Source: Minisyncoccota bacterium
Lineage (GTDB): Bacteria > Patescibacteriota > Minisyncoccia > Phycocordibacterales > JAQTLZ01
NCBI GenBank assembly: GCA_028711065.1
Contig: JAQTSY010000001.1
Coordinates: 22,610-86,609 of the forward strand
Direction: 5' to 3'
DNA: 64,000 nucleotides
Shown: in pieces, positions 1-64,000 of the stretch
Numbering within the stretch: position 1 is the first letter of the stretch
Layout: the number at the start of each line of letters is the position of its first letter
Program-made: the position numbers and the translations under genes
Notes under the pieces: generated by a model
The model's database searches: none
What the model was told of the DNA's origin: nothing
The model's input: the letters and a program-made list of their open reading frames with translations, nothing else

Positions 1-14
1 ATAATGAAAGATAT

Positions 15-572
15 ATGCCAGGACTTTACACAGGAAAGGGAGATGCTGGTACCACAAAAATCTTTACCAGCAAGGAGCGGATTTCAAAAGACTCTCCGGT
101 CATAGAAGCGCTCGGCTCACTTGATGAGCTCAATTCCTTTTTAGGTATCTGTAAAGTGCTCTCGTATGAGAAGAAGCTCAAACTGGAATCAGATCTTCTA
201 GGAGATATCATTCACGCAATACAAAAAGACCTTTTTATCGTGCAGGCGGAGCTTGCTGGTTCTGAAATGACTATCTCGCGCAAAAAGGTGGAAAGTCTTG
301 AAGCTCTTATTGCAACAGTCGAAAAGATAATTCCACCTATAAAAACATTCCGCATAGCAGGCGGGACAGAGCTTGCAGCGCATTTTGACGTGGCACGGAC
401 AGCTGTCCGCAGAGCCGAACGGCGAGTGGTTGGAGCGGGAGAAAAAGGAAATAAAGTTGGGCTAGACACTTTGGCATTTGTAAACCGCCTCTCGAGCGTC
501 TTTTATGCATTCGCTCGTTTTGTAAATGATCAAGAAAAAATCATTGAGCCTTCTCCAGACTACAGCCTTTAA
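15..572 (+). CDS. PduO-type ATP:cob(I)alamin adenosyltransferase (MMAB family)
   Basis: The N-terminal 'YTGKGDAGTT' matches the PduO/MMAB 'YTxxGDxGxT' signature. The ~185-aa size fits the family. Confidence 0.75.
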   Translation: MPGLYTGKGDAGTTKIFTSKERISKDSPVIEALGSLDELNSFLGICKVLSYEKKLKLESDLLGDIIHAIQKDLFIVQAELAGSEMTISRKKVESLEALIATVEKIIPPIKTFRIAGGTELAAHFDVARTAVRRAERRVVGAGEKGNKVGLDTLAFVNRLSSVFYAFARFVNDQEKIIEPSPDYSL

Positions 573-593
573 AATTGTAGTTTTCATTTCTTC

Positions 594-1286
594 TTGTATA
601 CTAAGTGGGCGAAAAGTAAAATCACTTTATTTTATATGCAAATGTTAGAGGATCACGAGCCAATTTCTACTATAACGTATCCTGAAAGTGATAGAGAGAA
701 ATGGAAATCAGGAGCAGAGAAATTTCAGCACTTTTTCGCTTCCTTGGGGGGAGAAAATACTATAGGCCTTGACCATCAAGATTTCGGCGTCATCGAAGCT
801 TTTTTCTTAGAAGAAAAACCGCTTCTCTTTCTTCATCAAATGAGCGATCGAGCTCGAAAAGAATTTGTAAATTCTGGTTTTTTTGTAGAGGGAAGTTATG
901 TATACAACCAGGCTCTCGTGAAAACTTTGCTTCAAGAAGAGCCGGGGTTAAAAGAAGAACTTGAAAGTGAAGAGCCAAAGGTAGCAATGAAAAAATTATC
1001 TGCTGCTGATCACACTGATTTTGCTTTTTCTCGCGGCATTCTCTTAGGCATTCCCCGGAGTGCTGTAGAAGATTTTGTTAGATATCAGGATGATATGAAA
1101 AGAAATGAAAATATGCCAAAGAAAATAATTGATGTGTATACAGTAAAATGGGGCGAGTGGCGCGATGAGCCTGACGCAAGAGCTTTCGAGGAAAAGCTTA
1201 GCGCAGCGTTTGAGCAATCAGGAATTCTTGAAGTGTTGGATCCGCGCCAATTTAAAACTGCAGATGGAATGGATATCCGGGTATAA
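594..1286 (+). CDS. hypothetical protein
   Basis: 230-aa ORF in the gene-dense + strand context with no recognisable motif. The start is uncertain; an alternative Met lies at ~636. Confidence 0.4.
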   Translation: MYTKWAKSKITLFYMQMLEDHEPISTITYPESDREKWKSGAEKFQHFFASLGGENTIGLDHQDFGVIEAFFLEEKPLLFLHQMSDRARKEFVNSGFFVEGSYVYNQALVKTLLQEEPGLKEELESEEPKVAMKKLSAADHTDFAFSRGILLGIPRSAVEDFVRYQDDMKRNENMPKKIIDVYTVKWGEWRDEPDARAFEEKLSAAFEQSGILEVLDPRQFKTADGMDIRV

Positions 1287-1351
1287 TTGTCGAACTATGA
1301 AATATGATATAAAAAATGTTGTTTTGGTTCCGAAGAGAAAACTCTCCAATC

Positions 1352-2287
1352 ATGGCCACTAAAGAAAAGAAAATATTAGTTTCGGGTTCGCTTGCAATCG
1401 ATCTCATTTTTGATATTCATGGAAAAATTCAAAACGAAATTGTTTTGCCGGTTCAAAGCCAGCAAAATATGATGTTTGTGGCAAAGCGAAAAATTGAACG
1501 ATACGGGGGGACTGGTGGAAATATTGCTTATGGCCTCGGGCTTCTTGGCGCGAAGCCGATTCTCGTGTCTGCGGTAGGGAAAGATTTCGACAATGGTTTT
1601 CGGCAACACTTACTTTCTCACGGCGTGATTCCTAAAGTTTTTATTGAAAAAAAAGGCTTTACCGCGAATTTTTATGGAATGTCTGATGAAAAAGGACAGC
1701 AAGTAGGGGTGTGGCAGCCAAATTGCTATCACGACCAAATCGAAAAATTTCCTTTGTCTAAAATCCTGCCGAAGCGTGAATTAAAGAAGGTGTCGTATGC
1801 CATCGTTTCTGCCGGAACGGGTAAAAGTATGCTCGCCCATATAGAAGAGCTTCGAAAAGTGTGCGGGAAAGAAATAACCACTCTCTTCGATCCGGGCCAG
1901 GTGCTTTCTGTTTTCTACGATAAAACACTTCTCGAAAAAACTCTGAAACTTGCCGATATTTTTATAGGAAACGAAGTTGAATTTAAACAAGCTGAAAGTA
2001 TTTTGGGATACTCGCGAGAAGAAATCTTTAAGCTCGGAATAACTACGCTTATCGAAACAAAAGGAAGTGAGGGAAGCGTCATTTATCATAAGAACGGCGC
2101 CAAAGAAAAAGTAAGCGCAGTAAAACCAAAAAAGATTGTTGAAACAACTGGGGCGGGTGACGCGTATCGCTCGGGGCTTCTTTTCGGTCTGTATCAAGGT
2201 TTAACCTTGAGAAAAAGCTGTGAACTCGGAGCAAAAATTGCTGCAAAAAGTATTGAATATTCAGGAGCACAGGAATATAAACTTTAA
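1352..2287 (+). CDS. PfkB-family carbohydrate/nucleoside kinase (ribokinase-like)
   Basis: The N-terminal 'GGTGGNIAYGLGLLG' Gly-rich motif and the C-terminal 'TTGAGDAYRSGLLFGL' (PfkB signature 2, DTxGAGD) are both present. Start chosen at 'MATKEKKILVSGS'. Confidence 0.8.
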   Translation: MATKEKKILVSGSLAIDLIFDIHGKIQNEIVLPVQSQQNMMFVAKRKIERYGGTGGNIAYGLGLLGAKPILVSAVGKDFDNGFRQHLLSHGVIPKVFIEKKGFTANFYGMSDEKGQQVGVWQPNCYHDQIEKFPLSKILPKRELKKVSYAIVSAGTGKSMLAHIEELRKVCGKEITTLFDPGQVLSVFYDKTLLEKTLKLADIFIGNEVEFKQAESILGYSREEIFKLGITTLIETKGSEGSVIYHKNGAKEKVSAVKPKKIVETTGAGDAYRSGLLFGLYQGLTLRKSCELGAKIAAKSIEYSGAQEYKL

Positions 2288-2333
2288 GACGCAATCCACA
2301 ACCCCCATAATCTCTCTGGGGTATACTTAAAGT

Positions 2334-3053
2334 ATGCGGAAAAAGGTAATGCGAGTCTATCGCACGAAATATCATCTGCTTGGTACGATCCTTGTGATCG
2401 TCGTGCCTTTTCTTTTCCTCCTTTATTTTTCTCGAGTTTCGAATATTGATACCGGAGTGCTTTTTGAAAATTTGGTTTTGTCAGTCGGACGAATTATCGT
2501 TGCATACATTATTTCCGCTGTACTCGCTTGGGTGCTCGCAGTATTCTTTTATCGGGGAAAACGCGCCGATTATGCCCTTCCCGTTTTCGACATTCTTCAA
2601 AGTTTTCCCACTTCCGCCACTCTTCCTCTCGCTGCACTTATCTGGGGAAAGACAAACAGCACAGTTATTTTCTTTCTGGTTCTCACGATGATTTGGCCGA
2701 TTCTTTTCTCTCTTATAAGCGCGCTCAAACTCGTAAAGCATGAATGGGAAGAATCTGTCGAAATAGGAGGTATTACTGGTTGGCGATATATAAAATCATT
2801 TTTGATTCCCGTAAGTTTTCCCGCTCTCGTTACAGGCTCTATCATTGGTATTGGAGAAGGATGGGAAGCACTTGTTGCAACAGAAATTATTATCGGTATT
2901 CAATCCGGCCTCGGACATTTTTTCGAACAATTCGCTACAAATACAACCCTTACAGCTCTTGGGGTGCTTGGTTTTCTCCTTCTTATCTTCAGCGTGAACA
3001 AAATAATCTGGCTCCCTCTTTTGGAGCGAAGCCATAAGATGCTAGAAGAATAA
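2334..3053 (+). CDS. ABC transporter permease (NitT/TauT-type, BPD_transp_1)
   Basis: Six predicted TM helices and a conserved EAA-like loop region. An ABC ATPase follows immediately. Confidence 0.75.
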   Translation: MRKKVMRVYRTKYHLLGTILVIVVPFLFLLYFSRVSNIDTGVLFENLVLSVGRIIVAYIISAVLAWVLAVFFYRGKRADYALPVFDILQSFPTSATLPLAALIWGKTNSTVIFFLVLTMIWPILFSLISALKLVKHEWEESVEIGGITGWRYIKSFLIPVSFPALVTGSIIGIGEGWEALVATEIIIGIQSGLGHFFEQFATNTTLTALGVLGFLLLIFSVNKIIWLPLLERSHKMLEE

Positions 3054-3065
3054 CTTTTTATTTTC

Positions 3066-3845
3066 ATGAGTACCATTTTGCATTTAAAAAACGTAGCAAA
3101 AACATTCCGCGATGAGCACCGCAAAGAAGCTCGAATACTCACTGATATAAACCTTGAGATAAAAGAAGGAGAAATATTCTCTTTTCTCGGCGCTTCCGGC
3201 TCTGGCAAGTCAACGCTTCTTCGGCTTATGTCCGGACTTGATAAGGAATTCACCGGAGAAATTGTCTGGGCACCTTCTGCAAATCCTAAAGAATGCGGAT
3301 TTGTTTTCCAGCAGTTCGCTCTTTTGCCGTGGCTTACGGTGCATCAAAACATAGAACTTTGGCTCATCTCTCGAAATATTCCGCTTGCCGAAAGAGAACG
3401 CCGAGTCAAAAAAGAACTCCAGGTAATGAAGCTCGAACGAGCAGGGCATTTGTATCCTCACGAGCTTTCCGGGGGGATGAAGCAAAGAGTGGGTATTGCG
3501 CGTGCGCTCGTAATCGAGCCGAAAATTATCTTTATGGACGAAGCCTTTTCAGAGCTTGATTCATATACCGCGCAAACCCTCCGCCAGGAACTTTTGAATA
3601 TTTGGCAGGAAAGAAAGATGACCATTGTCATGGTCACTCATATTCTCGAAGAAGCACTTGAGCTTGCAGACAGAATCGCTGTTTTAACATCAGATCATCC
3701 GTCCACCATTTCACACGTGATGGAAAATTCCTTATCGCGTCCGAGACAGAAGCGCTCGCCAGAATTTTTCGCTCACGAAGATAAACTGTTCGGATATGTA
3801 CGCCCACATCTGGAAGCAAAAGAAAGGCGAGATGCTTTGATGTAA
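3066..3845 (+). CDS. ABC transporter ATP-binding protein (NitT/TauT family)
   Basis: Walker A 'GASGSGKST', ABC signature 'LSGGMKQRVGIARAL' and Walker B 'IIFMDEAFSELD' are all present. Confidence 0.9.
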   Translation: MSTILHLKNVAKTFRDEHRKEARILTDINLEIKEGEIFSFLGASGSGKSTLLRLMSGLDKEFTGEIVWAPSANPKECGFVFQQFALLPWLTVHQNIELWLISRNIPLAERERRVKKELQVMKLERAGHLYPHELSGGMKQRVGIARALVIEPKIIFMDEAFSELDSYTAQTLRQELLNIWQERKMTIVMVTHILEEALELADRIAVLTSDHPSTISHVMENSLSRPRQKRSPEFFAHEDKLFGYVRPHLEAKERRDALM

Positions 3846-3874
3846 GTTTTCTGCTATACTCTCGTCTAACTAAT

Positions 3875-4672
3875 ATGATCGAAGTTAAAAATCTCGTAAA
3901 AAAGTTTGGAAATTTCACCGCTGTGAAAAATGTCAGTTTCGAAGTTAAGAAAGGTGAAATTTTTGCATTTCTGGGTCCCAATGGTGCAGGGAAATCAACT
4001 ACGATAAAAATGCTTACGACCCTCCTTCATCCCACGGAAGGGACGATTCGAATTGACGGAAATAATCCCGTAACACAGGCAAACCAGGTCCGTCACGCCT
4101 TCGGCATCGTCTTTCAAGACCCAAGTCTCGACGATGAGCTTACAGCGTGGGAAAACATGGAATTTCACGGCGTACTGTATGGAATGCCGAAGAAACTTCG
4201 CCGACAAAGAATTGATGAACTTATGGCATTCGTAGAGCTTACTGATCGTAAAGACAGCCTGGTAAAACAATTTTCCGGAGGAATGAAACGCCGGCTTGAA
4301 ATTGCGAGGGGTCTTATTCATCATCCGAAAATCATCTTCTTGGACGAGCCGACCCTCGGTCTTGATCCGCAAACTCGAAATCATATGTGGACGTATCTTC
4401 AGGAATTAAATAAATCTGAAGGTGTTACTATTTTTTTCACCACGCACTACATGGAGGAGGCTGCAAAAGTTGCGCAAAGGATTGCCATTATAGACCACGG
4501 AACCATTGTGGCTTCCGGCACAGCAGATTCCTTAAAAGAACAAACGAGCACCAAATCTCTTGAAGAAGCATTTCTGGCCCTCACAGGAAAGACAATTCGA
4601 GAAGAGGAAGCCGGCGCAGGGGATCATATGCGCCAGATGCGCCAAGTATGGAGAGGGGGAAATAAAAGATAA
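3875..4672 (+). CDS. ABC-2 type transporter ATP-binding protein
   Basis: Walker A 'GPNGAGKST', signature 'FSGGMKRRLEIARGL' and Walker B 'IIFLDEPTLGLD' are present. Confidence 0.9.
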   Translation: MIEVKNLVKKFGNFTAVKNVSFEVKKGEIFAFLGPNGAGKSTTIKMLTTLLHPTEGTIRIDGNNPVTQANQVRHAFGIVFQDPSLDDELTAWENMEFHGVLYGMPKKLRRQRIDELMAFVELTDRKDSLVKQFSGGMKRRLEIARGLIHHPKIIFLDEPTLGLDPQTRNHMWTYLQELNKSEGVTIFFTTHYMEEAAKVAQRIAIIDHGTIVASGTADSLKEQTSTKSLEEAFLALTGKTIREEEAGAGDHMRQMRQVWRGGNKR

Positions 4673-4678
4673 AAAACT

Positions 4679-5431
4679 ATGCTTTCAACTATTTACATTC
4701 TTTGGCTTCGACAAATTAAGCGATACATACGCTCCAAGTCTCGCATAATTGGTTCTCTTGGCCAGCCAATTCTATTTCTCTTGGCACTCGGATATGGGTT
4801 CGGGCCGGTTTTCCAGCAAGCGGGAAAAGGGAATTATATTAATTTTCTCGTTCCCGGAGTGGTTGGAATGGGAATTATTTTCACGGCGATCTTTTCAGGA
4901 ATTGAAGTGATCTGGGACAGGCAATTTGGATTTTTGAAAGAGACGCTTGTTGCTCCCGTATCTCGTTACAATATTATGGTTGGAAGAACTTTGGGGGGCG
5001 CAACCGTTGCAGTAATGCAGGGTGTTGTTGTCTTTCTTCTGTCGCTTTTTACTGGTTTCCATCCCGTATCTTGGGCAGTCATGCCTCTCGTTCTCGTTGT
5101 TATGTTTCTTGTCGCAATTCTCTTCACAGCTTTGGGCACTGCGATCGCTTCGAGATTGGAAGACATGCAGGGCTTTCAGCTTATTATGAACTTTTTGGTG
5201 ATGCCTCTCTTTTTCCTTTCAGGTTCTTTGTTTCCTCTCGGGGAATCTGGCCAGGGGGTCATAGGTACGATCGCGAAATTTGATCCGCTTTCATATGGGA
5301 TTGACGCGATGCGAGGACTTCTCGTCGGCGGATATCATTTCGGATTGGGGACTGATATAACAGTACTTTCTCTTATAACGGTTGTGTTCGTTCTTATTGG
5401 AGGTTATCTCTTTTCTAAAATAGAGATCTAG
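4679..5431 (+). CDS. ABC-2 type transporter permease
   Basis: Polytopic membrane protein encoded directly downstream of the ABC-2 ATPase. Confidence 0.75.
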   Translation: MLSTIYILWLRQIKRYIRSKSRIIGSLGQPILFLLALGYGFGPVFQQAGKGNYINFLVPGVVGMGIIFTAIFSGIEVIWDRQFGFLKETLVAPVSRYNIMVGRTLGGATVAVMQGVVVFLLSLFTGFHPVSWAVMPLVLVVMFLVAILFTALGTAIASRLEDMQGFQLIMNFLVMPLFFLSGSLFPLGESGQGVIGTIAKFDPLSYGIDAMRGLLVGGYHFGLGTDITVLSLITVVFVLIGGYLFSKIEI

Positions 5432-5435
5432 CAAT

Positions 5436-6368
5436 ATGGAAAATTCATCGAAGACCTTGAAGGGAAGCGCGCTTGTTGTGTGCGCCGCGCTTCTTTGGGC
5501 GCTCGACGGAGTAATACGAAGAAGTCTTTTCACTCTTCCTCCGATTACCATCATCTTTTTTGAGCATCTTTTCGGCGCCATCATTATTTTACCGTTTGTC
5601 TGGAAAGCGCTTGCCTCCGAACGTCTCCTTGTCCAGGAATGGCTCATGATCATTCTCATATCTCTTTTAAGCGGACTTTTTGGGACACTTTGGTTTACCA
5701 CCGCGCTTCTCAAATCCGGCTTCATCTCATTTAGCGTAGTTTTTTTACTGCAAAAACTTCAACCGATCTTTGCAATCTCCACCGCACGAATATTTCTAAA
5801 GGAAAAACTTACGAAAAAATATATTATTTGGGCTGTGCTGGCTCTGGTGGCTGCCTATTTTGTTACCTTTCCAAAAGGAATAGTAAATTTTTCTACCGGA
5901 AGCGGAACTGTTATCGCCGCTCTCTATGCACTGGGCGCAGCGTTCGCATGGGGTTCATCTACTACTTTTTCTAAAATCGCCCTGAAGAAAAGATCTCATA
6001 GTTATGTTACTGCTGTCCGGTTTTTCATCACAACCCTTCTTGCACTCTGTTTTATGATTATAATTCACCAAACTCCTTCACTCCATTATCCTAGTCTTTC
6101 CCAGTTCGCTCGCTTTGCTCTTATTGCAGTTTCGACAGGAATGCTAGCACTTCTCATCTATTACAAAGGCTTGCAAAAAATTCCGGTAAAGGTTTCTACT
6201 ATTCTTGAGCTCACTTTTCCACTTGTTGCCATTCTCATAGACGCGATTCTTTATCACTCGTTTCTTTCCTTCAGTCAGGCAATTGCAGCAATTGTGTTAA
6301 TTGCGAGTATGTATAAAATATCTACTATAAGAATTTCTGAAAATGAAACTTCTATTCAAAACAACTAG
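5436..6368 (+). CDS. EamA/DMT-family membrane transporter
   Basis: About 10 TM segments arranged as a duplicated EamA-like architecture. Confidence 0.65.
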   Translation: MENSSKTLKGSALVVCAALLWALDGVIRRSLFTLPPITIIFFEHLFGAIIILPFVWKALASERLLVQEWLMIILISLLSGLFGTLWFTTALLKSGFISFSVVFLLQKLQPIFAISTARIFLKEKLTKKYIIWAVLALVAAYFVTFPKGIVNFSTGSGTVIAALYALGAAFAWGSSTTFSKIALKKRSHSYVTAVRFFITTLLALCFMIIIHQTPSLHYPSLSQFARFALIAVSTGMLALLIYYKGLQKIPVKVSTILELTFPLVAILIDAILYHSFLSFSQAIAAIVLIASMYKISTIRISENETSIQNN

Positions 6369-6717
6369 TAAGACTGGAAAAGGGCGAGGTAAACTTCTCG
6401 GGTTTCCGACAGTGAATCTTGTTATTCCGGATGAACTTTCTTTGACCATGCAAGAGGGGATTTATGCCGCGCGCGCGACAATAAAAGAACAGAAATACGA
6501 AGCCGCGCTCTATTTCGGCACGGTCCCAACGTTTGAAGACGTTGACCATACTTTAGAGCTTTATCTTATTGATGCTGATCACCCCATCATTTTTGCCGGA
6601 GAAGTTGTTGAATTTCAAGTAATAAAATTTATTCGAGGAGTCCAAAAATTTGATTCTCCAGAGCTTCTTGTCCGCCAGATGCAGAAAGATGTTGAATCGA
6701 TAAAATCTATTCTCTGA
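6343..6717 (+). CDS. riboflavin kinase (monofunctional, RibF C-terminal-domain type)
   Basis: 'GKGRGKLLGFPTVNL' matches the flavokinase GxGRG..LGFPTAN motif, followed by 'EGIYAARA' and 'PTFED'. The gene overlaps the end of the upstream EamA gene by 26 nt. Confidence 0.85.
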   Translation: MKLLFKTTSKTGKGRGKLLGFPTVNLVIPDELSLTMQEGIYAARATIKEQKYEAALYFGTVPTFEDVDHTLELYLIDADHPIIFAGEVVEFQVIKFIRGVQKFDSPELLVRQMQKDVESIKSIL

Positions 6718-6744
6718 ATCATTAAATTCTGCTAGAATGGCAGA

Positions 6745-9330
6745 ATGTCTCAATTAAGAAAGCGAAACTCGAAGAGTGTACGGCTTTCTAGCCATGTTAT
6801 ACCAGAAAGGTACGAGCTTAGCTTGAAGCCTGATCTCGAGGCTTTTACCTTTGAGGGGCAAGAAGCTATTACTCTTATTCTCAAAAAAGCTACCAAGACG
6901 ATAACGCTTCACTCAAAGAATCTGGAGATAGAATCTGCTGAAGTAGAATTTAGAAAAGAGAAGATCTTTGCTCTTAAAATTTCGTACGATGAGAAGGCAG
7001 AGACTGCTACATTTTTCTTTCAAAATGAAATTCCTAAAGGGAAGCTTAAGCTCGCTTTAGTGTTTCGAGGAGTTTTAAACGATTTAATGCGGGGCTTTTA
7101 TAGAAGTCGCTATGAACACGAGGGGAAGACGAAACACCTCGCTACGACCCAATTTGAGTCAACAGATGCCCGTCAGGCCTTTCCTTGTTTCGATGAGCCA
7201 GCTTTGAAGGCAATTTTCGATATCTCACTTGTCGTTCCGACGAATCTGACAGCCATTTCAAATACCATGCCCTCCAATATCCGGGAGCACGAGGGAGGAT
7301 ACAAAACCGTTACTTTTGAACCCACTCCGAAGATGTCTACCTATCTCGCGGCATTTATTGTTGGAGATTTTGAATCTATTGAAGGAAAAACTGCCCGCGG
7401 AACTCTTGTCCGAATTTTCACCACTCCAGGAAAAATTCATCAAGGAAAATTTGCTTTGGAAGTTGCGAAAAAATCGCTCACGTTTTTTGAAAAATATTTC
7501 GGCATTCATTATCCGCTTCCTGCGCTCGACCTAATCGCCATTCCTGATTTTCAATCAGGGGCAATGGAAAACTGGGGTGCAATTACCTATCGAGAGACTG
7601 CGCTTTTGTATGACGAAGAACATTCAGCCCTCGCTACGAAACAGCGAGTGGCTATTGTGATCGCGCACGAGATCGCTCATCAGTGGTTTGGAAATCTTGT
7701 AACCATGGAATGGTGGACGCATTTATGGTTAAACGAGGGGTTCGCAACGTACATTGAATACCTCGCGGTTGACGCAATGTTCCCAGAGTGGGACATGTGG
7801 ACGCAATTTCTTATCGAAGACCATGGGGTTGCCCTCCAACTTGACGCTCTGGCAAACACTCATCCGATCGAAGTTCCTGTACATCACCCGAACGAAATTA
7901 GTGAAATTTTCGATAAAGTTAGCTATTCAAAAGGAGGAAGTGTGATAAGAATGCTTGCAGAGTATCTTGGAAAAGAAAATTTCCGAAAAGGCCTTTCGCA
8001 TTATTTGAAGAAACACAGCTACGCAAATGCAGAAACTGCTGACCTTTGGAAAGCCCTCGAAAAAGTCTCCGGCAAACCTGTGGCAAAAATAATGCGAGAC
8101 TGGACGGAGCATCCAGGATACCCAGTTCTCCAAGTTTCGCAAGTACAAAGCAAATACAATTTAACCCAATCACGCTTCTTCTCAAGTCCGATTTCGGAAA
8201 GAAAAATGAAAGACAAGACTTTGTGGCATATTCCTGTAATTTCCAAATCGAATAATAAAAGCGGAGTAGATAAAACCATTTCGAATAAAAAAACCTTTGC
8301 AGTTTCGAGAAAAGCCGGTTCAAAGTGGACAAAGATAAATTACGGAGAAACGGGGTTCTTCCGCACCGCATATTCTAAGGAAGCACTTGAGAGTTTCAAG
8401 GAGCCAATTGAAAATAAGACGTTTGGCCCAATTGATCGGCTCGGCATTATCCGAGATGCTTTCGCACTTTTGGAGGCAGGGAAAATCGATGCAGAAAGTG
8501 TGCTAACTCTTTCGGAGAGTTTTAAAAACGAAGATGATTATGCTGTTTGGGGAGAATTGGCATCTGGACTCTCTTCGCTCACCGGAGTTTTGCCAGTAGG
8601 CAAGTTGAAAAATGAATACAAAGAATATGCCGGAAAGATATTTCTAGGAGTTGTTAAAAAATTAGGCTGGGCTAAAAAAGACGAAGAAAAGCACACGGTA
8701 ACACTTTTGCGCTCCCTTGTTCTTGGAAGTGCGGGACTTTACGGGAATAAAGAGGTTATAAAACGAGCACAAAGGCTTTTCCAAGATTTCATAGAAAAAG
8801 GTGCTCCAATTTGCGCGGATATTCGAGGCACTGTATACATGCTCGCAGCTCGTTATGGAGGAAAAAAAGAGCACGAAATTCTCACAGACCTCTACAAGAA
8901 AGAGAAACTTCAGGAAGAAAAAAATCGAATCGGGAGGGCGCTTGCGAATTTCTCGAGTGAAAAACTTATAGAGGAAACCCTCAATTTTGCCCTTTCCAAA
9001 GAAGTGCGAACACAGGATGCTTTTATTCTCATCATTTTGGCTTGGAGAAATCCGTACGGGCAGGAAATAACATGGAAATTTGTGAAAAAACATTGGGGTA
9101 AACTTTTGTCGCGGTACGGGGGAGCCGGAATCATTGCTCACATATTGGAGAGCGCTTCTGTTTTTGCAACAAACGAAAATGCGAAAGAGATCCTGAAATT
9201 TTTCAAAACTCATCCTGCACCTGGCGCGAAAAGAACTTTAGAACAAGCAATCGAGCAAATTTATTCGAATGTTCTCTGGAGAGAAAGGCTTCTGAAAACT
9301 TTGCCGGCATTTTTTAAAAAGAATAAATAA
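6745..9330 (+). CDS. pepN: aminopeptidase N (M1 family zinc metallopeptidase)
   Basis: 'GAMENWG' exopeptidase motif and 'HEIAHQWFGNLVTMEWW...LWLNEGFA' HExxH-(18)-E zinc site. Confidence 0.9.
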   Translation: MSQLRKRNSKSVRLSSHVIPERYELSLKPDLEAFTFEGQEAITLILKKATKTITLHSKNLEIESAEVEFRKEKIFALKISYDEKAETATFFFQNEIPKGKLKLALVFRGVLNDLMRGFYRSRYEHEGKTKHLATTQFESTDARQAFPCFDEPALKAIFDISLVVPTNLTAISNTMPSNIREHEGGYKTVTFEPTPKMSTYLAAFIVGDFESIEGKTARGTLVRIFTTPGKIHQGKFALEVAKKSLTFFEKYFGIHYPLPALDLIAIPDFQSGAMENWGAITYRETALLYDEEHSALATKQRVAIVIAHEIAHQWFGNLVTMEWWTHLWLNEGFATYIEYLAVDAMFPEWDMWTQFLIEDHGVALQLDALANTHPIEVPVHHPNEISEIFDKVSYSKGGSVIRMLAEYLGKENFRKGLSHYLKKHSYANAETADLWKALEKVSGKPVAKIMRDWTEHPGYPVLQVSQVQSKYNLTQSRFFSSPISERKMKDKTLWHIPVISKSNNKSGVDKTISNKKTFAVSRKAGSKWTKINYGETGFFRTAYSKEALESFKEPIENKTFGPIDRLGIIRDAFALLEAGKIDAESVLTLSESFKNEDDYAVWGELASGLSSLTGVLPVGKLKNEYKEYAGKIFLGVVKKLGWAKKDEEKHTVTLLRSLVLGSAGLYGNKEVIKRAQRLFQDFIEKGAPICADIRGTVYMLAARYGGKKEHEILTDLYKKEKLQEEKNRIGRALANFSSEKLIEETLNFALSKEVRTQDAFILIILAWRNPYGQEITWKFVKKHWGKLLSRYGGAGIIAHILESASVFATNENAKEILKFFKTHPAPGAKRTLEQAIEQIYSNVLWRERLLKTLPAFFKKNK

Positions 9331-9335
9331 TTATT

Positions 9336-11078
9336 ATGGAACTTCTCTGGAAATATGTAAAAAAACAAAAATGGCTCCTGGCGGGAACTTTGGCTTTGGC
9401 GACAATAAACCAGGGTTTTTCGCTTTTGGATCCGCAAATTTTTCGAATCATTGTTGATAAATATGCGACCCAGGCGTCGAATTACACCCACTCAGGATTT
9501 CTCCGGGGTGTACTGCTTCTTCTCCTCGCTTCGATCGGCGTCGCGCTTGTGTCGCGAATTGCCAAAAATTTCCAAGATTATTACGCCAACGTAATCACTC
9601 AACGAGTGGGAACCGAAATGTACAGCGAATCCGTTGCTCATACTTTTGCTCTGCCTTACGCTATTTTTGAGGATGAAAGAAGCGGGGAGATGCTCCAGAA
9701 ACTTCAGAAAGCCCGTCTTGATGCTCAAACGCTCATTATGAGCGCTATTGGAAGTATTTTCATCGCACTCGTTGGGATTATTTTTGTGATCATCTACGCT
9801 CTCCATGTGCATTGGTCAGTTGGGCTCGTCTATATTCTCATCATTCCCGTGCTTGGAACGGTGACCTTTACTATTTCGAGGAAGATCAAACAGGCGCAGA
9901 AGAATATTGTCATAGAAACCGCAAATCTTGCTGGTTCGACGACAGAGACGATTCGAAACGTCGAGATGGTGAAAAGTTTGGGACTTGAGGAGCAAGAAAT
10001 CACCCGACTCAATATCGTCAATCAGAAAATTCTCCAATTAGAGCTCAAGAAAATTAAACTGATAAGAACACTAAGCTTCATCCAGGGTACGTGCATCAAC
10101 GCGCTCCGCTCGTCGCTTCAGCTCCTTATGCTTTGGCTCATTTGGAGCTCTGCCATCACGGTCGGAGAATTTTTCAGCCTCTTTATCTACTCATTCTTTA
10201 TTTTCAACCCACTTGGTGATCTCGCAAACGTTTTCGCCCAATTTCAAGAAGCCAGCGCAAGCCTCGCTGCCGTAGCGGAGCTCCTTTCTCGCCAAGTTGC
10301 TCCAATTCCTCTTTCCCCCGTCCGACTCAAATCACTTGAATCAATTGAATTTAAAAATGTAGATTTTGCTTACTCGGGAGCTCGAGGTTCGGCTGTTTCG
10401 GGGATTAACTTAAAAATACATGTCGGAGAAACGGTCGCTTTCGTGGGCCCTTCTGGTTCCGGCAAATCGACTCTTGTAAAACTTGTGCTTGGCCTTTACC
10501 AGCCGGAGAAAGGTTCTCTTTCATTCAATACTGTAAATGCGTCCAAGATCGATTTCGAGGCATTGCGAAGCCGTGTCGGGCTTGTTGCGCAGGAGACCCA
10601 GCTTTTTTCAGGAACGATTCGAGATAATCTTTTATTCGTGAAAACTGACGCTACAGATGAAGAGTGTCTTTTAGCGCTTTCTTTTGCTCAAGCCACAACA
10701 ATTTTAGAGAGGAGCGGGCAAGGACTCGATACAAAGATCGGCGAAGGAGGAGTGAAAGTTTCAGGAGGAGAACGCCAGCGTCTCGCTATTGCTCGAGCCC
10801 TTCTTCGAAAACCGGAACTTATTATTTTCGATGAAGCGACTTCGAGCCTTGATTCAATCACCGAAAAAGAAATTACAGACACTATTCAAAGCGTTGAAAT
10901 CGCAGCAAAAGGTGTGATGCAAATTCTAGTTGCTCACAGACTTTCGACAATTGCCCACGCGAAAAGAATTTACGTGCTGGAGAAAGGCAAAATCATCGAA
11001 GAAGGGACGCACGAATCACTCCTTAAGAAAAAAGGGTTATATGCTGCTTTGTGGAGAGAGCAGTCGCCGATGAGTTAG
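9336..11078 (+). CDS. ABC exporter, fused permease/ATPase (MsbA-like type I exporter)
   Basis: An N-terminal 6-TM domain is followed by Walker A 'GPSGSGKST', signature 'VSGGERQRLAIARAL' and Walker B 'IIFDEATSSLD'. Confidence 0.9.
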   Translation: MELLWKYVKKQKWLLAGTLALATINQGFSLLDPQIFRIIVDKYATQASNYTHSGFLRGVLLLLLASIGVALVSRIAKNFQDYYANVITQRVGTEMYSESVAHTFALPYAIFEDERSGEMLQKLQKARLDAQTLIMSAIGSIFIALVGIIFVIIYALHVHWSVGLVYILIIPVLGTVTFTISRKIKQAQKNIVIETANLAGSTTETIRNVEMVKSLGLEEQEITRLNIVNQKILQLELKKIKLIRTLSFIQGTCINALRSSLQLLMLWLIWSSAITVGEFFSLFIYSFFIFNPLGDLANVFAQFQEASASLAAVAELLSRQVAPIPLSPVRLKSLESIEFKNVDFAYSGARGSAVSGINLKIHVGETVAFVGPSGSGKSTLVKLVLGLYQPEKGSLSFNTVNASKIDFEALRSRVGLVAQETQLFSGTIRDNLLFVKTDATDEECLLALSFAQATTILERSGQGLDTKIGEGGVKVSGGERQRLAIARALLRKPELIIFDEATSSLDSITEKEITDTIQSVEIAAKGVMQILVAHRLSTIAHAKRIYVLEKGKIIEEGTHESLLKKKGLYAALWREQSPMS

Positions 11079-11308
11079 AGACTAAGAGCTTTCCTAAGTT
11101 CAGGCTCGTTGAAGCCAACGATAATTTTTCCTCCTATATCGATAACAGGAACTCCCATTTGTCCTGATTTTTCAACAGCTTCTTTTCGCGCTGCCATATC
11201 ACTCGCAGCATTTTTATCGGTAAATTTTACGCCGTTGGCAGTAAAAAAATCTTTTGCCATGTGGCAGAAGTGGCAGGTCGGAGTTGAATAGATTATTACG
11301 TCTTTCAT
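11075..11308 (-). CDS. glutaredoxin-like protein (thioredoxin fold, CxxC)
   Basis: 'YSTPTCHFCHMAKDFF' CxxC motif near the N-terminus in a 77-aa protein. Convergent with the ABC exporter and overlaps its stop by 4 nt. Start chosen at the internal Met 'MKDVIIY'. Confidence 0.7.
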   Translation of the reverse strand: MKDVIIYSTPTCHFCHMAKDFFTANGVKFTDKNAASDMAARKEAVEKSGQMGVPVIDIGGKIIVGFNEPELRKALSL

Positions 11309-11451
11309 AGAAGTTTGAGATAAGATTAGTAAAAGAGTACTCATTATATCAGACAATTTTTAAGACACAAAATTTTTGCCATAACCACTCGCATTCCCGC
11401 CATTTCGGTATATAATGTCTGCCTATAATTAATCAATTAATCCTTCATTTT

Positions 11452-12738
11452 ATGGCTAATTCACCGTTCAACAACTACCTCGTGAGGCTGAAGAGCGCCT
11501 CAACCCTTTTGGGCCTTTCGAACAAGGAATTCAAGACTCTTTCGACTCCTAATAACGTCTTCGAAAAGGAGATCGAAATTGAGCGCGATAATGGCCAGAT
11601 CGAGAGTTTAAAAGCTTATCGAGTTCAGTTTAATAATGCTCGCGGTCCTTATAAAGGCGGTATTCGTTTTCATCCGAAAGCAAATTTGAATGAAGTAAAA
11701 GCGCTCGCTTTGGGCATGGCGGTGAAATGCGCAGTTGTGGGAATTCCGATGGGAGGAGGCAAGGGAGGAGTTGAATTTGATCCAAAGCAGTACTCTCCAA
11801 AAGAAATCGAGGCAATTTCGCGCGCTTGGATGCGAGCGTTCGCCGAACACGTCGGAAGCAAGAAAGATATTCCAGCACCAGATGTCTACACGAACGGCGC
11901 CATTATGTCTTTCATGCTCGATGAATATGAAAAAATTGTTGGTTACAGCGATCCCGGAATGATCACGGGCAAACCGCTTTCTCTTGGTGGAAGTTTGGGA
12001 CGAGACACTGCAACAGCTCAAGGGGGCGTGTATATTTTGGAGGAGCTTGTAAACACACTTGGCTTAAGACGAAAAGATCTGCGTGTGGCAGTGCAGGGAT
12101 TTGGAAACGCGGGATATCATGCGGCATCAATTTTACACGGACTTGGCTACAGAATTGTGGGCCTTTCTGACAGCAAGGGGGGAATTTGGAGCGCACGGGG
12201 ACTTGATCCAGAGGAAGTGAATGCTGTGAAAGAGGAGCGTAACGCCGTTACTGAATTTTATTGCAAAGGCACAGTGTGCGATATGGATAAACTTATGCAC
12301 GATGAAGCAAAAATCTACAGCGAAAAAGATTTCGTAACATGTCCGTGCGATATTCTGATTCCTGCTGCCCTCGACAATGCAATTGACGCGAAAAACGCAA
12401 AAAATGTCAAAGCGAAAATTATTTTGGAACTTGCAAATGACCCGACAACACCCGAAGCGGATCTCATTTTGGCCAAAAAGCGAGCGATCATTGTACCGGA
12501 TGTTTTGGCAAACGCCGGGGGAGTAACGGTTTCCTATTTCGAGTGGGCGCAAAACATTACGGGACAAAGATGGACTGAAGAAGAAGTAAGGGACAAGCTG
12601 AAGCCGATCATGCTCAAAGCTTTTGAAAGCGTCTGGCGGCTTTCAAAAGAGAAAAAGTTGACCCTTCGCAACTCTGCCTATTTTGTGGCAGTAGAAAAAA
12701 TTGCCACCGCAATGCGAGATAGAGGCTCGTTTTTGTGA
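11452..12738 (+). CDS. gdh: glutamate dehydrogenase (Glu/Leu/Phe/Val dehydrogenase family)
   Basis: 'KGGIRFHP' and 'PMGGGKGG' GDH signatures, plus 'GFGNAGYH' Rossmann motif. Confidence 0.9.
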   Translation: MANSPFNNYLVRLKSASTLLGLSNKEFKTLSTPNNVFEKEIEIERDNGQIESLKAYRVQFNNARGPYKGGIRFHPKANLNEVKALALGMAVKCAVVGIPMGGGKGGVEFDPKQYSPKEIEAISRAWMRAFAEHVGSKKDIPAPDVYTNGAIMSFMLDEYEKIVGYSDPGMITGKPLSLGGSLGRDTATAQGGVYILEELVNTLGLRRKDLRVAVQGFGNAGYHAASILHGLGYRIVGLSDSKGGIWSARGLDPEEVNAVKEERNAVTEFYCKGTVCDMDKLMHDEAKIYSEKDFVTCPCDILIPAALDNAIDAKNAKNVKAKIILELANDPTTPEADLILAKKRAIIVPDVLANAGGVTVSYFEWAQNITGQRWTEEEVRDKLKPIMLKAFESVWRLSKEKKLTLRNSAYFVAVEKIATAMRDRGSFL

Positions 12739-12750
12739 TAGTATGGGTTT

Positions 12751-13443
12751 ATGAGCACCGACCGAAAAGTCGCCATTTTTGATGTAGACGGAACGATATT
12801 TCGTTCCAGCCTTCTTATCGAATTGGTGGAAATAATGATCGAATATGGGCTTTTTCAGGAGTCTGTGCGGGCAGATTACGAACGAGAGCGTTTGCACTGG
12901 CTTGAGAGAAAAGGGGATTACGAAGCCTATATTCAGGCCATCATAAAAGTTTTTGTCGCAAATATTAAAGGCGTTTCTTATAAAGAATTTGACGACGCTT
13001 GTACAGAAGTAGTCGCTCGGCACAAAGACAAAAATTATCGCTTTACCCGAGACCTCATCAAAGATTTGAAAAAGAAAGGTTACTACCTTCTTGCCATCTC
13101 GCAGTCTCCCAAAACAATTCTCGATAAGTTTTGCATTCCGCTCGGATTTGATAAAGTGTATGGCAGGATTTATGAGACCGGGCCTTCGGACAAATTGACT
13201 GGTGCGGTAACGGACGAACATCTCATAAGCAATAAGGCAAACATCGTGCGCAGGGCGGTACTCAAAGAAAATCTGACCCTCGAAAATTCTGTCGGAGTTG
13301 GAGACACCGAAAGTGATATCCCGTTTTTGGAAATGGTGGCTAAACCAATATGTTTTAATCCAAATTCCATGCTTTGGAAGCAGGCGAAGCGCTCTAAATG
13401 GCGAGTCGTTGTGGAAAGAAAGGATGTCGTATACGAAATATAA
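12751..13443 (+). CDS. HAD-superfamily hydrolase (subfamily IB, phosphoserine-phosphatase-like)
   Basis: 'IFDVDGTIF' HAD motif I (DxDGT) and a C-terminal 'GVGDTESDIPFL' motif III. Confidence 0.75.
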   Translation: MSTDRKVAIFDVDGTIFRSSLLIELVEIMIEYGLFQESVRADYERERLHWLERKGDYEAYIQAIIKVFVANIKGVSYKEFDDACTEVVARHKDKNYRFTRDLIKDLKKKGYYLLAISQSPKTILDKFCIPLGFDKVYGRIYETGPSDKLTGAVTDEHLISNKANIVRRAVLKENLTLENSVGVGDTESDIPFLEMVAKPICFNPNSMLWKQAKRSKWRVVVERKDVVYEI

Positions 13444-13485
13444 ACACAAGAAATTGTCACGTACTAAAATTTTTAACGTTATTCT

Positions 13486-14067
13486 ATGAGACGCACCGAT
13501 GATGAAAATACTCGAACGCTGTTAGAGGAGGCGAAGAAAGGCGATAAACATGCTTTTGAAGAAGTGTACCGCCTTTTCTTTACGCCAGTCTATCGATATG
13601 TCTATCTTCGGGTAAAAGACAAGAAGCTCGTTGAGATGCTTACCCAAGATGTTTTCATAAAAGTATATAGTTCGCTCGGCCAGTTTCAATCTAAAGGAGC
13701 ATCTCCACTTTCGTATTTCTTTACAGTCGCGAGAAACACGATCATCGATCATTGGCGAAAAGACAGAAATAAAATTTCGTTCGGAAAGGAAGATCTTATG
13801 CTGGTAGTTCCGGATACTGCCGATAATCCCGAGCAATCGTACGAAAAACAAGAAACAAAGGCTCTTTTGTATAAGGCGGTGAATATGCTAAAGCAAGATG
13901 AGCGGGAAGCCATTTCAATGCGATATTTAAACGAAATTCCTAATAAAGAGATCGCGAAACATATGGAAAGAACGGAAGAATCAGTGCGACAGCTTCAGTC
14001 GAGGGGGCTTAAATCACTTCGGGTGATCCTTCTTGAGCTTTCTCGGGGTAGCGAAGATAAAAAATAA
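13486..14067 (+). CDS. RNA polymerase sigma factor, ECF (sigma-70 family regions 2 and 4)
   Basis: Region 2 'FEEVYRLFFTPVYRYVYLRV...ARNTIIDHWRK' and region 4 'EREAISMRYLNEIPNKEIAKHMERTEESVRQLQSRGLKSLR'. Confidence 0.8.
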   Translation: MRRTDDENTRTLLEEAKKGDKHAFEEVYRLFFTPVYRYVYLRVKDKKLVEMLTQDVFIKVYSSLGQFQSKGASPLSYFFTVARNTIIDHWRKDRNKISFGKEDLMLVVPDTADNPEQSYEKQETKALLYKAVNMLKQDEREAISMRYLNEIPNKEIAKHMERTEESVRQLQSRGLKSLRVILLELSRGSEDKK

Positions 14068-14071
14068 TTCT

Positions 14072-15379
14072 ATGCCAGCTCCTAAAAAAGAAATTGACGA
14101 AAATCTAATAGCAAAAGCCCTCGAAATGCACGAGGCGGGCAAAGTGAATCAGGAGATCATCTCTCGGCTTGTTCCAAACGGAAATAAAGAGGAACTGGAA
14201 GAGATCCTTGAATGTTTGGCCTGGGTAGAAAATGAAGGGAAAAGCATTTCACCCTCTCCGCTTCTTCTGCGCACCATTTTGGCTCACGTACCTCATGCAG
14301 AGAAAGTCGCCGCTGCGACAGAGGTTCCTCCCATTTCTGACGAAGGTCTAAAGAAAAAAATAAAAGAGCGGCCTATTTTCGACATTTCTAAATTGAAAGA
14401 CACCTTCTTGAATAAAAAAATCTTTCTGCCTGTTGGTGCGGTGGCCGTTGTCCTCTTTCTTTTTCTTATTTTAAAACCTGGAAGTGCCCCGACTACAACC
14501 ACCACGCTTCCTTCTTCCGAAGCCACGCAAGCTTTTCTCACAAAATCCTCAATTGAAAATCCCGTAACCATAGATGAAATCTTCAGTGACTTGGACAAGG
14601 AAACAGAAGATGAGTTGAGCGGTGTGACGGCAACAGTAGACGCAATGACTCCAGTTCCTGCGGCGGCTCTTTTAGATACGAGTGCAATTGTAAACAAAAA
14701 TGAGACAGATAAAGGAGTTTGTGAGCGAATTTCAACCGCAAGCGCCGATGCTGATACGCAAATTACTGGGAGACAGACAAAGTTCGAAACTGCATATAAT
14801 TTCGAACTGCAAAAACTGGAACAAAAACTGGCAAGCACAACTCAAGAATTAAATGATAAAAGAGATACTGCAAAAGCGTCCTTTGCCTCTCAAGTGCTTT
14901 CGTTTTCAGATGCGGCCTCAACAACCGAACAAAAACAAGCAATTTCTGACTTTCAACAAGCAGTGGAAAAAGCTCGCGCGACGCGCCTTGTTTCTGTAGA
15001 TGCAGCAGTTAAAATTTTTGGAGATGCAGTGGCGAGTTCGACTGACGCAAAGAAAACTGCGACCCTAACAGCACTTCAAAGTTTTCAAACCTCTGTACAA
15101 CGGGCCTTTCAGAAAGCAGAGTCAGATTGCGTAAGTTCAATTCCGAAAGATACTACGCAATCAAATCTCATAAAAACCCTTAATAGCGCAGAGGCTACGC
15201 TTAAAGCAAACCAAACTTCTCTCTCTAAGACAGCTCCCGTTTTCGACGTCCTCGTGAAAACGCGTAGAGATTCGATATTGAGAGCGTTTTCTGGCTACAA
15301 ACTTTCTCTTCGAAAAATGAAAGCTGACTTACGGCTCGTATTTCCTGTTCCGAAGAAATCCACAGCCCCATCCATCTAG
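14072..15379 (+). CDS. candidate anti-sigma factor (single-pass membrane protein with Ala/Thr/Ser-rich extracytoplasmic domain)
   Basis: The start lies 4 nt after the ECF sigma stop, suggesting translational coupling. The protein has a ~115-aa N-terminal cytoplasmic segment, one TM helix 'IFLPVGAVAVVLFLFLIL', and a ~300-aa low-complexity C-terminal domain. Confidence 0.4.
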   Translation: MPAPKKEIDENLIAKALEMHEAGKVNQEIISRLVPNGNKEELEEILECLAWVENEGKSISPSPLLLRTILAHVPHAEKVAAATEVPPISDEGLKKKIKERPIFDISKLKDTFLNKKIFLPVGAVAVVLFLFLILKPGSAPTTTTTLPSSEATQAFLTKSSIENPVTIDEIFSDLDKETEDELSGVTATVDAMTPVPAAALLDTSAIVNKNETDKGVCERISTASADADTQITGRQTKFETAYNFELQKLEQKLASTTQELNDKRDTAKASFASQVLSFSDAASTTEQKQAISDFQQAVEKARATRLVSVDAAVKIFGDAVASSTDAKKTATLTALQSFQTSVQRAFQKAESDCVSSIPKDTTQSNLIKTLNSAEATLKANQTSLSKTAPVFDVLVKTRRDSILRAFSGYKLSLRKMKADLRLVFPVPKKSTAPSI

Positions 15380-15406
15380 GAAAAAGCGGTAGGGTATAAT
15401 AGACCC

Positions 15407-16285
15407 ATGCAGAATTCCCTCGGGGTTCTTTTGTCGGTATCAACACTTCTTCTTTGGAGCGTTGGCGATTTTTATATACAAAAATCAACTCGCCTTGTTG
15501 GCATTTGGAAATCTCTTTTCTTCATAAGTTTCTTCGGAATGGTATTAGAGCTTCCTTTTGTGTGGGTCGAGGTACAAAAGATTTTTTTAAGCCCTCAAAG
15601 CCTTATCCTTCTTGTTGTTCTCGGATTATCGATATTTCTTGCCGCTTTACTCGATTTTGAGGCCCTGAAACGAGGGAAAATTGCGGTTGTCGAGCCCGTA
15701 TTCGGGCTCGGAATTCCTTTCACTGTTTTTCTCGCAGTTGTCTCTGGTCATGATATTTTAAGCCTCACCCAAAGTCTTCTGATCGGTGCTATTTTCATCG
15801 GAATCATTCTTTCAGTTGTAGTAAAAGGTTCTTTTCGTTACGATCGAATTATTTGGGAAAAAGGCGTGTTCATTGCAATTCTCGGAACTTTAGCAATGGC
15901 TCTTACGAATTTTCTAACAGGAATTGGAAGCCAGCTCATCTCTCCGCTTATGACGATCTGGTTTATCAACTTTTTCCTCACTATCACGACATTTGTGTAC
16001 CTTTTCGCGAAAGGGGAATGGAGAAGCTTGCCAAACGACCTGCGAAGGCACTCGAAAGTTATTCTCGAAGAAAGCCTTTTCGACAACATTGCTTGGCTCT
16101 CGTACGCTTTTGCAATGACGCTCATCCCTATAAGCATTTCAACCTCAATAGCTGAGAGCTATATTGTGATGGCCGTTCTTCTCGGTGTCTCTGTGAATAA
16201 AGAAACGCTGAATCGCCACCAAGTGCTTGGCGTTATTCTCGCAGTTCTCGGAGTAATCTCGCTCTCGCTTACCGTAACTGGCTGA
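15407..16285 (+). CDS. EamA/DMT-family membrane protein
   Basis: 10-TM polytopic protein with EamA-like repeat architecture. Confidence 0.6.
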   Translation: MQNSLGVLLSVSTLLLWSVGDFYIQKSTRLVGIWKSLFFISFFGMVLELPFVWVEVQKIFLSPQSLILLVVLGLSIFLAALLDFEALKRGKIAVVEPVFGLGIPFTVFLAVVSGHDILSLTQSLLIGAIFIGIILSVVVKGSFRYDRIIWEKGVFIAILGTLAMALTNFLTGIGSQLISPLMTIWFINFFLTITTFVYLFAKGEWRSLPNDLRRHSKVILEESLFDNIAWLSYAFAMTLIPISISTSIAESYIVMAVLLGVSVNKETLNRHQVLGVILAVLGVISLSLTVTG

Positions 16286-16286
16286 T

Positions 16287-16931
16287 ATGTTGCGCATAAT
16301 TCTCGCATCGCTCGGATTTCTCCTCATCCTTCTTGTTTCAGAAGCTTGCAAGAAGCATTTTCATTTTTCAGCGGATATAACACGGAAGATCGCCCATATG
16401 TTTTCGGGCGTCTTTGCTTTTTTTCTGCCGTATCTCCTAACCAGGGGGGAACTTATTGTTCTGTCAGTTTTATTTATCGGAATTATTTTTGGCACAAAAA
16501 CTTTCGGATTATTCGGAAGCATCCACGGAGTATCCCGCAAAACGTGGGGCGAAATCTATTTCCCGCTTTCTCTGGGACTTTTAGCATATTTTTTTCTTCC
16601 CGATCGCGTACTTTCAGCACAATTTGGGGTACTAGTGCTTGGATTTTCTGATGCGTTGGCGAGCATCGTTGGGATAGAGTTTGGCTCTCATAAGCTGCGG
16701 ATTTTCGGGCACCAGAAAAGTATCGAAGGAAGTGCCGCCTTTTTTGTCACAACAATCGTCATTACCATCGCCTTTCTTACTCCAACCTCTTTTTTGATAA
16801 TTATTGCCGGACTTTTTGTGGCATTTCTCCTGACTTCGGTTGAACTTTTCTCGATAAACGGTCTTGATAATCTCCTTTTGCCAGTTTTGGGAGCATACTT
16901 GTTTCAATACATCTTACTTGCTTTGAGGTAG
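16287..16931 (+). CDS. CTP_transf_1-family membrane protein (dolichol/phytol kinase or CdsA-like)
   Basis: Polytopic protein carrying 'DALASIVGIEFGSHKLRIFGHQKSIEGSAAF', which resembles the cytidylyltransferase-family K-[ST]-x-EG-[ST] motif. Confidence 0.45.
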   Translation: MLRIILASLGFLLILLVSEACKKHFHFSADITRKIAHMFSGVFAFFLPYLLTRGELIVLSVLFIGIIFGTKTFGLFGSIHGVSRKTWGEIYFPLSLGLLAYFFLPDRVLSAQFGVLVLGFSDALASIVGIEFGSHKLRIFGHQKSIEGSAAFFVTTIVITIAFLTPTSFLIIIAGLFVAFLLTSVELFSINGLDNLLLPVLGAYLFQYILLALR

Positions 16932-16992
16932 TTCCAGAGCTAAAATAGAAGGATAGAGCTTATTAGAAGGCTTTCTTAACTATTTAGAGCGT

Positions 16993-17376
16993 ATGGATTT
17001 ACTATTTCTTTTTGGGCGGATCCTTTTTGGAGGTTTCTTCCTTTATAGCGGAATTAAACATTTTACTAGAGTAAATGCATTTTCTGCCTATGCTGGGAGC
17101 AAGCATGTTCCAAGTCCGAAAGTTTCGGTTTATGCTACCGGAGTACTTATCTTTCTGGGGGGAGCGGGAGTTGTTTTGGGTATTTCCCCAGTCTGGTCGC
17201 TCATATTTATCATCCTTTTTCTTGTGCCCGTGACCTTTATCATGCATCAATTCTGGAAGGAAACAGACCCAATGCAAAGAGCCGTACAGACCACGAACTT
17301 TCTCAAAAATATCGCCCTTCTTGGGGCAGCGCTTATGCTCCTCTCTGTCGCAACTCCTTGGCCGTTTTCGTTCTAG
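16993..17376 (+). CDS. DoxX-family membrane protein
   Basis: 'LFGRILFGGFFLYSGIKHF' DoxX N-terminal motif and four TM helices. Confidence 0.7.
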   Translation: MDLLFLFGRILFGGFFLYSGIKHFTRVNAFSAYAGSKHVPSPKVSVYATGVLIFLGGAGVVLGISPVWSLIFIILFLVPVTFIMHQFWKETDPMQRAVQTTNFLKNIALLGAALMLLSVATPWPFSF

Positions 17377-17400
17377 GAATTCCTTACCACGCAAGCAAGC

Positions 17401-17575
17401 CCCACACCTTTTGGGAAACTCACTGGGCTCTGTGCAGCGGAAAGGAGCTTTTCCGGAAAACTGAACTGTCTGAGCCTCGCCCCACAGGCGGGCGAGTTTT
17501 CACGTTTTCCGAAATAGAAAAGCTCCTATTCCGCAATCAGAGAACCAGTGGCAGCTGTTTTCCAAAAGGTGTGGG
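17401..17575. ncRNA. candidate structured ncRNA (~175-nt extended hairpin; family unassigned)
   Basis: ORF-poor convergent intergenic region. A perfect 14-bp closing helix pairs 17401-17414 with 17562-17575. Inside it, 17437-17461 pairs with 17504-17534 (25 bp with one bulge), 'cactgg' 17421-26 pairs with 'ccagtg' 17545-50, and an apical hairpin 'ctcgccc/gggcgag' is followed by 'tttt'. Strand undetermined. Confidence 0.45.
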
Positions 17576-17584
17576 CGAGTAACT

Positions 17585-18280
17585 TTACTGACCCCTTAGA
17601 TGGGCTTTTTTAATGATCTCTATGATCTCGTCTTCATTATCCGTAATACTATAGATGAGGAGATCCTCGGGGCGAATTGTTCCGTATTTATCTAAAAGTG
17701 TGGCTCGAAAAAGTTTTTCCATTGGTTGCCAGTATTCTGCGCCAAACAATACGATCGGTACCGGCGAAATTTTGTGTGTCTGTCGCAGAGTCAGTATCTC
17801 GAAGAATTCATCGAGGGTGCCGAAACCCCCAGGAAAGAAGACGCAGCATTTTGCCGTAAAGGCAAGAATAAATCGCCGGATAAAGAAATAATAGAAATCG
17901 ACAGAGTCGGTAACGTACTGATTGGTCACCTGTTCATGAGGAAGTTTGATAGTAATGCCTATTGAGTTTCCGTTCGCTTCTTTTGCTCCTCTATTCGCTG
18001 CTTCCATAATTCCGGGACCTCCGCCGGTAATGACCGCGCATTGCGTCTGTTCGACAATTTTTCTTCCCAAAGCGCGGGCTTTCTCGTAAAACACTGTCCC
18101 TTCTTGTATTTTTGTCCCGCCGTATATTGTTACTGCTTTAGGATATTGAGCGACAAATTCAAAGCCCCGCAAGAATTCACTGTCGATTTCAGACACGCGG
18201 TCTTTCGCTGTGACGTGAGCGTGGTGTTTGATCTTATCAATAAAAGAAATCAGTGCTTCGCTGTGATTATCTGTATTCAT
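17585..18280 (-). CDS. LOG-family protein (cytokinin riboside 5'-monophosphate phosphoribohydrolase-like, TIGR00730)
   Basis: 'GGGPGIMEAANRGA' and 'PGGFGTLDEFFE' LOG signatures. Confidence 0.8.
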   Translation of the reverse strand: MNTDNHSEALISFIDKIKHHAHVTAKDRVSEIDSEFLRGFEFVAQYPKAVTIYGGTKIQEGTVFYEKARALGRKIVEQTQCAVITGGGPGIMEAANRGAKEANGNSIGITIKLPHEQVTNQYVTDSVDFYYFFIRRFILAFTAKCCVFFPGGFGTLDEFFEILTLRQTHKISPVPIVLFGAEYWQPMEKLFRATLLDKYGTIRPEDLLIYSITDNEDEIIEIIKKAHLRGQ

Positions 18281-18367
18281 TGGGCTCTATTTTATCAAGG
18301 AAAGTCGAAAATGTCCCGCGCCTTCAGCTGGACATCTTTCGACATGATTTTTGTGTGTCAAAAATCA

Positions 18368-19105
18368 TCATTTTTTTAATCCAATGCTTTCGAGAAAAAG
18401 CGTGAGCTCTTTCCCACTCAATTCCCGATATTGCCCCTCTTTTGTATTCCCAAGCCGGATATTCATGATACGAATCCGCTGAAGGTCCCTCACTTCATAT
18501 CCGCAAGCAGTACACATTCTTCGGATTTGGTGCCGTTTTCCTTCAGTGATCGTGATCGTAAGAGTTTTTTCATCCAACTCTTCTACGACAGCAGGCTTGG
18601 TCGTGAAATCCTCAAGAGCAATGCCTTTTTCGAGCCTTTGAATAAATTGTTCGGTGATCGGCTTATTTACCACCACTTGATATTCTTTTTCATGGGTCTT
18701 GTCGGGACTCAAAAGCCTTTCAATAATTCTTCCGTCATTTGTGAGAATGATAAGCCCTCGAGATTCCTTGTCGAGCCGTCCGACAGGAAATACTTTCGTG
18801 CGAAATTTTACAAGGTCAACAATTGCTTTCTCACCGGGCTGGGGCATCGTGGTTGTAATTCCCGGAGCCTTGTTGTAAGCCAAATAGACGTAATTGTTTT
18901 TTTCTCTGCCGGCATTTTGTATTTCCACCCTATCCTCTTTGTTTACTTTATCCCCAAGTACGGCAATTTTGCCATTTATGGTCACCTTTTTCTGTTCAAT
19001 CAAAGTATCAGCGCCACGGCGAGTAGAATGTCCTTGCAGAGCCAAATAGCGGTTAATCCGCATTGGATAGACGATTTCAGGCTCTTTTTGCAGTGATTTC
19101 TTCAT
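18368..19105 (-). CDS. rRNA pseudouridine synthase (RsuA/RluB family)
   Basis: An N-terminal S4 domain 'MRINRYLALQGHSTRRGADTLIEQKKVTINGK' is followed by the catalytic 'VGRLDKESRGLIILTNDG' motif. Confidence 0.85.
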   Translation of the reverse strand: MKKSLQKEPEIVYPMRINRYLALQGHSTRRGADTLIEQKKVTINGKIAVLGDKVNKEDRVEIQNAGREKNNYVYLAYNKAPGITTTMPQPGEKAIVDLVKFRTKVFPVGRLDKESRGLIILTNDGRIIERLLSPDKTHEKEYQVVVNKPITEQFIQRLEKGIALEDFTTKPAVVEELDEKTLTITITEGKRHQIRRMCTACGYEVRDLQRIRIMNIRLGNTKEGQYRELSGKELTLFLESIGLKK

Positions 19106-19189
19106 AGTTAGACACTATAACACGCATTGCGCAAAATAGTCTGTGAGTATATGATTACAGTATATTAATATCCTTTTTCATTTTCACGT

Positions 19190-19354
19190 ATGAAGAAATT
19201 AAGTAAAAATGAGTGGATTGGAGTTGTTGTCGCTCTTGTTATCGTGGGAGTTTTCATGATTTTCCCGCAAGTGCTTCGAAGTATCGAGGGGAAGAATGCA
19301 GCTACACCATCAATTTCACCGGCTGCGATCGATGCGGCGCAATTACCACAATAG
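19190..19354 (+). CDS. small hydrophobic protein (54 aa, single TM)
   Basis: ORF 'MKKLSKNEWIGVVVALVIVGVFMIFPQVLRS...' is below the cutoff of the ORF track. It sits in the divergent region upstream of tgt and is followed by a hairpin plus T-run. Confidence 0.3.
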   Translation: MKKLSKNEWIGVVVALVIVGVFMIFPQVLRSIEGKNAATPSISPAAIDAAQLPQ

Positions 19355-19378
19355 AATATTTTTCTATTGCATAGGAAA

Positions 19379-19405
19379 AAGGCCGTTTCAATACGGCCTT
19401 TTGTG
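19379..19405 (+). terminator. intrinsic terminator-like hairpin
   Basis: 'aaggccg-tttcaata-cggcctt' stem-loop followed by 'ttgtgt'. Confidence 0.4.
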
Positions 19406-19417
19406 TCATCAAACGCC

Positions 19418-20632
19418 ATGGGAGCTATAAAATTTAAAATCGAAAAGAAACTCAAGGGCCAGCTCGGGAGGGCAGGGATTTTAGAGACGCCTCATGGGAA
19501 AATTGAAACGCCAGCTTTCGTTGTGGTTGGAACAAATGCCACAATAAAATCGGTCAACGTCGAACAAGTGAAAGAATGTGGAACACAAGTCGTGCTTGGA
19601 AATACCTATCATTTATACCTCCAACCTGGAGACAGGCTTGTTAAAGATGCCGGCGGACTTCACAAATTCATGAACTGGCATGGACCAACGATGACAGACT
19701 CTGGGGGGTTCCAAGTTTTCTCCCTGGGTGTTGCCTACAAAAAAGGTATTACGAAATTTGCTAAAACAGAAGACCTCCACGATGACACGAACGAAAAAGA
19801 AGAAAATAAAATCTCGCCGCAACTGGCAGTCATCGATGAAGAAGGCGTAACATTCAAATCGCACCGCGACGGAAGCATGCACCGCTTTACCCCAGAACGC
19901 TCGATTGAAATTCAACACAATATCGGAGCTGATATGATTTTCGCTTTTGATGAGTGCACTTCACCAAGTGCTCCTCTTCAATATCAGAAAGAAGCGATGG
20001 ATAGGACTCATCGCTGGGCAAAACGTTCTCTCGATTATCACAAATCACAACCGCATTCCGAAAAGCAGGCTCTGTTCGGAATAGTTCAGGGGGGCAGGCA
20101 CGAAGACTTGCGGAAAATTTCCGCAAAACAAATTGGTGGAATGGATTTCGATGGATTCGGCATTGGCGGTTCATTTAACAAAGAAGATATGGGAACTGCG
20201 GTGAAATGGGTGAATGAAATCTTGCCGGAAGAGAAGCCGAGACATCTTTTAGGAATTGGCGAGCCGACAGATCTCTGGGAAGGGGTTGAAAACGGCGTAG
20301 ATCTTTTTGATTGCGTGCTTCCAACCCGCCTCGCACGTAATGGTTCTATTTATACAAAAGATGGAAGAGTAGGAATTACAAACGCGCGCTTCACGAAAGA
20401 CTTTTCTCCAATCGAAAAAGATTGCGGATGTTACACGTGCCAGAATTATTCTCGTGCTTATATTTCGCATCTTTTCCGCTCGGATGAGATGCTTGCTGGG
20501 ACTCTCGGCTCCATACATAACATCTATTTTATCGTAAATTTGGTTAAAACTGCTCGGCAGGGGATTTTGGACGGAAATTTCCGCGAACTCAAAGAAGCAT
20601 TCTTGTCAAGATTTCGTCCAAATACGGCTTGA
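19418..20632 (+). CDS. tgt: queuine tRNA-ribosyltransferase (tRNA-guanine transglycosylase)
   Basis: Tgt N-terminus 'TPHGKIETPAFVVVGTNATIKSV...VVLGNTYHL', catalytic 'DECT' region, and a C-terminal zinc site 'CGCYTCQNYSRAYISHL'. It carries a ~25-aa acidic insertion relative to canonical Tgt. Start chosen at 'MGAIKF'. Confidence 0.85.
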   Translation: MGAIKFKIEKKLKGQLGRAGILETPHGKIETPAFVVVGTNATIKSVNVEQVKECGTQVVLGNTYHLYLQPGDRLVKDAGGLHKFMNWHGPTMTDSGGFQVFSLGVAYKKGITKFAKTEDLHDDTNEKEENKISPQLAVIDEEGVTFKSHRDGSMHRFTPERSIEIQHNIGADMIFAFDECTSPSAPLQYQKEAMDRTHRWAKRSLDYHKSQPHSEKQALFGIVQGGRHEDLRKISAKQIGGMDFDGFGIGGSFNKEDMGTAVKWVNEILPEEKPRHLLGIGEPTDLWEGVENGVDLFDCVLPTRLARNGSIYTKDGRVGITNARFTKDFSPIEKDCGCYTCQNYSRAYISHLFRSDEMLAGTLGSIHNIYFIVNLVKTARQGILDGNFRELKEAFLSRFRPNTA

Positions 20633-20649
20633 AATAAGGCTAGAAACTA

Positions 20650-20678
20650 TTGACTTTAGAGTCTAGATGTGCTATACT
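20650..20678 (+). promoter_or_regulatory. sigma70-type promoter (TTGACT-17 nt-TATACT)
   Basis: Near-consensus -35 at 20650-55 and -10 at 20673-78 with a 17-nt spacer, ~85 nt upstream of the secreted-protein gene. An 'aaggag' SD lies 9 nt before the ATG. Confidence 0.6.
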
Positions 20679-20697
20679 ACTCGATAGGGAGATGAAA

Positions 20698-20719
20698 TAA
20701 AGCTCGAATTCTCGAGCTT
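20698..20719 (+). promoter_or_regulatory. 5'-UTR palindrome (possible operator or attenuator)
   Basis: 'aaagctcg-aattct-cgagcttt' 8-bp inverted repeat between the promoter and the SD. Confidence 0.3.
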
Positions 20720-20762
20720 TTTCATTTCTGGAGGTAAGGCTTCAATTAAGGAGAACCGTACC

Positions 20763-22298
20763 ATGAGGCAGATCTTTGGAAAGTTTTTGTTGTTGGCAAT
20801 TATCGCGGGCTTCATGCCCATTGCGATCAAAGCCGCGGACGCAGCGGCGCCGACCGAACAGGCCGGGCCTGTAGCGATCAGCATTCAGTACCCGAATGAC
20901 GAGAACATGATCATCGGGCGCGGCGAAGATCTCTACGTCGGCTGGCTCATCGAGGGCCTGGGACAGGATGTCTCGGCCGATATGGGCATCTGGTTGTACG
21001 GCGACGACAGAAGTGCTGACGAGATCAGCGCAAAAATCGTGACCGATGGGTACGATTACGATCGTTACGTCATCAGTCCGACGCATGCACTTGGCCGGTA
21101 CTGGATTGTGCTGGAGATCGACGGCAACGAAAAAGGCGGGCCTTACGCGTGGGCGCGGTCTGCAAGCTTCGAAATCGTGTTGGCGACGCACATCGAAGCT
21201 GTCTACCCGGAAGAGCCGGGAGCCGGAATGCAGTGTCGTCTTCAGGGAGACTTCCAACCCCTGTTCAACAGAGTCTCTGTTCAAAATAAGGACGGATCAC
21301 AGTATCGCGACCTCGGATTGTTTGACGATAATGGCGGGAATATCTATCTGAATTTCCCCACAACGTTGAACAATCAGCAATACGGCAATGGCGGTGGCGG
21401 CAAAGGTATAGCCGCTGGCGACAATGCAGGCGCGCCGACTTCTTCGACAAGCTGGGTTGTAAGCGGCATCTACGTCGTGAACGTAGACAATGCTGCGGGC
21501 AGTTCGTCCTTTGAGGTGCACGTCTCCGACAAGCGGGTGATTTTCACGGAGCCCGATGGCGGCGAGACATTCCTCACGGGCCTTGATATGCCCTGGGGTG
21601 TAGTCGTTGAGGGTACCGAAGGAGAACTCTTGCTTGAAAGTCGCGATGTGCCAGGACTAACGTATTTCCTAACATACCTGGATTTCGGCAACTGGAATGG
21701 TGACAATATCATCCCCGAAGAATTGCCGGCGGGAACATACGCGCTGACTTTCGGGAACGAAATTGATGGACGCTGGTCATCGGAAAATTTCCTTATCGAA
21801 AACCCGGTGGTCCCGACTATTGAAATTACGTATCCGAAAGCGGGAACGATCGTGTGGGCTGGCGGACCAGTGAACGTGAATTACGAAACGGTTGGCGTTG
21901 CCAACCCGCTCGTCTTCACAGTTGAATCACCGGATGGCAGTAATTCCGTCTTCATCGGTGAGGACAAGAGTGTTTCCGGTTCCTTCGTCTGGGTCATCCC
22001 AAGCGACTGGACACCCGGATATTACCGAATCCGCGTTGAGGAGGAGACAAAGGGTGCAGGAGCGCAAGCTCTCTCCGGCGTCTTCACAGTTCAGCAGTCA
22101 GGGCCCGCGAAAGGATTCGCGATGAATATCGATCGAGTCCAAAGGGACGACAAGATCAAGTATGAAGTCAAGGTGAACCCCGGCAATGTTCTGTCCGCGA
22201 AGTCGATCAAAAAAATTCAGGACGTCGCCAACCACGAAGCCAAGGTGGCTGAAAAGCTGGCTGCGAGGGAAGCCAAGAACAACAAAAACATGAAGTAA
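20763..22298 (+). CDS. secreted repeat-domain protein (signal peptide; tandem Kre9/KNH-like beta-sandwich-type modules; Lys-rich C-terminal tail)
   Basis: Signal peptide 'MRQIFGKFLLLAIIAGFMPIAIKAADAA'. Three repeats follow the pattern 'I.I.YP..G.I..G..V.V.W......V.F.........G...W.IP'. The gene is markedly GC-richer than its neighbours and has its own strong promoter and terminator. Confidence 0.55.
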   Translation: MRQIFGKFLLLAIIAGFMPIAIKAADAAAPTEQAGPVAISIQYPNDENMIIGRGEDLYVGWLIEGLGQDVSADMGIWLYGDDRSADEISAKIVTDGYDYDRYVISPTHALGRYWIVLEIDGNEKGGPYAWARSASFEIVLATHIEAVYPEEPGAGMQCRLQGDFQPLFNRVSVQNKDGSQYRDLGLFDDNGGNIYLNFPTTLNNQQYGNGGGGKGIAAGDNAGAPTSSTSWVVSGIYVVNVDNAAGSSSFEVHVSDKRVIFTEPDGGETFLTGLDMPWGVVVEGTEGELLLESRDVPGLTYFLTYLDFGNWNGDNIIPEELPAGTYALTFGNEIDGRWSSENFLIENPVVPTIEITYPKAGTIVWAGGPVNVNYETVGVANPLVFTVESPDGSNSVFIGEDKSVSGSFVWVIPSDWTPGYYRIRVEEETKGAGAQALSGVFTVQQSGPAKGFAMNIDRVQRDDKIKYEVKVNPGNVLSAKSIKKIQDVANHEAKVAEKLAAREAKNNKNMK

Positions 22299-22336
22299 AT
22301 CTGCTTCGCACTGGGCGAGCAGATAAACCACAACCG

Positions 22337-22375
22337 CAGCCACGTGTCTTTACGAACGTGGCTGCTTTTTATTGT
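22337..22375 (+). terminator. rho-independent terminator
   Basis: A 10-bp stem 'gcagccacgt...acgtggctgc' is followed by 'tttttattgtt'. Confidence 0.75.
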
Positions 22376-22463
22376 TGAGAAAAATTAGATATTTGTGTAT
22401 GATGCAATTTGGCGTTGGAGCAGTACAAGTCGGGGGCGAAACAAACCTGGGAGGGCCGGGCGA

Positions 22464-22670
22464 ATGCTTTTAACTTTTCGTGATCTTTACAGAGGACAGG
22501 AAGTTTGTGCGAATAAGGACATCGGTTCCATAAAGAACGGGACGCAGGGCGTTGTTGAAGAGCTCACCCATACCGTGCATCATTGCCACGTATCCTTTTG
22601 TGGGAAATTGGTGCACAATGTGCACATTGACGATTTGAACTTACTGGGTAAGCCCGTTCCCATCGATTAA
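22464..22670 (+). CDS. small DUF4926-like protein
   Basis: 68-aa ORF with a 'gggaggg' SD. 'IKNGTQGVVEEL...HVSF...VHNVHIDDLNLL' resembles the DUF4926 pattern (G.GTVVE...YEVEF...L..d.L). GC-rich. Confidence 0.4.
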   Translation: MLLTFRDLYRGQEVCANKDIGSIKNGTQGVVEELTHTVHHCHVSFCGKLVHNVHIDDLNLLGKPVPID

Positions 22671-22693
22671 TTTCGGCGCGAACAGATTCAGAG

Positions 22694-22727
22694 AGTGGTA
22701 CGCGATGAGTGTACCGCTTTTTATTTT
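22694..22727 (+). terminator. rho-independent terminator
   Basis: Hairpin 'agtggtac...gtaccgct' followed by 'ttttatttt'. Confidence 0.6.
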
Positions 22728-22755
22728 CCGATAATGTATTAGTATTAGGAAACTG

Positions 22756-24783
22756 ATGAAAACAGAAAGGAAATTTAAACTTAAATCGGAATTCAAACCT
22801 GCCGGTGATCAACCGGGAGCTATTTCTGCACTCGTAAAAGGACTCAAGGAGGGAATGAATCATCAAACTCTTCTTGGGGTTACCGGTTCAGGAAAAACTT
22901 TTACTGTCGCCAATATTATTGAAAAAGTTCAGAAACCAACGCTTGTTATCGCTCACAACAAAACTCTTGCCGCCCAGCTCGCTCAAGAATATAAAGAATT
23001 TTTCCCAGACAACGCTGTGCATTATTTCGTTTCGTATTACGACTACTATCAGCCGGAAGCATATTTACCAACTACTGATACTTATATCGAAAAGGAAGCG
23101 ATGATAAATGACGAAATTGATCGTCTTCGCCATGCATCTACACAGGCACTTCTGACGCGCAGTGATGTGATTATTGTAGTTTCTGTCTCATGTATTTACG
23201 GGTTGGGTTCACCTGTTGAATACGAGAAAGTAAATTTAAAGATCGAAAAAAACCAGGTTATTTCGCGCGCAGATTTGATTCGAAAACTGGTAAATCTCCA
23301 TTTTGAACGCACCAATGCAGACCTTGAGCCGGGACTTTTCAGAGCGCTTGGAAATGCGATTGAAATGATGCCGGTCAATGAGAAACTTATCTATCGCTTA
23401 AGTTTCAAAGAAAGTGTCATCGACGAGATTGAAGTCATTGACGCAATCAGCCGTTCAGTTCTCGAAAACGTAGACAATTTTTTCCTTTTCCCGGCAAAAC
23501 ATTTCATCAGCACCTCCGAAGGAGTAAAAAGCGCCCTCCAAACCATCGAAGCCGAACTCAAAGAGCAGATCAAAAAATTCGATAAGGAGGGGAAACTTCT
23601 CGAAGCCGAGAGAATAAAACGCCGAACAAGATACGACCTCGCTCTGATTCGTGAAGTTGGCTACTGCAACGGAATTGAAAACTATTCTCGGCATTTCTCG
23701 GGAAAAATAGAGGGCGAACCACCAGATTCACTTCTTTCCTATTTCCCGCACAAAGCAGATGGTTCGGCAGACTTTCTCACTATCATAGACGAATCGCACG
23801 TAACTGTGCCCCAAATTGGAGGGATGTATGCTGGAGACGCTTCACGAAAGAAGACTTTGATCGAGCACGGCTTTCGGCTTCCTTCCGCGAAAGACAATCG
23901 TCCACTCAAAGCCGAAGAATTTCGAGAAAGAGTGGGGCAAGTAATTTATACTTCAGCAACTCCTGGAGAATATGAAAAGAAAGAGAGCCAGCAAGTGGTG
24001 GAGCAAGTCATTCGTCCGACAGGTCTTATTGATCCTGAAATAATCATCCGCCCAATCGTTTCGAAGGGGAAATTCCTTGGACAGGTCAAAGATTTTATTA
24101 ACGAGGCTGAAGCAGTGATAAAAAGAGGAAACCGTGTCATAGCCACAACACTTACCAAAAAAATGGCGGAAGATTTGAGCGAGTATCTCAAAGAGCGCGG
24201 AGTGAAAGCTGAATACTTGCATAGCGATATCGAAACGCTTGATCGCATTAGAATTCTTACAGAATTTCGAAAAGGGAAATTTGACTGCATTGTCGGTGTA
24301 AATCTTCTTCGCGAAGGGCTTGATCTGCCGGAAGTTGAGCTCATCGGAATTCTTGATGCCGACAAAGAGGGCTTTTTGCGTTCTGAAACCTCGCTTATTC
24401 AAACCATCGGCCGTGCAGCGCGAAATGTGCTTGGCCACGTGATTCTTTATGCCGACAACATGACCGGCTCAATGGAGAGAGCGATAAGCGAGACCAATCG
24501 GCGCCGCGCTCTTCAGGTCGCTTATAATACGAAACACGGCATTACTCCAAAAACCATTCTCAAGAAAATTCATGATATTACCGAGACAATGGAGAACAAA
24601 CATTCGAAAACGCTCAAAAATCTGATTGAGCTCGATGATAAATTCTTCAAGAAAAATCCTGCAAAATTCATTAAAGAAAAAGAGAAGCAGATGAATGCTG
24701 CGGTAAAAGTGCTTGATTTCGAGACCGCGGCACTCCTTCGGGATGAAATTGCCATGCTTCAGCTCTCCCTACGGGAGCGGTAA
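22756..24783 (+). CDS. uvrB: excinuclease ABC subunit B
   Basis: 'GVTGSGKTFT' Walker A, helicase motifs, 'DESHVTVPQ', and a C-terminal UVR domain 'AAVKVLDFETAALLRDEIAMLQ'. Confidence 0.95.
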   Translation: MKTERKFKLKSEFKPAGDQPGAISALVKGLKEGMNHQTLLGVTGSGKTFTVANIIEKVQKPTLVIAHNKTLAAQLAQEYKEFFPDNAVHYFVSYYDYYQPEAYLPTTDTYIEKEAMINDEIDRLRHASTQALLTRSDVIIVVSVSCIYGLGSPVEYEKVNLKIEKNQVISRADLIRKLVNLHFERTNADLEPGLFRALGNAIEMMPVNEKLIYRLSFKESVIDEIEVIDAISRSVLENVDNFFLFPAKHFISTSEGVKSALQTIEAELKEQIKKFDKEGKLLEAERIKRRTRYDLALIREVGYCNGIENYSRHFSGKIEGEPPDSLLSYFPHKADGSADFLTIIDESHVTVPQIGGMYAGDASRKKTLIEHGFRLPSAKDNRPLKAEEFRERVGQVIYTSATPGEYEKKESQQVVEQVIRPTGLIDPEIIIRPIVSKGKFLGQVKDFINEAEAVIKRGNRVIATTLTKKMAEDLSEYLKERGVKAEYLHSDIETLDRIRILTEFRKGKFDCIVGVNLLREGLDLPEVELIGILDADKEGFLRSETSLIQTIGRAARNVLGHVILYADNMTGSMERAISETNRRRALQVAYNTKHGITPKTILKKIHDITETMENKHSKTLKNLIELDDKFFKKNPAKFIKEKEKQMNAAVKVLDFETAALLRDEIAMLQLSLRER

Positions 24784-24820
24784 ACCTTTTGCATTCTGAG
24801 AGCAGAACGCTCAAGGTCTT

Positions 24821-24849
24821 GCTAAATGGGTCCCAACCCATTTCTCACC
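24821..24849. repeat. palindromic motif, copy A (core gggtcccaaccca)
   Basis: 'taaatgggt-ccca-acccattt' hairpin 40 nt after the uvrB stop. It is about 26/29 identical to copy B at 26066-26097 when B is read in inverted orientation. Confidence 0.5.
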
Positions 24850-24886
24850 ATAGCGAAGAAAATGGCCAAATGATAGAATTATTCCC

Positions 24887-25624
24887 ATGAGTAAGGATGA
24901 GTCTCCAAAGAATATTATTGTGGGAGGAAAAAAGGCTGACTTTACTTCGATTCTCGTTCATCGTTTGCGAAATCCTCTTACTGAAACAAAATGGACCCTC
25001 TCCGCTCTTTTGAGCGGTGACTATGGCATATTGAATGAAGAGCAAGAAAAATCTCTCAAAAAGTGTTACGGGGGGAACGATATAGCAATATCCATGGTCA
25101 ATGATCTTTTAAATCTCGATCGTCTTAAAGCAAATAATACTGAATACAATGATTCCCCTGTGAAAATTGCGGGTCTCGTTGAAACTATCATTTCTGGTTT
25201 TTCGGCTAGGGCAAAACATAAAAATATATCACTCACGTTTGATAGAAAAACCGATACGGGAGAAACGGTCTATTCCAATCCCGAAAAAATTCGGGCTATT
25301 TTAGAAAATCTCCTCGAAAACGCGATCAATTATTCTCTTGTCGGCGACCCGATAGAAGTAGGACTCGTCTCATCTCCTCAAGAAGTGACTGTGACAGTCA
25401 AAGATAAGGGAATCGGCATTCCTGAAGCAGAACAGAAAAATATTTTTACGGAATTTTATCGAGCCACAAACGCAATTCGGCATGAAAGAAGCGGAGCGGG
25501 CCTTGGATTGTATATCGTGAAAAAAATTGCAGAGGGCCAAGGAGGAAAGGTATGGTTTGAAAGCCAAGAAGGCAAAGGAACCACATTTTTCTTCACTATT
25601 CCGACAAACAAGGCAGTTTCTTAG
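24887..25624 (+). CDS. histidine kinase, soluble (HisKA + HATPase_c only, no sensor or TM domain)
   Basis: H-box 'VHRLRNPLTETKW' sits ~25 aa from the N-terminus. N-box 'LENLLENAINYS', G1 'DKGIGIPEAE' and G2 'GAGLGLYIVKKIAEGQGG' are present. Confidence 0.8.
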   Translation: MSKDESPKNIIVGGKKADFTSILVHRLRNPLTETKWTLSALLSGDYGILNEEQEKSLKKCYGGNDIAISMVNDLLNLDRLKANNTEYNDSPVKIAGLVETIISGFSARAKHKNISLTFDRKTDTGETVYSNPEKIRAILENLLENAINYSLVGDPIEVGLVSSPQEVTVTVKDKGIGIPEAEQKNIFTEFYRATNAIRHERSGAGLGLYIVKKIAEGQGGKVWFESQEGKGTTFFFTIPTNKAVS

Positions 25625-25707
25625 GTTTTCCACTTTGACCCAGTGGTCTGTTTTTGATATACCTCTTCTGGGCGAAGTACAAACATTGGAATAGGAGATT
25701 AGACCAG

Positions 25708-25896
25708 ATGGAAAACCAGAATGCGGAACAAACTCAGGGTGTCTTCATAGTACCCAAACGTAAGCGAAGAGGGCTCACCCCGAGAGTAAGGGGAGTGCCT
25801 TACTCTCCTCCTGAATCGGCGGTCCGCGCGCTCTCTGATTGGGAGCGTCAACATCAAGAATGGCGAAGACAAATGGCTACCGCTAGCAGTAGTTGA
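25708..25896 (+). CDS. small basic hypothetical protein (62 aa); the region could alternatively be a small RNA
   Basis: An 'aggag' SD lies 8 nt upstream. The Arg/Lys-rich peptide has no known motif. A perfect 10-bp internal hairpin 'gagagtaagg...ccttactctc' is present. The unit ends with the terminator at 25935-25961. Confidence 0.3.
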   Translation: MENQNAEQTQGVFIVPKRKRRGLTPRVRGVPYSPPESAVRALSDWERQHQEWRRQMATASSS

Positions 25897-25934
25897 TCTG
25901 AGAAGTACGCTTCGACGCAAAACATTTTCTATTA

Positions 25935-25961
25935 GTCCGGCAAAACCGGACTTTTTATTTT
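25935..25961 (+). terminator. rho-independent terminator
   Basis: 'gtccgg-caaaa-ccggac' followed by 'tttttatttt'. Confidence 0.75.
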
Positions 25962-26065
25962 CTAAAAAATAAGATACAATGAAAGCGTTCATATATAACC
26001 CTATGCGTTAAACACGCGTAGATTTCTGTGTCTATGAAGGAAAAAGAAGATAAACTCATAATCAA

Positions 26066-26097
26066 GGGGTGAAATTGGGTTGGGACCCAATTTCACG
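26066..26097. repeat. palindromic motif, copy B (core gggtcccaaccca on the minus strand)
   Basis: 'gtgaaattgggt-tggg-acccaatttcac' 12-bp perfect hairpin, ~80 nt upstream of uvrA. It is an inverted copy of motif A; both are preceded by 'tcaagg' on the + strand. Confidence 0.5.
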
Positions 26098-26177
26098 GCC
26101 GGAAGCGCATGGGCGCTGAGGCGGGGTCGCGGAATTTTTCAGGAGAAAAATATCTGTGACCAAGAACACACATAATA

Positions 26178-28772
26178 ATGAAAAACGAAAAAGATTTACT
26201 CATCATAAAAGGCGCCCGTACCCACAACCTCAAAAATGTGACGGTAGAGATGCCGCGCAATAAAATGGTTGTGTTCACGGGACTTTCCGGAAGCGGGAAG
26301 TCGTCTTTAGCGTTTGACACCATCTTTGCCGAAGGTCAGCGACGATATGTCGAATCTCTTTCTTCATACGCTCGGCAATTCTTGCGCCAAATGCAAAAGC
26401 CGGATGTGGACGAGATCATCGGCCTTTCACCCGCAATTTCAATCGACCAAAAATCCCGCTCGAATAATCCTCGTTCAACTGTCGCCACAATTACCGAAAT
26501 TTACGACTACCTCCGTATTCTTTACGCTCGCGTAGGCAAACCGCACTGTCTGATCTGCGGAAGGGTTATCAAAAAGCACACGAACGAAGAAATCCTTGAA
26601 ACAATCCTCAAAACCGTTGAAGGAATCGAAACTGGTACAACCAAAAAGGTAATGGGGGTCGCATATGATACTCTCAAAATTCGCATTCTGTCACCCCTTG
26701 TGGTTGGGAGAAAAGGCGAATATTATCAGCTTCTCTACGATCTTCTCGGAAAAGGATATAAAGAAGTGCACGTGGATGGCAAAAATAAGAAACTCCGCGA
26801 ACAAATCATTCTTTCCAAAACTCAAAAGCATGATATTGACGTCGTTGTTGATGAAATTTTCGTTACCGAACTCAAAGATGTAAAATCAAAAAGTGGAGCT
26901 CATGAAAGGCTTAGTGAAGCAATTGAGCGCGCACTTGCGGAATCCGACGGACTTCTTCGAATCGAATACCCTGGAGAAGGCGGGGAGACAAAAGAGCATC
27001 TCATTTCTGCGAAATTCATGTGTGCATACGATGGGTTCTCCTACCCAGAGATCGAGCCGAGACTTTTCTCTTTCAACTCTCCATACGGTGCGTGTCCAGA
27101 ATGTAACGGACTTGGAACAAAACATTTTTTCGGTGAAGAACCTTGTCCGAAGTGCAAGGGCGCACGTCTTCGAGAAGAAGCGCTTCATGTATTTCTTGGT
27201 GAAGGAAAAATTAATATTGTGAATCTGGTCGGAATGTCTATCGCGGATTGTTTTGATTTCTTCTCGAAACTCAAACTCACTGCCACGGAAAAAAATATCT
27301 CGAAGGTGATCATAAAAGAAATCGAAAGTAGGCTCCAATTTATGATTGATGTCGGTATTGATTATCTCTCTCTCGATAGGCGCGCACATACGCTCTCTGG
27401 AGGAGAAGCACAACGAATCCGCCTCGCTTCACAACTCGGCTCTGGCCTTGTGGGAGCACTCTACGTGCTTGATGAACCAACCATCGGCCTTCATGCTCGC
27501 GATAATGACCGACTCATTAAAACTCTGCTTCATCTCCGAGACATCGGAAACACTATTGTCGTTGTAGAACACGACGAAGATACTATCTTTGCGTCTGATT
27601 ACATCGTAGACATTGGCCCCGGAGCAGGAGTACACGGCGGAGAAATTGTCGTAGCAGATTATTTGGAAAAGCTTCTTCTTGCCAAGAAAAACGATTCGAA
27701 ATCGCTTACTCTTTCATATCTGCGGGGGGAAACAGCAATAGAACCGCCGGAAGAAAGACGAACTGAAGAAAAAGGGGCTCTTAAAATCCGAAATGGAAAT
27801 ATCTTCAATATTAAAAATATGGATTTGGATGTTCCTCTTGGCAGGCTTGTGAGCGTGACCGGCGTCTCTGGTTCTGGAAAATCGTCCCTCGTGTATGAAA
27901 TAATTCACAAAAATCTTCAAGCTCGGCTCGAGCGATATTATCGTTCAAACGAGACTCATAACTGTGCTTCATTTACCGGAAGTGAATATCTTGGACGCAC
28001 CATTCTTATCGACCAAAGTCCTATCGGCCGAACTCCTCGTTCAAATCCTGTAACCTATACTGGCTCTTGGATCTTTATCCGAGATCTCTTTGCTGCTTCA
28101 GCCGAAGCGCGCGCTCGCGGATGGAAAGCAAATCGTTTTTCTTTCAACGTAAAGGGCGGGCGTTGTGAAAACTGCCAAGGGAATGGAATGATCGCTGTGG
28201 AGATGCACTTTTTGCCGACAGTCTACGTCCCTTGCGAAGTCTGCGAAGGAAAGCGATTTATGAAAGAAACGCTCGAAATTAAATACAAAAAGAAAAGCAT
28301 TTATGACGTGCTACAGATGACTGTCGAGGAAGGATTGAAATTCTTTGAAGACATTCCGGCCATTTACGACAGAATGAAAACGCTCGATGAGGTGGGTCTT
28401 GGATATTTAAGACTTGGCCAATCAGCGACAACGCTTTCTGGCGGGGAAGCACAAAGAGTAAAAATTTCATCAGAGCTCTATCGTCCGCATCTTCAAAAGA
28501 CCCTTTACATTTTGGATGAGCCGACCATCGGTCTGCATTACGAAGATGTGCGAAAACTTATTGAAATTCTTCAGAGACTGGTGAAGCACGGAAATACTGT
28601 GCTCGTCATCGAACACAACATGGATGTCATAAAAAGTTCCGACTACATTATTGATATCGGCCCAGAAGGAGGAAATGGGGGAGGGAAAGTCGTGGCAAAA
28701 GGAACTCCCGAAGAAGTTGCCAATAATACCAAGTCTTACACAGGCAAATATTTGAAGAAAGCTTTGAAATAA
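26178..28772 (+). CDS. uvrA: excinuclease ABC subunit A
   Basis: Two ABC modules: '[14 protein letters not shown]', '[15 protein letters not shown]', '[11 protein letters not shown]' and '[15 protein letters not shown]'. Zinc-finger Cys pairs 'CPECNGLG...CPKCKG' and 'CENCQGNG...CEVCEGKR' are present. At 864 aa it is somewhat short. Confidence 0.95.
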
Positions 28773-28777
28773 AAAAC

Positions 28778-28812
28778 CGCTTTCCCTTGCGAGGAAAGCG
28801 TTGTTTCAAATT
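28778..28812. terminator. bidirectional intrinsic terminator between uvrA and the convergent REC gene
   Basis: 'cgctttcc-cttgcga-ggaaagcg' is flanked by 'aaaaaa' on the 5' side and 'ttgtttcaaattgttttt' on the 3' side. Confidence 0.65.
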
Positions 28813-28822
28813 GTTTTTGACG

Positions 28823-29224
28823 TCAGTGGGGGATATTATATCCCTCTTCGATAACACCGAGACCGAAAAGCACAGCCGCGAGCAACGTGGGAGCCTTCGT
28901 TACTTCCAAAATCTCGGTTGCCCCCACATCCGTAAAGCCCTCGGCATTGCCGCCCGAAATGACAATGATTGGGACCTCCGGACTTTGTTCCCTAATCATT
29001 CGCACGGCGTCAACGGATGATTTGTTTCGCAGACTACTGTGCACAATCACAGCAGCAATACCGGCTGATTCTGCACGGAAATCAGTTACGAGCTGCGCCG
29101 AGCTTGTGACCGGGATGATGCTTTCAAGCGGAATCCCCACCCTAGTAAGCCTCTCACAGAGAAGCTTCTTGATCTCGGGATCGCTCTCCGCAAGCATCAA
29201 CTTCATGTTCGGTGCTAACTTCAT
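28823..29224 (-). CDS. stand-alone receiver (REC, CheY-like) domain protein with non-canonical active site (pseudo-receiver?)
   Basis: REC-fold pattern 'KLMLAESDPEIKKLL...AAVIVHSSL...PIIVISG...K'. The position of the phospho-acceptor Asp appears to be occupied by His/Ser. A 'ggaggg' SD is present. Local GC-rich segment on the opposite strand to the uvr genes. Confidence 0.5.
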   Translation of the reverse strand: MKLAPNMKLMLAESDPEIKKLLCERLTRVGIPLESIIPVTSSAQLVTDFRAESAGIAAVIVHSSLRNKSSVDAVRMIREQSPEVPIIVISGGNAEGFTDVGATEILEVTKAPTLLAAVLFGLGVIEEGYNIPH

Positions 29225-29294
29225 GGCCGATGGCCCTCCATTTGGGTTTACTTGCAAAAACAGCGAGCTATACTGTATCATTCAAAACACTCTT

Positions 29295-30509
29295 ATGTCA
29301 ATAAGTCAAGAATCACTGAAAAATCTGCCCGACTCGCCCGGAGTCTACTTTTTTCGATACGGAAAAGAGATTCTTTACATCGGCAAAGCCACATCTCTTC
29401 ACGACCGAGTGAAAAGCTATTTTTCAGCTCGTCTTGGAGAGGCTCGTAGCCCGCTTATCACCAGAATGGTTGAAAAAGCGGATTCTCTTGATTTTCAGAT
29501 TACTGATTCAGTGCTCGAAGCTCTGATTCTTGAAGCCGCACTTATAAAGAAATACCAGCCAAAATACAATACGGATGAAAAAGACGATAAAAGCTACAAC
29601 TATGTCGTTTTCACAAAAGAAGATTTCCCACGAATTCTTTTGGTTCGTGGCAAAAACCTAGATTCTCTGGATTATAAAGTGAAAGATATTTTCGGTCCAT
29701 TTCCGAATGGTGGGCAGTTAAAAATTGCACTTAAAATTATTCGTAAAATTTTCCCTTATAGAGATAACTGTACTCCGCTTCAGGGAAAATTGTGTTTCAA
29801 CGCCCAAATTGGCCTTTGCCCGGGCGTATGCGATGGACAAATGGGAAAAATTGAATACGTTCGTCAAATCAGACACCTCAAACTCTTTTTTGAAGGTAAA
29901 AAGTCTGCTCTAGTGAGATCTCTTGAAAAAGAGATGAAAACCCTCGCCAAAAATCGAGAGTTTGAAAAAGCGGAAATTATTAAAAGACAGATTTTTGCCC
30001 TTGGGCACATTCAAGACGTGGCGCTTTTGCGCCCTGAAAGAGACGGAACCATTCGCGCGAATGGTTCCGTCTGGAGAATTGAGGCTTATGACGTTGCGCA
30101 TATAAGCGGAACTTCAACCGTGGGAGTCATGACTGTTGTTGAAGATGGGGAAGTGAAAAAGGCCGATTACCGAATGTTTAAAATTCGCACTGCCAAGGCA
30201 GGAAGCGATACAGGGGCACTTCAGGAAGTCCTTGAACGCAGACTGAAACACTCCGAATGGCCCACCGCAAATTTAATTGTGATTGATGGTGGAATTGCGC
30301 AAAGAAATTTGGCAGAAAAAGTATTAGAAAAGAGCGGGCTGAAAATTCCAATCATAAACGTAGTGAAAGACGATCGACACAAACCCGACCATTTTCTAGG
30401 GAGTGAATCGCTTGCTCAAAAATATAAAAAAGAAATTCTCTTAGCGAACAGCGAAGCGCACCGATTCGCAATTTCGTATCATAAAAAACTGCGAGGAATA
30501 ATCGGCTAG
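29295..30509 (+). CDS. uvrC: excinuclease ABC subunit C, short form (GIY-YIG + UVR + RNase H-like endonuclease domain; no C-terminal HhH)
   Basis: 'GVYFFRYGKEILYIGKATSLHDRVKSYF' GIY-YIG, a UVR motif 'VRSLEKEMKTLAKNREFEKAEIIKRQIFAL' and 'AYDVAHISG' are present. The protein ends at ~404 aa, before any HhH domain. Confidence 0.85.
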   Translation: MSISQESLKNLPDSPGVYFFRYGKEILYIGKATSLHDRVKSYFSARLGEARSPLITRMVEKADSLDFQITDSVLEALILEAALIKKYQPKYNTDEKDDKSYNYVVFTKEDFPRILLVRGKNLDSLDYKVKDIFGPFPNGGQLKIALKIIRKIFPYRDNCTPLQGKLCFNAQIGLCPGVCDGQMGKIEYVRQIRHLKLFFEGKKSALVRSLEKEMKTLAKNREFEKAEIIKRQIFALGHIQDVALLRPERDGTIRANGSVWRIEAYDVAHISGTSTVGVMTVVEDGEVKKADYRMFKIRTAKAGSDTGALQEVLERRLKHSEWPTANLIVIDGGIAQRNLAEKVLEKSGLKIPIINVVKDDRHKPDHFLGSESLAQKYKKEILLANSEAHRFAISYHKKLRGIIG

Positions 30510-30919
30510 CAATCCTTGCTTTTGCTGTCATATTTTTTTAGTCAACAGATTTAGAAATTCAATCGCGAAAGAGGCCTTGTTGACAGCATGGTGCCGTCAG
30601 CAATAGACCATATTGGTGCATTTTGCGGTTGATAGCTGGGAATGGGGTGTGCAGACATGCCCCAGAGCACAGTTGCGCCACCTAGTCTCATAGAGTGGGG
30701 GAGAATAACCGGGACCTTCTTCCCCGTGCGTCCTTTGAGGAACAGGCAACTCGGCAGGTCCGAGTCATTCGGATCAAACCTCCGGAGGAGGAGAAAGTAG
30801 CGCGCTTTCTTTACTCCTCCGGAGGGCCGTCCATTTAAGAATCCCTATCCAATAGGAATGATTTGTGAACTCGATTTTCAACAAGTACTGAAATTCGAGT
30901 TTTTTGTTATACTATTTGC

Positions 30920-31894
30920 ATGTCAAAAATCCGTGTCGGAGTTTTGCGGGGAGGAACCTCCCGCGAATACGAAAAATCTCTCAAAAGCGGAGCGAGTGTT
31001 CTCCAAAATCTTCCGGAAAAATATATCGGATGCGATATTCTCATTACAAAAGAGGGCACGTGGCATCTCGGAGGCATTCCCATCACTCCTGAAAAACTTT
31101 TCAAAAAAGTGGATGTTATTTTTAACGCCCTTCAGGGAGACTTTCTAGAAAATCGCCACATCCAACATATATTTGAATCTCATAATATTCCTTATACTGG
31201 GGCCGATTCTCTTTCTTCTATCGTCACAACAAATAAGGCCCTAGTGAAGAAAGTATTATCTCTGCACGGTATTAAAGTCCCTTATTCAATTCAAGTAAAA
31301 AAAATAGATCACACGAAAGAAAAAATAAGAGAAATTTTCAGAACATTCCCAATGCCTGCCATAGTGAAGCCCCTTTCTTCGACTTATTCCCTTGGTGTTT
31401 CTCTTGCCAAAACTCTAAAAGAACTTGAGGAAGGAATGGAAAGAGCTTTTGCTTACTCATCTACAGTAATTATCGAAGAATATATTAAAGGGAAAGACGC
31501 CAAGTGTCTTGTGGTGGAAAAATTTCGGAAAAAAAAATATTACGCATTCCTGCCGATTGAACTCAAAAGACCAAAGGGCGCAGAATTTCTTGATAACACA
31601 ATTCGTATTTCAGGTGTTGCAGAAAAAATAAGTCCGGGAAATTTTACTCAGAAAGAAAAGGAGGGAATGGAACATGCCGCAATCAGTGCCCATCGAATCG
31701 TTGGTTTACGCCACTCATCAAAAACTGATTTTGTGGTGAATCCAAGGCGAGGAGTGTATTTACTCGAAATAGATCCTTTACAGGGATTTGATGAAGACTC
31801 ATCAACATCTAAATCGCTCTCTGCTGTGGGAGCAAAGATGTCCCATTTTGTTGACCATATGATTGGGCTGGCTTTGGCAGATAAGAAAAGGTAA
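30920..31894 (+). CDS. ddl: D-alanine--D-alanine ligase
   Basis: Ddl N-terminus 'IRVGVLRGGTSREYEKSLKSG' and ATP-grasp motifs. 'GSGKST'-type motifs are absent, as expected. Confidence 0.85.
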   Translation: MSKIRVGVLRGGTSREYEKSLKSGASVLQNLPEKYIGCDILITKEGTWHLGGIPITPEKLFKKVDVIFNALQGDFLENRHIQHIFESHNIPYTGADSLSSIVTTNKALVKKVLSLHGIKVPYSIQVKKIDHTKEKIREIFRTFPMPAIVKPLSSTYSLGVSLAKTLKELEEGMERAFAYSSTVIIEEYIKGKDAKCLVVEKFRKKKYYAFLPIELKRPKGAEFLDNTIRISGVAEKISPGNFTQKEKEGMEHAAISAHRIVGLRHSSKTDFVVNPRRGVYLLEIDPLQGFDEDSSTSKSLSAVGAKMSHFVDHMIGLALADKKR

Positions 31895-31965
31895 AAAGTA
31901 TAAGAGTCGACCCTTACAGGGTCAGTACCCCGATTGGTCCGTCAGTAGACGGAGCTCAATCGGGC

Positions 31966-32063
31966 TTCGACTCTCCTGCATGAGCAATCCCCATTGCTCA
32001 TTCGGGTCCACAAATCGAAAACCGCCTTTCGGCGGTCGATTTGTGGACCCGAGGAGAGTCGAA
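31966..32063. repeat. 28-bp inverted repeat duplicating tRNA-Ala nt 50-73 plus 8 nt of trailer, with a 25-bp hairpin insertion in the left copy
   Basis: Left arm 31966-31977 + 32003-32018 ('ttcgactctcct' ... 'cgggtccacaaatcga') is the exact reverse complement of 32036-32063. The arms surround the terminator hairpin 'ccgcc-tttc-ggcgg'. The inserted 25 nt form 'gagcaat-cccc-attgctc'. Confidence 0.6.
32010..32035 (-). terminator. intrinsic terminator of the tRNA-Ala transcript (also usable for ddl on the + strand)
   Basis: On the minus strand the tRNA trailer 'caaatcga' is followed by 'ccgcc-gaaa-ggcgg' and 'ttttcgatttg'. Confidence 0.6.
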
Positions 32064-32116
32064 CTCCTGACCTTTGCTTTGCAAAAGCACTGCTCTACCA
32101 GCTGAGCTACGGGCCC
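32044..32116 (-). tRNA. tRNA-Ala (anticodon UGC)
   Basis: Minus-strand sequence GGGCCCGTAGCTCAGCTGGTAGAGCAGTGCTTTTGCAAAGCAAAGGTCAGGAGTTCGACTCTCCTCGGGTCCA folds as a 73-nt cloverleaf. It has the G3:U70 Ala identity pair, anticodon loop tTTGCAa, a T-loop TTCGACT and discriminator A. CCA is not encoded. Confidence 0.85.
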
Positions 32117-32188
32117 TTTTTGATAACGCGATAGATTCTACACGAATTTTGATTCCGTGACAATTCTCTTAAATCGTTATCCATTTTC

Positions 32189-32497
32189 TTACTCTTGCGG
32201 CTGTCTTCTGGCCCTCTGCTTTTCCCTTTCTTCCTCTCTTTCTGCGATTTCGGAATCGCGAGTAATTTGGTTTAAGCTTTCCTTGAATTGTTCATCGCGG
32301 AATTTCAGCTGACGCATTTCTTCTTTCTCCCGCTCCAATTTCTGCTCTTTCATCGTAAGGTCAAACTTTTCTTGGCGATTTCTTCGTGTTTCATCCGCAA
32401 TTGTGACAGTTTTTTTCCTAATGTCATTTTCTAAATTTCGTATTTCATCTTCAGTTCGAACTTTTTTATTTTTAAGCTCATTTAATTTTGATTGCAT
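32189..32497 (-). CDS. hypothetical coiled-coil protein (Glu/Lys/Arg-rich, 102 aa)
   Basis: Charged heptad-like sequence 'KLNELKNKKVRTEDEIRNLENDIRKK...' in an ORF divergent from the PPDK_N operon. Confidence 0.35.
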   Translation of the reverse strand: MQSKLNELKNKKVRTEDEIRNLENDIRKKTVTIADETRRNRQEKFDLTMKEQKLEREKEEMRQLKFRDEQFKESLNQITRDSEIAEREEEREKQRARRQPQE

Positions 32498-32617
32498 ATA
32501 AGTACTATTTACTAAAAAATGAATTGGTTTTAATACCCATAATTATGCCCTTTTTTGAAACGGCTCGCAATTGTATCGGTTTGATAAACGCTAGAAAAAT
32601 GGTAAAGTGATACTCAT

Positions 32618-33571
32618 ATGAAAACAGCCTATATCAAGGCTTTTAAAGAGCTCGGGAAGGGCGATGCAGCCATTGCTGGAGGAAAAGGCGCCTCTTTGGG
32701 CGAGATGACACAAGCTAGAATACCAGTGCCGCCTGGATATGTCATCCTTTCAGCAGCTTTTGAGCATTTTCTCGAAGAGACGAATCTAAACGCGGAAATT
32801 GATACAGAACTCCATAAAGTGGATCACAAGGAAATGCACACAGTTGAGAATGCGTCCGAAACAATCCAGGCTCTTATTTTGGATGCAGATATGCCAGAGG
32901 ATATCGAAAAAGAAATTGAAACCAATTTTAAAAAGCTTGGAGCAAAATTTGTTGCTGTCCGCTCGTCAGCAACGGCCGAAGACTCTTCCGAAGCCGCCTG
33001 GGCAGGCCAGCTTGATAGCTATCTTAATACTACCGAGAAAGAACTCCTCACAAACGTAAAACGCTGTTGGGCATCACTCTTTACACCGCGAGCAATTTTC
33101 TACCGATTTGAAAAAGAACTCCACAAGCAGAAAATTTCCGTTGCAGTAGTCGTCCAGAAAATGGTTGAATCAGAAGTTTCCGGCATCGCTTTCTCCGTAC
33201 ATCCAGTTACAGAGGATTACAACCAGCTCATTATTGAGGGGGGATACGGCTTGGGTGAAGCTATCGTTTCGGGGCAGATCACGCCAGACAGCTATATCGT
33301 TGAGAAAAATCCTCGAAACATCGTGGACGTAAATATTTCTGTTCAAGAAAGAGGGCTCTTTCGTCTGCCAAAGGGTGGAAATGAATGGAGAGATGTTTCA
33401 AAAGAAGAGGGAGAGAAGCAGAAGCTATCAGGAAAACAAATCCTCGAACTTACTGAAATTATCCTTGGAATCGAGAAACACTACGGCTTCCCGTGCGATA
33501 TCGAATGGGCATTTGAAAAAGGAAAATTTTATATCGTTCAGAGCCGACCGATTACTACGCTGAAGAAATAA
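32618..33571 (+). CDS. stand-alone PEP synthase/PPDK-type N-terminal nucleotide-binding (ATP-grasp, PPDK_N) domain protein
   Basis: 'IAGGKGASLGEM' matches the PpsA/PPDK/RPH 'GGKGANLGEL' motif. The ~317-aa length matches the ATP-binding domain of rifampin phosphotransferase. Neither a His swivel nor a PEP/pyruvate TIM-barrel domain is present. Confidence 0.75.
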   Translation: MKTAYIKAFKELGKGDAAIAGGKGASLGEMTQARIPVPPGYVILSAAFEHFLEETNLNAEIDTELHKVDHKEMHTVENASETIQALILDADMPEDIEKEIETNFKKLGAKFVAVRSSATAEDSSEAAWAGQLDSYLNTTEKELLTNVKRCWASLFTPRAIFYRFEKELHKQKISVAVVVQKMVESEVSGIAFSVHPVTEDYNQLIIEGGYGLGEAIVSGQITPDSYIVEKNPRNIVDVNISVQERGLFRLPKGGNEWRDVSKEEGEKQKLSGKQILELTEIILGIEKHYGFPCDIEWAFEKGKFYIVQSRPITTLKK

Positions 33572-33573
33572 CT

Positions 33574-34971
33574 ATGAATCCCGCGCCGGAAACAAAGTGG
33601 GTAAAACTTGGAGATAGAGCCTACCTTCCTTTTTCGTTTTCATTAAATGGAAGTCAAAACTCTGCAAAGTACTTAAAAAAGTACGGAAATTTTGAGAATG
33701 AAGATAGGGCCATTATGTATCAGCATAGATTTTACTGGCCAGAGAACGAAATAGAAAAGATTGCAGACTATCAGATCCGAAGATACAGAACTCAAGGAGC
33801 AAAATACCTCTGGTCAATGGCGAAAAAATGTGAACAAGCCGGCGACGTGTTTCTCAAAAAGATAACTCGAATAATTGACAGAAAAACAGAAAATAAGTCT
33901 GAAGTCCAAGTCAACCTGTCCCTCATCATCGAAGAATACAGAAAATTTGTGGTCTTTATGACTATCCCGTGGGTACTCGATGATTTTTTCGGGCAAGAGC
34001 TCAACGAAATTCTAAACAAACGAAACCTTACGGAAAGAGTAGAAATAGAAAAGAAGCTCAATCAGCCACTAAGATTAAATGAGGGGGAGCTCGAGCAGAT
34101 ATCATTGCTCAAAATCGCGGCTTCGATGAAAAGTGTCGATGATTTTAATCCCGCGATTCTCAAAAAAATCGCCAAACATGTAAATGAATACGGATGGCTG
34201 CCAATTAGATGGTTTGTAGGAAATCCTCTGAAAGAAACAGACGTTATCGAGAGACTGAAACATGTCTTTTCGGACAATCCCCAAGAAAGATCAAAAAGTC
34301 TAAAAGATCAAGCGAAGAAAGTAAAAAAGGAAGCGGAACAAATAATTAGAGAACTCGGATTCAATGAGGAAGAATGCCAATTCGCGTATCTTCTCAAAGA
34401 ATATACGTTTATACGGACATATAGATCGGATCTTATAAACAAAGTAAATTTTATTGTCATACCCATCCTGAAAAAAGCGAGTGCTGAACTTGGAATTCCG
34501 TATAGCGACATCCTCTATTTATCATATGGAGAAATTCTTGAATGTCTTCGAGATGAAAAGAAATTAGCGCACATTACTGTTTTAAGCGGAAAAGAAGCAG
34601 AAGCATTTGCGACAAAAGAAGGAATCCTCGAGCAAAAATCTCTCAACATAAACGAGATAAAAGGGGTTACCGCATATAAGGGGAAGACTTCGGGCAAAGT
34701 TAAAATTGTCCATAACCCTAATGACATTTCCAAAGTAGAAAAAGGGGATATTTTAGTTACTACAATGACTTTTCCTTCCTATATTGCCGCGATGGAGAGG
34801 GCAGCTGCTTTTGTTACCGACGAAGGAGGCGTACTCTGTCATGCAGCCATTGTTGCTCGAGAAATGAAGAAACCGTGTGTCATTGCCACAAAGATCGCAA
34901 CAAAAGCTTTTAAAGACGGTGACATGGTAGAGGTGGATGCAGACACTGGCATCGTCAAAATAATTAAATAA
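33574..34971 (+). CDS. PEP-utilising-enzyme mobile (phosphohistidine swivel) domain protein, paralog 1, with unique ~350-aa N-terminal domain
   Basis: C-terminal 'GVTAYKGKTSGKVKIV...GDILVTTMTFPSY...DEGGVLCHAAIVAREMKKPCVIATK' matches PF00391 with its catalytic His. The N-terminal region is uncharacterised. Confidence 0.75.
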   Translation: MNPAPETKWVKLGDRAYLPFSFSLNGSQNSAKYLKKYGNFENEDRAIMYQHRFYWPENEIEKIADYQIRRYRTQGAKYLWSMAKKCEQAGDVFLKKITRIIDRKTENKSEVQVNLSLIIEEYRKFVVFMTIPWVLDDFFGQELNEILNKRNLTERVEIEKKLNQPLRLNEGELEQISLLKIAASMKSVDDFNPAILKKIAKHVNEYGWLPIRWFVGNPLKETDVIERLKHVFSDNPQERSKSLKDQAKKVKKEAEQIIRELGFNEEECQFAYLLKEYTFIRTYRSDLINKVNFIVIPILKKASAELGIPYSDILYLSYGEILECLRDEKKLAHITVLSGKEAEAFATKEGILEQKSLNINEIKGVTAYKGKTSGKVKIVHNPNDISKVEKGDILVTTMTFPSYIAAMERAAAFVTDEGGVLCHAAIVAREMKKPCVIATKIATKAFKDGDMVEVDADTGIVKIIK

Positions 34972-34972
34972 G

Positions 34973-36421
34973 ATGGAAGAAATTGACGTAACAAAAAAAT
35001 GGGAAAAAATGAGCACGCGGAAGACCCCGATTCACCGCTATTTTGATTTTGCCGAATCCGCAGCGACTGGCTTAAAGAAACTTATGGATGCCGATATTCC
35101 CCAGTCTGTTCTTATATCAAAAGGTGGAGAAGTAACCATGTATACCACAAAGGAGCGGCAGGAGAGCCTCTTTCAGATGATGGCTAAAAGGTTTAAAGAT
35201 AATGCTTTTATAGAATCGGTATTGCCAAAACTGCCCAAAGAACAGGAACTCTTAGTCGAATGGATTAAGACCAGTTGTTCTCTGAAAAAAATTGAAAATT
35301 TATCCAACACCCAATTATCCGATCTTGTTTTAAAACGGCACGAGAAACATATTGAAATTTGCGCGTGGCAGTGGCTAGGGTTTGCTGGAAAACTCTGTAT
35401 TGATGGCGTTGTTGCTGAAAAACTCAAAATATACGACTTGCCGATCGAGAAAAATTTGCAGACTATCTATGCTCATGATTATCCGGCATATGTTGTCTTG
35501 GCGGAGATGGATTTGAAACAAATTGCTCTCAAGGCGCAGAAAGGAGGAGTTGAAGAAAAAATTGACTCTCTTGTCGAGAGATATTTGAAAAAATACAACT
35601 TCATCAATATGTACGATGAGTTATATTCTCCTTCCACAAAAGAAGAAATTACTAAGCGATTGAAGGTTTACAGCAAGGACAAAAAGTTGGAGGAGGAAAT
35701 AGAGTCTTCGCTCAATACATTCAAACAAAATGCAAATTCATTCAAAGAATTTATTTTAAATACCCGCTTTTCCAAAGAAGATAGGACATTCTTTGAATTC
35801 GCACATCAGTTCGCATTATTTCATGAAACACGAAATTTCTCCAAAGGTGCGTCAGCTTTTTATTCGAAACCTTTTTTTAACGAAATTGCCAAGCGGCTGA
35901 AGTTGGATTTACAAGACCTTCTTGCTTTTAATGACTACGAAATCGCAGATGCTCTTAGCGGAATAAAAGAACTAACAATGGCAGAGGGTAAAAATCGACG
36001 CGAGTTTTGTCTGGGATTTTATTCGCAAGAAAAGTGGTTTTTTGACAGTGGAAAGCGTGCCCACGAAATCGCGGAGATAATAACAAAAATAGAGAAGGTA
36101 TCAGAACTGAAGGGGGTCGTCGCTTACAAAGGCGGAATAGTAAAGGGAAAAGTTAAACTGATAAATAGCGTGACTCAAATGGGAAAGCTTGAAAGAGGAG
36201 ATATTCTTGTTTCCTCAATGACCCGTCCGGAATTTATAACAAGTATGGAAAAGGCAGGAGCTATTATCACCGATGAGGGTGGGACTCTCTGTCACGCTGC
36301 AATCGTCGCTCGAGAGCTCAAAAAACCCTCCATTATTGGCACCAAAATTGCTACACAAATTCTTAAAGATGGGGATTTGGTAGAAGTAGATACAGACAGA
36401 GGTATAATAAGAAAATTATGA
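34973..36421 (+). CDS. PEP-utilising-enzyme mobile domain protein, paralog 2
   Basis: C-terminal 'GVVAYKGGIVKGKVKLI...GDILVSSMTRPEF...DEGGTLCHAAIVARELKKPSIIGTK'. The N-terminal domain is divergent. The start lies 2 nt after the previous stop. Confidence 0.75.
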   Translation: MEEIDVTKKWEKMSTRKTPIHRYFDFAESAATGLKKLMDADIPQSVLISKGGEVTMYTTKERQESLFQMMAKRFKDNAFIESVLPKLPKEQELLVEWIKTSCSLKKIENLSNTQLSDLVLKRHEKHIEICAWQWLGFAGKLCIDGVVAEKLKIYDLPIEKNLQTIYAHDYPAYVVLAEMDLKQIALKAQKGGVEEKIDSLVERYLKKYNFINMYDELYSPSTKEEITKRLKVYSKDKKLEEEIESSLNTFKQNANSFKEFILNTRFSKEDRTFFEFAHQFALFHETRNFSKGASAFYSKPFFNEIAKRLKLDLQDLLAFNDYEIADALSGIKELTMAEGKNRREFCLGFYSQEKWFFDSGKRAHEIAEIITKIEKVSELKGVVAYKGGIVKGKVKLINSVTQMGKLERGDILVSSMTRPEFITSMEKAGAIITDEGGTLCHAAIVARELKKPSIIGTKIATQILKDGDLVEVDTDRGIIRKL

Positions 36422-37890
36422 CCAAAGAAGAAATCATTCACGAGATAAATACTAAGAAGGACTGGTATCCAAAAAGTTATGCGGGATTTTTGTTTGGTAT
36501 TTATATGCAGGGTGAGGGACTCTCCAGGGGCTCTAAAGAAATTCCTTTGGCAATATCTTATGGCATGGTATATCAAAACCATAACCGGCAAGACCATTGG
36601 GACTGGTTTTGGAATATTGGGAAAATGATTCAGAAAAGGAATGAAATTCTTGAAAAAGCTGTTTCCGAAAAAGCCTTTGCAGATACTTATTTTAAAGCTT
36701 GGGAGAAAACCTATGAAAATTATCTCGCCGCTTTTGAAGAAGCAAAAGAACTAGACTTGAATTCCTTGTACGAAATTCTCTCTCTGAAATTTAGGAAATT
36801 ATACGAAACACTCATCGCGCAGGCGGCATACGGATATGTCGTTGATACCTTTCTCACCGCCGAAGACAGCGATTGGCTCGTAGAAGAAATAAAAAATGAA
36901 CTTCGAGAGAAAGCGACACCGGAAGTGATAGCTACCCTTACTGCTCCAGTTTTTCATTCGTTTATCGGAGAATTCAATGAGCGGATCCGAAAACTTGCTC
37001 TCTCTATCCGAGACAAGCGGGATAGCGAAAACATACAGAAAGAAGCTTTAAAGATCACGAAAGAATTTTTTTGGATAAAAACAAATTACCGCGATTACGG
37101 ACGGATTACACAAGAGCAAGTTTTGCATGAGGCCAGCCAGCTCCTCGATAAATCCTCATCTCTTTCTGAAAGCGCGGACCATTCTGAAAAAAACAGGACG
37201 GAAAAAGATCGAATACTAGAGTCATTTAACGCTTCCGCGCGCCTTCGCCGCATACTTCATATTTCCGAACTTTTCACCCATATTCAGGATAAGCGCAAAG
37301 AATGTGTGCTTCGCAATAACAGCCTTTTTTTCGAATTTCTCGAAACAATAGCGAAACGAGAATCGGTAGATAAGAAACTTTTTTTCTATTCAACTTCCCA
37401 GGAATTTTTCTCGTTTTTGAAAGGAATACCTCTTCCAACACACCTTATTGAAAAACGTATACATGAGGGAGTGATGGTTCTTTTTTCTAATGACACCTCT
37501 TATCTCATGTATAAAGAAGAGATCGACAGTTCTCTTAAAAGCGAGCATCTCTTTCCTAATCTTCAGAATGTGACAGAACTCCGCGGCTCAATTGCCTTTA
37601 AAGGAAAAGTGAAGGGAACTGTTCGCGTGCTCCGCAATACTACCGAGATCAATACTTTCGGAGAAGGGCAGATTCTCGTTGCCAACCAAACCACGCCAGA
37701 ATTTGTCCCTGCTATGAAAAAAGCTGCGGCCATTGTTACCGACCAGGGAGGAATTACCTGCCATGCTGCTATCGTTGCCCGTGAGCTTAAAAAGCCCTGT
37801 ATCATTGGTACAAAAAATGCGACCCAAGTTTTGAAAGATGGTGATGTTGTAGAAGTGGATGCGGAGAAGGGAATTGTAAGAATTTTATAA
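36418..37890 (+). CDS. PEP-utilising-enzyme mobile domain protein, paralog 3
   Basis: C-terminal 'GSIAFKGKVKGTVRVL...GQILVANQTTPEF...DQGGITCHAAIVARELKKPCIIGTK'. It overlaps the previous gene by 4 nt (ATGA). Confidence 0.75.
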   Translation: MTKEEIIHEINTKKDWYPKSYAGFLFGIYMQGEGLSRGSKEIPLAISYGMVYQNHNRQDHWDWFWNIGKMIQKRNEILEKAVSEKAFADTYFKAWEKTYENYLAAFEEAKELDLNSLYEILSLKFRKLYETLIAQAAYGYVVDTFLTAEDSDWLVEEIKNELREKATPEVIATLTAPVFHSFIGEFNERIRKLALSIRDKRDSENIQKEALKITKEFFWIKTNYRDYGRITQEQVLHEASQLLDKSSSLSESADHSEKNRTEKDRILESFNASARLRRILHISELFTHIQDKRKECVLRNNSLFFEFLETIAKRESVDKKLFFYSTSQEFFSFLKGIPLPTHLIEKRIHEGVMVLFSNDTSYLMYKEEIDSSLKSEHLFPNLQNVTELRGSIAFKGKVKGTVRVLRNTTEINTFGEGQILVANQTTPEFVPAMKKAAAIVTDQGGITCHAAIVARELKKPCIIGTKNATQVLKDGDVVEVDAEKGIVRIL

Positions 37891-37893
37891 AGC

Positions 37894-39318
37894 ATGGAAA
37901 AAGAGTTACTGCTTAATCCAAATACTGAACTTTTTCGATGGGGACCGACACCGGGCCGAAATTTTCTAATCGGGGATATTTTAGACATCATTGTCACTCG
38001 ATACGTAGATTTATACCCTGGATATGGATGGCCTGATTTTATGTTTCTCTATAAAGAAGGAAGATTTATCTATGTCTGCAGTTTTCCAGAGATTCGGGAA
38101 GCTGGAAAGAAGACATTCTTGAAATTCATAATACCCGAAAATACACGAGAGCATGAAATTGCTTTATGGGAAAAGAAAATACAAGAAGTTCTCCGCTGGG
38201 AAGAAAAAATTACTCACCCTGACCTAAAAAAACTTTCGGAGAAGGATTTTCTAACACTTTGGAAAGATTTCCACCATGCAATCGGCGATTTTTGGATACA
38301 TTCACAAATACCCGAGATTGCGAATTATGGTTCATCAGTCCTTTTAGAAGAAAAACTCCGAGAATTTATCAAAAAGAAAGATGAACTTGCTCATGCAATG
38401 GAGATACTTACCGCACCTGAAGAATATTCTTTCTATCAGGAGGAAGAACTGGAGCTTGCGGAAACGTCCGATCTGAAAGCTCATGCCGATAAATACTTCT
38501 GGATTCAAAACAGCTATGCAAATGTCGAGACAGCAAAAGTAGCATTTTTCCAAAAGCGGAAAAAAGAGTTACAAAGCAATTTTCGAGAAGAAGCGGAAAA
38601 AAGAATACAAAAAGTTAGGAGAGAAAAAATTGAACTTCAAGAGAAGTATGGCTTGCCAAAAGAAATTATGGATGTAGCAGAAGCCCTTGTCGCAAGCATT
38701 GTGTGGCAAGACAGGAGAAAACGCTATATTTGGGAACAACTCCACTACAAACAAATCCTGATCGAAGAGATGTCTCGAAGATTCAATATTCTTGTTTCAG
38801 ATCTTTATAATTTTACTGCGGGGGAAATCCTGGATCTTTTGTATAGAAAATCCCGCGAAAAAGATATCGAGCAAAGAAGAAAGACGTTTGCTTTTATTTC
38901 CGCCAAAAAAGACAAATATATCTATGGAATTGAGGCAGAAAAAGCTTGGGATACCTATGTACAGGACAAGGCTCCCGAGAATACGAAAGAATTCGGCGGT
39001 ATTATCGCGAGCAAAGGAAAAATATTAAAAATAGAGGGAAGAGCGCGCATAGTGCTTGATCCAAAAAACGCTCACGATTTTGAAAAAGGTGAAATATTAG
39101 TCGCTCCGATGACGAGCCCAGATTTTGTGTTCCTCATGAAAGAGGCGGGAGCTATCGTCACTGACAACGGAGGATTAACCTCGCATGCGGCAATTACCTC
39201 GCGGGAACTCCATAAAACATGTATCGTTGGGACAAGAATTGCTACAAAAGTGTTAAAAGACGGAGATATGATTGAGGTGGATGCTAATAGTGGTACTATT
39301 AGAATATTAAATAACTAA
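37894..39318 (+). CDS. PEP-utilising-enzyme mobile domain protein, paralog 4
   Basis: C-terminal 'GGIIASKGKILKIEGRARIV...GEILVAPMTSPDF...DNGGLTSHAAITSRELHKTCIVGTR'. The N-terminal domains of paralogs 2-4 share an 'FFWI.(T/N)NY' motif. Confidence 0.75.
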   Translation: MEKELLLNPNTELFRWGPTPGRNFLIGDILDIIVTRYVDLYPGYGWPDFMFLYKEGRFIYVCSFPEIREAGKKTFLKFIIPENTREHEIALWEKKIQEVLRWEEKITHPDLKKLSEKDFLTLWKDFHHAIGDFWIHSQIPEIANYGSSVLLEEKLREFIKKKDELAHAMEILTAPEEYSFYQEEELELAETSDLKAHADKYFWIQNSYANVETAKVAFFQKRKKELQSNFREEAEKRIQKVRREKIELQEKYGLPKEIMDVAEALVASIVWQDRRKRYIWEQLHYKQILIEEMSRRFNILVSDLYNFTAGEILDLLYRKSREKDIEQRRKTFAFISAKKDKYIYGIEAEKAWDTYVQDKAPENTKEFGGIIASKGKILKIEGRARIVLDPKNAHDFEKGEILVAPMTSPDFVFLMKEAGAIVTDNGGLTSHAAITSRELHKTCIVGTRIATKVLKDGDMIEVDANSGTIRILNN

Positions 39319-39327
39319 GCAATATCT

Positions 39328-40485
39328 ATGAGTGAAAACAATGAGGCGGGGCCACAAATAGGAGCAAGTTGGGAGGGTTATTCAGAGGGAGAGGCGCTAG
39401 AACGTTTGAGACAACTAGGTATAAAGCCGGAATTAGCTTTTTCGATTGAAGACGAAAAAAATCTTAAAGGAGAGAAGGTGAATGCTGAAATTTTCTGGAC
39501 CAAAATAGGGAAACCCGATGGAGAAGAATTTGCTGATCTTGTTCCTGTCGAATCAAAAATCTATTTGCCAAAAGAAAATGCTAATGGCGAACTCATTCTC
39601 TTTACTCCCGGTTTCCCCGGAGGAAACGCGGGACGATTTGAACAAAGATATGCGAAAGATTTTACAGACGCTGGCTATGCATTTGCAACAATCCGGCATA
39701 ATGGGACATCACTCACCAATGGCAAAACATCAGCAGAGATCATGAACTCGCCGAAACGCACAGAGATTGCAAAACAGGCGGGAGAACATCATCTCGGCGG
39801 CACGCGACCGGAAGGATATACGCCTCGCCAGATGATTGATGAGCCGGTTGGAGTACTTTTAGCTCTTCAGGAAAAATTCAAAAGGGTACACCTCATGGGG
39901 CAGTCAATGGGTGTCGCTTCGAGCTACAACACGGCTACAAGATTAAAAAATCATCCTGAAGTGACAGACAAAATAGGAAACATTGTGGGAATCGCGGGTT
40001 ATGTGGGAGGAACCGATGGTGTTCCGGACGGCATATGGGAAGGTATGAAAGATTTTGACGGGGGCGGAAAATATCCAAATGGAATGGATGGGCTTATCGC
40101 GTACGAGCTAGACTACGTAAAAAAAGTTGACCTCAATTTCGCTCTGAATGCAGATCAATTCAAACAATCGCTTAAAGAGGTCGCGGAGAAAAATGCCGAA
40201 ATGGAAGTGCCGGAACATGTCGGGAATGTTCTCGTCTTTTGTCCTGGCGATCCGCTTATTGCTGGACCAAAAGCAAAAACAGGCGAAGAGCTTTTACAAT
40301 ACGGACCAGAAACAAAGAGAAAAGCTGTTATTGAAGATTTAAGCATGCCCGAATCAGAAAAAGCAAAAGCACATTCTATGCTTTGGATAGAGCCGGAAAA
40401 TTTGATCCGCGCAGTCGAGGCGAAAGTTTCATCTCATGGGCCACATTACTTCACGGTTGGGGGTAAAAAAGAACAAAATGGCTAA
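39328..40485 (+). CDS. alpha/beta-hydrolase fold protein
   Basis: 'HLMGQSMGVASS' nucleophile elbow (GxSxG) with the preceding 'LILFTPGFPGG' strand. Confidence 0.5.
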   Translation: MSENNEAGPQIGASWEGYSEGEALERLRQLGIKPELAFSIEDEKNLKGEKVNAEIFWTKIGKPDGEEFADLVPVESKIYLPKENANGELILFTPGFPGGNAGRFEQRYAKDFTDAGYAFATIRHNGTSLTNGKTSAEIMNSPKRTEIAKQAGEHHLGGTRPEGYTPRQMIDEPVGVLLALQEKFKRVHLMGQSMGVASSYNTATRLKNHPEVTDKIGNIVGIAGYVGGTDGVPDGIWEGMKDFDGGGKYPNGMDGLIAYELDYVKKVDLNFALNADQFKQSLKEVAEKNAEMEVPEHVGNVLVFCPGDPLIAGPKAKTGEELLQYGPETKRKAVIEDLSMPESEKAKAHSMLWIEPENLIRAVEAKVSSHGPHYFTVGGKKEQNG

Positions 40486-41263
40486 ATCAAAAATAAAAAA
40501 ATATTTTGTAGAAAGTGCTGGAAAAAAGGTTTTTGTACAAGTTGAATATCCGTCCAAAGTTCCAGCTCCAGCTATCATCGTGGGGCATGGCTTACGCTCT
40601 TACTACACGGGGTTTCTGAATATCTTTGCTAAAAAGCTGCGCGACGAGGGTTATATCAGCGTAAAATTTCATTTTATAGGGACCGGAAAAAGCGAGGGAC
40701 TATTTGAAGAAAAAAGCACGGCGACTATGGTGCAAAATTTCAAAGATGTTATTGCATATCTCAAAACACTTCCTGAAATCACTGATATCGGGGTCATGGG
40801 AAGAAGTAATGCGGGTTCTCTCGCCGCACTTGCCGGCCCAATTGAGAGAGTAAAATCCTACGTGCTTTTGGGCTCTCCTGCTTTCTATTCGTTGAACATG
40901 AAGAAATTTCTTGAGATGGCTGATACAACAAAAGGAGAATATTTCTACCATAGCTCTTTTAAAAGAAAACACACAAAGGGAGAGGGAAGACTTCCTTTGA
41001 GTTTCTTGGAAGAAATCGGAACATTCGATAAGAGGCTTCTTGAAGGAATTAAAAAGCTCAAAAACGTCTGCCTTCTCCAAAGCAAAGTAGACGAAGCTGT
41101 ACCTGTAGAGGAAGGTCATTTTGACTACTGGAAAGAAAATCTTCCAAAACCAAATTGGACAAAGATAATGGAGAAGGGCAAAAATCACAGCTTCAAAGGC
41201 TGCAAAGCTGAAGTGTACCAAGATGCAATCACTTGGTTTCGGAAAACCCTGCCTATAAGATAG
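40478..41263 (+). CDS. alpha/beta-hydrolase fold protein (dienelactone-hydrolase/BAAT-like)
   Basis: 'IIVGHGLRS' followed by nucleophile elbow 'GVMGRSNAGSLAA'. It overlaps the upstream hydrolase by 8 nt (ATGGCTAA). Confidence 0.5.
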   Translation: MAKSKIKKYFVESAGKKVFVQVEYPSKVPAPAIIVGHGLRSYYTGFLNIFAKKLRDEGYISVKFHFIGTGKSEGLFEEKSTATMVQNFKDVIAYLKTLPEITDIGVMGRSNAGSLAALAGPIERVKSYVLLGSPAFYSLNMKKFLEMADTTKGEYFYHSSFKRKHTKGEGRLPLSFLEEIGTFDKRLLEGIKKLKNVCLLQSKVDEAVPVEEGHFDYWKENLPKPNWTKIMEKGKNHSFKGCKAEVYQDAITWFRKTLPIR

Positions 41264-41293
41264 GCCTAATACAGAAAGGAGAGGTTAGAAATT

Positions 41294-41335
41294 ATAAAAA
41301 CGTAAAACACCGCAAGCCTTCTAGGTTGCGGTGTT
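41294..41335 (-). terminator. intrinsic terminator (minus strand) after the SixA-like gene; hairpin shared with the + strand operon end
   Basis: A 10-bp stem 'aacaccgcaa...ttgcggtgtt' is preceded on the + strand by 'aaaaacgtaaa', which is the T-run on the minus strand. Confidence 0.6.
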
Positions 41336-41363
41336 CGTCTGACAGTTTGTACTCGAATCGGAC

Positions 41364-41948
41364 TTATTCAACGATGGTGAGCACGCCGGTATCCTTATTG
41401 AAGTCAAAGACAACGAAGCCTTTGGCTGTCAGCTTGGAACTCAGCACCACCTCCAGCAGGCGTTCGGCATTGAAGCTCGCCCCGCTCGCCATGTCCACCA
41501 ACGCCCCGATAATCGGGCGGTGGCTCACGACAAGAATCGTCTGCCCGGACTTTACTTCAGTGTGGAACTTCGCCAGGACGCGTTTCGCGCTCTCGTGCCA
41601 TGCGAGACATCCTTCGCCCTCATACCCTGGTAGAAACGCTTCGGCAACGACTTTTCCGTCGACCACATCACCCGAGCCGTGCTGGCCCAAGTCATTGATG
41701 GTCTCGAAGTCGATGTCGAGTGCGTTCGCCAAGAGCGACATGGCATCGAGCGCCCGCGCCATGCGTGAGCTGAACGCCTGTCCGTAAGGCCCCTGCGCCT
41801 TAATCGCGTCGATGAGTTTGGCGACTTTCACCATTCCATCGACAGTCATGGGCGGATTGGCCGCGACGAGCGCCAACACCTTTCCAATGATCCCTTCATG
41901 TTTCGGACCATGGAAAACGGCGACGATCCTCAAAATATTTTCGTTCAC
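41364..41948 (-). CDS. histidine-phosphatase-superfamily protein (SixA/phosphoglycerate-mutase-like, divergent)
   Basis: 'IVAVFHGPKHEG' sits at the position of the RHG motif, with R replaced by F. A second His motif 'ILVVSHRPIIGAL' is present. GC-rich. Confidence 0.4.
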   Translation of the reverse strand: MNENILRIVAVFHGPKHEGIIGKVLALVAANPPMTVDGMVKVAKLIDAIKAQGPYGQAFSSRMARALDAMSLLANALDIDFETINDLGQHGSGDVVDGKVVAEAFLPGYEGEGCLAWHESAKRVLAKFHTEVKSGQTILVVSHRPIIGALVDMASGASFNAERLLEVVLSSKLTAKGFVVFDFNKDTGVLTIVE

Positions 41949-42172
41949 GAGTAACCCTCCGTTGTTTTAAATCCCAATCCTTTTCAAGAGCCAGATTTCC
42001 GAAAGGAAACCTAAAAAGAGCCCTGAAAAAGGAACCTGCTACCTAGCATTATAGCATATTCATATCTTTTGTCAATGTATTCATGAGCCCGCTTACCTTG
42101 CTTTTTCATGACTAAAGAGTAACCTTTTATTTTAGGGTTCTAGATGTACAAAAGGGGAAACCAACAAAGGGG

Positions 42173-43177
42173 GTGGACATGTCTACCACAAATGCTGTGC
42201 AGATCGTCGGCGTAAAGGATTACACCTTCGAGATGCTCATGCGGATTTTCAAGCTCGCAGATGGGTACCGGGACGCTCTGGCGCAGAGAAAGTTTGAGGA
42301 GCTGAAAGTGCTCAGAAACTGCTTGGCATTCAACTACTTCTACAGCCCCTCGACGCGCACTCGGACATCGTTCGACGTCGCCATGGAGAGGCTTGGAATG
42401 ATCGTTGAATGGTCGGAAGCCGCCGGGCAATTTTCGAAGACGGTGCAGGGAGAGATCCTCGAACACTCCGTGCGCATCTACTGCGGCTACGGCGCGGATG
42501 TATTTGTCCTCCGGCATGGAGACGATGACGCCGCCGAACGGGCATCAGTTGTGTGCAAAGAGATGGGCGTGCCGTTTCTGAACGCCGGAAGCGGTTCTCG
42601 CGAACATCCAACGCAGTTTGCGCTTGATTTCTACATCATGCTCCAGGATCTCATGGAGCGCGGACTTGTGGAGCAGATCACCAACAGGCACGTCCTCGCC
42701 AAGAGACCGATCAATCTCCTAGTGAGCATGGACCCGGAATTTGGCCGGACAATTCGTTCCGTGGTCCGCGGGCTGGCTCGATTTTTGCGGCCGCTTCGTG
42801 TTTGGGCCTGGGCGCCGTCAATTCTGACTCTTGGAGAAGACATTCTCCGGGAACTCGAAGATTTGGGGGTTCCTTTCGAGGGATATGTGACTGACGTGCG
42901 GAGGATTTTGCCGATGATCGACATCCACTATCATCAGCGTCCTCAATATGAACGGATGTCGCCGGAAAAAAGGAAAATCGTCGAGATGAACGAGCCAAGC
43001 TTCAAGGTCGGCCTCCATGAGATGGCACTTCTTGGAGGATTACTCTATCATCCGATGCCCATCGTGAACGAGGTCGACAGGGCAGTGGATACCCACCCCA
43101 AGGCTCGCTACTTCCCACAAGCTGCTTGGGGCTTGCCGGTGCGGATGGGAAATCTGGTAGAAGTCGTCAGGCGATAG
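42173..43177 (+). CDS. aspartate/ornithine carbamoyltransferase-family protein (ATCase-like)
   Basis: 'YSPSTRTRTSFDVAMERLG' matches the STRTR carbamoyl-phosphate-binding motif. 'HPTQ' (HPxQ) and a C-terminal 'HPMP' (cf. HPLP of ATCase) are present. GC-rich with an atypical N-terminus. Strong SD 'gggggtgg'. Confidence 0.7.
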   Translation: MDMSTTNAVQIVGVKDYTFEMLMRIFKLADGYRDALAQRKFEELKVLRNCLAFNYFYSPSTRTRTSFDVAMERLGMIVEWSEAAGQFSKTVQGEILEHSVRIYCGYGADVFVLRHGDDDAAERASVVCKEMGVPFLNAGSGSREHPTQFALDFYIMLQDLMERGLVEQITNRHVLAKRPINLLVSMDPEFGRTIRSVVRGLARFLRPLRVWAWAPSILTLGEDILRELEDLGVPFEGYVTDVRRILPMIDIHYHQRPQYERMSPEKRKIVEMNEPSFKVGLHEMALLGGLLYHPMPIVNEVDRAVDTHPKARYFPQAAWGLPVRMGNLVEVVRR

Positions 43178-43206
43178 CGCAATGCTCGCTATTCAAAATA
43201 AATACA

Positions 43207-43256
43207 GCCGTCGGTCGCCTTCTTACAAAGGTAATCGACGGCATTTTTCTTTCCCC
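43207..43256 (+). terminator. terminator-like hairpin with T-run
   Basis: 'gccgtcg...cgacggc' 7-bp stem with a long loop, followed by 'atttttctttcc'. Confidence 0.4.
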
Positions 43257-43290
43257 CAGCATTGCAATTGATAAATTCTGCTAAATCCGT

Positions 43291-44046
43291 ATGATAGAGG
43301 CCATGTTGAATATAGAAATTTCAGCTGAAAAGCTTTTTTCATTTATGGGGCTCCCCATAACAAACGGCCTCCTTACGAGCTGGATTGTGGTTATTTTGCT
43401 TGTTATTGCTTCCTACATCCTCTCGAGAAACATCCGCAAAGTGCCGAAAACTTTTCAGAATATTGTTGAAAGCGGGGTGGAAGAACTTGTAGGAATGATG
43501 CAAGGAGTTCTTCATTCTCGAAAAAAAGCAGAGAAATTTTTCCCGCTTATTGCAACCATTTTCACCTTCGTCCTCATTTCAAACTGGCTTGGGATTTTTC
43601 CCGGAGTTGGTTCTATTGGATTTAATGAGGTTAGCGAAGGAGTTACAAAATTTATTCCTCTCACACGCTCTGCTGCAGCAGATCTCAACTTCACTCTGGC
43701 AATTGCCCTTATTTCGGTAGTAATGGTAAACATTCTTGCTATCAAGGAACTCGGCGCAAAAATTCATTTCGGTAAATTTTTCAATTTCAAGGGTCCGATT
43801 GAATTTTTCGTTGGAATTCTCGAGATTCTCGGTGAATTTGCGAAGGTTATCTCTTTCTCCTTCCGACTTTTCGGAAATGTCTTTGCGGGAGAGGTACTTC
43901 TCATCATTATGGGCGCTCTCGCACCATTTCTCGCTCCCATTCCGTTTCTTATGCTTGAAATCTTCGTAGGCTTCATACAGGCGTTGGTATTTTCAATGCT
44001 GACGCTTGTATTTTTGAGCATTGCGGTCGAGCACGAGGCTCATTAA
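43291..44046 (+). CDS. atpB: F0F1 ATP synthase subunit a
   Basis: 'FRLFGNVFAGE' carries the essential Arg motif of subunit a. The protein is polytopic. Confidence 0.85.
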   Translation: MIEAMLNIEISAEKLFSFMGLPITNGLLTSWIVVILLVIASYILSRNIRKVPKTFQNIVESGVEELVGMMQGVLHSRKKAEKFFPLIATIFTFVLISNWLGIFPGVGSIGFNEVSEGVTKFIPLTRSAAADLNFTLAIALISVVMVNILAIKELGAKIHFGKFFNFKGPIEFFVGILEILGEFAKVISFSFRLFGNVFAGEVLLIIMGALAPFLAPIPFLMLEIFVGFIQALVFSMLTLVFLSIAVEHEAH

Positions 44047-44169
44047 GCTTGGAAGATGCGTGTGAGTAAAGTACGTTTACTTTCTTCATTCCATAAGATA
44101 TACTGGGGGCGCTTCTTTTTTTTGTTTTCTTTATTTTAGTCATTATTATTAGCCATTAAAAATCATAAA

Positions 44170-44397
44170 ATGGATATAGACACAATTAAGTTATTCGCAG
44201 TTGCAGCAACAATTATCGGTGGAACCCTTTTCCCAGCACTTGCTATCGGAAAGATTGGTTCAAAAGGCCTTGAATCTATCGGCCGAAACCCAGAAGCAGC
44301 TTCAAAAATCCAGACAGCTATGGTGCTTTCTATCGCTTTCGCTGAAGCTATTGCTATTTACGCATTGGTTGTCGCTCTCATCATTAAATTCGTCTAG
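44170..44397 (+). CDS. atpE: F0F1 ATP synthase subunit c
   Basis: 75-aa hairpin protein with the 'GRNPE' loop and the conserved carboxylate in 'AFAEAIAIYALVVAL'. Confidence 0.9.
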   Translation: MDIDTIKLFAVAATIIGGTLFPALAIGKIGSKGLESIGRNPEAASKIQTAMVLSIAFAEAIAIYALVVALIIKFV

Positions 44398-44420
44398 ATA
44401 GCGGCGAATTATAAACGGTT

Positions 44421-44936
44421 ATGAGTGACCTTCTTAATCATCTGGGGGTGGATTGGAAATTGCTACTCGCACAAGTAGTGAATTTTGCCATACTTGCTTT
44501 CGTTTTGACGAAATTCGCTTATAAGCCGATCCTCGGGATGCTCAAAAAGCGCTCCGATGATATCGAAGAGGGGCTTCGAGCAAGCGAAGAATCAAAAGAG
44601 AGATTAAGCAAGACAAAAATTATCGAAGAAGAGCGAATTCTTGCTGCTAACAAAAAAGCTCTTGCAATGGTGCAAGCTGCAGAGACTACTGCAAAAGTGC
44701 GCGGTGAAGCTATCATGGAAGACTCAAAGAAAAAGAGCGAGGGAATGGTGGAAAGCGCTCACAAATCGATAGAGCAGGAAAGAGGACGAATGGCAGAAGA
44801 AGTGGGGAAAGAGGCGAGTATGTTCGTCCGAATGGGACTTGAAAAAGTCATCGGAAAGATGGATTTCAATGAGCGTGATAATGCCCTTATCGCGGAAGCA
44901 TTGAAAGAGATGAAATCTGCTTCAACCCACAAATAA
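44421..44936 (+). CDS. atpF: F0F1 ATP synthase subunit b
   Basis: An N-terminal TM helix is followed by a long charged coiled coil. Position in the operon supports the call. Confidence 0.7.
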   Translation: MSDLLNHLGVDWKLLLAQVVNFAILAFVLTKFAYKPILGMLKKRSDDIEEGLRASEESKERLSKTKIIEEERILAANKKALAMVQAAETTAKVRGEAIMEDSKKKSEGMVESAHKSIEQERGRMAEEVGKEASMFVRMGLEKVIGKMDFNERDNALIAEALKEMKSASTHK

Positions 44937-44939
44937 CCC

Positions 44940-45323
44940 ATGAAATATAAGCCAAAACAATATGCCGAAGCGCTCTACGAAGCTATGGAGGGAGCGAAAA
45001 AAGGAGAAGAAAAACAACTTGTGGAGCATTTTGTCCAAACAGTAAAGAAAAACAAGGATTGGATTCGATTACCGCTCATTCTCAAACATTTCGAGAAAAT
45101 ATTTGTCGAAAAGAACGGTCTGACAAAAGTAGAAGTTGAATCAGCCTATCCCTTGACCGCAAAGACGAGAAAAGAAATCGAAGGAATATTTAAAGATAAA
45201 GTACTCCTAGAAGAAAAAGTAAATCCGAGACTTATCGCTGGAATCCGAATACTTTTAAATAATTCCGTCTTTATCGATTCAAGCGCGCTCAAACACATTA
45301 ACAATCTTTTTATAAACGCATAA
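44940..45323 (+). CDS. atpH: F0F1 ATP synthase subunit delta (short, 127 aa)
   Basis: The C-terminal '[23 protein letters not shown]' matches the OSCP/delta consensus. Position in the operon supports the call. Confidence 0.6.
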
Positions 45324-45325
45324 TT

Positions 45326-46861
45326 ATGCCTTCACCAATCATCGAAAATCTGAAAAATGAGATCACTGGGTACAAGCGAGAAGCTCGTGCTCAAAAGATC
45401 GGGAAAGTAACCGAAGTGGGAGACGGAATTGCCCGCCTTTCGGGACTTTCTGACGTTTCGATGCAGGAAATGGTGGAATTTGAAACAAGTTCTGGCAAAG
45501 TTTCTGGCGTGGCTTTCAACCTTGAAGAAGACAGCGTTGGTGTCATCGTTCTTGGAGATTATAAAAAAATTAAAGAGGGAGATATCGTTACTCACGCGGG
45601 ACGCGTGCTTTCTGTACCAGTTGGCGATGAAATGATCGGACGAGTCGTAGATCCGCTTGGCAATCCGCTCGATGGCAAAGGACCAATTTTTAAAGCTGGC
45701 TCAAAAAACGAATTTTATCCAACAGAAAGAATCGCGCCGTCAGTAATCGCTCGCTCTCCGGTGAATACTCCTATTCACACTGGTATCAAAGCTATCGACA
45801 GTATGATCCCGATCGGCCGAGGGCAGCGAGAGCTCATCATCGGAGACCGACAGGTGGGAAAAACCTCGATCGCAATCGATACCATCATCAACCAGAAAAA
45901 CGATACTCGGTTCCAGACACCGATCTGTATTTACGTGGCAATCGGACAAAAGGAATCAAAGATCGCAAAGATCATTGCAACTCTTGAGGCTGCGGGTGCA
46001 ATGAAATACACAATCGTCGTCTCTGCTCCATCTTCTGCTCCGACTTCAATGCGATATCTCGCACCCTATAGCGCGACGGCTATCGGAGAATATTTTATGT
46101 ATAAAGGAAAAGACGCGCTCGTGATCTACGACGATCTTTCAAAGCAGGCGACTGCGTACCGAGAAATTTCTCTTCTTCTTCGACGCCCACCAGGCCGTGA
46201 AGCATACCCCGGAGACATTTTCTATCTTCACTCAAGACTTCTCGAGCGTTCAGCAAAATTAAGTAAAGAAAATGGCGGAGGCTCTCTCACTTCGCTTCCA
46301 ATCATCGAGACACAGCTTGGAGACGTGGCCGCATACATCCCAACAAACGTTATTTCTATCACTGACGGACAGATTTATCTCGAATCAGAGCTGTTCAACC
46401 AAGGTACTCGTCCTGCGGTAAACGTCGGACTTTCAGTATCCCGCGTTGGTTCTGCAGCGCAGACAAAAGCGATGAAAAAAGTGGCAGGAAAATTGCGACT
46501 CGAGCTTGCCCAATATCGAGAACTCGCTGCTTTCTCCCAATTTGCATCCGACCTCGATGAGTCAACACGAAAAACCCTTACTCGCGGAAAAGCGCTTTCA
46601 GAATCTTTGAAACAAGATGAGCTTGCTCCGATTCCATTTGAGAGACAAGCCGTCCTTATTTACACAGCGACAAATGGGTATTTTGATGCAATTGCGCCAG
46701 AAAAGATCGTTGACGCCTCGCTCTCTGTGATTGATTATCTCGAGAAGATGCACAAAGAAAAGATTTTTGAAGCGATCAAGAAATCAGGCGAAATGTCAGA
46801 CGATATCCTTAAAACTTTGAAAGATTCTTTGGCTGAATGGGTGAAGATGCAAGTAAAATAA
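45326..46861 (+). CDS. atpA: F0F1 ATP synthase subunit alpha
   Basis: '[19 protein letters not shown]' P-loop, 'DDLSKQA' and '[14 protein letters not shown]'. Confidence 0.95.
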
Positions 46862-46867
46862 TTCATT

Positions 46868-49194
<2,327 letters not shown>

Positions 49195-49298
49195 AAGTTT
49201 TTTTGAAGTTGCAGCTTTTAAAATGACTAAGACTCGGCCAAGCGGCCCGGAGCGGTCTTTTTAAAAGGTGTTACGAGAAAAAACTTTAACAATCAACA

Positions 49299-49541
49299 AT
49301 GCAAGTAGGAATCTATACAATCAAAGACACCCTCTTTAACGGAGAGGCTACAAAAGTTATCGCAAAGACGACGACTGGAGAAATTACTATTCTTCCAAAC
49401 CATCTCCCCTTGGTCTCAACTCTCATCCCCGGAACTTTAAAAATCACTGAAAAAGATGGGCAAGAGAAATCTATTGAGATTAAATCCGGAGTCTTGGAAA
49501 TTCGTCCAGAAAGCCGTATCGTCATTCTTGCGAGCGCCTAA
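49299..49541 (+). CDS. atpC: F0F1 ATP synthase subunit epsilon (N-terminal beta-sandwich only, 80 aa)
   Basis: 'TGEITILPNHLPLVSTLIPGTLKI' epsilon motif. The C-terminal helical hairpin is absent. Confidence 0.7.
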   Translation: MQVGIYTIKDTLFNGEATKVIAKTTTGEITILPNHLPLVSTLIPGTLKITEKDGQEKSIEIKSGVLEIRPESRIVILASA

Positions 49542-49551
49542 CCTGCTTTCT

Positions 49552-49986
49552 ATGCAAAAAGGAATTGATTATATCGGAGTGGGAGTTGTCTTTTTCTGCG
49601 TTGATGAAAAAGGAAATTTGATAATGGCGAAAAGAAACAAAAACACTCGAAATGAACATGGCAAATGGGACAACGGAGGGGGCGGAGTAGAGCTTGGAGA
49701 AACAATTGAGGAAGCGCTCAAACGAGAAGTTTCTGAAGAATACGGCGTCAAAATTATTTCTTATGAATTTTTGGGATTCCGTGATGCTTTTCTCGAACAG
49801 GACGGGAGAAAACAGCATTGGGTAGTGCTTGATTTTAAAGTACTCGTTGATCCGAAGGGGCTTCGAATCGGCGAACCTGATAAATTCGATGATATCGGAA
49901 TCTTTCCAATAGATAAGTTACCCACACCGATGCATAGCCAGATTCCGACCGCTCTGGCAAAATATAAGGACAAATTTTTCAAATAA
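49552..49986 (+). CDS. NUDIX hydrolase
   Basis: Nudix box 'GGGVELGETIEEALKREVSEEYGV'. Start chosen at 'MQKGIDYIGV'. Confidence 0.8.
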   Translation: MQKGIDYIGVGVVFFCVDEKGNLIMAKRNKNTRNEHGKWDNGGGGVELGETIEEALKREVSEEYGVKIISYEFLGFRDAFLEQDGRKQHWVVLDFKVLVDPKGLRIGEPDKFDDIGIFPIDKLPTPMHSQIPTALAKYKDKFFK

Positions 49987-49987
49987 T

Positions 49988-50671
49988 ATGAAAGCCGTCA
50001 TCATCGCCGCAGGAGTGGGGAAAAGAATGCAGCCACTCACTCTCACAACTCCTAAACCTCTTCTCACTGTTCTCGGAAAAACACTTCTCGAGCGCGTTTT
50101 TGATGTACTGCCAAATGAAATCACAGAAATGATCATTGTGATTGGTTATAAAGGCGATATGATACAAGCGAAATTCGGCAACTCCTACAAAGGGAAAAAA
50201 ATTGATTACGTTGAACAGAAAGAGCAAAAAGGAACTGCTCACGCATTAGAACTCTGCCGGCATCTCCTTACAAAAGGAGAGCGGTTTCTCGTCATGTACG
50301 CAGATGATATCCATCACAAAGAAAGCATTCAAAAAATGCTTGTCTACCAGCGCGCATTGCTTCTTTCTCGAGCTGAACATCCAGAGCGATTTGGAGTGGT
50401 AGAAATGGATAAAGATAATCGGATTCTTGAACTTGTAGAAAAGCCAGATAATCCAAAGAGCGATCTCGTCTCAAATGGCGTCTATCTTCTGGATGATAAC
50501 GTATTCAACTACAAAGCTCACGAATACAAGGGAGAACTCTATCTTCCTGTTCTTATCGAACAAATGCTGAAAGAGTATCCTGTCTATGGTGTGGTCTCTG
50601 ACCTATGGATACCGGTGGGCTACCCTGAAGATTTAAAAACCGCAGAAGAAATCTTGAGTGCGCGAAAGTAG
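49988..50671 (+). CDS. sugar-phosphate nucleotidyltransferase (NTP_transferase domain)
   Basis: 'MKAVIIAAGVGKRMQPLTLTTPKPLL' is the G-x-G-x-R-hydrophobic N-terminal signature. Confidence 0.7.
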   Translation: MKAVIIAAGVGKRMQPLTLTTPKPLLTVLGKTLLERVFDVLPNEITEMIIVIGYKGDMIQAKFGNSYKGKKIDYVEQKEQKGTAHALELCRHLLTKGERFLVMYADDIHHKESIQKMLVYQRALLLSRAEHPERFGVVEMDKDNRILELVEKPDNPKSDLVSNGVYLLDDNVFNYKAHEYKGELYLPVLIEQMLKEYPVYGVVSDLWIPVGYPEDLKTAEEILSARK

Positions 50672-50689
50672 ATTTGATATAATGGTAAT

Positions 50690-51334
50690 ATGAAAATTAC
50701 CAAGCTGGGCCACTGTTGTCTCCTCATAGAAGAGAAAAAACTGCGAATCCTGACTGACCCGGGAAGCTTTTCGACTCTCCAGGATTCAATCAAAAATATA
50801 GATATCATCCTGATCACTCACGAACATCAGGACCATTTTCATATTCCTTCAGTTAAAGCTGTTCTCAAAAATAACCCTGGAGCAAAAATAATCACAAATA
50901 CTGCCGTCGGTCTTCTTCTAGACAAAGAGGGAATTAAATACGAAATCCTCGAGGATGACCAAAATAGAACAGAAAAAAAAGTTCTGTTTGAGGGATTCGG
51001 CACTATCCACGCTGAAATTTACAAATCATACCCGCGAGTTCAGAACACTGGATATTTTATTTCAAATCGCTTTTATTATCCCGGGGATGCGCTTCATGTA
51101 CCCCCAAAGTCCCCAGAAATTCTCGCACTTCCTGTAGCTGGGCCGTGGCTTAAGATTTCTGAAGCTATTGATTTTACGCTCGCTTGCAAGCCAAAAATTG
51201 TTTTTCCTGTGCACGACGGGAGTCTCAAAAGTACAGAATTAACTGATCGAGTAGCGGGTGGAGCAATTACTCCCGCGAGCATCGTTTATCAAAAAATGGA
51301 ATTGGGCAAAGAGATCGACTTTGAAAAAATATAG
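50690..51334 (+). CDS. MBL-fold metallo-hydrolase
   Basis: 'ILITHEHQDHF' (HxHxDH) metal-binding motif. Confidence 0.7.
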   Translation: MKITKLGHCCLLIEEKKLRILTDPGSFSTLQDSIKNIDIILITHEHQDHFHIPSVKAVLKNNPGAKIITNTAVGLLLDKEGIKYEILEDDQNRTEKKVLFEGFGTIHAEIYKSYPRVQNTGYFISNRFYYPGDALHVPPKSPEILALPVAGPWLKISEAIDFTLACKPKIVFPVHDGSLKSTELTDRVAGGAITPASIVYQKMELGKEIDFEKI

Positions 51335-51463
51335 ATTTTTATACTTTTCCACAGTTGGTTTTTTGAACAATCTGTGGTATTGTGCTTATCCAGTACCAGT
51401 ACGAGATAGGAAACCAGCGGGGTTTCCTACAGGCAGGGGTAGTGCAAACAGGGAGGAAGACGT

Positions 51464-51733
51464 ATGTCGAAGTTGCGTAAAGACTTAGGGAGAAGTCACC
51501 GGAATGGAGTCAGGAGCAAGGCTCATGCGCTCCAAGTTTTGGCGAGCAATCCGCATGCGGGTAAGCTCGTCAAACGGAGCACGAAGCGGCTGCTTCTGGA
51601 AGCGTCGAAAATCCTGGCCAACAGGAAGGCCTTGGCCGATGCCGAAACCACGCGAATTAACCTCGCCCGACAACAGCGGGACCAACGGAGAGCCTCAGCG
51701 CGCTTGCAATCTCAGGCCGCCCTTGTGGCCTAA
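51464..51733 (+). CDS. small basic hypothetical protein (89 aa), GC-rich
   Basis: A 'ggagg' SD lies 8 nt upstream and a clean terminator follows. No recognisable motif. Composition is foreign to the flanks. Confidence 0.3.
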   Translation: MSKLRKDLGRSHRNGVRSKAHALQVLASNPHAGKLVKRSTKRLLLEASKILANRKALADAETTRINLARQQRDQRRASARLQSQAALVA

Positions 51734-51772
51734 CCAGTTTCGACCACCGCGAGAGCTACTTCAGTTCGATAA

Positions 51773-51803
51773 ACGACCATTACCGCGGTCGTTTTTTCTT
51801 TTA
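51773..51803 (+). terminator. rho-independent terminator
   Basis: 'acgacc-attaccgc-ggtcgt' followed by 'tttttctttt'. Confidence 0.65.
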
Positions 51804-51820
51804 GGGAAACTCTTCCTGAT

Positions 51821-53254
51821 TTGATACAATTTAGACAAATGGAAAACATCTCTCCGACCACAATCGTCATCTTCGGTGTTACCGGAGATCTTTCTCAAAG
51901 AAAGCTTTTTCCGTCCCTCTACGAGCTTCACACCAAAGGATTTCTGCCATCCAAATATCAGATCGTGGGTTTCTCGCGTCGCTCCCTTTCTACAGAGGAA
52001 TTCAGGAATTTTATAAAAGAGACGCTCATTGCCAAAAAGATGCCCGCGACCGAAAGCGATCTCTCTGATTTTCTCAATCACTTAAGCTACCGAGAGGGTT
52101 CATTTGATAATGCCGATTCATACAAAAATTTGTCTGAGACGCTCGTAAAAATTGATGAGGGACTCGGGCAATGCTCGAATAAACTTTTCTACCTAGCCGT
52201 TCCGCCAGATCTCTATGAAGGAATTCTTGGACACCTCTCATATTCAGGCCTTACTATTCCATGCGGAGGGGATATGGGTTGGACCCGTGTTCTTATCGAA
52301 AAGCCGTTTGGAAGGGATGTAGAAACCGCACACAAGCTCGACCATCACCTTTCTGATCTCTTTGAGGAAGAGCAAATTTTCCGTATTGACCACTATTTGG
52401 CGAAAGAAACGCTTCAAAATATCCTCACATTCCGCTTTTCCAACGCTCTTTTCGAACATCTGTGGAGCGGAGAACATATAGAATCGGTTTCTGTAAAACT
52501 TTTTGAAACTCTTGATATTTTGGGACGCGGAACTTTCTATGATTCAACCGGCGCTCTTCGAGACGTCGGGCAAAATCACATCCTTCAAATGCTCGCCCTC
52601 GTCGCTATGGAAAGGCCCAAAAATCTCACGCCTGAAAGCGTCCGGAGGGAGCGAGCTCGAGTATTCGAGAAATTAGTGCCAATGAACGCAAAACACATAG
52701 AAGATCATGCCACCCGGGCTCAATATGAAGGATACCGCAATGAACCAAACGTAAATCCGGAATCACAGACTGAAACATACTTCAAGCTCAAAGCATTTAT
52801 CAATAACGAAAGATGGAGAGACGTACCTTTTTTCCTGGAAAGCGGAAAAGCGCTTCATGAAATGCGCACCGAAATTGTGGTCACATTCAAACCCTGCACG
52901 ACTTGTCTTTGCCCAAATGGCGACGGGCATGAACACCGCAACAAGATCACATTCACAATTCAGCCAAATGAGGGAATCTCTATTGAATATTTCATGAAAA
53001 AACCCGGATTTGATTCCGCTGTAGAACCAAAAGATCTGTCTTATATTTACAGGGAAAGTGCCGAAGAGAAAGCACTCCCAGATGCGTACGAAAAAGTGCT
53101 TTACGATTGCATCCGCGGAGACCAGACGCTTTTCCCCTCTACGAACGAAGTAGACCTTACTTGGAAATACGTGAGTCCCGTCATCAAGCATTGGGAATCT
53201 CTCCCGCTTCTCTCGTATAAGAAAGGTTCAAGCGGTCCAGAAACATCTTTTTAA
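51821..53254 (+). CDS. zwf: glucose-6-phosphate 1-dehydrogenase
   Basis: 'IFGVTGDLSQRKLFPSLYEL' NADP-binding signature and active-site 'RIDHYLAKE'. Confidence 0.9.
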   Translation: MIQFRQMENISPTTIVIFGVTGDLSQRKLFPSLYELHTKGFLPSKYQIVGFSRRSLSTEEFRNFIKETLIAKKMPATESDLSDFLNHLSYREGSFDNADSYKNLSETLVKIDEGLGQCSNKLFYLAVPPDLYEGILGHLSYSGLTIPCGGDMGWTRVLIEKPFGRDVETAHKLDHHLSDLFEEEQIFRIDHYLAKETLQNILTFRFSNALFEHLWSGEHIESVSVKLFETLDILGRGTFYDSTGALRDVGQNHILQMLALVAMERPKNLTPESVRRERARVFEKLVPMNAKHIEDHATRAQYEGYRNEPNVNPESQTETYFKLKAFINNERWRDVPFFLESGKALHEMRTEIVVTFKPCTTCLCPNGDGHEHRNKITFTIQPNEGISIEYFMKKPGFDSAVEPKDLSYIYRESAEEKALPDAYEKVLYDCIRGDQTLFPSTNEVDLTWKYVSPVIKHWESLPLLSYKKGSSGPETSF

Positions 53255-53262
53255 CGAACGGG

Positions 53263-53970
53263 ATGGAAATCATCTTTAAAAAAGACGAAAACATCCTGCA
53301 GGAAGAAGCCGGCGAGAAACTCTCAAATCTTCTCTCGGTGAAAACACCAACACTTCTTCTCCTTGCGGGAGGTTCCGCTTTCTCTCTTTTAGACTCCGTG
53401 GAGACAAAAGTTTTCTCATCAAATCTCACTATCGGGATGGGGGATGAAAGATATGATACAGAGGAAATGGCGAATAATTTTGCACAGCTCATGAAAACTG
53501 AATTTTATGTTGAAGCTATGGCAAAGGGTGCGCAATTTTTTGACTCACGAGTTGAAACAGACGAAACTTTCGAACAATTCGGCGAGAGATTCAAAAAAAA
53601 TATTACAGACTGGATTATCAAAAACCCAAATGGAAGCATTGTGGCAACTTTTGGGATAGGGGAAGACGGCCATACTGCTGGTATTTTGCCTTTCCCTGAA
53701 AATCCAGCTTTATTTGAGGAAATTTTCGAGAAAAATGACACTGCTGTTGCCTACGACGCAAAAGGGAAGAATGTGTATCCGCATCGTGTCACGATAACCC
53801 TTCCCTTTATTCGAACCAAAATACACGCAGCTATCGTATATAGTATAGGTGAGAAAAAAAGAAATGCATTATCCAAAGCACTTGGTCCTTCTGGGTATGT
53901 TTCAGAAACTCCCGCGAGGGTCCTGAAGGAAATCCGTAATACATCGCTTTTCACAAACCTAGAGTTCTAA
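53263..53970 (+). CDS. pgl: 6-phosphogluconolactonase (glucosamine-6-P isomerase/6PGL family)
   Basis: 'LLLAGGSAFSLL' family motif. Encoded immediately downstream of zwf, which is the typical pairing. Confidence 0.55.
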   Translation: MEIIFKKDENILQEEAGEKLSNLLSVKTPTLLLLAGGSAFSLLDSVETKVFSSNLTIGMGDERYDTEEMANNFAQLMKTEFYVEAMAKGAQFFDSRVETDETFEQFGERFKKNITDWIIKNPNGSIVATFGIGEDGHTAGILPFPENPALFEEIFEKNDTAVAYDAKGKNVYPHRVTITLPFIRTKIHAAIVYSIGEKKRNALSKALGPSGYVSETPARVLKEIRNTSLFTNLEF

Positions 53971-53998
53971 CCTGTGGTACAATACTTGCCATATTATT

Positions 53999-54586
53999 AT
54001 GTCGAAAATTTTTATTTTAGTCGGGCATCCTGACAGCGACAGCGAGTGTGCTCGTCTCGCTACCGCCTATGAACTCGGTGCTCGCGCTGCCGGGCATGAA
54101 GTACGGCTTACAAAACTTGGAAGTCTTTCGTTTGATCCCATTTTGCACAATGGATACAAAGAAATACAGGCCCTAGAACCCGATCTTTTAAAAGCGCAGG
54201 AGGACATCAAATGGTGCGAGCATTTTGTCGTTCTCTACCCTGTATGGTGGGCCGCTATGCCAGCGCTCCTCAAAGGTTTCTTTGATCGCGTGTGGCTTCC
54301 TGGCTTTGCATATCGATTCAAAAAAGAAGGATTCCTGAAGGGGGTAATATGGAACGGCGCGCTCAAAGGAAGAAGCGCCCGGGTCATTGTAACGATGGAC
54401 AATATTCCATTCGTCGCCAGACTTCTCTTCGGAGATATCACCAATGAAATTCATTTTGGAATTCTCAAATTCGCCGGCTTCTCGCCTGTGAGAGTTACGA
54501 AGATCGGCCTTATGAAATTTAAAACTGCAGAAGGAAAAACAAAGCACGCACAAATGCTCGAGCGGTGGGGAAGAGCGGGAAAATAA
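53999..54586 (+). CDS. NAD(P)H-dependent quinone oxidoreductase (flavodoxin-like fold, Flavodoxin_2 family)
   Basis: 'MSKIFILVGHPDSDS...HFVVLYPVWWAAMPALLKGFFDRV' is typical of NQO/general stress protein 14-like enzymes. GC-rich. Confidence 0.6.
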   Translation: MSKIFILVGHPDSDSECARLATAYELGARAAGHEVRLTKLGSLSFDPILHNGYKEIQALEPDLLKAQEDIKWCEHFVVLYPVWWAAMPALLKGFFDRVWLPGFAYRFKKEGFLKGVIWNGALKGRSARVIVTMDNIPFVARLLFGDITNEIHFGILKFAGFSPVRVTKIGLMKFKTAEGKTKHAQMLERWGRAGK

Positions 54587-54609
54587 AAGTCGGGCATGTA
54601 TTGCCCGAC
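54580..54609 (-). terminator. intrinsic terminator for the minus-strand ORF 54625-54942
   Basis: Hairpin 'gtcgggc-atgtatt-gcccgac' is preceded on the + strand by 'aaaataaaa', which is the T-run on the minus strand. Confidence 0.55.
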
Positions 54610-54624
54610 CCTAAACCCTCTACC

Positions 54625-54942
54625 TTAAGCAGCCACCGTCTCTGCGATCTCCAAAAACTGATCGCCCGAGAGCGTCTCCGGCAGTTTTACGCCGTGCCGC
54701 CGGCAGAATGTCCGAAATTCACGAAGCTTTCGATCAAGGCATGAACCTCCCCGAGCGACTTTCGGAATTGTTGCTTGCGCTGCCAACTTCATGCGGATCG
54801 AACACTGAACAATCGGCCACCACTTCACCCAAAAATTGTGGTGAGTCGAGCAAAAAGCATCAACTTCACGAATTGTCCCAAACTCTCTCTGCTTGCGCAC
54901 AGGTTTTTTCGCCCGCCCAGTGCACCTCTTTTCCTTACTCAT
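54625..54942 (-). CDS. hypothetical protein (105 aa), GC-rich
   Basis: It is the best of three overlapping frames, with a basic N-terminus and the aromatic cluster 'HHNFWVKWWPIVQ'. It has its own terminator. Confidence 0.35.
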   Translation of the reverse strand: MSKEKRCTGRAKKPVRKQREFGTIREVDAFCSTHHNFWVKWWPIVQCSIRMKLAAQATIPKVARGGSCLDRKLREFRTFCRRHGVKLPETLSGDQFLEIAETVAA

Positions 54943-55075
54943 GACAAAGCCCCCCGGTATTTCGACAAAACAAATCTGTCACCATTTCCGCTCATAAAAA
55001 TAACACGAATGAAATACTTTATCTACCCAAAAGATATGTTTGTATGATAAAGTAAAGATTCCCACAAAGAAAACT

Positions 55076-55297
55076 ATGCTCAAAGAATTTTTCCTAAAAA
55101 AGATGCTTCAAAGCAAGATGAAAGATGTGCCAGCCGCCGAACAAGAGAAAATTTTAATGTTAGTAGAGAAAAATCCAGAACTCTTCCAGAAAATTACGCT
55201 TGAAGTGCAAGAAAAAATAAAAGAAGGAAAAGACCAGATGTCCGCGACGATGGAAGTCGTGGGGCGCTACCAAGAAGAATTGAAGGGGTTGATGTAA
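55076..55297 (+). CDS. small hypothetical protein (73 aa, helical, Lys/Glu-rich)
   Basis: The ORF-track start at 55040 is a TTG; an internal ATG at 55076 is preferred. No motif recognised. Confidence 0.3.
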   Translation: MLKEFFLKKMLQSKMKDVPAAEQEKILMLVEKNPELFQKITLEVQEKIKEGKDQMSATMEVVGRYQEELKGLM

Positions 55298-55339
55298 GAG
55301 GCGTCTTCATCCTTCCTTGACTTAAACAATAAATAGTGC

Positions 55340-55423
55340 TATAACATCTCGAGAATTCTTTGAGATGTTATATCGCCGCAACTAAAAAAAGCCGATATAT
55401 TTCAGCTTTTTTTAGTTGCGGCG
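55340..55423. repeat. two adjacent perfect palindromes (11-bp and 19-bp stems)
   Basis: 55340-55372: 'tataacatctc-gagaattcttt-gagatgttata'. 55374-55423: 'cgccgcaactaaaaaaagc-cgatatatttca-gctttttttagttgcggcg'. They lie at the left border of a GC-rich island. Confidence 0.6.
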
Positions 55424-55494
55424 ATGCGTGTCGTTGCAACCAGTCAAGTGGCTTAAGACTCCTAGAAAGAGTCGATACGAAAGGGACCAAAAGA

Positions 55495-56232
55495 ATGCCG
55501 ACCACAACGATAACCTTCACGCCCACGCCTGAACAGGCGGCGTTGATTGATGCGCTCGCAAAAGAAGCGCGGGGAGAGATTGTAGACTCCTTCGCAAAAC
55601 TAGTGCGACACGGAAAGGCCGGCCCGGCTGAAGTCGAGGCTGGAATGAGGCACTTGCGCCAATTCAGGCGGAAGCTTGATCTTTATGGACTGCTTTCGGC
55701 CGAGATGGAAGTGGTCGCGCCGTGTCTGGAAAAACTGCCTGAAAGGGAACCAAAACTGATCCCCGCGTTCGAAGAGAGCAGTCAAAACACTACGGGGGAA
55801 GTGAAGTTCAAAATGCATATCAGCAGGCGATTGCGCGAGCTGGGCTTCCAGGATCCCCGCGGACCGGCCACAGCGGAGTGTGGGGTCGATTATTTCCGGT
55901 TAGCCATGGACACAGACCTCGATCACATCTTCAGAAGTACGGAGATCGAGCCTGAGGATTTGGCGCTCACGGCGCGTCAAATCCAAGCATGGATCGGGCA
56001 GCGGCAGAGCGTCCTGGATTTCGAAGGGAACTCAAACTTCAGTTTGTTGTGGAAGACGCCGATCGGAAAACTGGCCGTCGTGGAGTTGTCGGGAACGAAG
56101 GAGGAATTCCCTCCGGCAGACCCGCTCCTGACGTTGTCCGCCGAATTGGTGGACTTTCATTCGCCGGAAATCATACCCGCGAATGACCCGAAGATGTGGT
56201 TCATCTTCAAAAAAGCGCAACCGAAGAAGTAG
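55495..56232 (+). CDS. hypothetical protein (245 aa), GC-rich
   Basis: The ATG follows the palindromes and codon usage is GC-rich. No recognisable motif. Followed by a terminator. Confidence 0.4.
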   Translation: MPTTTITFTPTPEQAALIDALAKEARGEIVDSFAKLVRHGKAGPAEVEAGMRHLRQFRRKLDLYGLLSAEMEVVAPCLEKLPEREPKLIPAFEESSQNTTGEVKFKMHISRRLRELGFQDPRGPATAECGVDYFRLAMDTDLDHIFRSTEIEPEDLALTARQIQAWIGQRQSVLDFEGNSNFSLLWKTPIGKLAVVELSGTKEEFPPADPLLTLSAELVDFHSPEIIPANDPKMWFIFKKAQPKK

Positions 56233-56261
56233 CACAACTCGAAAAATGATTTAATACAGGG

Positions 56262-56300
56262 CCTTAGGAGAAAAGACTTTTCCTAAGGTCTTTTTTCTTT
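56262..56300 (+). terminator. rho-independent terminator
   Basis: 'ccttagga...tcctaagg' followed by 'tcttttttctttt'. Confidence 0.65.
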
Positions 56301-56409
56301 TATCCCCCACCGATACTCTATACCCCCAGAACATTCTCTTGATACAATATATGTCAGTGTAGTAGACGTACTTGGGGGGATGTTCAATTTGCATGGGGGG
56401 AGGTAGCTC

Positions 56410-56784
56410 ATGACTTCAGCGATAGAGAGGGCAGAAAAAGCTCTCCGAAGAACCATTCAAAAGTCCTTGGCGGCGGAGCGGATTAGAATTCACGATCGCC
56501 TCCACGAGTGCATTGAAAGTGGGGCCAAAACAGAACGGGGAGCAAGGGCTCTGCGATTGATTTGCGATCGTCATCCCGATCTCGGAGACCGGCTTCTGGT
56601 GGACAGAAATTTGAGCCACGAAGAAATTCTGAAAATCGCGGGAGACATTGGGATGCCTCTCGAGCAACTCGTACCGGAGACAATTTCCGATACGGACTCC
56701 ATTGCCGAGCGAGGTGAAATTCTCGAGGCAGCATGCCCCGTCCGTAAACGAAAGTCGAACAGCACAAATGGCGCGCACCACTAG
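56410..56784 (+). CDS. hypothetical protein (124 aa), GC-rich
   Basis: Strong SD 'ggggggagg' 6 nt upstream. No motif. The terminator overlaps the stop codon. Confidence 0.4.
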   Translation: MTSAIERAEKALRRTIQKSLAAERIRIHDRLHECIESGAKTERGARALRLICDRHPDLGDRLLVDRNLSHEEILKIAGDIGMPLEQLVPETISDTDSIAERGEILEAACPVRKRKSNSTNGAHH

Positions 56785-56796
56785 CGCCATTTTTAC
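56767..56796 (+). terminator. rho-independent terminator
   Basis: 'aatggcgc-gcaccacta-gcgccatt' followed by 'tttac'. Confidence 0.6.
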
Positions 56797-56824
56797 TTGC
56801 CATTTTTTGTGTTAAAGTATCGCG

Positions 56825-57823
56825 ATGTCACTAAGTATAGGTATTGTGGGTCTGCCAAACGTCGGCAAATCGACGCTTTTTAATGCGCTCACAAAAAAGA
56901 GCGTTCCTGCAGAAAATTATCCTTTCTGCACCATTGACCCGTCTGTCGGAGTCGTCGCTGTGCCAGACGATCGACTCCAAAAACTTTCTGATTTTTCTAA
57001 ATCTAAGAAAACAATTCCTGCCGCAGTTGAATTTGTAGATATCGCCGGACTTGTGAAAGGCGCGGCAGAAGGGCAGGGGCTTGGCAATAAATTTCTTGCA
57101 AACATTCGCGAAACTGATGCGATTCTCGAGGTCGTGCGTATTTTTAAAGATGCAGACATTATTCACGTTGCAGGAAAAGTTGAGCCTCTTTCAGATATTG
57201 ATGTTATCAATCTTGAACTCGTCCTAGCTGATTTAGAGACTGTCACTAAGCGAATGGCAAATATAAAAAGCGACCTTAAGCGGGGCGACAAAAAGGCCGT
57301 TGCGGAAAATGCACTCCTTGAAAAAATTCGTCCAATTCTCGAAGCGGGAAAGCTCGCTCAAACTGCCGAGATGAATGTCGAGGAAAAAGAAATTATAAAA
57401 TCGCTCCACCTCCTGACGATGAAGCCTATTCTCTACGCACTCAATATTTCTGCAGCAGCCGAAAATGCAGACGACGTGAAAGCGAAAATCCCCGGCCCAT
57501 TTATCGAAATTGATCCAGTATTCGGCACTGGACTTGATACACTGATTGCCAAAAGCTATGAAATCCTCGGCCTCATCACCTATTTCACGACAGGAGAAGA
57601 CGAAACGCGAGCATGGACAATTCAAAAAGGCTGGACGGCTCCGCTTGCCGGAACAGCGATCCACACCGATTTTAAAGACAAATTTGTGAGGGCAGAAATC
57701 ATCGAATCAAATAAACTTTTAGAAGCCGGCTCATACGCCATAGCACGTGAAAAAGGCCTTGTCCGGACGGAAGGGAAAGAATACGTCGTCAAGGATGGTG
57801 ATGTAATCGAATTCAAAATATAA
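56825..57823 (+). CDS. ychF: ribosome-binding ATPase YchF (Obg-family GTPase)
   Basis: 'GIVGLPNVGKSTLFNALT' G1, 'DIAGLVKGA' G3, and 'NLELVLADLETV' are present. Confidence 0.9.
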   Translation: MSLSIGIVGLPNVGKSTLFNALTKKSVPAENYPFCTIDPSVGVVAVPDDRLQKLSDFSKSKKTIPAAVEFVDIAGLVKGAAEGQGLGNKFLANIRETDAILEVVRIFKDADIIHVAGKVEPLSDIDVINLELVLADLETVTKRMANIKSDLKRGDKKAVAENALLEKIRPILEAGKLAQTAEMNVEEKEIIKSLHLLTMKPILYALNISAAAENADDVKAKIPGPFIEIDPVFGTGLDTLIAKSYEILGLITYFTTGEDETRAWTIQKGWTAPLAGTAIHTDFKDKFVRAEIIESNKLLEAGSYAIAREKGLVRTEGKEYVVKDGDVIEFKI

Positions 57824-57826
57824 AAA

Positions 57827-57857
57827 AACTCTTGCGGCCCGAACGGGTCCAAGAGTT
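57827..57857. terminator. bidirectional terminator between convergent ychF and the minus-strand membrane-protein gene
   Basis: 'aactcttg-cggcccgaacgggtc-caagagtt' flanked by A-runs and T-runs. Confidence 0.55.
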
Positions 57858-57869
57858 ACTACGAAACTT

Positions 57870-58469
57870 TCACACGATTGCTTGCCAGCGAACTTTTTTA
57901 TCTCCCCAGTACCAGACGATGCTACAAAGTCTGGTGGGGATAAAAATGCCGAGAGCAAAACATGCCATCACGCCCAGAATCGAAGTTGGGAATCCCGGCA
58001 AAGTTGAAAATGCAGAGGTTCCAACAAGGAGAAGTGAAGCTGCCACAATCAATCGGGAGTTACTCCTTATTCTCGATAGCTCCTCGACGTAGTGCGCGGC
58101 AGCCTCTTCCATGTCATCTTCATCAGGGTCATTAAAGACATTGTCACAGAGAAGACACAGGAAGAAGACGAGCGCGGTGGCGGCTGTCTCAATTCCCGCA
58201 ACCAGCACAGACACATCCCATGCATACACACCCAGGACAAAGATCAAAACGCAGGCGACAATGGCTGCGCCGGAAGAAATCCCCCTGAAAAGACCTATGA
58301 GCCGCTCCATGCGTGTGGGGAAATCTTGACTCGTACTGCTGACAGATTGACTGCTCATGACCGTGGCCCTCCCAGGCTCGATTCCAATGCTTAACAGCGC
58401 CAAACAACCTCCATCCAGATTATACCCGCGCACACTTTTGTCAAAGTAGAAAAGGGGATATAATTTCAT
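57870..58469 (-). CDS. hypothetical membrane protein, GC-rich (4-5 TM)
   Basis: Start chosen at 'MKLYPLFYF', which has a 'gaggat' SD 5 nt upstream. Hydrophobic segments and an acidic 'DPDEDDMEE' loop are present. Confidence 0.45.
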   Translation of the reverse strand: MKLYPLFYFDKSVRGYNLDGGCLALLSIGIEPGRATVMSSQSVSSTSQDFPTRMERLIGLFRGISSGAAIVACVLIFVLGVYAWDVSVLVAGIETAATALVFFLCLLCDNVFNDPDEDDMEEAAAHYVEELSRIRSNSRLIVAASLLLVGTSAFSTLPGFPTSILGVMACFALGIFIPTRLCSIVWYWGDKKVRWQAIV

Positions 58470-58491
58470 ATTATCCTCACTTATAAACCCC

Positions 58492-59031
58492 ATGGAACCA
58501 CAAAAACAATCTAAAATATTAAAAGCTTCGCTTATTGCCGCTATTGTTATCGTTATAAATCTTTTCTTTAATTACACCCTTTCGCTTGTTTACAAAGAGC
58601 CGGCATATGACGCGTTCTGTCCAAACACCGCGCAAGTTATAAGCGCGCCTACCAAAGAACAGTGTGTTGCAAATGGGGGCCAGTGGAATGAAAATAATTA
58701 TGGCGGTCCAGTCCCTGTCGGGGAAAAAGCTCCGCAAGGATACTGCGACCAGCAATTTATGTGCAGACAGGCATTTGATACGGCGCAGAAAAATTACGAC
58801 CGAAATGTCTTCATCACTCTTGTCCTTCTCGGAGCCATCATCGTCGCCATCGGAAATTTCCTGAAAGGGAACGGCCTCATCAGTTCCGCGCTCTCACTCG
58901 CCGGAGTGCTCTCATTCATCATCGCATCGGTTCGTTACTGGTCTGCGGCAGATAATCTCATCAAAGTAATCATTCTTGGCATCGCACTTCTCATTCTGCT
59001 GTGGGTAGCCTACAAAAAGTTTAAGAACTAG
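58492..59031 (+). CDS. hypothetical membrane protein with a Cys-rich extracytoplasmic loop
   Basis: Two TM helices flank a ~90-aa segment with 4 Cys ('CPNTAQ...CVANGG...CDQQFMC'). The ATG is embedded in a CATG that is shared head-to-head with a minus-strand Met codon. Confidence 0.45.
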   Translation: MEPQKQSKILKASLIAAIVIVINLFFNYTLSLVYKEPAYDAFCPNTAQVISAPTKEQCVANGGQWNENNYGGPVPVGEKAPQGYCDQQFMCRQAFDTAQKNYDRNVFITLVLLGAIIVAIGNFLKGNGLISSALSLAGVLSFIIASVRYWSAADNLIKVIILGIALLILLWVAYKKFKN

Positions 59032-59067
59032 TGTAGAACTTTTCTATTTGGAGAACTTCATTTTTTC

Positions 59068-62000
59068 TTGTATAGTTTTTGGATGCAAAAGTATGATCAT
59101 CTAAAGATCGAAAGGAAGTGGCAAGCCATTTGGGAAAAGAAAAAACCAAATAAAGCTCTCGACAACTCTTCTAAACCAAAATTCTACGGTCTTATTGAAT
59201 TCCCATATCCATCAGGCGACGGACTTCACGTTGGCCACATCCGCTCTAATACGGCGATGGATATTATCGCCCGGAAACGCCGAGCAGAGGGCTACAACGT
59301 TCTATATCCAATCGGTTGGGATGCATTCGGACTTCCAACAGAGAATTACGCGGTAAAAACAGGAATTCATCCGAAAATCGTTACGAAGCAAAACACCGAC
59401 ACATTCAGGCGCCAGCTCAAAGCGCTCGGCTTTTCTTTTGACTGGACTCGGGAAATAAACACAACGGATCCCGCATACTACCGATGGACGCAGTGGATAT
59501 TTTTACAATTTTTCAAAAAAGGTCTCGCATACAAAAAGAAGATGGAAATAAACTGGTGTCCATCATGTAAGATCGGTTTAGCAAATGAAGAGGTCGTTGA
59601 TGGCAAATGCGAACGCTGTGGAGGACAGACAGAGAAACGAGAAAAAGAACAATGGATGCTTGCGATCACCAAATACGCAGAACGACTAGACAAAGACCTC
59701 GACACAGTTAATTTTCTCGAAAAAATAAAAATTCAGCAGAGAAACTGGATAGGGCGTTCCGAAGGAGCAGAAATAGAATTTCCGCTTGTTACGAATGGCG
59801 AAAAAAAGAGAACTCCAATAAAAATTCTCATCGGAACCCGAAACCCTGCAAAAATAGAAATGATCAAGAAAGGTTTCCCTGCAAATTCCGGAATCACTTT
59901 TCTTTCGCTGAATGACCTGCCGCCGATAGATGATTCTGATCTTGTAGAAGGAAATGATTTTCGCGAAAATGCGCGGATGAAATCTGAATACTATTTCAAA
60001 AAAACCGGCATCCCAACGCTCTCAACGGACCATATCGTTCACCTCGAAAATTGGCCAAAAGACAATGGTTTTATCGTGCACATTCGCAAACTGGCGAATC
60101 CCAAATCGCCTCGAGCGACCGACGAAGAGCTCGCGGAGTGGGTAAGTAAATACGTAAAAAAATCCGGCGAAACGAAGACGACCTATCACTTTGCAATTTC
60201 CGTAACTGATTCAAACGGAACAACAGATTTCGTCGGCGTTCAGAAGCCCTATATGCTCCAAGGAATCCGTTCAAAAGCGCCCAACAACGAAGGATATGTT
60301 TTTGATTCCTTCATGAAAGATAGCGATACGGGTGAGTTTCGAATTGAACAGCCCAATCAAATAGCCTTCGAAAAATTTGAAAAAACGATCCGAGAGGAAA
60401 TATGCCCACACATAACGGGAAAGAGGAATATAAAAGTATTTACTACCCGAGCTGACACCATCTTCAGCGCAGCTTTTCTTATTTTGGCTCCTGAACATGT
60501 ATTAATCCGAACTCTAAAAGAAAAAATTACAAACTTTGCAGAGGTTGCACAATATATTACCCTCGCAAAGAAAAAACCCGAGGTAGAGCGGACAGCGGAA
60601 GGAAAAGATAAAACTGGAGTTGAGCTCAAGGGAATTAAAGCGATAAATCCTGCAGATGGAAAAGAAATTTCTGTGTGGATCTCTGATTTCGTTCTAGCAC
60701 AATACGGCACCGGAGCTGTTTTTGCGGATGCACACGACCAGCGTGATTTTGATTTTGCAAAAAAGTATAATATCCCCCTTACTGCGTCTGTTTTACCAAA
60801 GGATGCGAGCAAGCAGGAAGCTGTAAAAAAACTGGAAGAATGTTTCGAGGGGGAGGGGATTCTTTTCAACTCAAAACAATTTGATGGATTCTCTTCAGCT
60901 GAAGCTCGACCTAAAATCATTGCATGGCTTCAAGAAAAAGGATTTGCTTCGCCTAAAACAACTTTCAAACTCCGCGATTGGGTATTTTCCCGTCAGAGAT
61001 ATTGGGGCGAACCCATTCCACTTATCCACTGTGACAAATGCGCGAAATGGATTCCTGTTCCCGAAAAAGATTTGCCAGTCAAACTTCCTGAAGTAAAAAA
61101 TTATAAGCCCACAGATACAGGAGAATCGCCTTTGGCAGGAATCACAAAATGGGTAAACGTAAAATGTCCCGTCTGTAAGGGACCCGCAAAACGAGAAACT
61201 GACACTATGCCAAACTGGGCCGGTTCATCTTGGTATTATCTGCGATACATTGACCCAAAGAATAAAAAAGTTTTCGCAGACAGAAAAAAGCTTGATTATT
61301 GGACTCCTGTTGATTGGTACAACGGAGGAATGGAGCACACAACCCTTCACCTTTTGTATTCTCGCTTTTGGCATAAATTTTTATTCGATCTCGGCCTTGT
61401 TCCAACAAGCGAACCGTATCAAAAACGCACTTCGCACGGACTTATTCTCGCAGAAGATGGCGGAAAGATGTCCAAATCTCGTCCGGAATCGATCATTAAT
61501 CCCGACAACATCATAAAAAATTATGGTGCGGATACTTTGCGCATCTACGAAATGTTTATGGGTCCATTTGATCAGCCAGTCGTGTGGTCAAGCGAATCAA
61601 TGATCGGCTCGCGAAGATTTCTTGAGAAAATCTGGCGGCTTCAAGAAAAAGTTGCTCCAGATTCCAAGCTGACAGCTGACAGCTCTAACCTGAAAGCTGC
61701 CCTAAATCAGACAATCAAAAAAGTTACCGACGATATTGAAGGCATGAAGTTCAACACGGCGATCAGTTCTATGATGGTACTCCTGAACCGGCTCGAAACT
61801 GAAGAAAAAATCGGAAAAGATGTGTTTGAAACACTCCTCATCCTCGTCGCCCCTTTCGCGCCCCATATCGCAGAAGAATTATGGGCCTTGATCGGCAATA
61901 AAAATGCGATAAGCGATGCGCCATGGCCAAAATACGACAACACGCTTCTTGGAGCATCTTCATTTACCATCGTAGTGCAAGTAAATGGAAAAGTGCGCGG

Positions 62001-62145
62001 AGAATTTAAAGTCGAAAGCGAGATAGGGGAGGAGGAGACGAAGAAAAAGGCTCTTTCACTTCCAGAAACAATGAAGTGGATGGATGGAAAGACCGCGAAA
62101 AAAATTATCTACGTAAAAAATAAATTGGTGAGTATTGTCATCTAA
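59068..62145 (+). CDS. leuS: leucyl-tRNA synthetase with an inserted Ham1/ITPase-like domain
   Basis: 'HVGHIRSNTAMDIIAR' (HIGH), 'KMSKS', 'QRNWIGRSEGAEIEF' and 'VFTTRADTIFSA' are present. About 200 extra residues (59815-60430) lie between the last two motifs. Confidence 0.9.
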   Translation: MYSFWMQKYDHLKIERKWQAIWEKKKPNKALDNSSKPKFYGLIEFPYPSGDGLHVGHIRSNTAMDIIARKRRAEGYNVLYPIGWDAFGLPTENYAVKTGIHPKIVTKQNTDTFRRQLKALGFSFDWTREINTTDPAYYRWTQWIFLQFFKKGLAYKKKMEINWCPSCKIGLANEEVVDGKCERCGGQTEKREKEQWMLAITKYAERLDKDLDTVNFLEKIKIQQRNWIGRSEGAEIEFPLVTNGEKKRTPIKILIGTRNPAKIEMIKKGFPANSGITFLSLNDLPPIDDSDLVEGNDFRENARMKSEYYFKKTGIPTLSTDHIVHLENWPKDNGFIVHIRKLANPKSPRATDEELAEWVSKYVKKSGETKTTYHFAISVTDSNGTTDFVGVQKPYMLQGIRSKAPNNEGYVFDSFMKDSDTGEFRIEQPNQIAFEKFEKTIREEICPHITGKRNIKVFTTRADTIFSAAFLILAPEHVLIRTLKEKITNFAEVAQYITLAKKKPEVERTAEGKDKTGVELKGIKAINPADGKEISVWISDFVLAQYGTGAVFADAHDQRDFDFAKKYNIPLTASVLPKDASKQEAVKKLEECFEGEGILFNSKQFDGFSSAEARPKIIAWLQEKGFASPKTTFKLRDWVFSRQRYWGEPIPLIHCDKCAKWIPVPEKDLPVKLPEVKNYKPTDTGESPLAGITKWVNVKCPVCKGPAKRETDTMPNWAGSSWYYLRYIDPKNKKVFADRKKLDYWTPVDWYNGGMEHTTLHLLYSRFWHKFLFDLGLVPTSEPYQKRTSHGLILAEDGGKMSKSRPESIINPDNIIKNYGADTLRIYEMFMGPFDQPVVWSSESMIGSRRFLEKIWRLQEKVAPDSKLTADSSNLKAALNQTIKKVTDDIEGMKFNTAISSMMVLLNRLETEEKIGKDVFETLLILVAPFAPHIAEELWALIGNKNAISDAPWPKYDNTLLGASSFTIVVQVNGKVRGEFKVESEIGEEETKKKALSLPETMKWMDGKTAKKIIYVKNKLVSIVI

Positions 62146-62327
62146 AAAGCTTAATTTCGGGGTTTTTTAGGGGGTATTTGACATTAAATCAGGAGTATAG
62201 TATTGTAAGGCCATAGGGAATGGGGTCAAAAAGACACTATTTCACAACAGAATTGACTTTATTTCACACAGATGATAGAAAATAGGTATAGAAACCATAA
62301 AGCTTCGTAGATTAAGATTTAAAACAA

Positions 62328-63362
62328 ATGACACCAGCAATCAAATTCAAACCAAAACAGATTACCAAGAAGCTTTTGGGCGTTCTCCCGGCTCGTGCTC
62401 GGGATGTGCTCGTAAGCCGTTTTGGGCTTGGTGCAAAGGCGGAACGAATGACTCTCGAAGCAATCGGAAAAACATACAACATCACTCGAGAACGAGTTCG
62501 ACAGATCGAAAACTACGCGATCCACAACATCAAGAAATCTGAAGGCTACAAGAAAGAAAAGGCTGCTTTTGACGAGCTCGAAGCGATCCTTCACGAAATG
62601 GGCGGATTTGTTGCGGAAGAGGATTTTCTCAATCATCTTGCAAAAGACGCTTCTACCCAGAACCATATCAACTTCCTTATGATTTTGAGCCACAATTTCA
62701 AACGAGAGAAAGAAGACGATGAATTCAAGCACCGATGGTATGTCGATGACGCCCTTTCTGCAAAGGTACACGAATCACTGCGAAAACTGTACAAAAATCT
62801 CGGCGACGACGATATTATTCCGGAATCAGAGATCATCAACACTTTCCTTGACTATGTAAAAGATCTTTCTGATCATTTCAAAAAAGAAGAGATCATTAAA
62901 CGATGGCTTTCGGTTTCAAAAAAGATCGGACGAAATCCAATGGGCGAATGGGGTCTTACATCTTCTCCAAACATCAAAGCGAAAGGAATGAGAGACTATG
63001 CATTTCTCGTTATCCGAAAGCACGGCTCTCCGATCCACTTCACTCAAGTTGCAAAAGCAATTACTGACACCTTCAAAAAGAAGGCTCACGTCGCAACCTG
63101 TCACAACGAACTCATCAAAGATCCTCGATTTGTGCTTGTAGGACGCGGACTCTACGCTCTTTCTGAATGGGGATATCTTTCAGGAGTGGTAAAAGATGTC
63201 ATCAAGAAAGTTCTCGAGAAACACGGACCATTGACCAAACAAGAAATCATCGAAAAAGTGCTCAAAGAACGATATGTCAAGGAGAACACCATTGCGATCA
63301 ATCTCCAAAACTCAAAACACTTTAAGAAAGACAAAGACGCAAAATACTCTCTCGTAGGATAA
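62328..63362 (+). CDS. sigma-70 region-4-like HTH domain protein with an uncharacterised C-terminal domain
   Basis: 'TLEAIGKTYNITRERVRQIENYAI' matches the sigma70 region 4.2 consensus (TLEEVG..F.VTRERIRQIE). The remaining ~270 aa have no motif. Confidence 0.5.
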   Translation: MTPAIKFKPKQITKKLLGVLPARARDVLVSRFGLGAKAERMTLEAIGKTYNITRERVRQIENYAIHNIKKSEGYKKEKAAFDELEAILHEMGGFVAEEDFLNHLAKDASTQNHINFLMILSHNFKREKEDDEFKHRWYVDDALSAKVHESLRKLYKNLGDDDIIPESEIINTFLDYVKDLSDHFKKEEIIKRWLSVSKKIGRNPMGEWGLTSSPNIKAKGMRDYAFLVIRKHGSPIHFTQVAKAITDTFKKKAHVATCHNELIKDPRFVLVGRGLYALSEWGYLSGVVKDVIKKVLEKHGPLTKQEIIEKVLKERYVKENTIAINLQNSKHFKKDKDAKYSLVG

Positions 63363-63462
63363 GAAACAAAAAACTGCCGGCAAGGCGGTTTTTTGTTTTC
63401 CCCGTATCCACCTTTTACAGATGGAAAAACATAGTCCTATGCGATAGAATATAAGGAACCAA

Positions 63463-64000
63463 ATGTCATCAGGCTCCAAAAAACCGGCGATCTTTGATTT
63501 GACGAACAAAGGACTCCTGCCATTCCAGAATTTTATGGTTGGAGTTTTCGCCGTTGTCGCGCTTGTCATCCTCGCTCAATTTCCCGGCGCACTCGAGAAA
63601 ACAATTTCCATTATCTTCGAAACCTCGCCTATTTGGCTTCCTTTGGTTCTTCTTCCACAATTCATGCATATCTGGCTTCACTGGAGGCGCGCAATGTTTC
63701 TTATGGGGCAGGGTTCGGCGCTTATAGAAATCAAATTGCCGAAAGAAATAGTAAAATCTCCCGAGGCAATGGAGCTTGTATTGACAGCACTCTGGCAAAA
63801 GGGAAGTGCCACTTACGTCGAGACCTATTGGAAAGGAAAAGTGAAGCCTTGGTTTTCTTTTGAAATTGTTTCCGAGGACGGAAATATCCGCTTTTACATG
63901 TGGACGTTCAAAAAATTTAAGGAGCTTCTTGTTCACCAACTTTACGGACAATATCCCAACATTGAAATTCTGGATGTGAAGCCTGAAGACGATTACGTCC
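63463..64000 (+). CDS. partial ORF (N-terminus; runs off the window end): membrane-anchored protein, possibly VirB4/TraC-like ATPase N-terminal region
   Basis: Open frame with no stop through 64000. One TM 'FMVGVFAVVALVILAQF' is followed by 'LIEIKLPKEIVKSPEAMELVLTALW...FSFEIVSEDGNIRFYMWT', a pattern that recalls the N-termini of conjugation/T4SS-type ATPases. It is absent from the ORF track because it is unterminated. Confidence 0.3.
   Translation, partial: MSSGSKKPAIFDLTNKGLLPFQNFMVGVFAVVALVILAQFPGALEKTISIIFETSPIWLPLVLLPQFMHIWLHWRRAMFLMGQGSALIEIKLPKEIVKSPEAMELVLTALWQKGSATYVETYWKGKVKPWFSFEIVSEDGNIRFYMWTFKKFKELLVHQLYGQYPNIEILDVKPEDDYV

Follow-up and report, generated by a model that had tools for sequence, protein, structure and literature searches.

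The convergent gap between doxX and a LOG-family gene of a Pacebacteria genome, a member of the candidate phyla radiation, holds a 178-nt hairpin of 72 pairs, and most of the related genomes compared carry a short bidirectional terminator at this place instead. We propose, with a probability of about one half, that the hairpin is a lineage-specific and selectively maintained RNA structure at the terminator position, which would act as an oversized terminator and 3' end protector. It belongs to no described family, and in kind it is one of the large extragenic palindromes found at gene 3' ends. Almost nothing is known about the non-coding elements, terminators and small mobile DNA of candidate-phyla-radiation bacteria, the genomes of which are tiny and tightly packed. 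At this locus a canonical bidirectional terminator appears to have been swapped, in a narrow clade, for a several-fold larger hairpin that was then kept by selection.

Structure of the hairpin and its locus

The window, by which we mean the whole 64-kb stretch of DNA analysed here, contains a doxX-LOG gap of 208 nt. The hairpin extends from G17399 to C17576 in the 3' untranslated region of doxX, and its base lies 8 nt from the LOG stop codon (Table 1). The first-pass annotation had described a nearly fully paired hairpin of about 175 nt, and every pairing it listed is present in the sequence. RNAfold predicts a single long hairpin for the plus strand of 17391-17585 with a free energy of -102.4 kcal/mol, while 200 dinucleotide shuffles gave a mean of -58.7 kcal/mol and none of them folded as well (0/200; z = -10.7). 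The minus strand of the same interval folds at -96.8 kcal/mol (z = -8.5). When the whole window was scanned for minimum free energy (MFE) over 200 nt at a time, only three outliers were found, namely the hairpin itself and the regions 31881-32080 and 55241-55480. The structure is indeed far beyond a simple terminator, as had been supposed from the sequence at first sight.

The plus strand pairs comprise 40 GC, 29 AU and 3 GU, and the minus strand has no GU pair. An alignment of one arm with the reverse complement of the other gives 70 matches, 9 mismatches and six small indels, and this imperfect identity of about 80% indicates an irregular helix rather than a perfect foldback of the kind that assembly errors produce. 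Complementarity reaches 95% between the end arms (17401-17419 and 17557-17575), and the pairing continues in nested form along the full length of the element. In both the MFE and the centroid structure, internal loops do not exceed 4 x 3 nt and bulges do not exceed 5 nt.

The apex had been noted to hold a GC hairpin followed by a T-rich tail, and both were found at 17476-17508, where 'ctcgcccc-acagg-cgggcgag' (17476-17496) is followed by 'ttttcacgtttt' (17497-17508). The GC-rich apex stem of about 7-8 bp is terminator-like on the plus strand only. It is missed by a consensus terminator scan because only four of the first eight tail bases are T, and the scan needs five T in eight. The same kind of scan found no other terminator in the 208-nt gap of the window, and no canonical terminator was found on the minus strand of the gap. 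In addition, a U tract after the full 72-bp stem is absent from both strands, and no sigma-70-like promoter was found upstream of the hairpin.

Table 1. Features of the doxX-LOG locus and of the module sites in the window
Feature	Position	Strand	Basis or remark
doxX, 127 aa	16993..17376	+	ORF and Pfam DoxX; orthologues at all syntenic loci
Left flank, unpaired, from doxX stop to hairpin	17377..17398	+	
Outer stem of hairpin, left arm gccccacaccttttgggaaactcactgggc, pairs with 17544-17576	17399..17428	+	RNAfold
Middle stem of hairpin, left arm tctgtgcagcggaaagga, pairs with 17523-17543	17429..17446	+	
Inner hairpin H5, stem gcttttccggaaaac / gttttccg..gaaaagc, around the apex	17447..17522	+	RNAfold
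Apex GC hairpin (17476-17496, about -13 kcal/mol), then UUUUCACGUUUU	17476..17508	+	
Right arms of middle and outer stems, ctcctattccgcaatcagag aaccagtggcagctgttttccaaaaggtgtgggc	17523..17576	+	RNAfold
LOG / TIGR00730-family gene, 231 aa	17585..18280	-	Downstream convergent gene
Module B, two hairpins, insertion between rluB and LOG	18304..18367	+	
Insertion of about 95 nt at uvrB 3' end, carrying module A (24762-24824, minus)	24762..24856	-	
Module A, diverged second copy in the window, adjoins tRNA-Ala	31907..31970	-	Covariance model

Coding potential, known RNA families and copy number

The gap had been judged to be devoid of credible ORFs, which agrees with our results, as the 74-aa ORF that crosses it has its start codon inside doxX. 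The 61 amino acids encoded by the element have not a single 5-residue word in common with 5.8 billion proteins; the protein-coding reading of the hairpin was rejected on this ground, and the comparison with known proteins revealed no coding gene in the interval. Similarly, ORFs over the homologous elements are absent from the protein collection, with the exception of one orphan.

A search of the whole window against Rfam 15 at the gathering score returned tRNA-Ala as its sole match. Even at E < 10, neither strand of the gap matched any family, be it 6S/SsrS, SRP_bact or another. Searches with the hairpin homologue of the relative L026, with the two other strong-fold regions and with the module A site also gave nothing except tRNA-Ala.

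The hairpin appears to be present once. No second copy was found in the 64-kb window by repeat search and blastn-short, nor in the window together with about 77 kb of related loci by blastn, nhmmer and a covariance model, and a covariance model of H5 found no further copy in the window and 66 kb of related loci. The end sequence of the hairpin has no second occurrence in the window, and blastn against phage and plasmid collections found nothing similar. A search with the 19-mer CCCACACCTTTTGGRAAAC, to which both arms correspond, gave no match in IMG/VR, 5 matches in GTDB species genomes and 15 in JGI metagenomes, although as a probe it is weak, since exact matches are needed and the source MAG and its sister apparently lie outside those collections. 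These matches are isolated, none of them extends past about 27 nt, and they were taken as chance. A multi-copy repeat was rejected on account of the missing second copy in the window, the related loci, phages and plasmids, and of the chance nature of the 19-mer matches.

The syntenic site in related genomes

By its LOG protein the window is assigned to a Candidatus Pacebacteria MAG, and exact-match look-ups of LOG and RluB returned no record. On contigs with LOG or DoxX homologues the gene order is kept and consists of EamA, a 214-aa gene, DoxX, LOG (convergent), RluB and TGT. Five relatives (L002, L003, L004, L031 and L032) have just 47-55 nt between doxX and LOG, with a bidirectional intrinsic terminator in this gap. 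This terminator is built from an A-run, a stem of 11-17 bp that includes paired A/U runs, and a T-run; it occupies about 30-35 nt and folds at -16 to -20 kcal/mol in each direction. In a sixth relative, L029, doxX and LOG abut. The genome parts retrieved for these six relatives revealed no homologue of the hairpin, and their syntenic site is without the element. A clear homologue is present at the same site in L026 and L027, two MAGs with the same sequence in this region, where the gap measures 344 nt.

The amino-acid identity between L026 and the window amounts to 95.5% for EamA, 90.2% for the 214-aa protein, 88.7% for LOG and 96.7% for RluB. According to the five-gene identities L026 is nearest to the window and L002 is next, while L003 and L004 are outgroups. 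The distribution of the element would be phylogenetically discordant if L002, at 85% LOG identity, were the nearest relative, but this was rejected because the five-gene identities make L026 the sister. The hairpin is missing from L002, at 85% LOG identity, and from the more distant relatives. Conservation in related genomes, which had been expected of a genuine structured RNA, therefore holds for one sister species and fails in all the others examined. Given this pattern, with the element in the window and in L026/L027 and a terminator-only gap in five relatives, the simplest history would be a single origin of the element in the last ancestor shared by the window and L026 species, where the ancestral terminator had stood.

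Conservation and substitution pattern

The gap positions common to the window and L026 are identical at 179/190 sites (94%), as against 233/424 (55%) of the 4-fold degenerate sites in the flanking genes, doxX left out (binomial p = 1e-33). The flanking genes themselves show 72-88% DNA identity, and the region of high identity begins and ends at the stop codons of doxX and LOG. In the left block (17377-17428) 50/52 positions match L026; the differences are confined to 17391 and 17397, and the stretch from 17398 to 17428 is identical. In the right block (17447-17584) 129/138 positions match, and the apex hairpin and the U tract are kept, with two loop bases differing. The only part of the hairpin that is not shared lies between the two blocks, where the 18 nt at 17429-17446 of the window are replaced in the sister copy by 154 nt holding modules A and B, both of them small and structured. 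Because L026 is without much of the middle stem and yet conserved elsewhere, the uninterrupted 72-bp helix cannot be essential. Furthermore, the other intergenic regions are 88-100% identical between the window and L026, except one at 62%, so the high conservation of the element is not special to the hairpin. The hairpin is thus as constrained as spacers that carry promoters, and not exceptional.

The 11 differences consist of three at paired sites with the partner retained, six at unpaired sites and two at sites where the opposite segment is replaced in L026. All three paired-site differences (17461, 17523 and 17561) are exchanges between C-G and U.G, and none is disruptive. These exchanges keep the pairing on the plus (doxX-sense) strand only, and on the minus strand they result in A.C mismatches. 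Differences are rarer at paired (3/116) than at unpaired (6/60) sites (Fisher one-sided p = 0.043), but the same contrast inside the hairpin alone is not significant (p = 0.15). In addition, the plus strand fold is the more stable one in the window (-102 vs about -95 to -97 kcal/mol), in L026 (-139 vs -125 kcal/mol) and in a long hairpin of L004 that is described below (-92 vs -79 kcal/mol), which amounts to an advantage of 7-15 kcal/mol across the three elements. With three substitutions between two species, this pattern favours the view that the structure may be selected in the doxX-sense RNA.

Modules A and B

Module A is about 63 nt long and is present in the 154-nt block of L026, within the uvrB insertion of the window (24762-24824, minus strand) and at 9036-9098 of L004. 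A covariance model built from these three copies finds a fourth, diverged copy, next to tRNA-Ala in the window (31907-31970, minus strand), over the full model length (31 bits, E ~1e-6). In the four copies 98.5% of the cells pair, a figure flattered by an alignment that was fitted to the model. Changes on both sides affect 11/17 pairs, which is reached by 0/500 shuffles, and this count is flattered by the model-fitted alignment as well. Three copies show no variation in the first hairpin, which has a GA/GA internal loop, and the second hairpin covaries. No Rfam match to module A was found. An 18-mer of the module has one match in IMG/VR, which lies inside a phage coding region and was attributed to chance.

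Module B, of about 64 nt, is composed of two hairpins and is present in the L026 block and at 18304-18367 of the window. Direct reading of the sequences reveals five compensatory pair changes in its first stem, in which both copies nevertheless retain 13 pairs and the same bulged C (gtcgaaaatgtcc/ggacatctttcgac vs gtcagaaattttt/aaaaatcttctgac).

The uvrB and rluB-LOG module sites are insertions in the window and empty in the sister species. The rluB-LOG gap measures 87 nt in the window vs 20-45 nt in relatives, and the block of about 95 nt that carries module A replaces the last nine uvrB codons and extends the uvrB-hisKA spacer from 15 nt to 103 nt. Such differences between filled and empty sites indicate that the intergenic sites of this clade gain and lose small structured modules. 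Over the approximately 20 kb compared, each species has one module A and one module B in different places, inside the hairpin in L026 and 7 kb and 0.8 kb away from it in the window. Local cut-and-paste movement of the two modules would explain this placement, as far as one may infer from the positions of the copies.

In L004, a different long hairpin upstream of rluB (8958-9185, -92 kcal/mol) encloses module A. Homology of its arms with those of the window hairpin was rejected, because after removal of module A the shuffle test gave p ~0.13-0.15 and nhmmer found no match; the two hairpins have only their architecture in common, for which homology is not claimed. By eye, the L004 and window arms resemble each other, with apparent compensatory changes. 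Yet another long hairpin, beside tRNA-Ala, is formed by an inverted copy of the genuine tRNA 3' sequence around a terminator hairpin.

The insertion-polymorphic, covarying modules are more unusual than the hairpin itself. It is conceivable, though we hold the idea only tentatively, that the hairpin and modules A and B represent a class of small structured mobile elements of candidate-phyla-radiation bacteria that encode no protein and have not been described before. Elements of this class might nest in hairpins, including terminators, a tRNA 3' end and one another, and hop locally, a behaviour that we regard as equally speculative. Should modules A and B prove to be mobile, no earlier MITE-like or mobile-RNA-motif system would be on record for the candidate phyla radiation, and they would offer a handle on the evolution of 3' end signals in streamlined genomes. 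Otherwise, the locus still provides a clean case of terminator turnover in nature.

A proposed cis-acting 3' end structure and the alternatives

As no other terminator is left in the doxX-LOG gap, the hairpin most likely does the terminator job. Transcription from doxX would be partly terminated, in the intrinsic manner, at the apex GC hairpin and its U tract, and the RNA that reads through would fold into the full 72-bp stem, which could form a barrier to 3' exonucleases and thereby stabilise the message. Transcripts of LOG would form the mirror stem (about -96 kcal/mol), which may reduce antisense transcription into doxX. From this model we infer that the hairpin would be transcribed and would contribute to termination and RNA stabilisation. 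The element probably originated through an insertion or a palindrome-building event. The lack of a promoter-like site upstream fits a 3' untranslated region, and the narrow distribution together with the tolerated 154-nt block fits a recent cis-acting 3'-UTR/terminator element better than a housekeeping trans-acting RNA. The structured non-coding RNA that the first-pass annotation had suggested is thus upheld in part: the element is non-coding, conserved in the sister species and marked by RNA-like substitutions on the plus strand, but a housekeeping trans-acting role fits worse than one in cis. The terminator model has its weak points, namely the interrupted U tract of the apex, the missing canonical terminator on the minus strand, the lack of a U tract behind the full stem and the loss of much of the middle stem in the sister copy. 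Moreover, if termination at the apex were efficient, the right arm would stay untranscribed.

The presence/absence polymorphism, with clean empty sites in the relatives, could also be produced by a functionless, non-autonomous, MITE-like palindromic remnant that sits on the old terminator and has the hairpin as its long inverted repeats. The arms do resemble terminal inverted repeats, the size and shape are like those of ERIC/RU-1 (127 bp) and YPAL/RU-2 (168 bp) (PMC2759123), and the clade has demonstrably acquired structured modules elsewhere, as at the 3' end of uvrB and between rluB and LOG. However, no second copy was found in the 64-kb window, in about 77 kb of related loci or among phages and plasmids, and there is no transposase nearby. 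The 94% identity, compared with 55% at neutral sites, and the lack of pair-breaking changes also speak against neutral decay, and we therefore find such a remnant unlikely. In line with a remnant of this kind, a direct repeat flanks the element, which reads CAAG (17396-17399) and CGAG (17576-17579) in the window and CGAG on either side in L026, but it is the same tetranucleotide at unrelated sites, unlike a random target duplication, and no empty site is similar enough to define the junctions. The strong, constrained structure, its plus strand bias and the conservation of unpaired positions as well (54/60) would be in line with an independent trans-acting small RNA gene, which would encode a long irregular protein-binding hairpin like that of 6S or Y RNA. 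Such a gene is hard to reconcile with the absence of any Rfam family at E < 10, of a central bubble (the largest internal loop being 4 x 3 nt) and of a promoter-like site, or with a terminator-like hairpin in the middle of the RNA. The element is also missing from relatives with a LOG identity of 85% or less, and in the sister copy one arm has had 18 nt exchanged for 154 nt, all of which makes this reading decidedly improbable.

The palindrome might instead matter as DNA, either as a cruciform or single-strand hairpin that serves as a landing pad for modules or as a recombination site, or as the outcome of template-switch extension of a palindrome around the terminator. Module A lies within long hairpins in both L026 and L004 (a different hairpin at a different locus), CGAG borders the element as well as the nested L026 block, the inverted copy at tRNA-Ala shows that this genome makes inverted duplications of flanking DNA, and G.T wobbles stabilise hairpins of single-stranded DNA too. 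Nevertheless, no recombinase or transposase was identified, the L004 and window hairpins show no significant similarity in their arms, and the six arm indels imply that any duplication is old, yet the pairing was retained. A DNA-level role accounts for the origin of the element better than for its continued conservation, and we give it only a slim chance. An assembly artefact in the form of a foldback chimera was considered because the Logan contigs L001 and L028 end inside the left arm (at 17427). Logan assemblies use k = 31, and the breaks are explained by an exact 31-mer (17398-17428) that is common to the two co-occurring species, the window species and its sister, and would create a branch in the k = 31 graph; for the same reason, the contig ends were rejected as a sign of a repeat. 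Since the arms are imperfect (80% identity with indels), and the same sequence is present in assemblies that are independent of each other, those of the NCBI MAG and the Logan sample SRR22315509, with homologues in two further MAGs, an artefact is next to impossible. Also considered were retrons, integron attC sites, IS200/IS605 ends, Y RNA and single-strand plasmid origins, all of which were rejected, as no partner gene is nearby and the motifs are absent.

Comparison with known systems

The cis-acting 3' end structure that we prefer shares its position, and presumably its job, with the bidirectional intrinsic terminators of the relatives, and on the plus strand its apex is likewise a GC hairpin followed by U residues. 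It differs from them in length (72 bp vs about 11-17 bp) and in the lack of A-run/T-run symmetry.

A length of about 180 nt and a long irregular hairpin shape are reminiscent of 6S and SRP RNA, the style in which the first-pass annotation had placed the element. 6S RNA has a large central bubble between its closing and terminal stems, which mimics an open promoter. The hairpin has no central bubble, no match to the 6S covariance model (RF00013) and no promoter, and it is not kept in close relatives. Similarly, it lacks the domain IV motifs of SRP RNA and any match at E < 10 to the Bacteria_small_SRP model, of which the domain IV loops and a GNRA tetraloop are part. With no Rfam family at that threshold, and with a short terminator in its place in five relatives, the 6S/SRP likeness could not be sustained.

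Another point of comparison is offered by the REP elements of E. coli, which reportedly combine partial termination with mRNA stabilisation, also at sites where genes converge (bioRxiv 10.64898/2026.03.23.713779). Like REP and BIME sequences, the hairpin is an extragenic palindrome at gene 3' ends, and the locations of REPs vary between strains (bioRxiv 10.64898/2026.03.23.713779). REPs, however, are 20-40 nt long, occur in hundreds of copies and carry conserved GTAG/CGTC tags (PMC3733652), whereas the hairpin has 178 nt, one known locus and no GTAG/CGTC tag at its ends. ERIC/RU-1 (127 bp) and YPAL/RU-2 (168 bp) are MITE-like, multi-copy elements of Enterobacteria (PMC2759123; PMC2267715). No second copy of the hairpin was found, and it has no sequence similarity to them, but all are imperfect palindromes of similar length that form one long hairpin, are intergenic and are insertion-polymorphic between related genomes. 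By analogy, the oversized terminator and 3' end protector proposed here would resemble the role that has been discussed for the long palindromic ERIC and YPAL elements (PMC2759123, PMC2267715).

Recurrent structured modules

Two small structured modules found inside the doxX-LOG hairpin of L026, the closest relative of the window species, are also present elsewhere in the window, and one of them has a copy in the outgroup relative L004. Module A spans about 63 nt and folds into two hairpins, the first of which carries a GA/GA internal loop that is invariant in three copies. Its four copies each lie in a different intergenic context, and in an alignment of these copies fitted to the model 98.5% of cells are compatible with pairing and 11 of the 17 pairs show compensatory changes. 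Module A matched no family in Rfam; it could be an RNA motif not described before, or it could form the core of a small mobile element.

Coordinates of modules A and B and of two genes
Feature	Source	Position	Strand	Location
Module A	window	24762-24824	-	uvrB 3' end
Module A, diverged	window	31907-31970	-	adjoining the tRNA-Ala fold region
Module A	L026	10450-10512		
Module A	L004	9036-9098		
Module B	window	18304-18367		rluB-LOG gap
Module B	L026	10525-10587		within the doxX-LOG element
doxX	window	16993-17376		
doxX	L026	10001-10384		
tRNA-Ala	window	32043-32116	-	

Relative to L026 and the outgroup relatives L003 and L004, the uvrB 3' end of the window contains an insertion of about 95 nt (24762-24856), which holds one additional hairpin besides module A, the latter on the minus strand. 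This insertion supplies a new stop codon and replaces the final nine codons of the gene, and the uvrB-hisKA spacer is extended from 15 to 103 nt. Module B similarly consists of two hairpins side by side, and its insertion accompanies a rluB-LOG gap of 87 nt in the window versus 20-45 nt in the relatives. Stem 1 of module B, with 13 pairs and one bulged C, is kept between the window and L026 despite five compensatory changes.

In L004, module A is enclosed by a hairpin of about 228 nt (8958-9185, -92 kcal/mol), which lies between divergent genes with rluB downstream, is nested in an outer 12-bp inverted repeat (ttacgaaaccct/agggtttcgtaa) and carries the annotation of an orphan gene of 66 aa. 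The gap upstream of rluB measures 334 nt in L004 versus 107-169 nt in L003 and L026. The same relative carries two intergenic copies (4132-4201 and 5744-5815; 83% identity, spaced 1.6 kb) of a roughly 72-nt hairpin that resembles a terminator and has the sequence gcccag..gcaagac..ctgggc preceded by an A-rich run. The 8-mer GCAAGACC occurs both in this hairpin and at the start of module A.

Divergence between the sister species

Most intergenic spacers are 88-100% identical between the window and L026 (window 7019-17428 versus L026 1-10436), while identity at 4-fold degenerate sites of the flanking genes is only 35-65%. Judged from these sequences, constraint on the non-coding DNA of these small genomes appears to be stronger than at synonymous sites.

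The DoxX proteins of the two species share only 72% identity, compared with 89-97% for the neighbouring proteins, and DNA identity within doxX falls to 50-60% near 17020-17140. These low identities point to rapid evolution of doxX, or to recombination-driven allele replacement in one lineage. Both species occur in sequencing sample SRR22315509 (Logan), and the contigs L001 and L028, which end inside the left arm of the doxX-LOG hairpin, break at a 31-mer common to both species at the hairpin start (17398-17428).

Other strong hairpins in the window

Downstream of tRNA-Ala, where neither ARAGORN nor Rfam called a tmRNA, the stretch 31895-32060 folds strongly (-103 kcal/mol, z = -7.9). Its terminator-like hairpin (ccgcc-gaaa-ggcgg followed by tttt) is lengthened by a perfect inverted repeat of 17 bp and more pairing, and within these parts the acceptor/T-arm 3' sequence of the tRNA itself recurs as an inverted copy, split by a 23-nt hairpin. 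The diverged copy of module A comes immediately after.

An ORF that ends at 55297 is followed by two further hairpins (55340-55425). The stem of one is 13 bp long; that of the other is 25 bp long, with an A-run/T-run bidirectional terminator as its core and an outward GC-rich extension (atcgccgcaact/agttgcggcgat). Besides the doxX-LOG hairpin, this genome thus has a further oversized hairpin of terminator-like form.

Follow-up and report, generated by a model that had tools for sequence, protein, structure and literature searches.

The locus lies between two convergent genes in a 64-kb stretch of DNA (the window, by which we mean the whole stretch analysed). The window belongs to a Candidatus Pacebacteria (Patescibacteria) MAG, and its Ddl shows 100% identity to a protein of an NCBI MAG. 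On the + strand, ddl (30920-31894) encodes D-alanine--D-alanine ligase, as identified from the ORF list and the Pfam Dala_Dala_lig_C/N domains. On the - strand, a 73-nt tRNA-Ala(UGC) gene occupies 32044-32116. ARAGORN calls it as Ala(tgc) at 32043-32116 (-), and Rfam RF00005 matches it with 65.9 bits against a threshold of 29, which bears out the original prediction. The sequence GGGCCCG...CGGGTCCA gives the expected G3:U70 pair; CCA is not encoded, and the next bases are CAA. A promoter-like site of the tRNA gene, TTGTCA-17-TAGAAT, is located at 32135-32163 (-), with 10/12 matches in the promoter scan, and the block ...ttcgtgtagaat is also found 5' of tRNA-Ala in the related loci L002 and L004. 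The ORF list contains no ORF between ddl and the tRNA gene.

Past the discriminator, an 8-nt trailer (CAAATCGA) leads into the terminator ACCGCC-GAAA-GGCGGT-TTTCGATTTG on the - strand. The terminator scan of this strand returned GACCGCC-GAAA-GGCGGTT followed by TTCGATTTGT. This is the G+C-rich hairpin and U-tract of an intrinsic terminator, and the ccgcc-gaaa-ggcgg-tttt element anticipated in the 3' trailer. Read on the + strand, the hairpin (ACCGCC-TTTC-GGCGGT, 32021-32036) was found in the terminator scan and in the folds and forms the centre of a palindrome; the + strand tail, CGATTTGTGG, is a weaker U-tract and failed the terminator scan.

An inverted copy of the tRNA 3' end within a non-coding cassette

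A non-coding cassette of roughly 115 bp (31903-32018) begins 8 nt past the ddl stop (31894). Its first element, counted from the tRNA, is an inverted copy of the end of the tRNA gene. The template of the copy, segment A (32036-32063, -), consists of the T-loop, the T-stem 3' strand, the acceptor 3' strand, the discriminator and the trailer, corresponding to tRNA positions 54-73 plus 8 nt. The copy, segment B, is split in two. Part 1 (32003-32018; CGGGTCCACAAATCGA on the + strand) holds the inverted acceptor 3' strand, the discriminator and the 8-nt trailer, and part 2 (31966-31977; TTCGACTCTCCT on the + strand) the inverted T-stem 3' strand and T-loop. The repeat finder reports them as inverted repeats I1 (32002-32018/32036-32052, 17 nt) and I6 (31966-31977/32052-32063, 12 nt), both 100% identical, which combine into the exact 28-nt reverse complement described in the original prediction. 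Part 2 stops at the T-loop TTCGA, an end point that is identical in 9 loci.

The two parts are separated by an inserted hairpin (hp, 31978-32002) that sits exactly at the acceptor/T-stem junction. The predicted self-complementarity of these 25 nt holds, with a 9-bp stem (31980-31988/31993-32001) and a CCCC loop. Beyond part 2, the region 31903-31974 folds into a three-way junction, which we call module X. Its 8-bp closing stem P1 (31903-31910/31967-31974) encloses the two small hairpins that had been noted upstream, one at 31910-31922 and a longer one at 31929-31964, joined by the invariant junction CAGTAC (31923-31928; GTACTG on the - strand). The cassette ends in segment C (31903-31909, -), a short copy of the T-loop and T-stem in the direct (sense) orientation. 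In the window this direct copy is limited to CGACTCT (7-8 nt), detected as direct repeat D13 (AGAGTCGA at 31903 and 32055; compared with CGAATCTCC in other loci). The T-loop of the window, TTCGACT, has a lineage-specific C that is common to the tRNA (A), B and C.

The region is strongly structured. Fold z-scores are -9.0 for 31895-32045 (+), -12.0 for 31895-32070 (+) and -10.4 for the - strand including the tRNA, and none of the shuffles folds as well as the native sequence. The stems are nearly all Watson-Crick: of about 40 predicted pairs, 0-1 are G-U. The two strands consequently fold equally well, and this X-type cassette has no strand preference by folding energy. Between 31895 and 31965, no similarity to the 5' two-thirds of the tRNA is left.

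The proposed search for further copies of the 25-nt insert and the 28-nt arm could be answered for the window, which holds no second copy of either at up to 3 mismatches (shuffles matching, 0/100). Likewise, X, B and hp each occur once in the 64 kb and a recombinase gene is absent, so the window cassette is not a dispersed MITE. An independent assembly, Logan contig L001, confirms 31895-31936 and stops inside the cassette. An assembly artefact is nevertheless unlikely, as the same architecture is present in NCBI, ENA, JGI and Logan assemblies.

Occurrence of the cassette at other tRNA-Ala loci

The closest relative found is L002 (GCA_028714635.1), with a Ddl 65% identical to that of the window. 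It has the order uvrA-uvrC-ddl, then a convergent tRNA-Ala with the same promoter block and a small coiled-coil ORF. Its ddl-tRNA spacer is a plain bidirectional terminator of 46 nt, which means that the cassette is not conserved at this distance.

We scanned for the tRNA-Ala body with GCTTTTGCAAAGCAAAGGTCAG, an exact pattern that is blind to sequence 3' of the gene, and obtained 38 genomic Patescibacteria loci. The terminator of most of these loci is a long, perfect palindrome that begins directly after the discriminator. Segment B follows the palindromic terminator in L014, L016, L019, L020, L027 and L036, so that the palindrome reaches into the tRNA, with further structured sequence beyond it, and the Y modules described below are present in L009 and L031. 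A metagenome scan for a tRNA end followed after 20 to 50 nt by GTGGACC, together with Ddl-anchored look-ups, added L046/L047, L048, L049/L051, L050/L054, L052, L053 and L111. L046 and L047 are ENA metagenome contigs with tRNA-Ala(CGC), L046 being labelled human gut. Among the other Ddl look-ups, some led to L110 and L111, with tRNAs called in both, and some to loci without tRNA-Ala. The first Ddl-based scan of genome contigs and the exact look-ups of two neighbouring proteins gave no matches.

Comparison of the ddl-tRNA-Ala junction, which the original prediction had called for, thus finds the inverted copy absent in L002 and the cassette plan behind the tRNA-Ala of at least eight loci besides the window. 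The cassette occurs at roughly 20% of tRNA-Ala loci, a rough figure given that the scans are exact-pattern searches. In the flanks of about 50 loci, copies were found only behind tRNA-Ala, with constant position and orientation relative to the gene. For the window genome the data cover 64 kb, and at the other loci they extend at most about 8-15 kb into the flanks.

Common plan and conserved modules

The cassettes share a plan. On the tRNA strand, segment A is followed by the palindromic trailer and terminator, B with hp, one or more X or Y modules, and C. In each case B is the reverse complement of positions 54-73 of the local tRNA and stops at the T-loop TTCGAA. The correspondence extends to lineage-specific bases: L111 has an unusual T-stem, CAGG/CCTG, that is mirrored in its own B. 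Deviations from the local tRNA are seen at the acceptor/T-stem junction of L036 and L049, where a TA step is missing or replaced.

This junction is also the site of hp, which is present in six lineages (window, L027, L036, L049, L052 and L111). It has a stem of 8-9 bp, a loop of 3-4 nt and flanks of the form A...G(T/C), and it separates the acceptor and T-stem parts of B. Across five lineages 44/45 stem pairs are Watson-Crick and none is G-U; the hp of L111 was added later, stands outside this count and fits by eye. Each stem position has 2-3 pair types, and strand identity between lineages is 0-5 of 9.

At the distal end, the module is closed by pairing between C and the end of B. C reaches the discriminator in L047, L052 and L111, producing a direct repeat of the tRNA 3' end of 14-18 nt (17 nt in L047). 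The extended C of these three loci has its own trailer or terminator, and in L052 a further unit comes after it. The L111 unit folds as one closed rod of 57 pairs.

Module X comprises a long hairpin, GTACTG, CTCCTGTAAGGAG and CGAATCTC. It is present in the window, L027 and L052, and in an interrupted or partial form in L020. In the alignment of three sequences, 92.9% of cells are paired, compared to 40-55% with the partners slid, and 3 pairs are changed on both sides (e.g., ACCCT/AGGGT vs CTCCT/AGGAG); with three sequences both values are indicative only. The GTACTG junction and a TGTAA loop are invariant in the three good copies. Module Y consists of a GCCG..GGCGG hairpin, then GGTCGCG..CGTGACC or TGCCCAGA..GCGGGC, then GAATCT, and is found in L009, L020, L031, L036, L049, L052 and L111. 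L019, L048 and L053 have a third form, which is short and reads TGGACCC-N11-12-GTCCA. Y carries conserved G-U pairs (GGTCG/TGACC), owing to which it is more stable on the tRNA strand in 7/7 cases, by 3-14 kcal/mol; shuffle z-scores agree with this preference in 5/7.

Signs of turnover at the tRNA-Ala 3' flank

One sign of exchange comes from L020 and L027. Their tRNAs are identical and their distal flanks are 97-100% identical from TCCTGTAAGGAGCGAATCTC onward, while the terminators and modules between these shared flanks are wholly different. Elsewhere, cassette units occur in tandem, L020 contains a nested insertion of roughly 75 nt flanked by a 10-nt direct repeat, and decayed copies or truncated modules are seen in L016 and L027. 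Module identity is incongruent with tRNA identity: the window and L027 are 94.5% identical in the tRNA and 68% in the X core, L027 and L052 84% in the tRNA and 90% in the X core, and L052 and L111 79% in the tRNA and 86% in the Y hairpin.

The same flank is used by integrases. Large serine recombinase genes run into the tRNA-Ala 3' end in L030 (Pfam Resolvase and Recombinase), L010 and L029. L017 has another such gene, and remnants are present in L008, L039 and L040. Since serine recombinase genes abut the tRNA-Ala 3' flank or leave remnants there, it is a proven integration site. These genes and the direct repeats of L047, L052 and L111 agree with the integrase-type footprint suspected at the tRNA. 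The loci with serine recombinases lack X and Y, and the far att end of their elements does not lie inside the retrieved loci.

B and C together would make the perfect palindrome GAGATTCGAATCTC. By inspection, the inner ends of X and Y have no half-site symmetry of the serine-integrase attP type; CGA(A), considered as a candidate target-site duplication, flanks the module interiors but belongs to the closing stem.

Other candidates

Several further identities were considered for the cassette and rejected. Only 32044-32116 has the features of a tRNA gene, and the + strand copy is ruled out as one; a hidden or intron-containing tRNA on that strand is excluded by the lack of a T-stem 5' strand and an acceptor 5' strand. 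Concerning tmRNA and permuted tmRNA, ARAGORN finds neither in the window or the loci, and the permuted family RF04321 matches weakly in the window and L052 (19.3 bits, far below the threshold of 47). The A3-U70 pair and the presence of the cassette at a minority of loci also speak against this assignment. A possible tag-like frame, ...GTA CTG ACC CTG TAA, was considered in this context. Rfam 15 families, run at gathering and E-value thresholds on the window and 12 distinct related loci, yield only tRNA, the remaining matches having E of about 0.04 to 9, far below gathering scores. The three-way junction does not contain the core motifs of a hammerhead, as judged by inspection. A promoter within the cassette is not indicated either: the weak 9/12 site at 31925-31897 (-) is not conserved in L027 and L052.

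A dispersed repeat is discounted by the single copy in the window. A phage or viral origin, approached through the X motif, gave 54 IMG/VR matches, all of them chance matches without the hairpin, and blastn against 50,697 phage genomes found no cassette copy. A search with the 20-mer of the tRNA 3' end matched only unrelated tmRNA genes. In literature searches for an arrangement of hairpin cassettes at tRNA-Ala, we found no description.

Discussion

The common plan, its recurrence, the compensatory changes, the patchy distribution and the swap of cassettes between near-identical genomes are direct observations. We tentatively interpret them, with a little less than even confidence, as a recombination-borne family of non-coding cassettes specific to the tRNA-Ala 3' flank, which in the window also serves as the ddl/tRNA terminator. 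Elements that insert at tRNA genes classically cross over in the T-loop. It is possible that the cassette is carried or exchanged through recombination at this site, which would explain why all copies begin or end at TTCGAA and why fuller versions lie between direct repeats of that end of the tRNA. As the cassette encodes no protein, it could move only with the help of a recombinase from another locus or by homologous exchange via the conserved tRNA. Palindrome correction, by template switching or gene conversion across the terminator, would keep B the same as the local tRNA. The window cassette could be tolerated or retained because its arms lengthen the terminator shared by ddl and tRNA-Ala.

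Mobility is read here from sequence comparison and not from excision or insertion events seen directly, and several observations count against it. In the window there is no recombinase, no full direct repeat and no second copy in 64 kb. Classical integration yields direct repeats, and B is inverted. The viral contigs and phage genomes are without a copy, and the X and Y ends are without half-site symmetry. The better folding of the Y modules on the tRNA strand (7/7), and the compensatory changes and conserved single-stranded motifs, which fit a functional RNA equally well, also have to be set against a mobile cassette.

The latter points lead to the principal alternative, a functional structured RNA linked to tRNA-Ala and transcribed with or after it from the same strand, which we consider unlikely though deserving of serious attention. 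B would supply 5' 'acceptor' and T-stem strands that pair with C or with the tRNA's own 3' end, forming a mimic of the acceptor/T helix in which hp replaces the D and anticodon arms and X or Y the T-loop. RNase P and RNase Z could excise such an RNA; alternatively, in read-through transcripts it could engage the tRNA 3' end. Compensatory changes that maintain the stems, the invariant GTACTG junction and TGTAA loop, and the conserved G-U pairs of Y with their lower folding energy on the tRNA strand (7/7) are what this explanation would predict; so are the co-variation of B with the local tRNA, the closing of the L047, L052 and L111 units into a single rod with an acceptor-like end, and the fixed position and orientation relative to tRNA-Ala. 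However, the cassette lies behind a good terminator, and the promoter scan revealed no promoter of its own. The purely Watson-Crick hp, P1 and X, with 0-1 G-U and both strands equal, are unusual for a selected RNA, about 75% of tRNA-Ala loci and the nearest relative do without the cassette, and decayed copies and cassette swaps are present. The mimic has A-U at position 3:70 and cannot be a substrate of AlaRS, and the window copy lacks an acceptor 3' strand of its own. A bolder version, which we regard as improbable, joins RNA and exchange: a new class of tRNA-linked RNA, released by RNase P and RNase Z from tRNA-Ala read-through and exchanged as a cassette among Patescibacteria. [quoted passage not shown] A possible role would be that of a decoy or guide directed at the 3' end of tRNA-Ala or at the integrases that recognise this end.

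We give each of the remaining explanations a small probability. There is slight reason to suspect the remnant of a second tRNA-Ala gene that faced the present one over a shared terminator and had its body replaced by hairpins. Two complete tRNA-Ala genes converge on a single terminator in L014, inverted fragments resembling a T-arm lie about 100 nt downstream in L012 and L034, and the orientation of tRNA-Ala relative to ddl flips among lineages. Yet L014 sits at the end of a contig, so that a fold-back during assembly may have produced it, and 31895-31965 has no similarity to the tRNA 5' two-thirds. B stops at the same T-loop base in every lineage, which is not expected from random decay, and hp, X and Y are conserved families rather than decay products. 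We find it a shade less credible still that the cassette is a mutational by-product, arising in each lineage independently by template switching at the palindromic terminator, with neither function nor mobility. The terminators behind tRNA-Ala are indeed long perfect palindromes directly after the discriminator, B and the copied trailer match the local sequence with 100% identity, and template switching may be the way in which B stays identical to A. As the sole explanation it is largely refuted by the conservation of the modules, since it accounts neither for the equal size and placement of the hairpin in six lineages nor for the homologous X and Y modules and the constant TTCGAA end.

We attach the least weight of all, and very little, to a one-off scar left when an integrative element was excised or inverted, or to an assembly artefact. 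The lack of a cassette in L002 and the Logan contig that ends within it at 31936 are compatible with either. More than 10 assemblies, made independently in different projects and from different lineages, show the same architecture with compensating sequence, and this recurrence refutes the scar. The original prediction of a recombination-site origin stands in part: the tRNA 3' end is the source of the copied block and its flank a site of recombination, but the decayed one-off scar is contradicted by other genomes that share the palindrome plan with lineage-specific, compensating sequence. Its alternative, a bidirectional terminator or processing structure, fits the core palindrome and not the extra modules, the L020/L027 swap or the absence in L002.

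If the recombination-borne cassette is real, Patescibacteria tRNA-Ala genes carry a previously undescribed, very small and gene-free cassette built from the tRNA's own T-loop-to-3'-end block and conserved hairpin modules, and the tRNA-Ala 3' flank turns over fast even in very small genomes. The variation could serve as a marker at the strain level. For annotation, such palindromes should be taken neither for assembly errors nor for pseudo-tRNAs. Should the modules prove to be RNAs, they would form a new tRNA-linked RNA family; to our knowledge, few non-coding RNAs have been described in this phylum.

Comparison with known systems

Permuted tmRNA (RF04321) resembles the cassette in topology, with a T-arm, an acceptor 3' strand, a linker hairpin and an acceptor 5' strand in succession. 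In contrast, the upstream partner of the cassette is a complete tRNA, the mimic has A3-U70 instead of G3:U70, and a minority of genomes carry it.

BOX, Correia, RPE and REP/BIME elements are small, non-coding, hairpin-rich and modular palindromic repeats. These elements and MITEs share with the cassette the variable order and number of modules, nested insertions, a patchy distribution and inverted ends (B vs C). The terminal inverted repeats, which span 8 bp in the window and reach about 20 bp in L047 and L111, and the size of 115-300 bp are those of a MITE. Dispersed copies, however, were not seen in the 64-kb window or in the flanks of about 50 loci: the window has one copy, the cassette is apparently single-copy at one site, and its ends are copies of the host tRNA rather than of a transposase site.

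Bidirectional intrinsic terminators have a similar perfect Watson-Crick palindrome with A/T tracts, here placed between ddl and the tRNA and in a style common behind these tRNA-Ala genes. They differ in that the stem of the cassette runs 20 nt into a structural RNA gene and has conserved modules next to it that termination does not need. Quasipalindrome correction by template switching keeps palindrome arms identical. The arms of the cassette are likewise perfect, including lineage-specific tRNA and trailer bases; this process accounts for the identity of the arms but not for the conserved hp, X and Y.

A further parallel is offered by islands in tRNA and tmRNA genes. A regenerated tRNA with a displaced fragment is the general rule for tRNA-gene islands (Islander definition, PMC4383910), and the Dehalococcoides ssrA islands with the serine recombinase DsiB are a published parallel (PMC3146451). 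Unlike these islands, the cassette is gene-free and 115-300 bp long, and in the window no Islander-type integrase gene lies inside the element. It further differs in the inverted copy of the block across the terminator, the conserved internal hairpin modules and, in the window, a direct repeat of 7-8 nt. In common with them, it occupies a site of the tRNA-Ala 3' end type, forms tandem units and copies a block of about 20 nt from the T-loop to the discriminator. The displaced direct repeat is present in L047, L052 and L111, and in sister loci integrase genes overlap the tRNA end.

Orientation of the tRNA-Ala gene

In a comparison of positions 30920-32116 of the window with the loci L002, L004, L020, L027, L110 and L111, the gene neighbourhood uvrA-uvrC-ddl-tRNA-Ala is kept widely. 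The orientation of the tRNA differs among lineages. In the window and in L002, the nearest relative, the tRNA-Ala gene and its promoter are directed at ddl, whereas in L004, L020, L027, L110 and L111 they are directed away from it. It follows that the tRNA-Ala beside ddl has undergone at least one inversion.

Another Patescibacteria locus, L014, contains two complete, identical tRNA-Ala(UGC) genes that face each other across one terminator (L014:1639-1826). The pair lies at the extreme end of its contig and is either a genuine duplication in convergent orientation or an artefact of fold-back assembly. Behind another tRNA-Ala(UGC), L110:5176-5290 contains a strong promoter-like site (TTGACA-17-TATACT) and, after it, a hairpin, GGTCAC..GTGACCACCGA. 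This hairpin falls within the 5' leader of the gene that comes next and is similar to the 3' hairpin of the Y modules, a type of three-way junction found at other loci.

The uvrC-ddl spacer and other features of the window

The uvrC and ddl genes are separated by 410 nt without coding capacity (30510-30919, 47% GC), compared to only 34 nt at the same position in L002. The spacer folds strongly on the + strand (z = -4.5). It has no match in Rfam, and no similarity was found in any of the fetched loci. It could be an RNA of unknown kind or a further insertion. The spacer is also present in L001, an independent short-read contig from the same organism (Logan SRR22315508) corresponding to 30447-31936. 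L001 terminates at 31936, within the long hairpin of module X, the three-way junction of the non-coding cassette between ddl and the tRNA. It is possible that this end reflects a drop in coverage at the hairpins, or strain variation there.

The interior of uvrC contains a perfect 32-nt palindrome (30041-30072). A 54-nt palindrome with 27-nt arms, 93% complementary, is found at 55372-55425 and overlaps the start of a mechanically listed ORF (55360-56232). In the region 32618-39318, the gene of a PPDK_N (ATP-binding) protein of 317 aa precedes four paralogous ORFs in tandem, 465-490 aa long. For each of the four, the Pfam match (PEP-utilizers mobile domain) is confined to the last ~70 residues. 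It is an unusual PEP-utilising enzyme locus, split and amplified.

tRNA-Ala as an attachment site

Three IMG/VR contigs contain tmRNA genes with the tag ANTYAMAA (L043:10040-10389, L044:521-871 and L045:3141-3491). Their 3'-terminal 20 nt, TTCGACTCTCCTCGGGTCCA, are identical to those of the window tRNA-Ala; beyond this stretch, they show no relation to the cassette.

In L030, a large serine recombinase gene (1932-3479; Pfam Resolvase and Recombinase) is convergent with tRNA-Ala(UGC). The same arrangement is observed in L010, L029 and L017, and L008, L039 and L040 retain remnants. The reading frames of the converging genes enter the tRNA 3' end. This marks tRNA-Ala(UGC) as an attachment site in Patescibacteria for serine-integrase elements, whose far ends lie beyond the limits of the fetched loci.

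Follow-up and report, generated by a model that had tools for sequence, protein, structure and literature searches.

The question raised by this locus is why a single stand-alone ATP-grasp protein (AG) is encoded beside four different proteins (S1-S4) that each end in a phosphohistidine swivel domain, and what such a set of proteins does. Our analyses indicate that seven ORFs at 32618-41263 on the forward strand (viz. AG, S1-S4, and two hydrolases, H1 and H2), all located where the original prediction had placed them, form one tight operon, and that this operon probably specifies an ATP-dependent dikinase for small molecules, a two-component, multi-module system of the RPH/HpeHI type. The features of the locus are as follows.

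32581..32608, + strand: promoter-like site (TTGATA, 16-nt spacer, TAAAGT, extended TG), from a consensus scan only
32618..33571, + strand: AG, stand-alone ATP-grasp (PPDK_N) protein, 317 aa, Pfam PF01326
33574..34971, + strand: S1, module 1, 465 aa, PF00391 E 2.1e-25
34973..36421, + strand: S2, module 2, 482 aa, PF00391 E 9.6e-23
36418..37890, + strand: S3, module 3, 490 aa, PF00391 E 9.2e-29
37894..39318, + strand: S4, module 4, 474 aa, swivel preceded by a substrate-binding domain of the RPH type (about residues 1-360)
39328..40485, + strand: H1, alpha/beta serine hydrolase, 385 aa, from predicted fold and triad
40478..41263, + strand: H2, second alpha/beta hydrolase, 261 aa from its likely start, Pfam Hydrolase_4 and Peptidase_S15
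41306..41335, + strand: GC-rich hairpin (AACACCGCAAGCC...GGTTGCGGTGTT) at the operon end, read from the sequence
41364..41948, - strand: histidine-phosphatase superfamily (branch 1) gene, 194 aa, Pfam His_Phos_1 E 1e-6

The dikinase genes are separated by a 2-nt gap (AG/S1), a 1-nt gap (S1/S2), a 4-nt overlap (S2/S3) and a 3-nt gap (S3/S4); the earlier description of 2-nt gaps and 4-nt overlaps is correct for the first and third of these junctions and not for the other two. The promoter-like site ends 10 nt 5' of the AG gene, a consensus match of a kind that does not imply function. The longest ORF for H2 begins at 40436 and the protein is 261 aa long in both the Logan and NCBI calls; its start is most likely at 40478, and H2 therefore overlaps H1 by 8 nt, in agreement with the two overlapping hydrolases expected after S4. 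The hairpin, which is missing from the consensus terminator scan list because it has no T-run, is a possible terminator common to the operon and the convergent gene.

AG consists of a PPDK_N domain and nothing else, as had been proposed: PF01326 matches it with an E value of 1.8e-100 over model positions 3-313 of 328, and the GGKGASLGEM motif occupies residues 21-30. Its matches in the PDB are an archaeal PEP synthase (8a8e, 3.5e-74), RPH (5hv6/5hv1, ~1e-65) and 9goj (6.6e-55), a 387-aa chain deposited under the name phosphoenolpyruvate synthase, which is probably HpeI and thus a stand-alone ATP-grasp precedent for AG.

Each of the four module proteins ends in one PF00391 domain (E ~1e-23 to 1e-29) with the swivel fold and its catalytic His intact, as anticipated for these ~470-aa ORFs. 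The His residues are H423 in S1 (codon 34840-34842; motif GGVLCHAAI), H441 in S2 (36293-36295; GGTLCHAAI), H449 in S3 (37762-37764; GGITCHAAI) and H431 in S4 (39184-39186; GGLTSHAAI), all within the GG..[CS]HAAI motif found in swivel domains. No Pfam family matches the first ~350-390 aa of S1-S4, and a PEP/pyruvate TIM barrel was not detected by Pfam in any operon protein. The N-terminal domains, which are mutually only about 20% identical, are linked neither to RPH nor to one another by sequence alone. They nevertheless carry two motifs at conserved spacing and one Arg that is invariant in all four (Arg284 in the TYRS of S1), a candidate counterpart of the essential Arg666 of RPH. The motif FFWIxxNY, earlier assigned to paralogs 2-4, is exact in S3 (FFWIKTNY, accompanied by QDKRK) and differs in S2 (YNFINMY) and S4 (YFWIQNSY); the corresponding S1 motif is YGWLPIRW. 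When aligned by hhalign with the S4-family profile, S2 matches over 420 columns (nearly full length), S3 over 301, and S1 over 254, the last from profile column 195 onward and covering both YGWLPIRW and TYRS, which suggests that the S1 N-terminal domain is a divergent helical domain of the substrate type. In clustering of the N-terminal domains, 259 of 345, including those of S1-S4, fall in one connected cluster, in line with S1-S3 having the same type of domain as S4. The predicted model of S4 matches RPH across both the substrate and swivel domains, and among solved structures RPH alone matches the N-terminal domain of S4.

The original prediction of an RPH-like phosphotransferase split after its ATP-grasp domain is also borne out by fused relatives. 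AG residues 5-315 align colinearly with residues 3-311, and S4 residues 10-472 with residues 325-787, of P0061, a fused 791-aa protein of Woesearchaeota, to whose N-terminal domain AG is 67% identical; judged from this alignment, the split point between AG and S4 is the exact ATP-grasp domain boundary of an RPH-like dikinase. The proposal that one kinase module serves several carriers receives strong Rosetta-stone support from natural fusions in which a single ORF contains one ATP-grasp domain and three (L012), four (L022) or seven modules, the last (L025) being a 3363-aa ORF with one PPDK_N and seven PEP-utilizers domains, all distinct, and no Ns. By extension, AG would pair with S1, S2 and S3 as well as S4, and thus charge all four modules.

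Characterised two-component dikinases (viz. PpsAB, phenylphosphate synthase; PasAB, phenylphosphoamidate synthase; CreHI; AcvAB; and HpeHI) likewise have their ATP-grasp on a subunit of its own (~35-40 kDa), paired with a protein that carries a substrate domain of the RPH type and a C-terminal swivel His, and they act by a ping-pong mechanism via (pyro)phospho-His in a transient complex. By analogy, with PpsAB, HpeHI and RPH as precedents for the mechanism, we infer dikinase chemistry on small molecules for the operon. MgATP would be bound by the 317-aa AG, and the swivel of any one of S1-S4 would dock transiently on it, its His attacking the beta-phosphate to yield pyrophospho-His and AMP. 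After hydrolysis of the gamma-phosphate, the swivel would swing back to the N-terminal helical domain of the same protein. A site with a conserved Arg would position the phospho-His in that domain, and a small molecule bound to it would receive the phosphate on a hydroxyl (or similar nucleophile). Given how dissimilar the N-terminal domains are, each module would have its own substrate, and the operon would therefore comprise one conserved engine for a replaceable set of specificity modules. The role that we favour is that an ultra-small symbiont would in this way trap or neutralise the membrane-permeant compounds it encounters.

The operon differs from these dikinases in several respects. They are 1:1 systems with a His subunit of ~70 kDa, whereas here one ATP-grasp gene accompanies four modules of ~53-56 kDa; they belong to the PRK08296 clade and act on phenolic or aniline substrates in aromatic catabolic operons with carboxylases, whereas the present operon has no carboxylase and its relatives occur in CPR/DPANN hosts. 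The PRK08296 NCBIfam matches hardly extend beyond the swivel region (60-103 bits versus cut-offs of 578-730), and at position -2 from the His most swivels of the arrays have a PEPS-type Thr where the two-component dikinases have Met. RPH (PDB 5FBS/5FBT/5HV1), in which the swivel His bridges two distant active sites and an Arg and a Glu of the substrate domain are essential, has the identical three domains in identical order; however, it is a single chain with 15-19% sequence identity, and its model NF041857 (cut-off 999) gives 286 bits for AG and 52-78 bits for the S proteins. RPH binds rifamycin, but the operon proteins show no sign of doing so and nothing points to the rifamycins once suggested as substrates. 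PEP synthase is nearest in sequence for the ATP-grasp and swivel domains, and GG.T[CS]HAAI includes the Thr that is regulatory in PEPS/PPDK, but here the PEP/pyruvate TIM barrel is lacking and the swivel lies at the C-terminus, after a helical domain of the RPH type. The sugar PTS, in which one Enzyme I/HPr serves many Enzymes II, offers an analogy only: the swivel and its Enzyme I counterpart are homologous, but the donor would be ATP rather than PEP, membrane components and HPr are lacking, and specificity domain and carrier His reside on one protein.

The arrangement recurs in relatives, for which the original prediction had proposed a survey. Among 83 related CPR/DPANN loci (359 modules, 267 junctions), the median is 4 modules per locus and the maximum 15, two ATP-grasp hits share a locus in only 2 cases, and 164 of the 267 junctions are of at most 20 nt; within the sequence stretch examined per locus, an ATP-grasp is absent from 23 of the 42 loci with at least four modules. 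In the syntenic relative L084, the stand-alone ATP-grasp is 89% identical to AG (ATP-synthase range for comparison, 77-97%), S4 is 40% identical, and S1-S3 have no orthologs. Close relatives differ in module content, and the pattern is one of a conserved engine with variable modules. The system had been called previously uncharacterised; this does not hold for the split itself, for which the five systems above are precedents, but the 1:N sharing of one ATP-grasp seems to be new and undescribed. Across ultra-small bacteria and archaea this shared-engine layout is widespread and changes fast, yet it is unstudied.

The relatives also contain an argument for a different, though unlikely, reading, namely that only S4 pairs with AG as a 1:1 dikinase and that S1-S3 are diverged paralogs with some other function, for example regulators, decoys, enzymes that exchange phosphate between phosphorylated compounds, or proteins that work with an ATP-grasp encoded elsewhere. 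In every 1+1 pair (L004, L020, L026, L027) and every single-module fused chain (P0061, L011, L034) the module is S4-type, so that AG might serve S4 alone; S4 is conserved far better than any other module and is probably the ancestral partner type. Further, S1 and S2 have Leu instead of Thr at position -2, and HpeH by itself is able to shift phosphate between substrates. However, the modules in the 1+3, 1+4 and 1+7 fusions are mutually distinct, S1-S3 retain all invariant swivel residues and lie between AG and S4 at the close spacing described above, and no further ATP-grasp or swivel ORF occurs in the window (the whole 64-kb stretch of DNA analysed). With TIM barrels lacking too, the analysis showed no other domain that could donate the phosphoryl group.

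A role of the modules as protein kinases or in a phosphorelay (cf. VadK and PTS Enzyme I), in which their N-terminal domains would recognise different proteins, is quite improbable. PPDK-derived enzymes can acquire regulatory kinase roles, as is reported for M. tuberculosis VadK, the swivels resemble PEPS and PTS-type domains most closely, most with the PEPS/PPDK-type Thr, and Fic-domain genes recur next to the arrays. Yet the N-terminal domains fold like the ligand-binding domain of RPH, every characterised relative that has this domain (RPH, PigC/RedH/HapC, PpsA, HpeH, CreH, AcvA) acts on small molecules, and no conserved candidate acceptor protein adjoins the arrays. We consider it very improbable that the modules are condensing enzymes like PigC/RedH, in which phosphorylation would activate a carbonyl or hydroxyl and a second substrate displace the phosphate in a biosynthetic pathway. 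The fold class (ATP-grasp, helical substrate domain, swivel) is shared, the NCBIfam RedH model aligns with S4 residues 236-473 (~240 residues), and for other modules the PigC and RedH alignments cover shorter C-terminal parts; these scores, like all NCBIfam scores of the operon proteins, are far below cut-off (63-78 bits for the S proteins and 240-244 for AG versus 1300-1350). PigC/RedH/HapC are, however, single-chain enzymes of pigment gene clusters, whereas this reduced CPR genome has housekeeping genes and hydrolases nearby and no PKS, NRPS or pyrrole-pathway genes, and module content that varies between close relatives fits a fixed pathway poorly. Decayed ppsA/ppdK fragments or frameshift/assembly artefacts, which PGAP-style names ("PEP-utilizing enzyme", "PEP/pyruvate-binding domain-containing protein") and the lack of NCBI protein accessions for S3 and S4 might suggest, are effectively refuted by intact ORFs with a complete swivel in each module, the absence of TIM-barrel remnants, hundreds of full-length orthologs, the conserved ATP-grasp (stand-alone in about 20 further related loci) and recovery of the same genes in an independent Logan assembly.

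H1, which has no Pfam or NCBIfam match, is an alpha/beta hydrolase according to its AF2 model (pLDDT 89.2; Foldseek matches to generic lipases and esterases, E ~1e-8), with a GQSMG elbow containing Ser193 (codon 39904-39906) and with Asp308 and His349, a triad invariant in 30 homologs. H2 matches Hydrolase_4 at 29.0 bits (cut-off 27). H1 genes occur within the arrays of L068, L084, L085 and L086 and beside the 1+1 pair of L027, and H2 accompanies H1 in L068, L084 and L085; such hydrolases are associated with arrays only in the Pacebacteria-like lineage. The suggestion that they process phosphorylated products is not upheld, serine hydrolases not being phosphatases and their linkage to arrays being lineage-limited; they are lineage-specific accessories and may unmask or process substrates. 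HD, HAD and histidine phosphatases are commoner neighbours and recur across lineages. The histidine-phosphatase gene at 41364..41948, convergent with the operon, has a counterpart of its family at the same position in L084, inside the L086 array and in 7 other array loci, and, although it lies outside the operon transcript, its product is possibly associated with the operon.

The region from 32618 to 41263 carries an operon of seven close-set ORFs on the forward strand, whose junctions are gaps of 1–9 nt or overlaps of 4–8 nt, with a promoter-like site immediately 5′ of the operon and a GC-rich hairpin 3′ of its last gene. The ORFs encode a stand-alone ATP-grasp protein (AG), four modules that each carry a swivel domain (S1–S4) and two alpha/beta hydrolases (H1 and H2):

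32618–33571, forward strand, AG
33574–34971, forward strand, S1
34973–36421, forward strand, S2
36418–37890, forward strand, S3
37894–39318, forward strand, S4
39328–40485, forward strand, H1
40436/40478–41263, forward strand, H2 (two start positions)

The ratio of AG to swivel-module genes is 1:4, and no other ORF in the 64-kb window encodes an ATP-grasp or swivel domain. The operon is bordered on the left by ddl and a tRNA-Ala gene and on the right by a convergent histidine-phosphatase gene, an ATCase-like gene and the ATP-synthase operon; no carboxylase is found among the flanking genes. Identical proteins occur in an NCBI MAG labelled Candidatus Pacebacteria/Paceibacterota, which makes the host a CPR bacterium; their names there are "PEP/pyruvate-binding domain-containing protein", "PEP-utilizing enzyme" and "alpha/beta hydrolase". 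AG, S1, S2 and H2 have the accessions MDD5050168, -169, -170 and -172, respectively; S3 and S4 (36418–39318) have no NCBI protein accession and are present only in Logan, which may be due to pseudogene marking by PGAP or to missed calls.

AG consists of a complete PPDK_N ATP-grasp domain (Pfam PF01326, E 1.8e-100) and contains no other domain. It matches an archaeal PEP synthase structure (E 3.5e-74), RPH (rifampin phosphotransferase) ATP-grasp structures (E ~1e-65; 7.6e-66 for 5hv6) and 9goj (E 6.6e-55), a 387-aa chain deposited as phosphoenolpyruvate synthase that is probably the structure of HpeI; AG is a separate subunit akin to the nucleotide-binding domain of RPH and PEPS. A fused 791-aa protein from Woesearchaeota (P0061) is colinear with the operon: AG residues 5–315 align with its residues 3–311 (67% identity) and S4 residues 10–472 with its residues 325–787 (41% identity). 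Judged from this alignment, the split between AG and the S modules falls at a domain boundary and is genuine. The identity of AG to P0061 is far above that expected under vertical descent, which suggests transfer between CPR and DPANN. Stand-alone ATP-grasp genes of 295–380 aa occur alongside such modules in ~20 further loci, and this recurrence, together with the 89% identity of AG in a relative, excludes the alternative that AG is a frameshift artefact or part of a decayed ppsA gene.

Each of S1–S4 ends in its own single PEP-utilizers domain, the swivel (E 1e-23 to 1e-29), with the catalytic His in the motif GG..[CS]HAAI. Profile searches revealed no pieces of a TIM barrel in these modules, and none of the seven proteins matched the PEP/pyruvate TIM barrel (PF02896) at E <= 0.1. 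The first 350–390 residues, which form the N-domain, match no Pfam family. The AlphaFold model of S4 (pLDDT 93.6, pTM 0.90; 45 homologs used) matched RPH in Foldseek searches with E 6e-13 to 1e-11 over 460–568 columns and a query-normalised TM-score of 0.51–0.59, and HpeH, the subunit that carries the His in a characterised two-component dikinase, has been reported to stand in the same relation to RPH. S4 has the arrangement expected of a partner protein, with the RPH-type substrate-binding domain in front of a C-terminal swivel that carries the catalytic His. The NCBIfam models for RPH, PRK06241 and RedH align with S4 from approximately residue 229–236 onward, far under their cut-offs. The domain content, the S4 fold and the colinearity with the fused form bear out the structural part of the original prediction, which had read the operon as an RPH-like phosphotransferase split after the ATP-grasp domain.

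The N-domains of the four modules are only ~20% identical to one another and their swivel domains 49–59% identical. No pairwise similarity between the N-domains was detected by phmmer at E <= 10; against a profile of the S4 family, S1, S2 and S3 aligned over 254, 420 and 301 columns, respectively, deep into the N-domain. Two motifs whose spacing is conserved are shared by the four N-domains, one of the [FY]xW[IL] type (YGWL, YNFI, FFWI and YFWI in S1 to S4) and one of the QDxRK type (TYRS, ETRN, QDKRK and QDRRK), with one Arg invariant in all four. Further, when 345 N-domains from related loci were clustered by similarity, 259 fell into a single connected cluster, to which all of S1–S4 belong. 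The profile alignment, the shared motifs and this transitive clustering indicate a common origin of the S1–S4 N-domains. In the S4 family, Q272, D273, R275 and K276 are invariant. The second phosphotransfer of RPH requires Arg666/Glu667 and involves Lys670, and the sub-cut-off NCBIfam alignments place the segment with the QDxRK-type basic motif near RPH residue ~670, a candidate correspondence at the level of individual residues; RPH was not among the matches when S4 residues 180–380 were compared with the PDB by phmmer. The residue two positions before the catalytic His is Thr in S3 and S4 and Leu in S1 and S2, and a Thr at this position (TCH or TSH) is present in 260 of the 359 modules from the related loci L001–L086. 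Thr at this position is a regulatory phosphorylation site in PEPS and PPDK; RPH and HpeH carry Met. A second size class of modules (~335–365 aa), with an N-domain of only 200–300 aa, occurs mixed with the ~470–520-aa class in L001, L006, L039, L041, L042, L051 and other loci; the window has none of this class.

A survey of related genomes found the arrangement of one ATP-grasp protein with several modules to be recurrent. ORFs were scanned in 77 loci from species-representative genomes and in loci from metagenome contigs, giving 83 loci after removal of duplicates. S4 orthologs number in the hundreds (37–47% identity) in Patescibacteria and DPANN archaea, and the S4 N-domain alone retrieved 747 cluster representatives at E <= 0.001. 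The 83 loci contain 359 swivel modules (median 4 per locus, maximum 15); 42 loci hold four modules or more, and two ATP-grasp matches in the same locus were seen in only 2 cases. Adjacent genes are separated by 20 nt or less at 164 of 267 junctions. The forms range from 1+1 pairs (L004, L020, L026, L027) and single fused chains (L011, L034, L073, L078) to arrays with one ATP-grasp gene (e.g., L042, L062, L048, L006, L039) and giant ORFs:

L025, 1883–11974, forward strand, 3363 aa, one PPDK_N and seven PEP-utilizers domains (Pfam)
L022, 2762–9928, 2388 aa, one ATP-grasp domain and 4 modules
L012, 5091–10004, 1637 aa, one ATP-grasp domain and 3 modules
L017, 1–8814, 2937 aa, at least 8 modules, interrupted by the contig end

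The seven modules of L025 are mutually distinct (N-domains 16–29% identical) and the locus is free of Ns, so this fusion is not an artefact of repeat assembly. The natural fusions in L025, L022 and L012 provide Rosetta-stone evidence that one ATP-grasp domain serves several modules, and we infer that AG would likewise cross-charge all modules of its operon.

The related locus L084 shares synteny with the window from AG through the array, H1, H2, the histidine-phosphatase gene and the ATCase-like gene to ATP synthase, and it has six modules, as against four in the window.

Identity between the window and L084
ATP-synthase subunits: 77–97%
AG: 89%
H1: 63%
H2: 53%
S4 and its best L084 counterpart: 40%
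ATCase-like gene: 24%
S1–S3: no ortholog in L084 (top matches 35% or less, mostly in the swivel)
Histidine phosphatase: no match

The identity of 89% for AG as against 40% or less for S1–S4 indicates that the engine evolves like a housekeeping gene, whereas the specificity modules are replaced or diverge very fast. The histidine-phosphatase and ATCase-like genes diverge far more than the ATP-synthase genes, and hence the variable island may reach beyond the operon. Among the fetched loci, the nearest N-domain relatives of S1–S3 belong to other lineages, archaeal MAGs included, and on sequence evidence the S modules appear to draw on a pool common to CPR and DPANN. Neither a diversity-generating retroelement (DGR) nor recent gene conversion was accepted as an explanation for the diversity of the modules, as positions 32000–42000 lack long direct or inverted repeats and contain only chance-level matches of 20–34 nt. 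Carriage by phages was likewise rejected: a scan of viral contigs gave only generic swivel matches (query residues ~360–470) and no S4-type N-domain. An anti-phage defence system fared no better: when all seven proteins were scanned with PADLOC, the only match at E <= 0.01 was HEC-03A (0.0086), which was judged insignificant.

H1 belongs to no family recognisable by sequence, and its model (pLDDT 89.2) is clearly an alpha/beta hydrolase, with 1123 PDB matches at E <= 1e-3, of which the top ones are all alpha/beta hydrolases (generic lipases/esterases). Its nucleophile elbow is GQSMG and its triad (S193, D308, H349) is invariant. H2 narrowly passes the cut-off of Hydrolase_4 (29.0 bits vs. 27) and scores 24.9 against 23 for Peptidase_S15, so that both proteins belong to the alpha/beta hydrolase superfamily, with the triad evidence coming from H1. 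H1, mostly with H2, lies inside the arrays of L068, L084, L085 and L086, and in L027 it stands beside the 1+1 pair; only 37 homologs of H1 were found in 5.8 billion clusters. The few homologs and the recurring array setting indicate that the link between H1 and the arrays is real but lineage-specific. Across lineages, the genes that recur near the arrays encode an HD-domain protein, immediately 5′ of S4-type genes in 11 loci, and histidine phosphatases, present in 7 loci besides the window, L084 and L086; HAD phosphatases recur in 6 loci and an uncharacterised family of ~350 aa in 8, and Fic, PTA_PTB and TrmB-type regulator genes recur as well. The phosphohydrolases beside the arrays recall AcvF, the phosphohydrolase of the acetovanillone pathway that is found beside a dikinase. 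NCBIfam searches with the HD, His_Phos_1, HAD, Fic and ~350-aa neighbours gave only generic sub-threshold matches. The Fic-domain (AMPylase-type) genes adjoin or sit inside arrays in five loci (L018:11463–12503, L019:4802–5860, L039:193–1233, L050:11854–12474 and L085:6201–7193).

To our knowledge, the split dikinases of RPH type, an enzyme subfamily recognised not long ago, have been studied solely as 1:1 pairs attacking phenolic compounds, and the characterised enzymes with an RPH-type substrate domain known to us all act on hydroxyls of hydrophobic/aromatic, membrane-permeant compounds. By analogy, the locus may work in the same way as the two-component dikinases PpsAB, CreHI, AcvAB and HpeHI. 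However, these have one His-carrier per ATP-grasp gene and lie in an aromatic-catabolic operon (with carboxylase and phosphatase), and the present operon differs on both counts. It also falls outside the PpsA/HpeH clade (PRK08296), whose characterised members share ~40–45% identity: the best scores are 60–103 bits against cut-offs of 578–730, and the matches are essentially limited to the swivel region. RPH is a single chain (ATP-grasp, RIF-binding domain, swivel), whereas the operon genes are split, and of the models that define RPH membership (NCBIfam NF041857 and NF000283), NF041857 scored 286 bits for AG and 52–78 bits for S1–S4 against a cut-off of 999. The PEP_synth and PRK06464 models gave 97–338 bits against cut-offs of 598–740, covering only the ATP-grasp domain or the swivel. 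The locus is neither an RPH nor a PEP synthase. The novelty claimed in the original prediction does not extend to the two-component split, known for PpsAB since 2004 and for HpeHI in 2025; it would hold for the 1:N shared engine, as literature searches on PEP-utilizing/PF00391/PF01326 or phenylphosphate synthase in Patescibacteria/CPR/DPANN yielded no description of 1:N arrays. One DPANN study named such genes phenylphosphate synthase and noted that the carboxylase was absent there. Besides the shared engine, we could not find a description of the megaprotein fusions, the hypervariability or the CPR/DPANN distribution of this locus type.

Based on homology with PpsAB, HpeHI and RPH, AG would bind MgATP and the swivel His of a module would attack the beta-phosphate, with the gamma-phosphate leaving as Pi and AMP being released; the phospho-His would then swing to the N-domain of the same module and phosphorylate a small molecule bound there. 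The operon would encode a dikinase of several specificities, its nucleotide subunit shared by four (elsewhere up to fifteen) unlike N-domains. A broader reading, which we advance tentatively and would not yet call probable, is that CPR and DPANN share and exchange a modular chemical-handling system in which a slowly evolving engine charges 4–15 RPH-like modules of fast turnover, each phosphorylating a different membrane-permeant molecule, for defence or for nutrient trapping. In defence, metabolites of hosts or competitors and antibiotics would be inactivated; in trapping, phosphorylation would capture diverse nutrients for cells that lack biosynthesis, and HpeHI has been proposed to trap hydrophobic/aromatic membrane-permeant compounds inside the cell. 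Both roles alike would be compatible with rapid turnover of modules in cells that depend on a host.

In the operon and the 83 related loci, one conserved ATP-binding subunit is accompanied by numerous substrate modules that diverge strongly from one another, and the genomes are among the smallest and least understood. Annotation of these genes at present goes no further than "PEP-utilizing enzyme", or they have been taken for genes of phenol degradation. If the modules differ in substrate, they would offer a handle on what CPR/DPANN cells take from, or resist in, their hosts and surroundings, a natural plug-and-play kinase usable for biocatalytic phosphorylation, and a possible environmental reservoir of RPH-related antibiotic-modifying enzymes. 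The heptamodular fusions are ready constructs for structures of one ATP site serving several swivels. If the chemical-handling reading is true, the system, in places fused into megaproteins of up to seven modules, would be the first dikinase in which one nucleotide subunit is shared across several specificities; at up to ~2% of a ~1-Mb genome (a typical size is assumed), it would also represent a major and so far unrecognised investment by ultra-small symbionts.

Some minor observations concern the related loci and the surroundings of the operon. MAGs labelled "uncultured Gammaproteobacteria" (L023, L031, L044, L062, L065, L068, L072, L076, L080) and "uncultured Methanosarcinales" (L008, L037, L040, L042) carry typical CPR/DPANN-type arrays, and these labels look wrong; an example is L068, which shares synteny with the Pacebacteria window (H1 E 2e-133). 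On the Magasanikbacteria contig of L004, two four-helix-bundle genes (3545–3916 and 12414–12785; 23S_rRNA_IVP, weakly bAvd-like) flank the HD/S4/ATP-grasp cluster; bAvd-like proteins are DGR accessory factors. In the window, the histidine-phosphatase gene (41364–41948, reverse strand) and the ATCase-like gene (42173–43177) have a GC content of 0.46–0.48 vs. ~0.41. Between ddl and the operon lie the tRNA-Ala (TGC) gene (32043–32116, reverse strand) and a 102-aa ORF (32189–32497, reverse strand) that is extremely charged and coiled-coil-like and has no Pfam match. The longest uvrC ORF (28823–30509 region) begins with a GTG at 28887 and has an N-terminal extension of ~140 aa that overlaps a 152-aa ORF (28823–29281, reverse strand) weakly matching a response regulator (E 0.019); the real uvrC start is probably further downstream.
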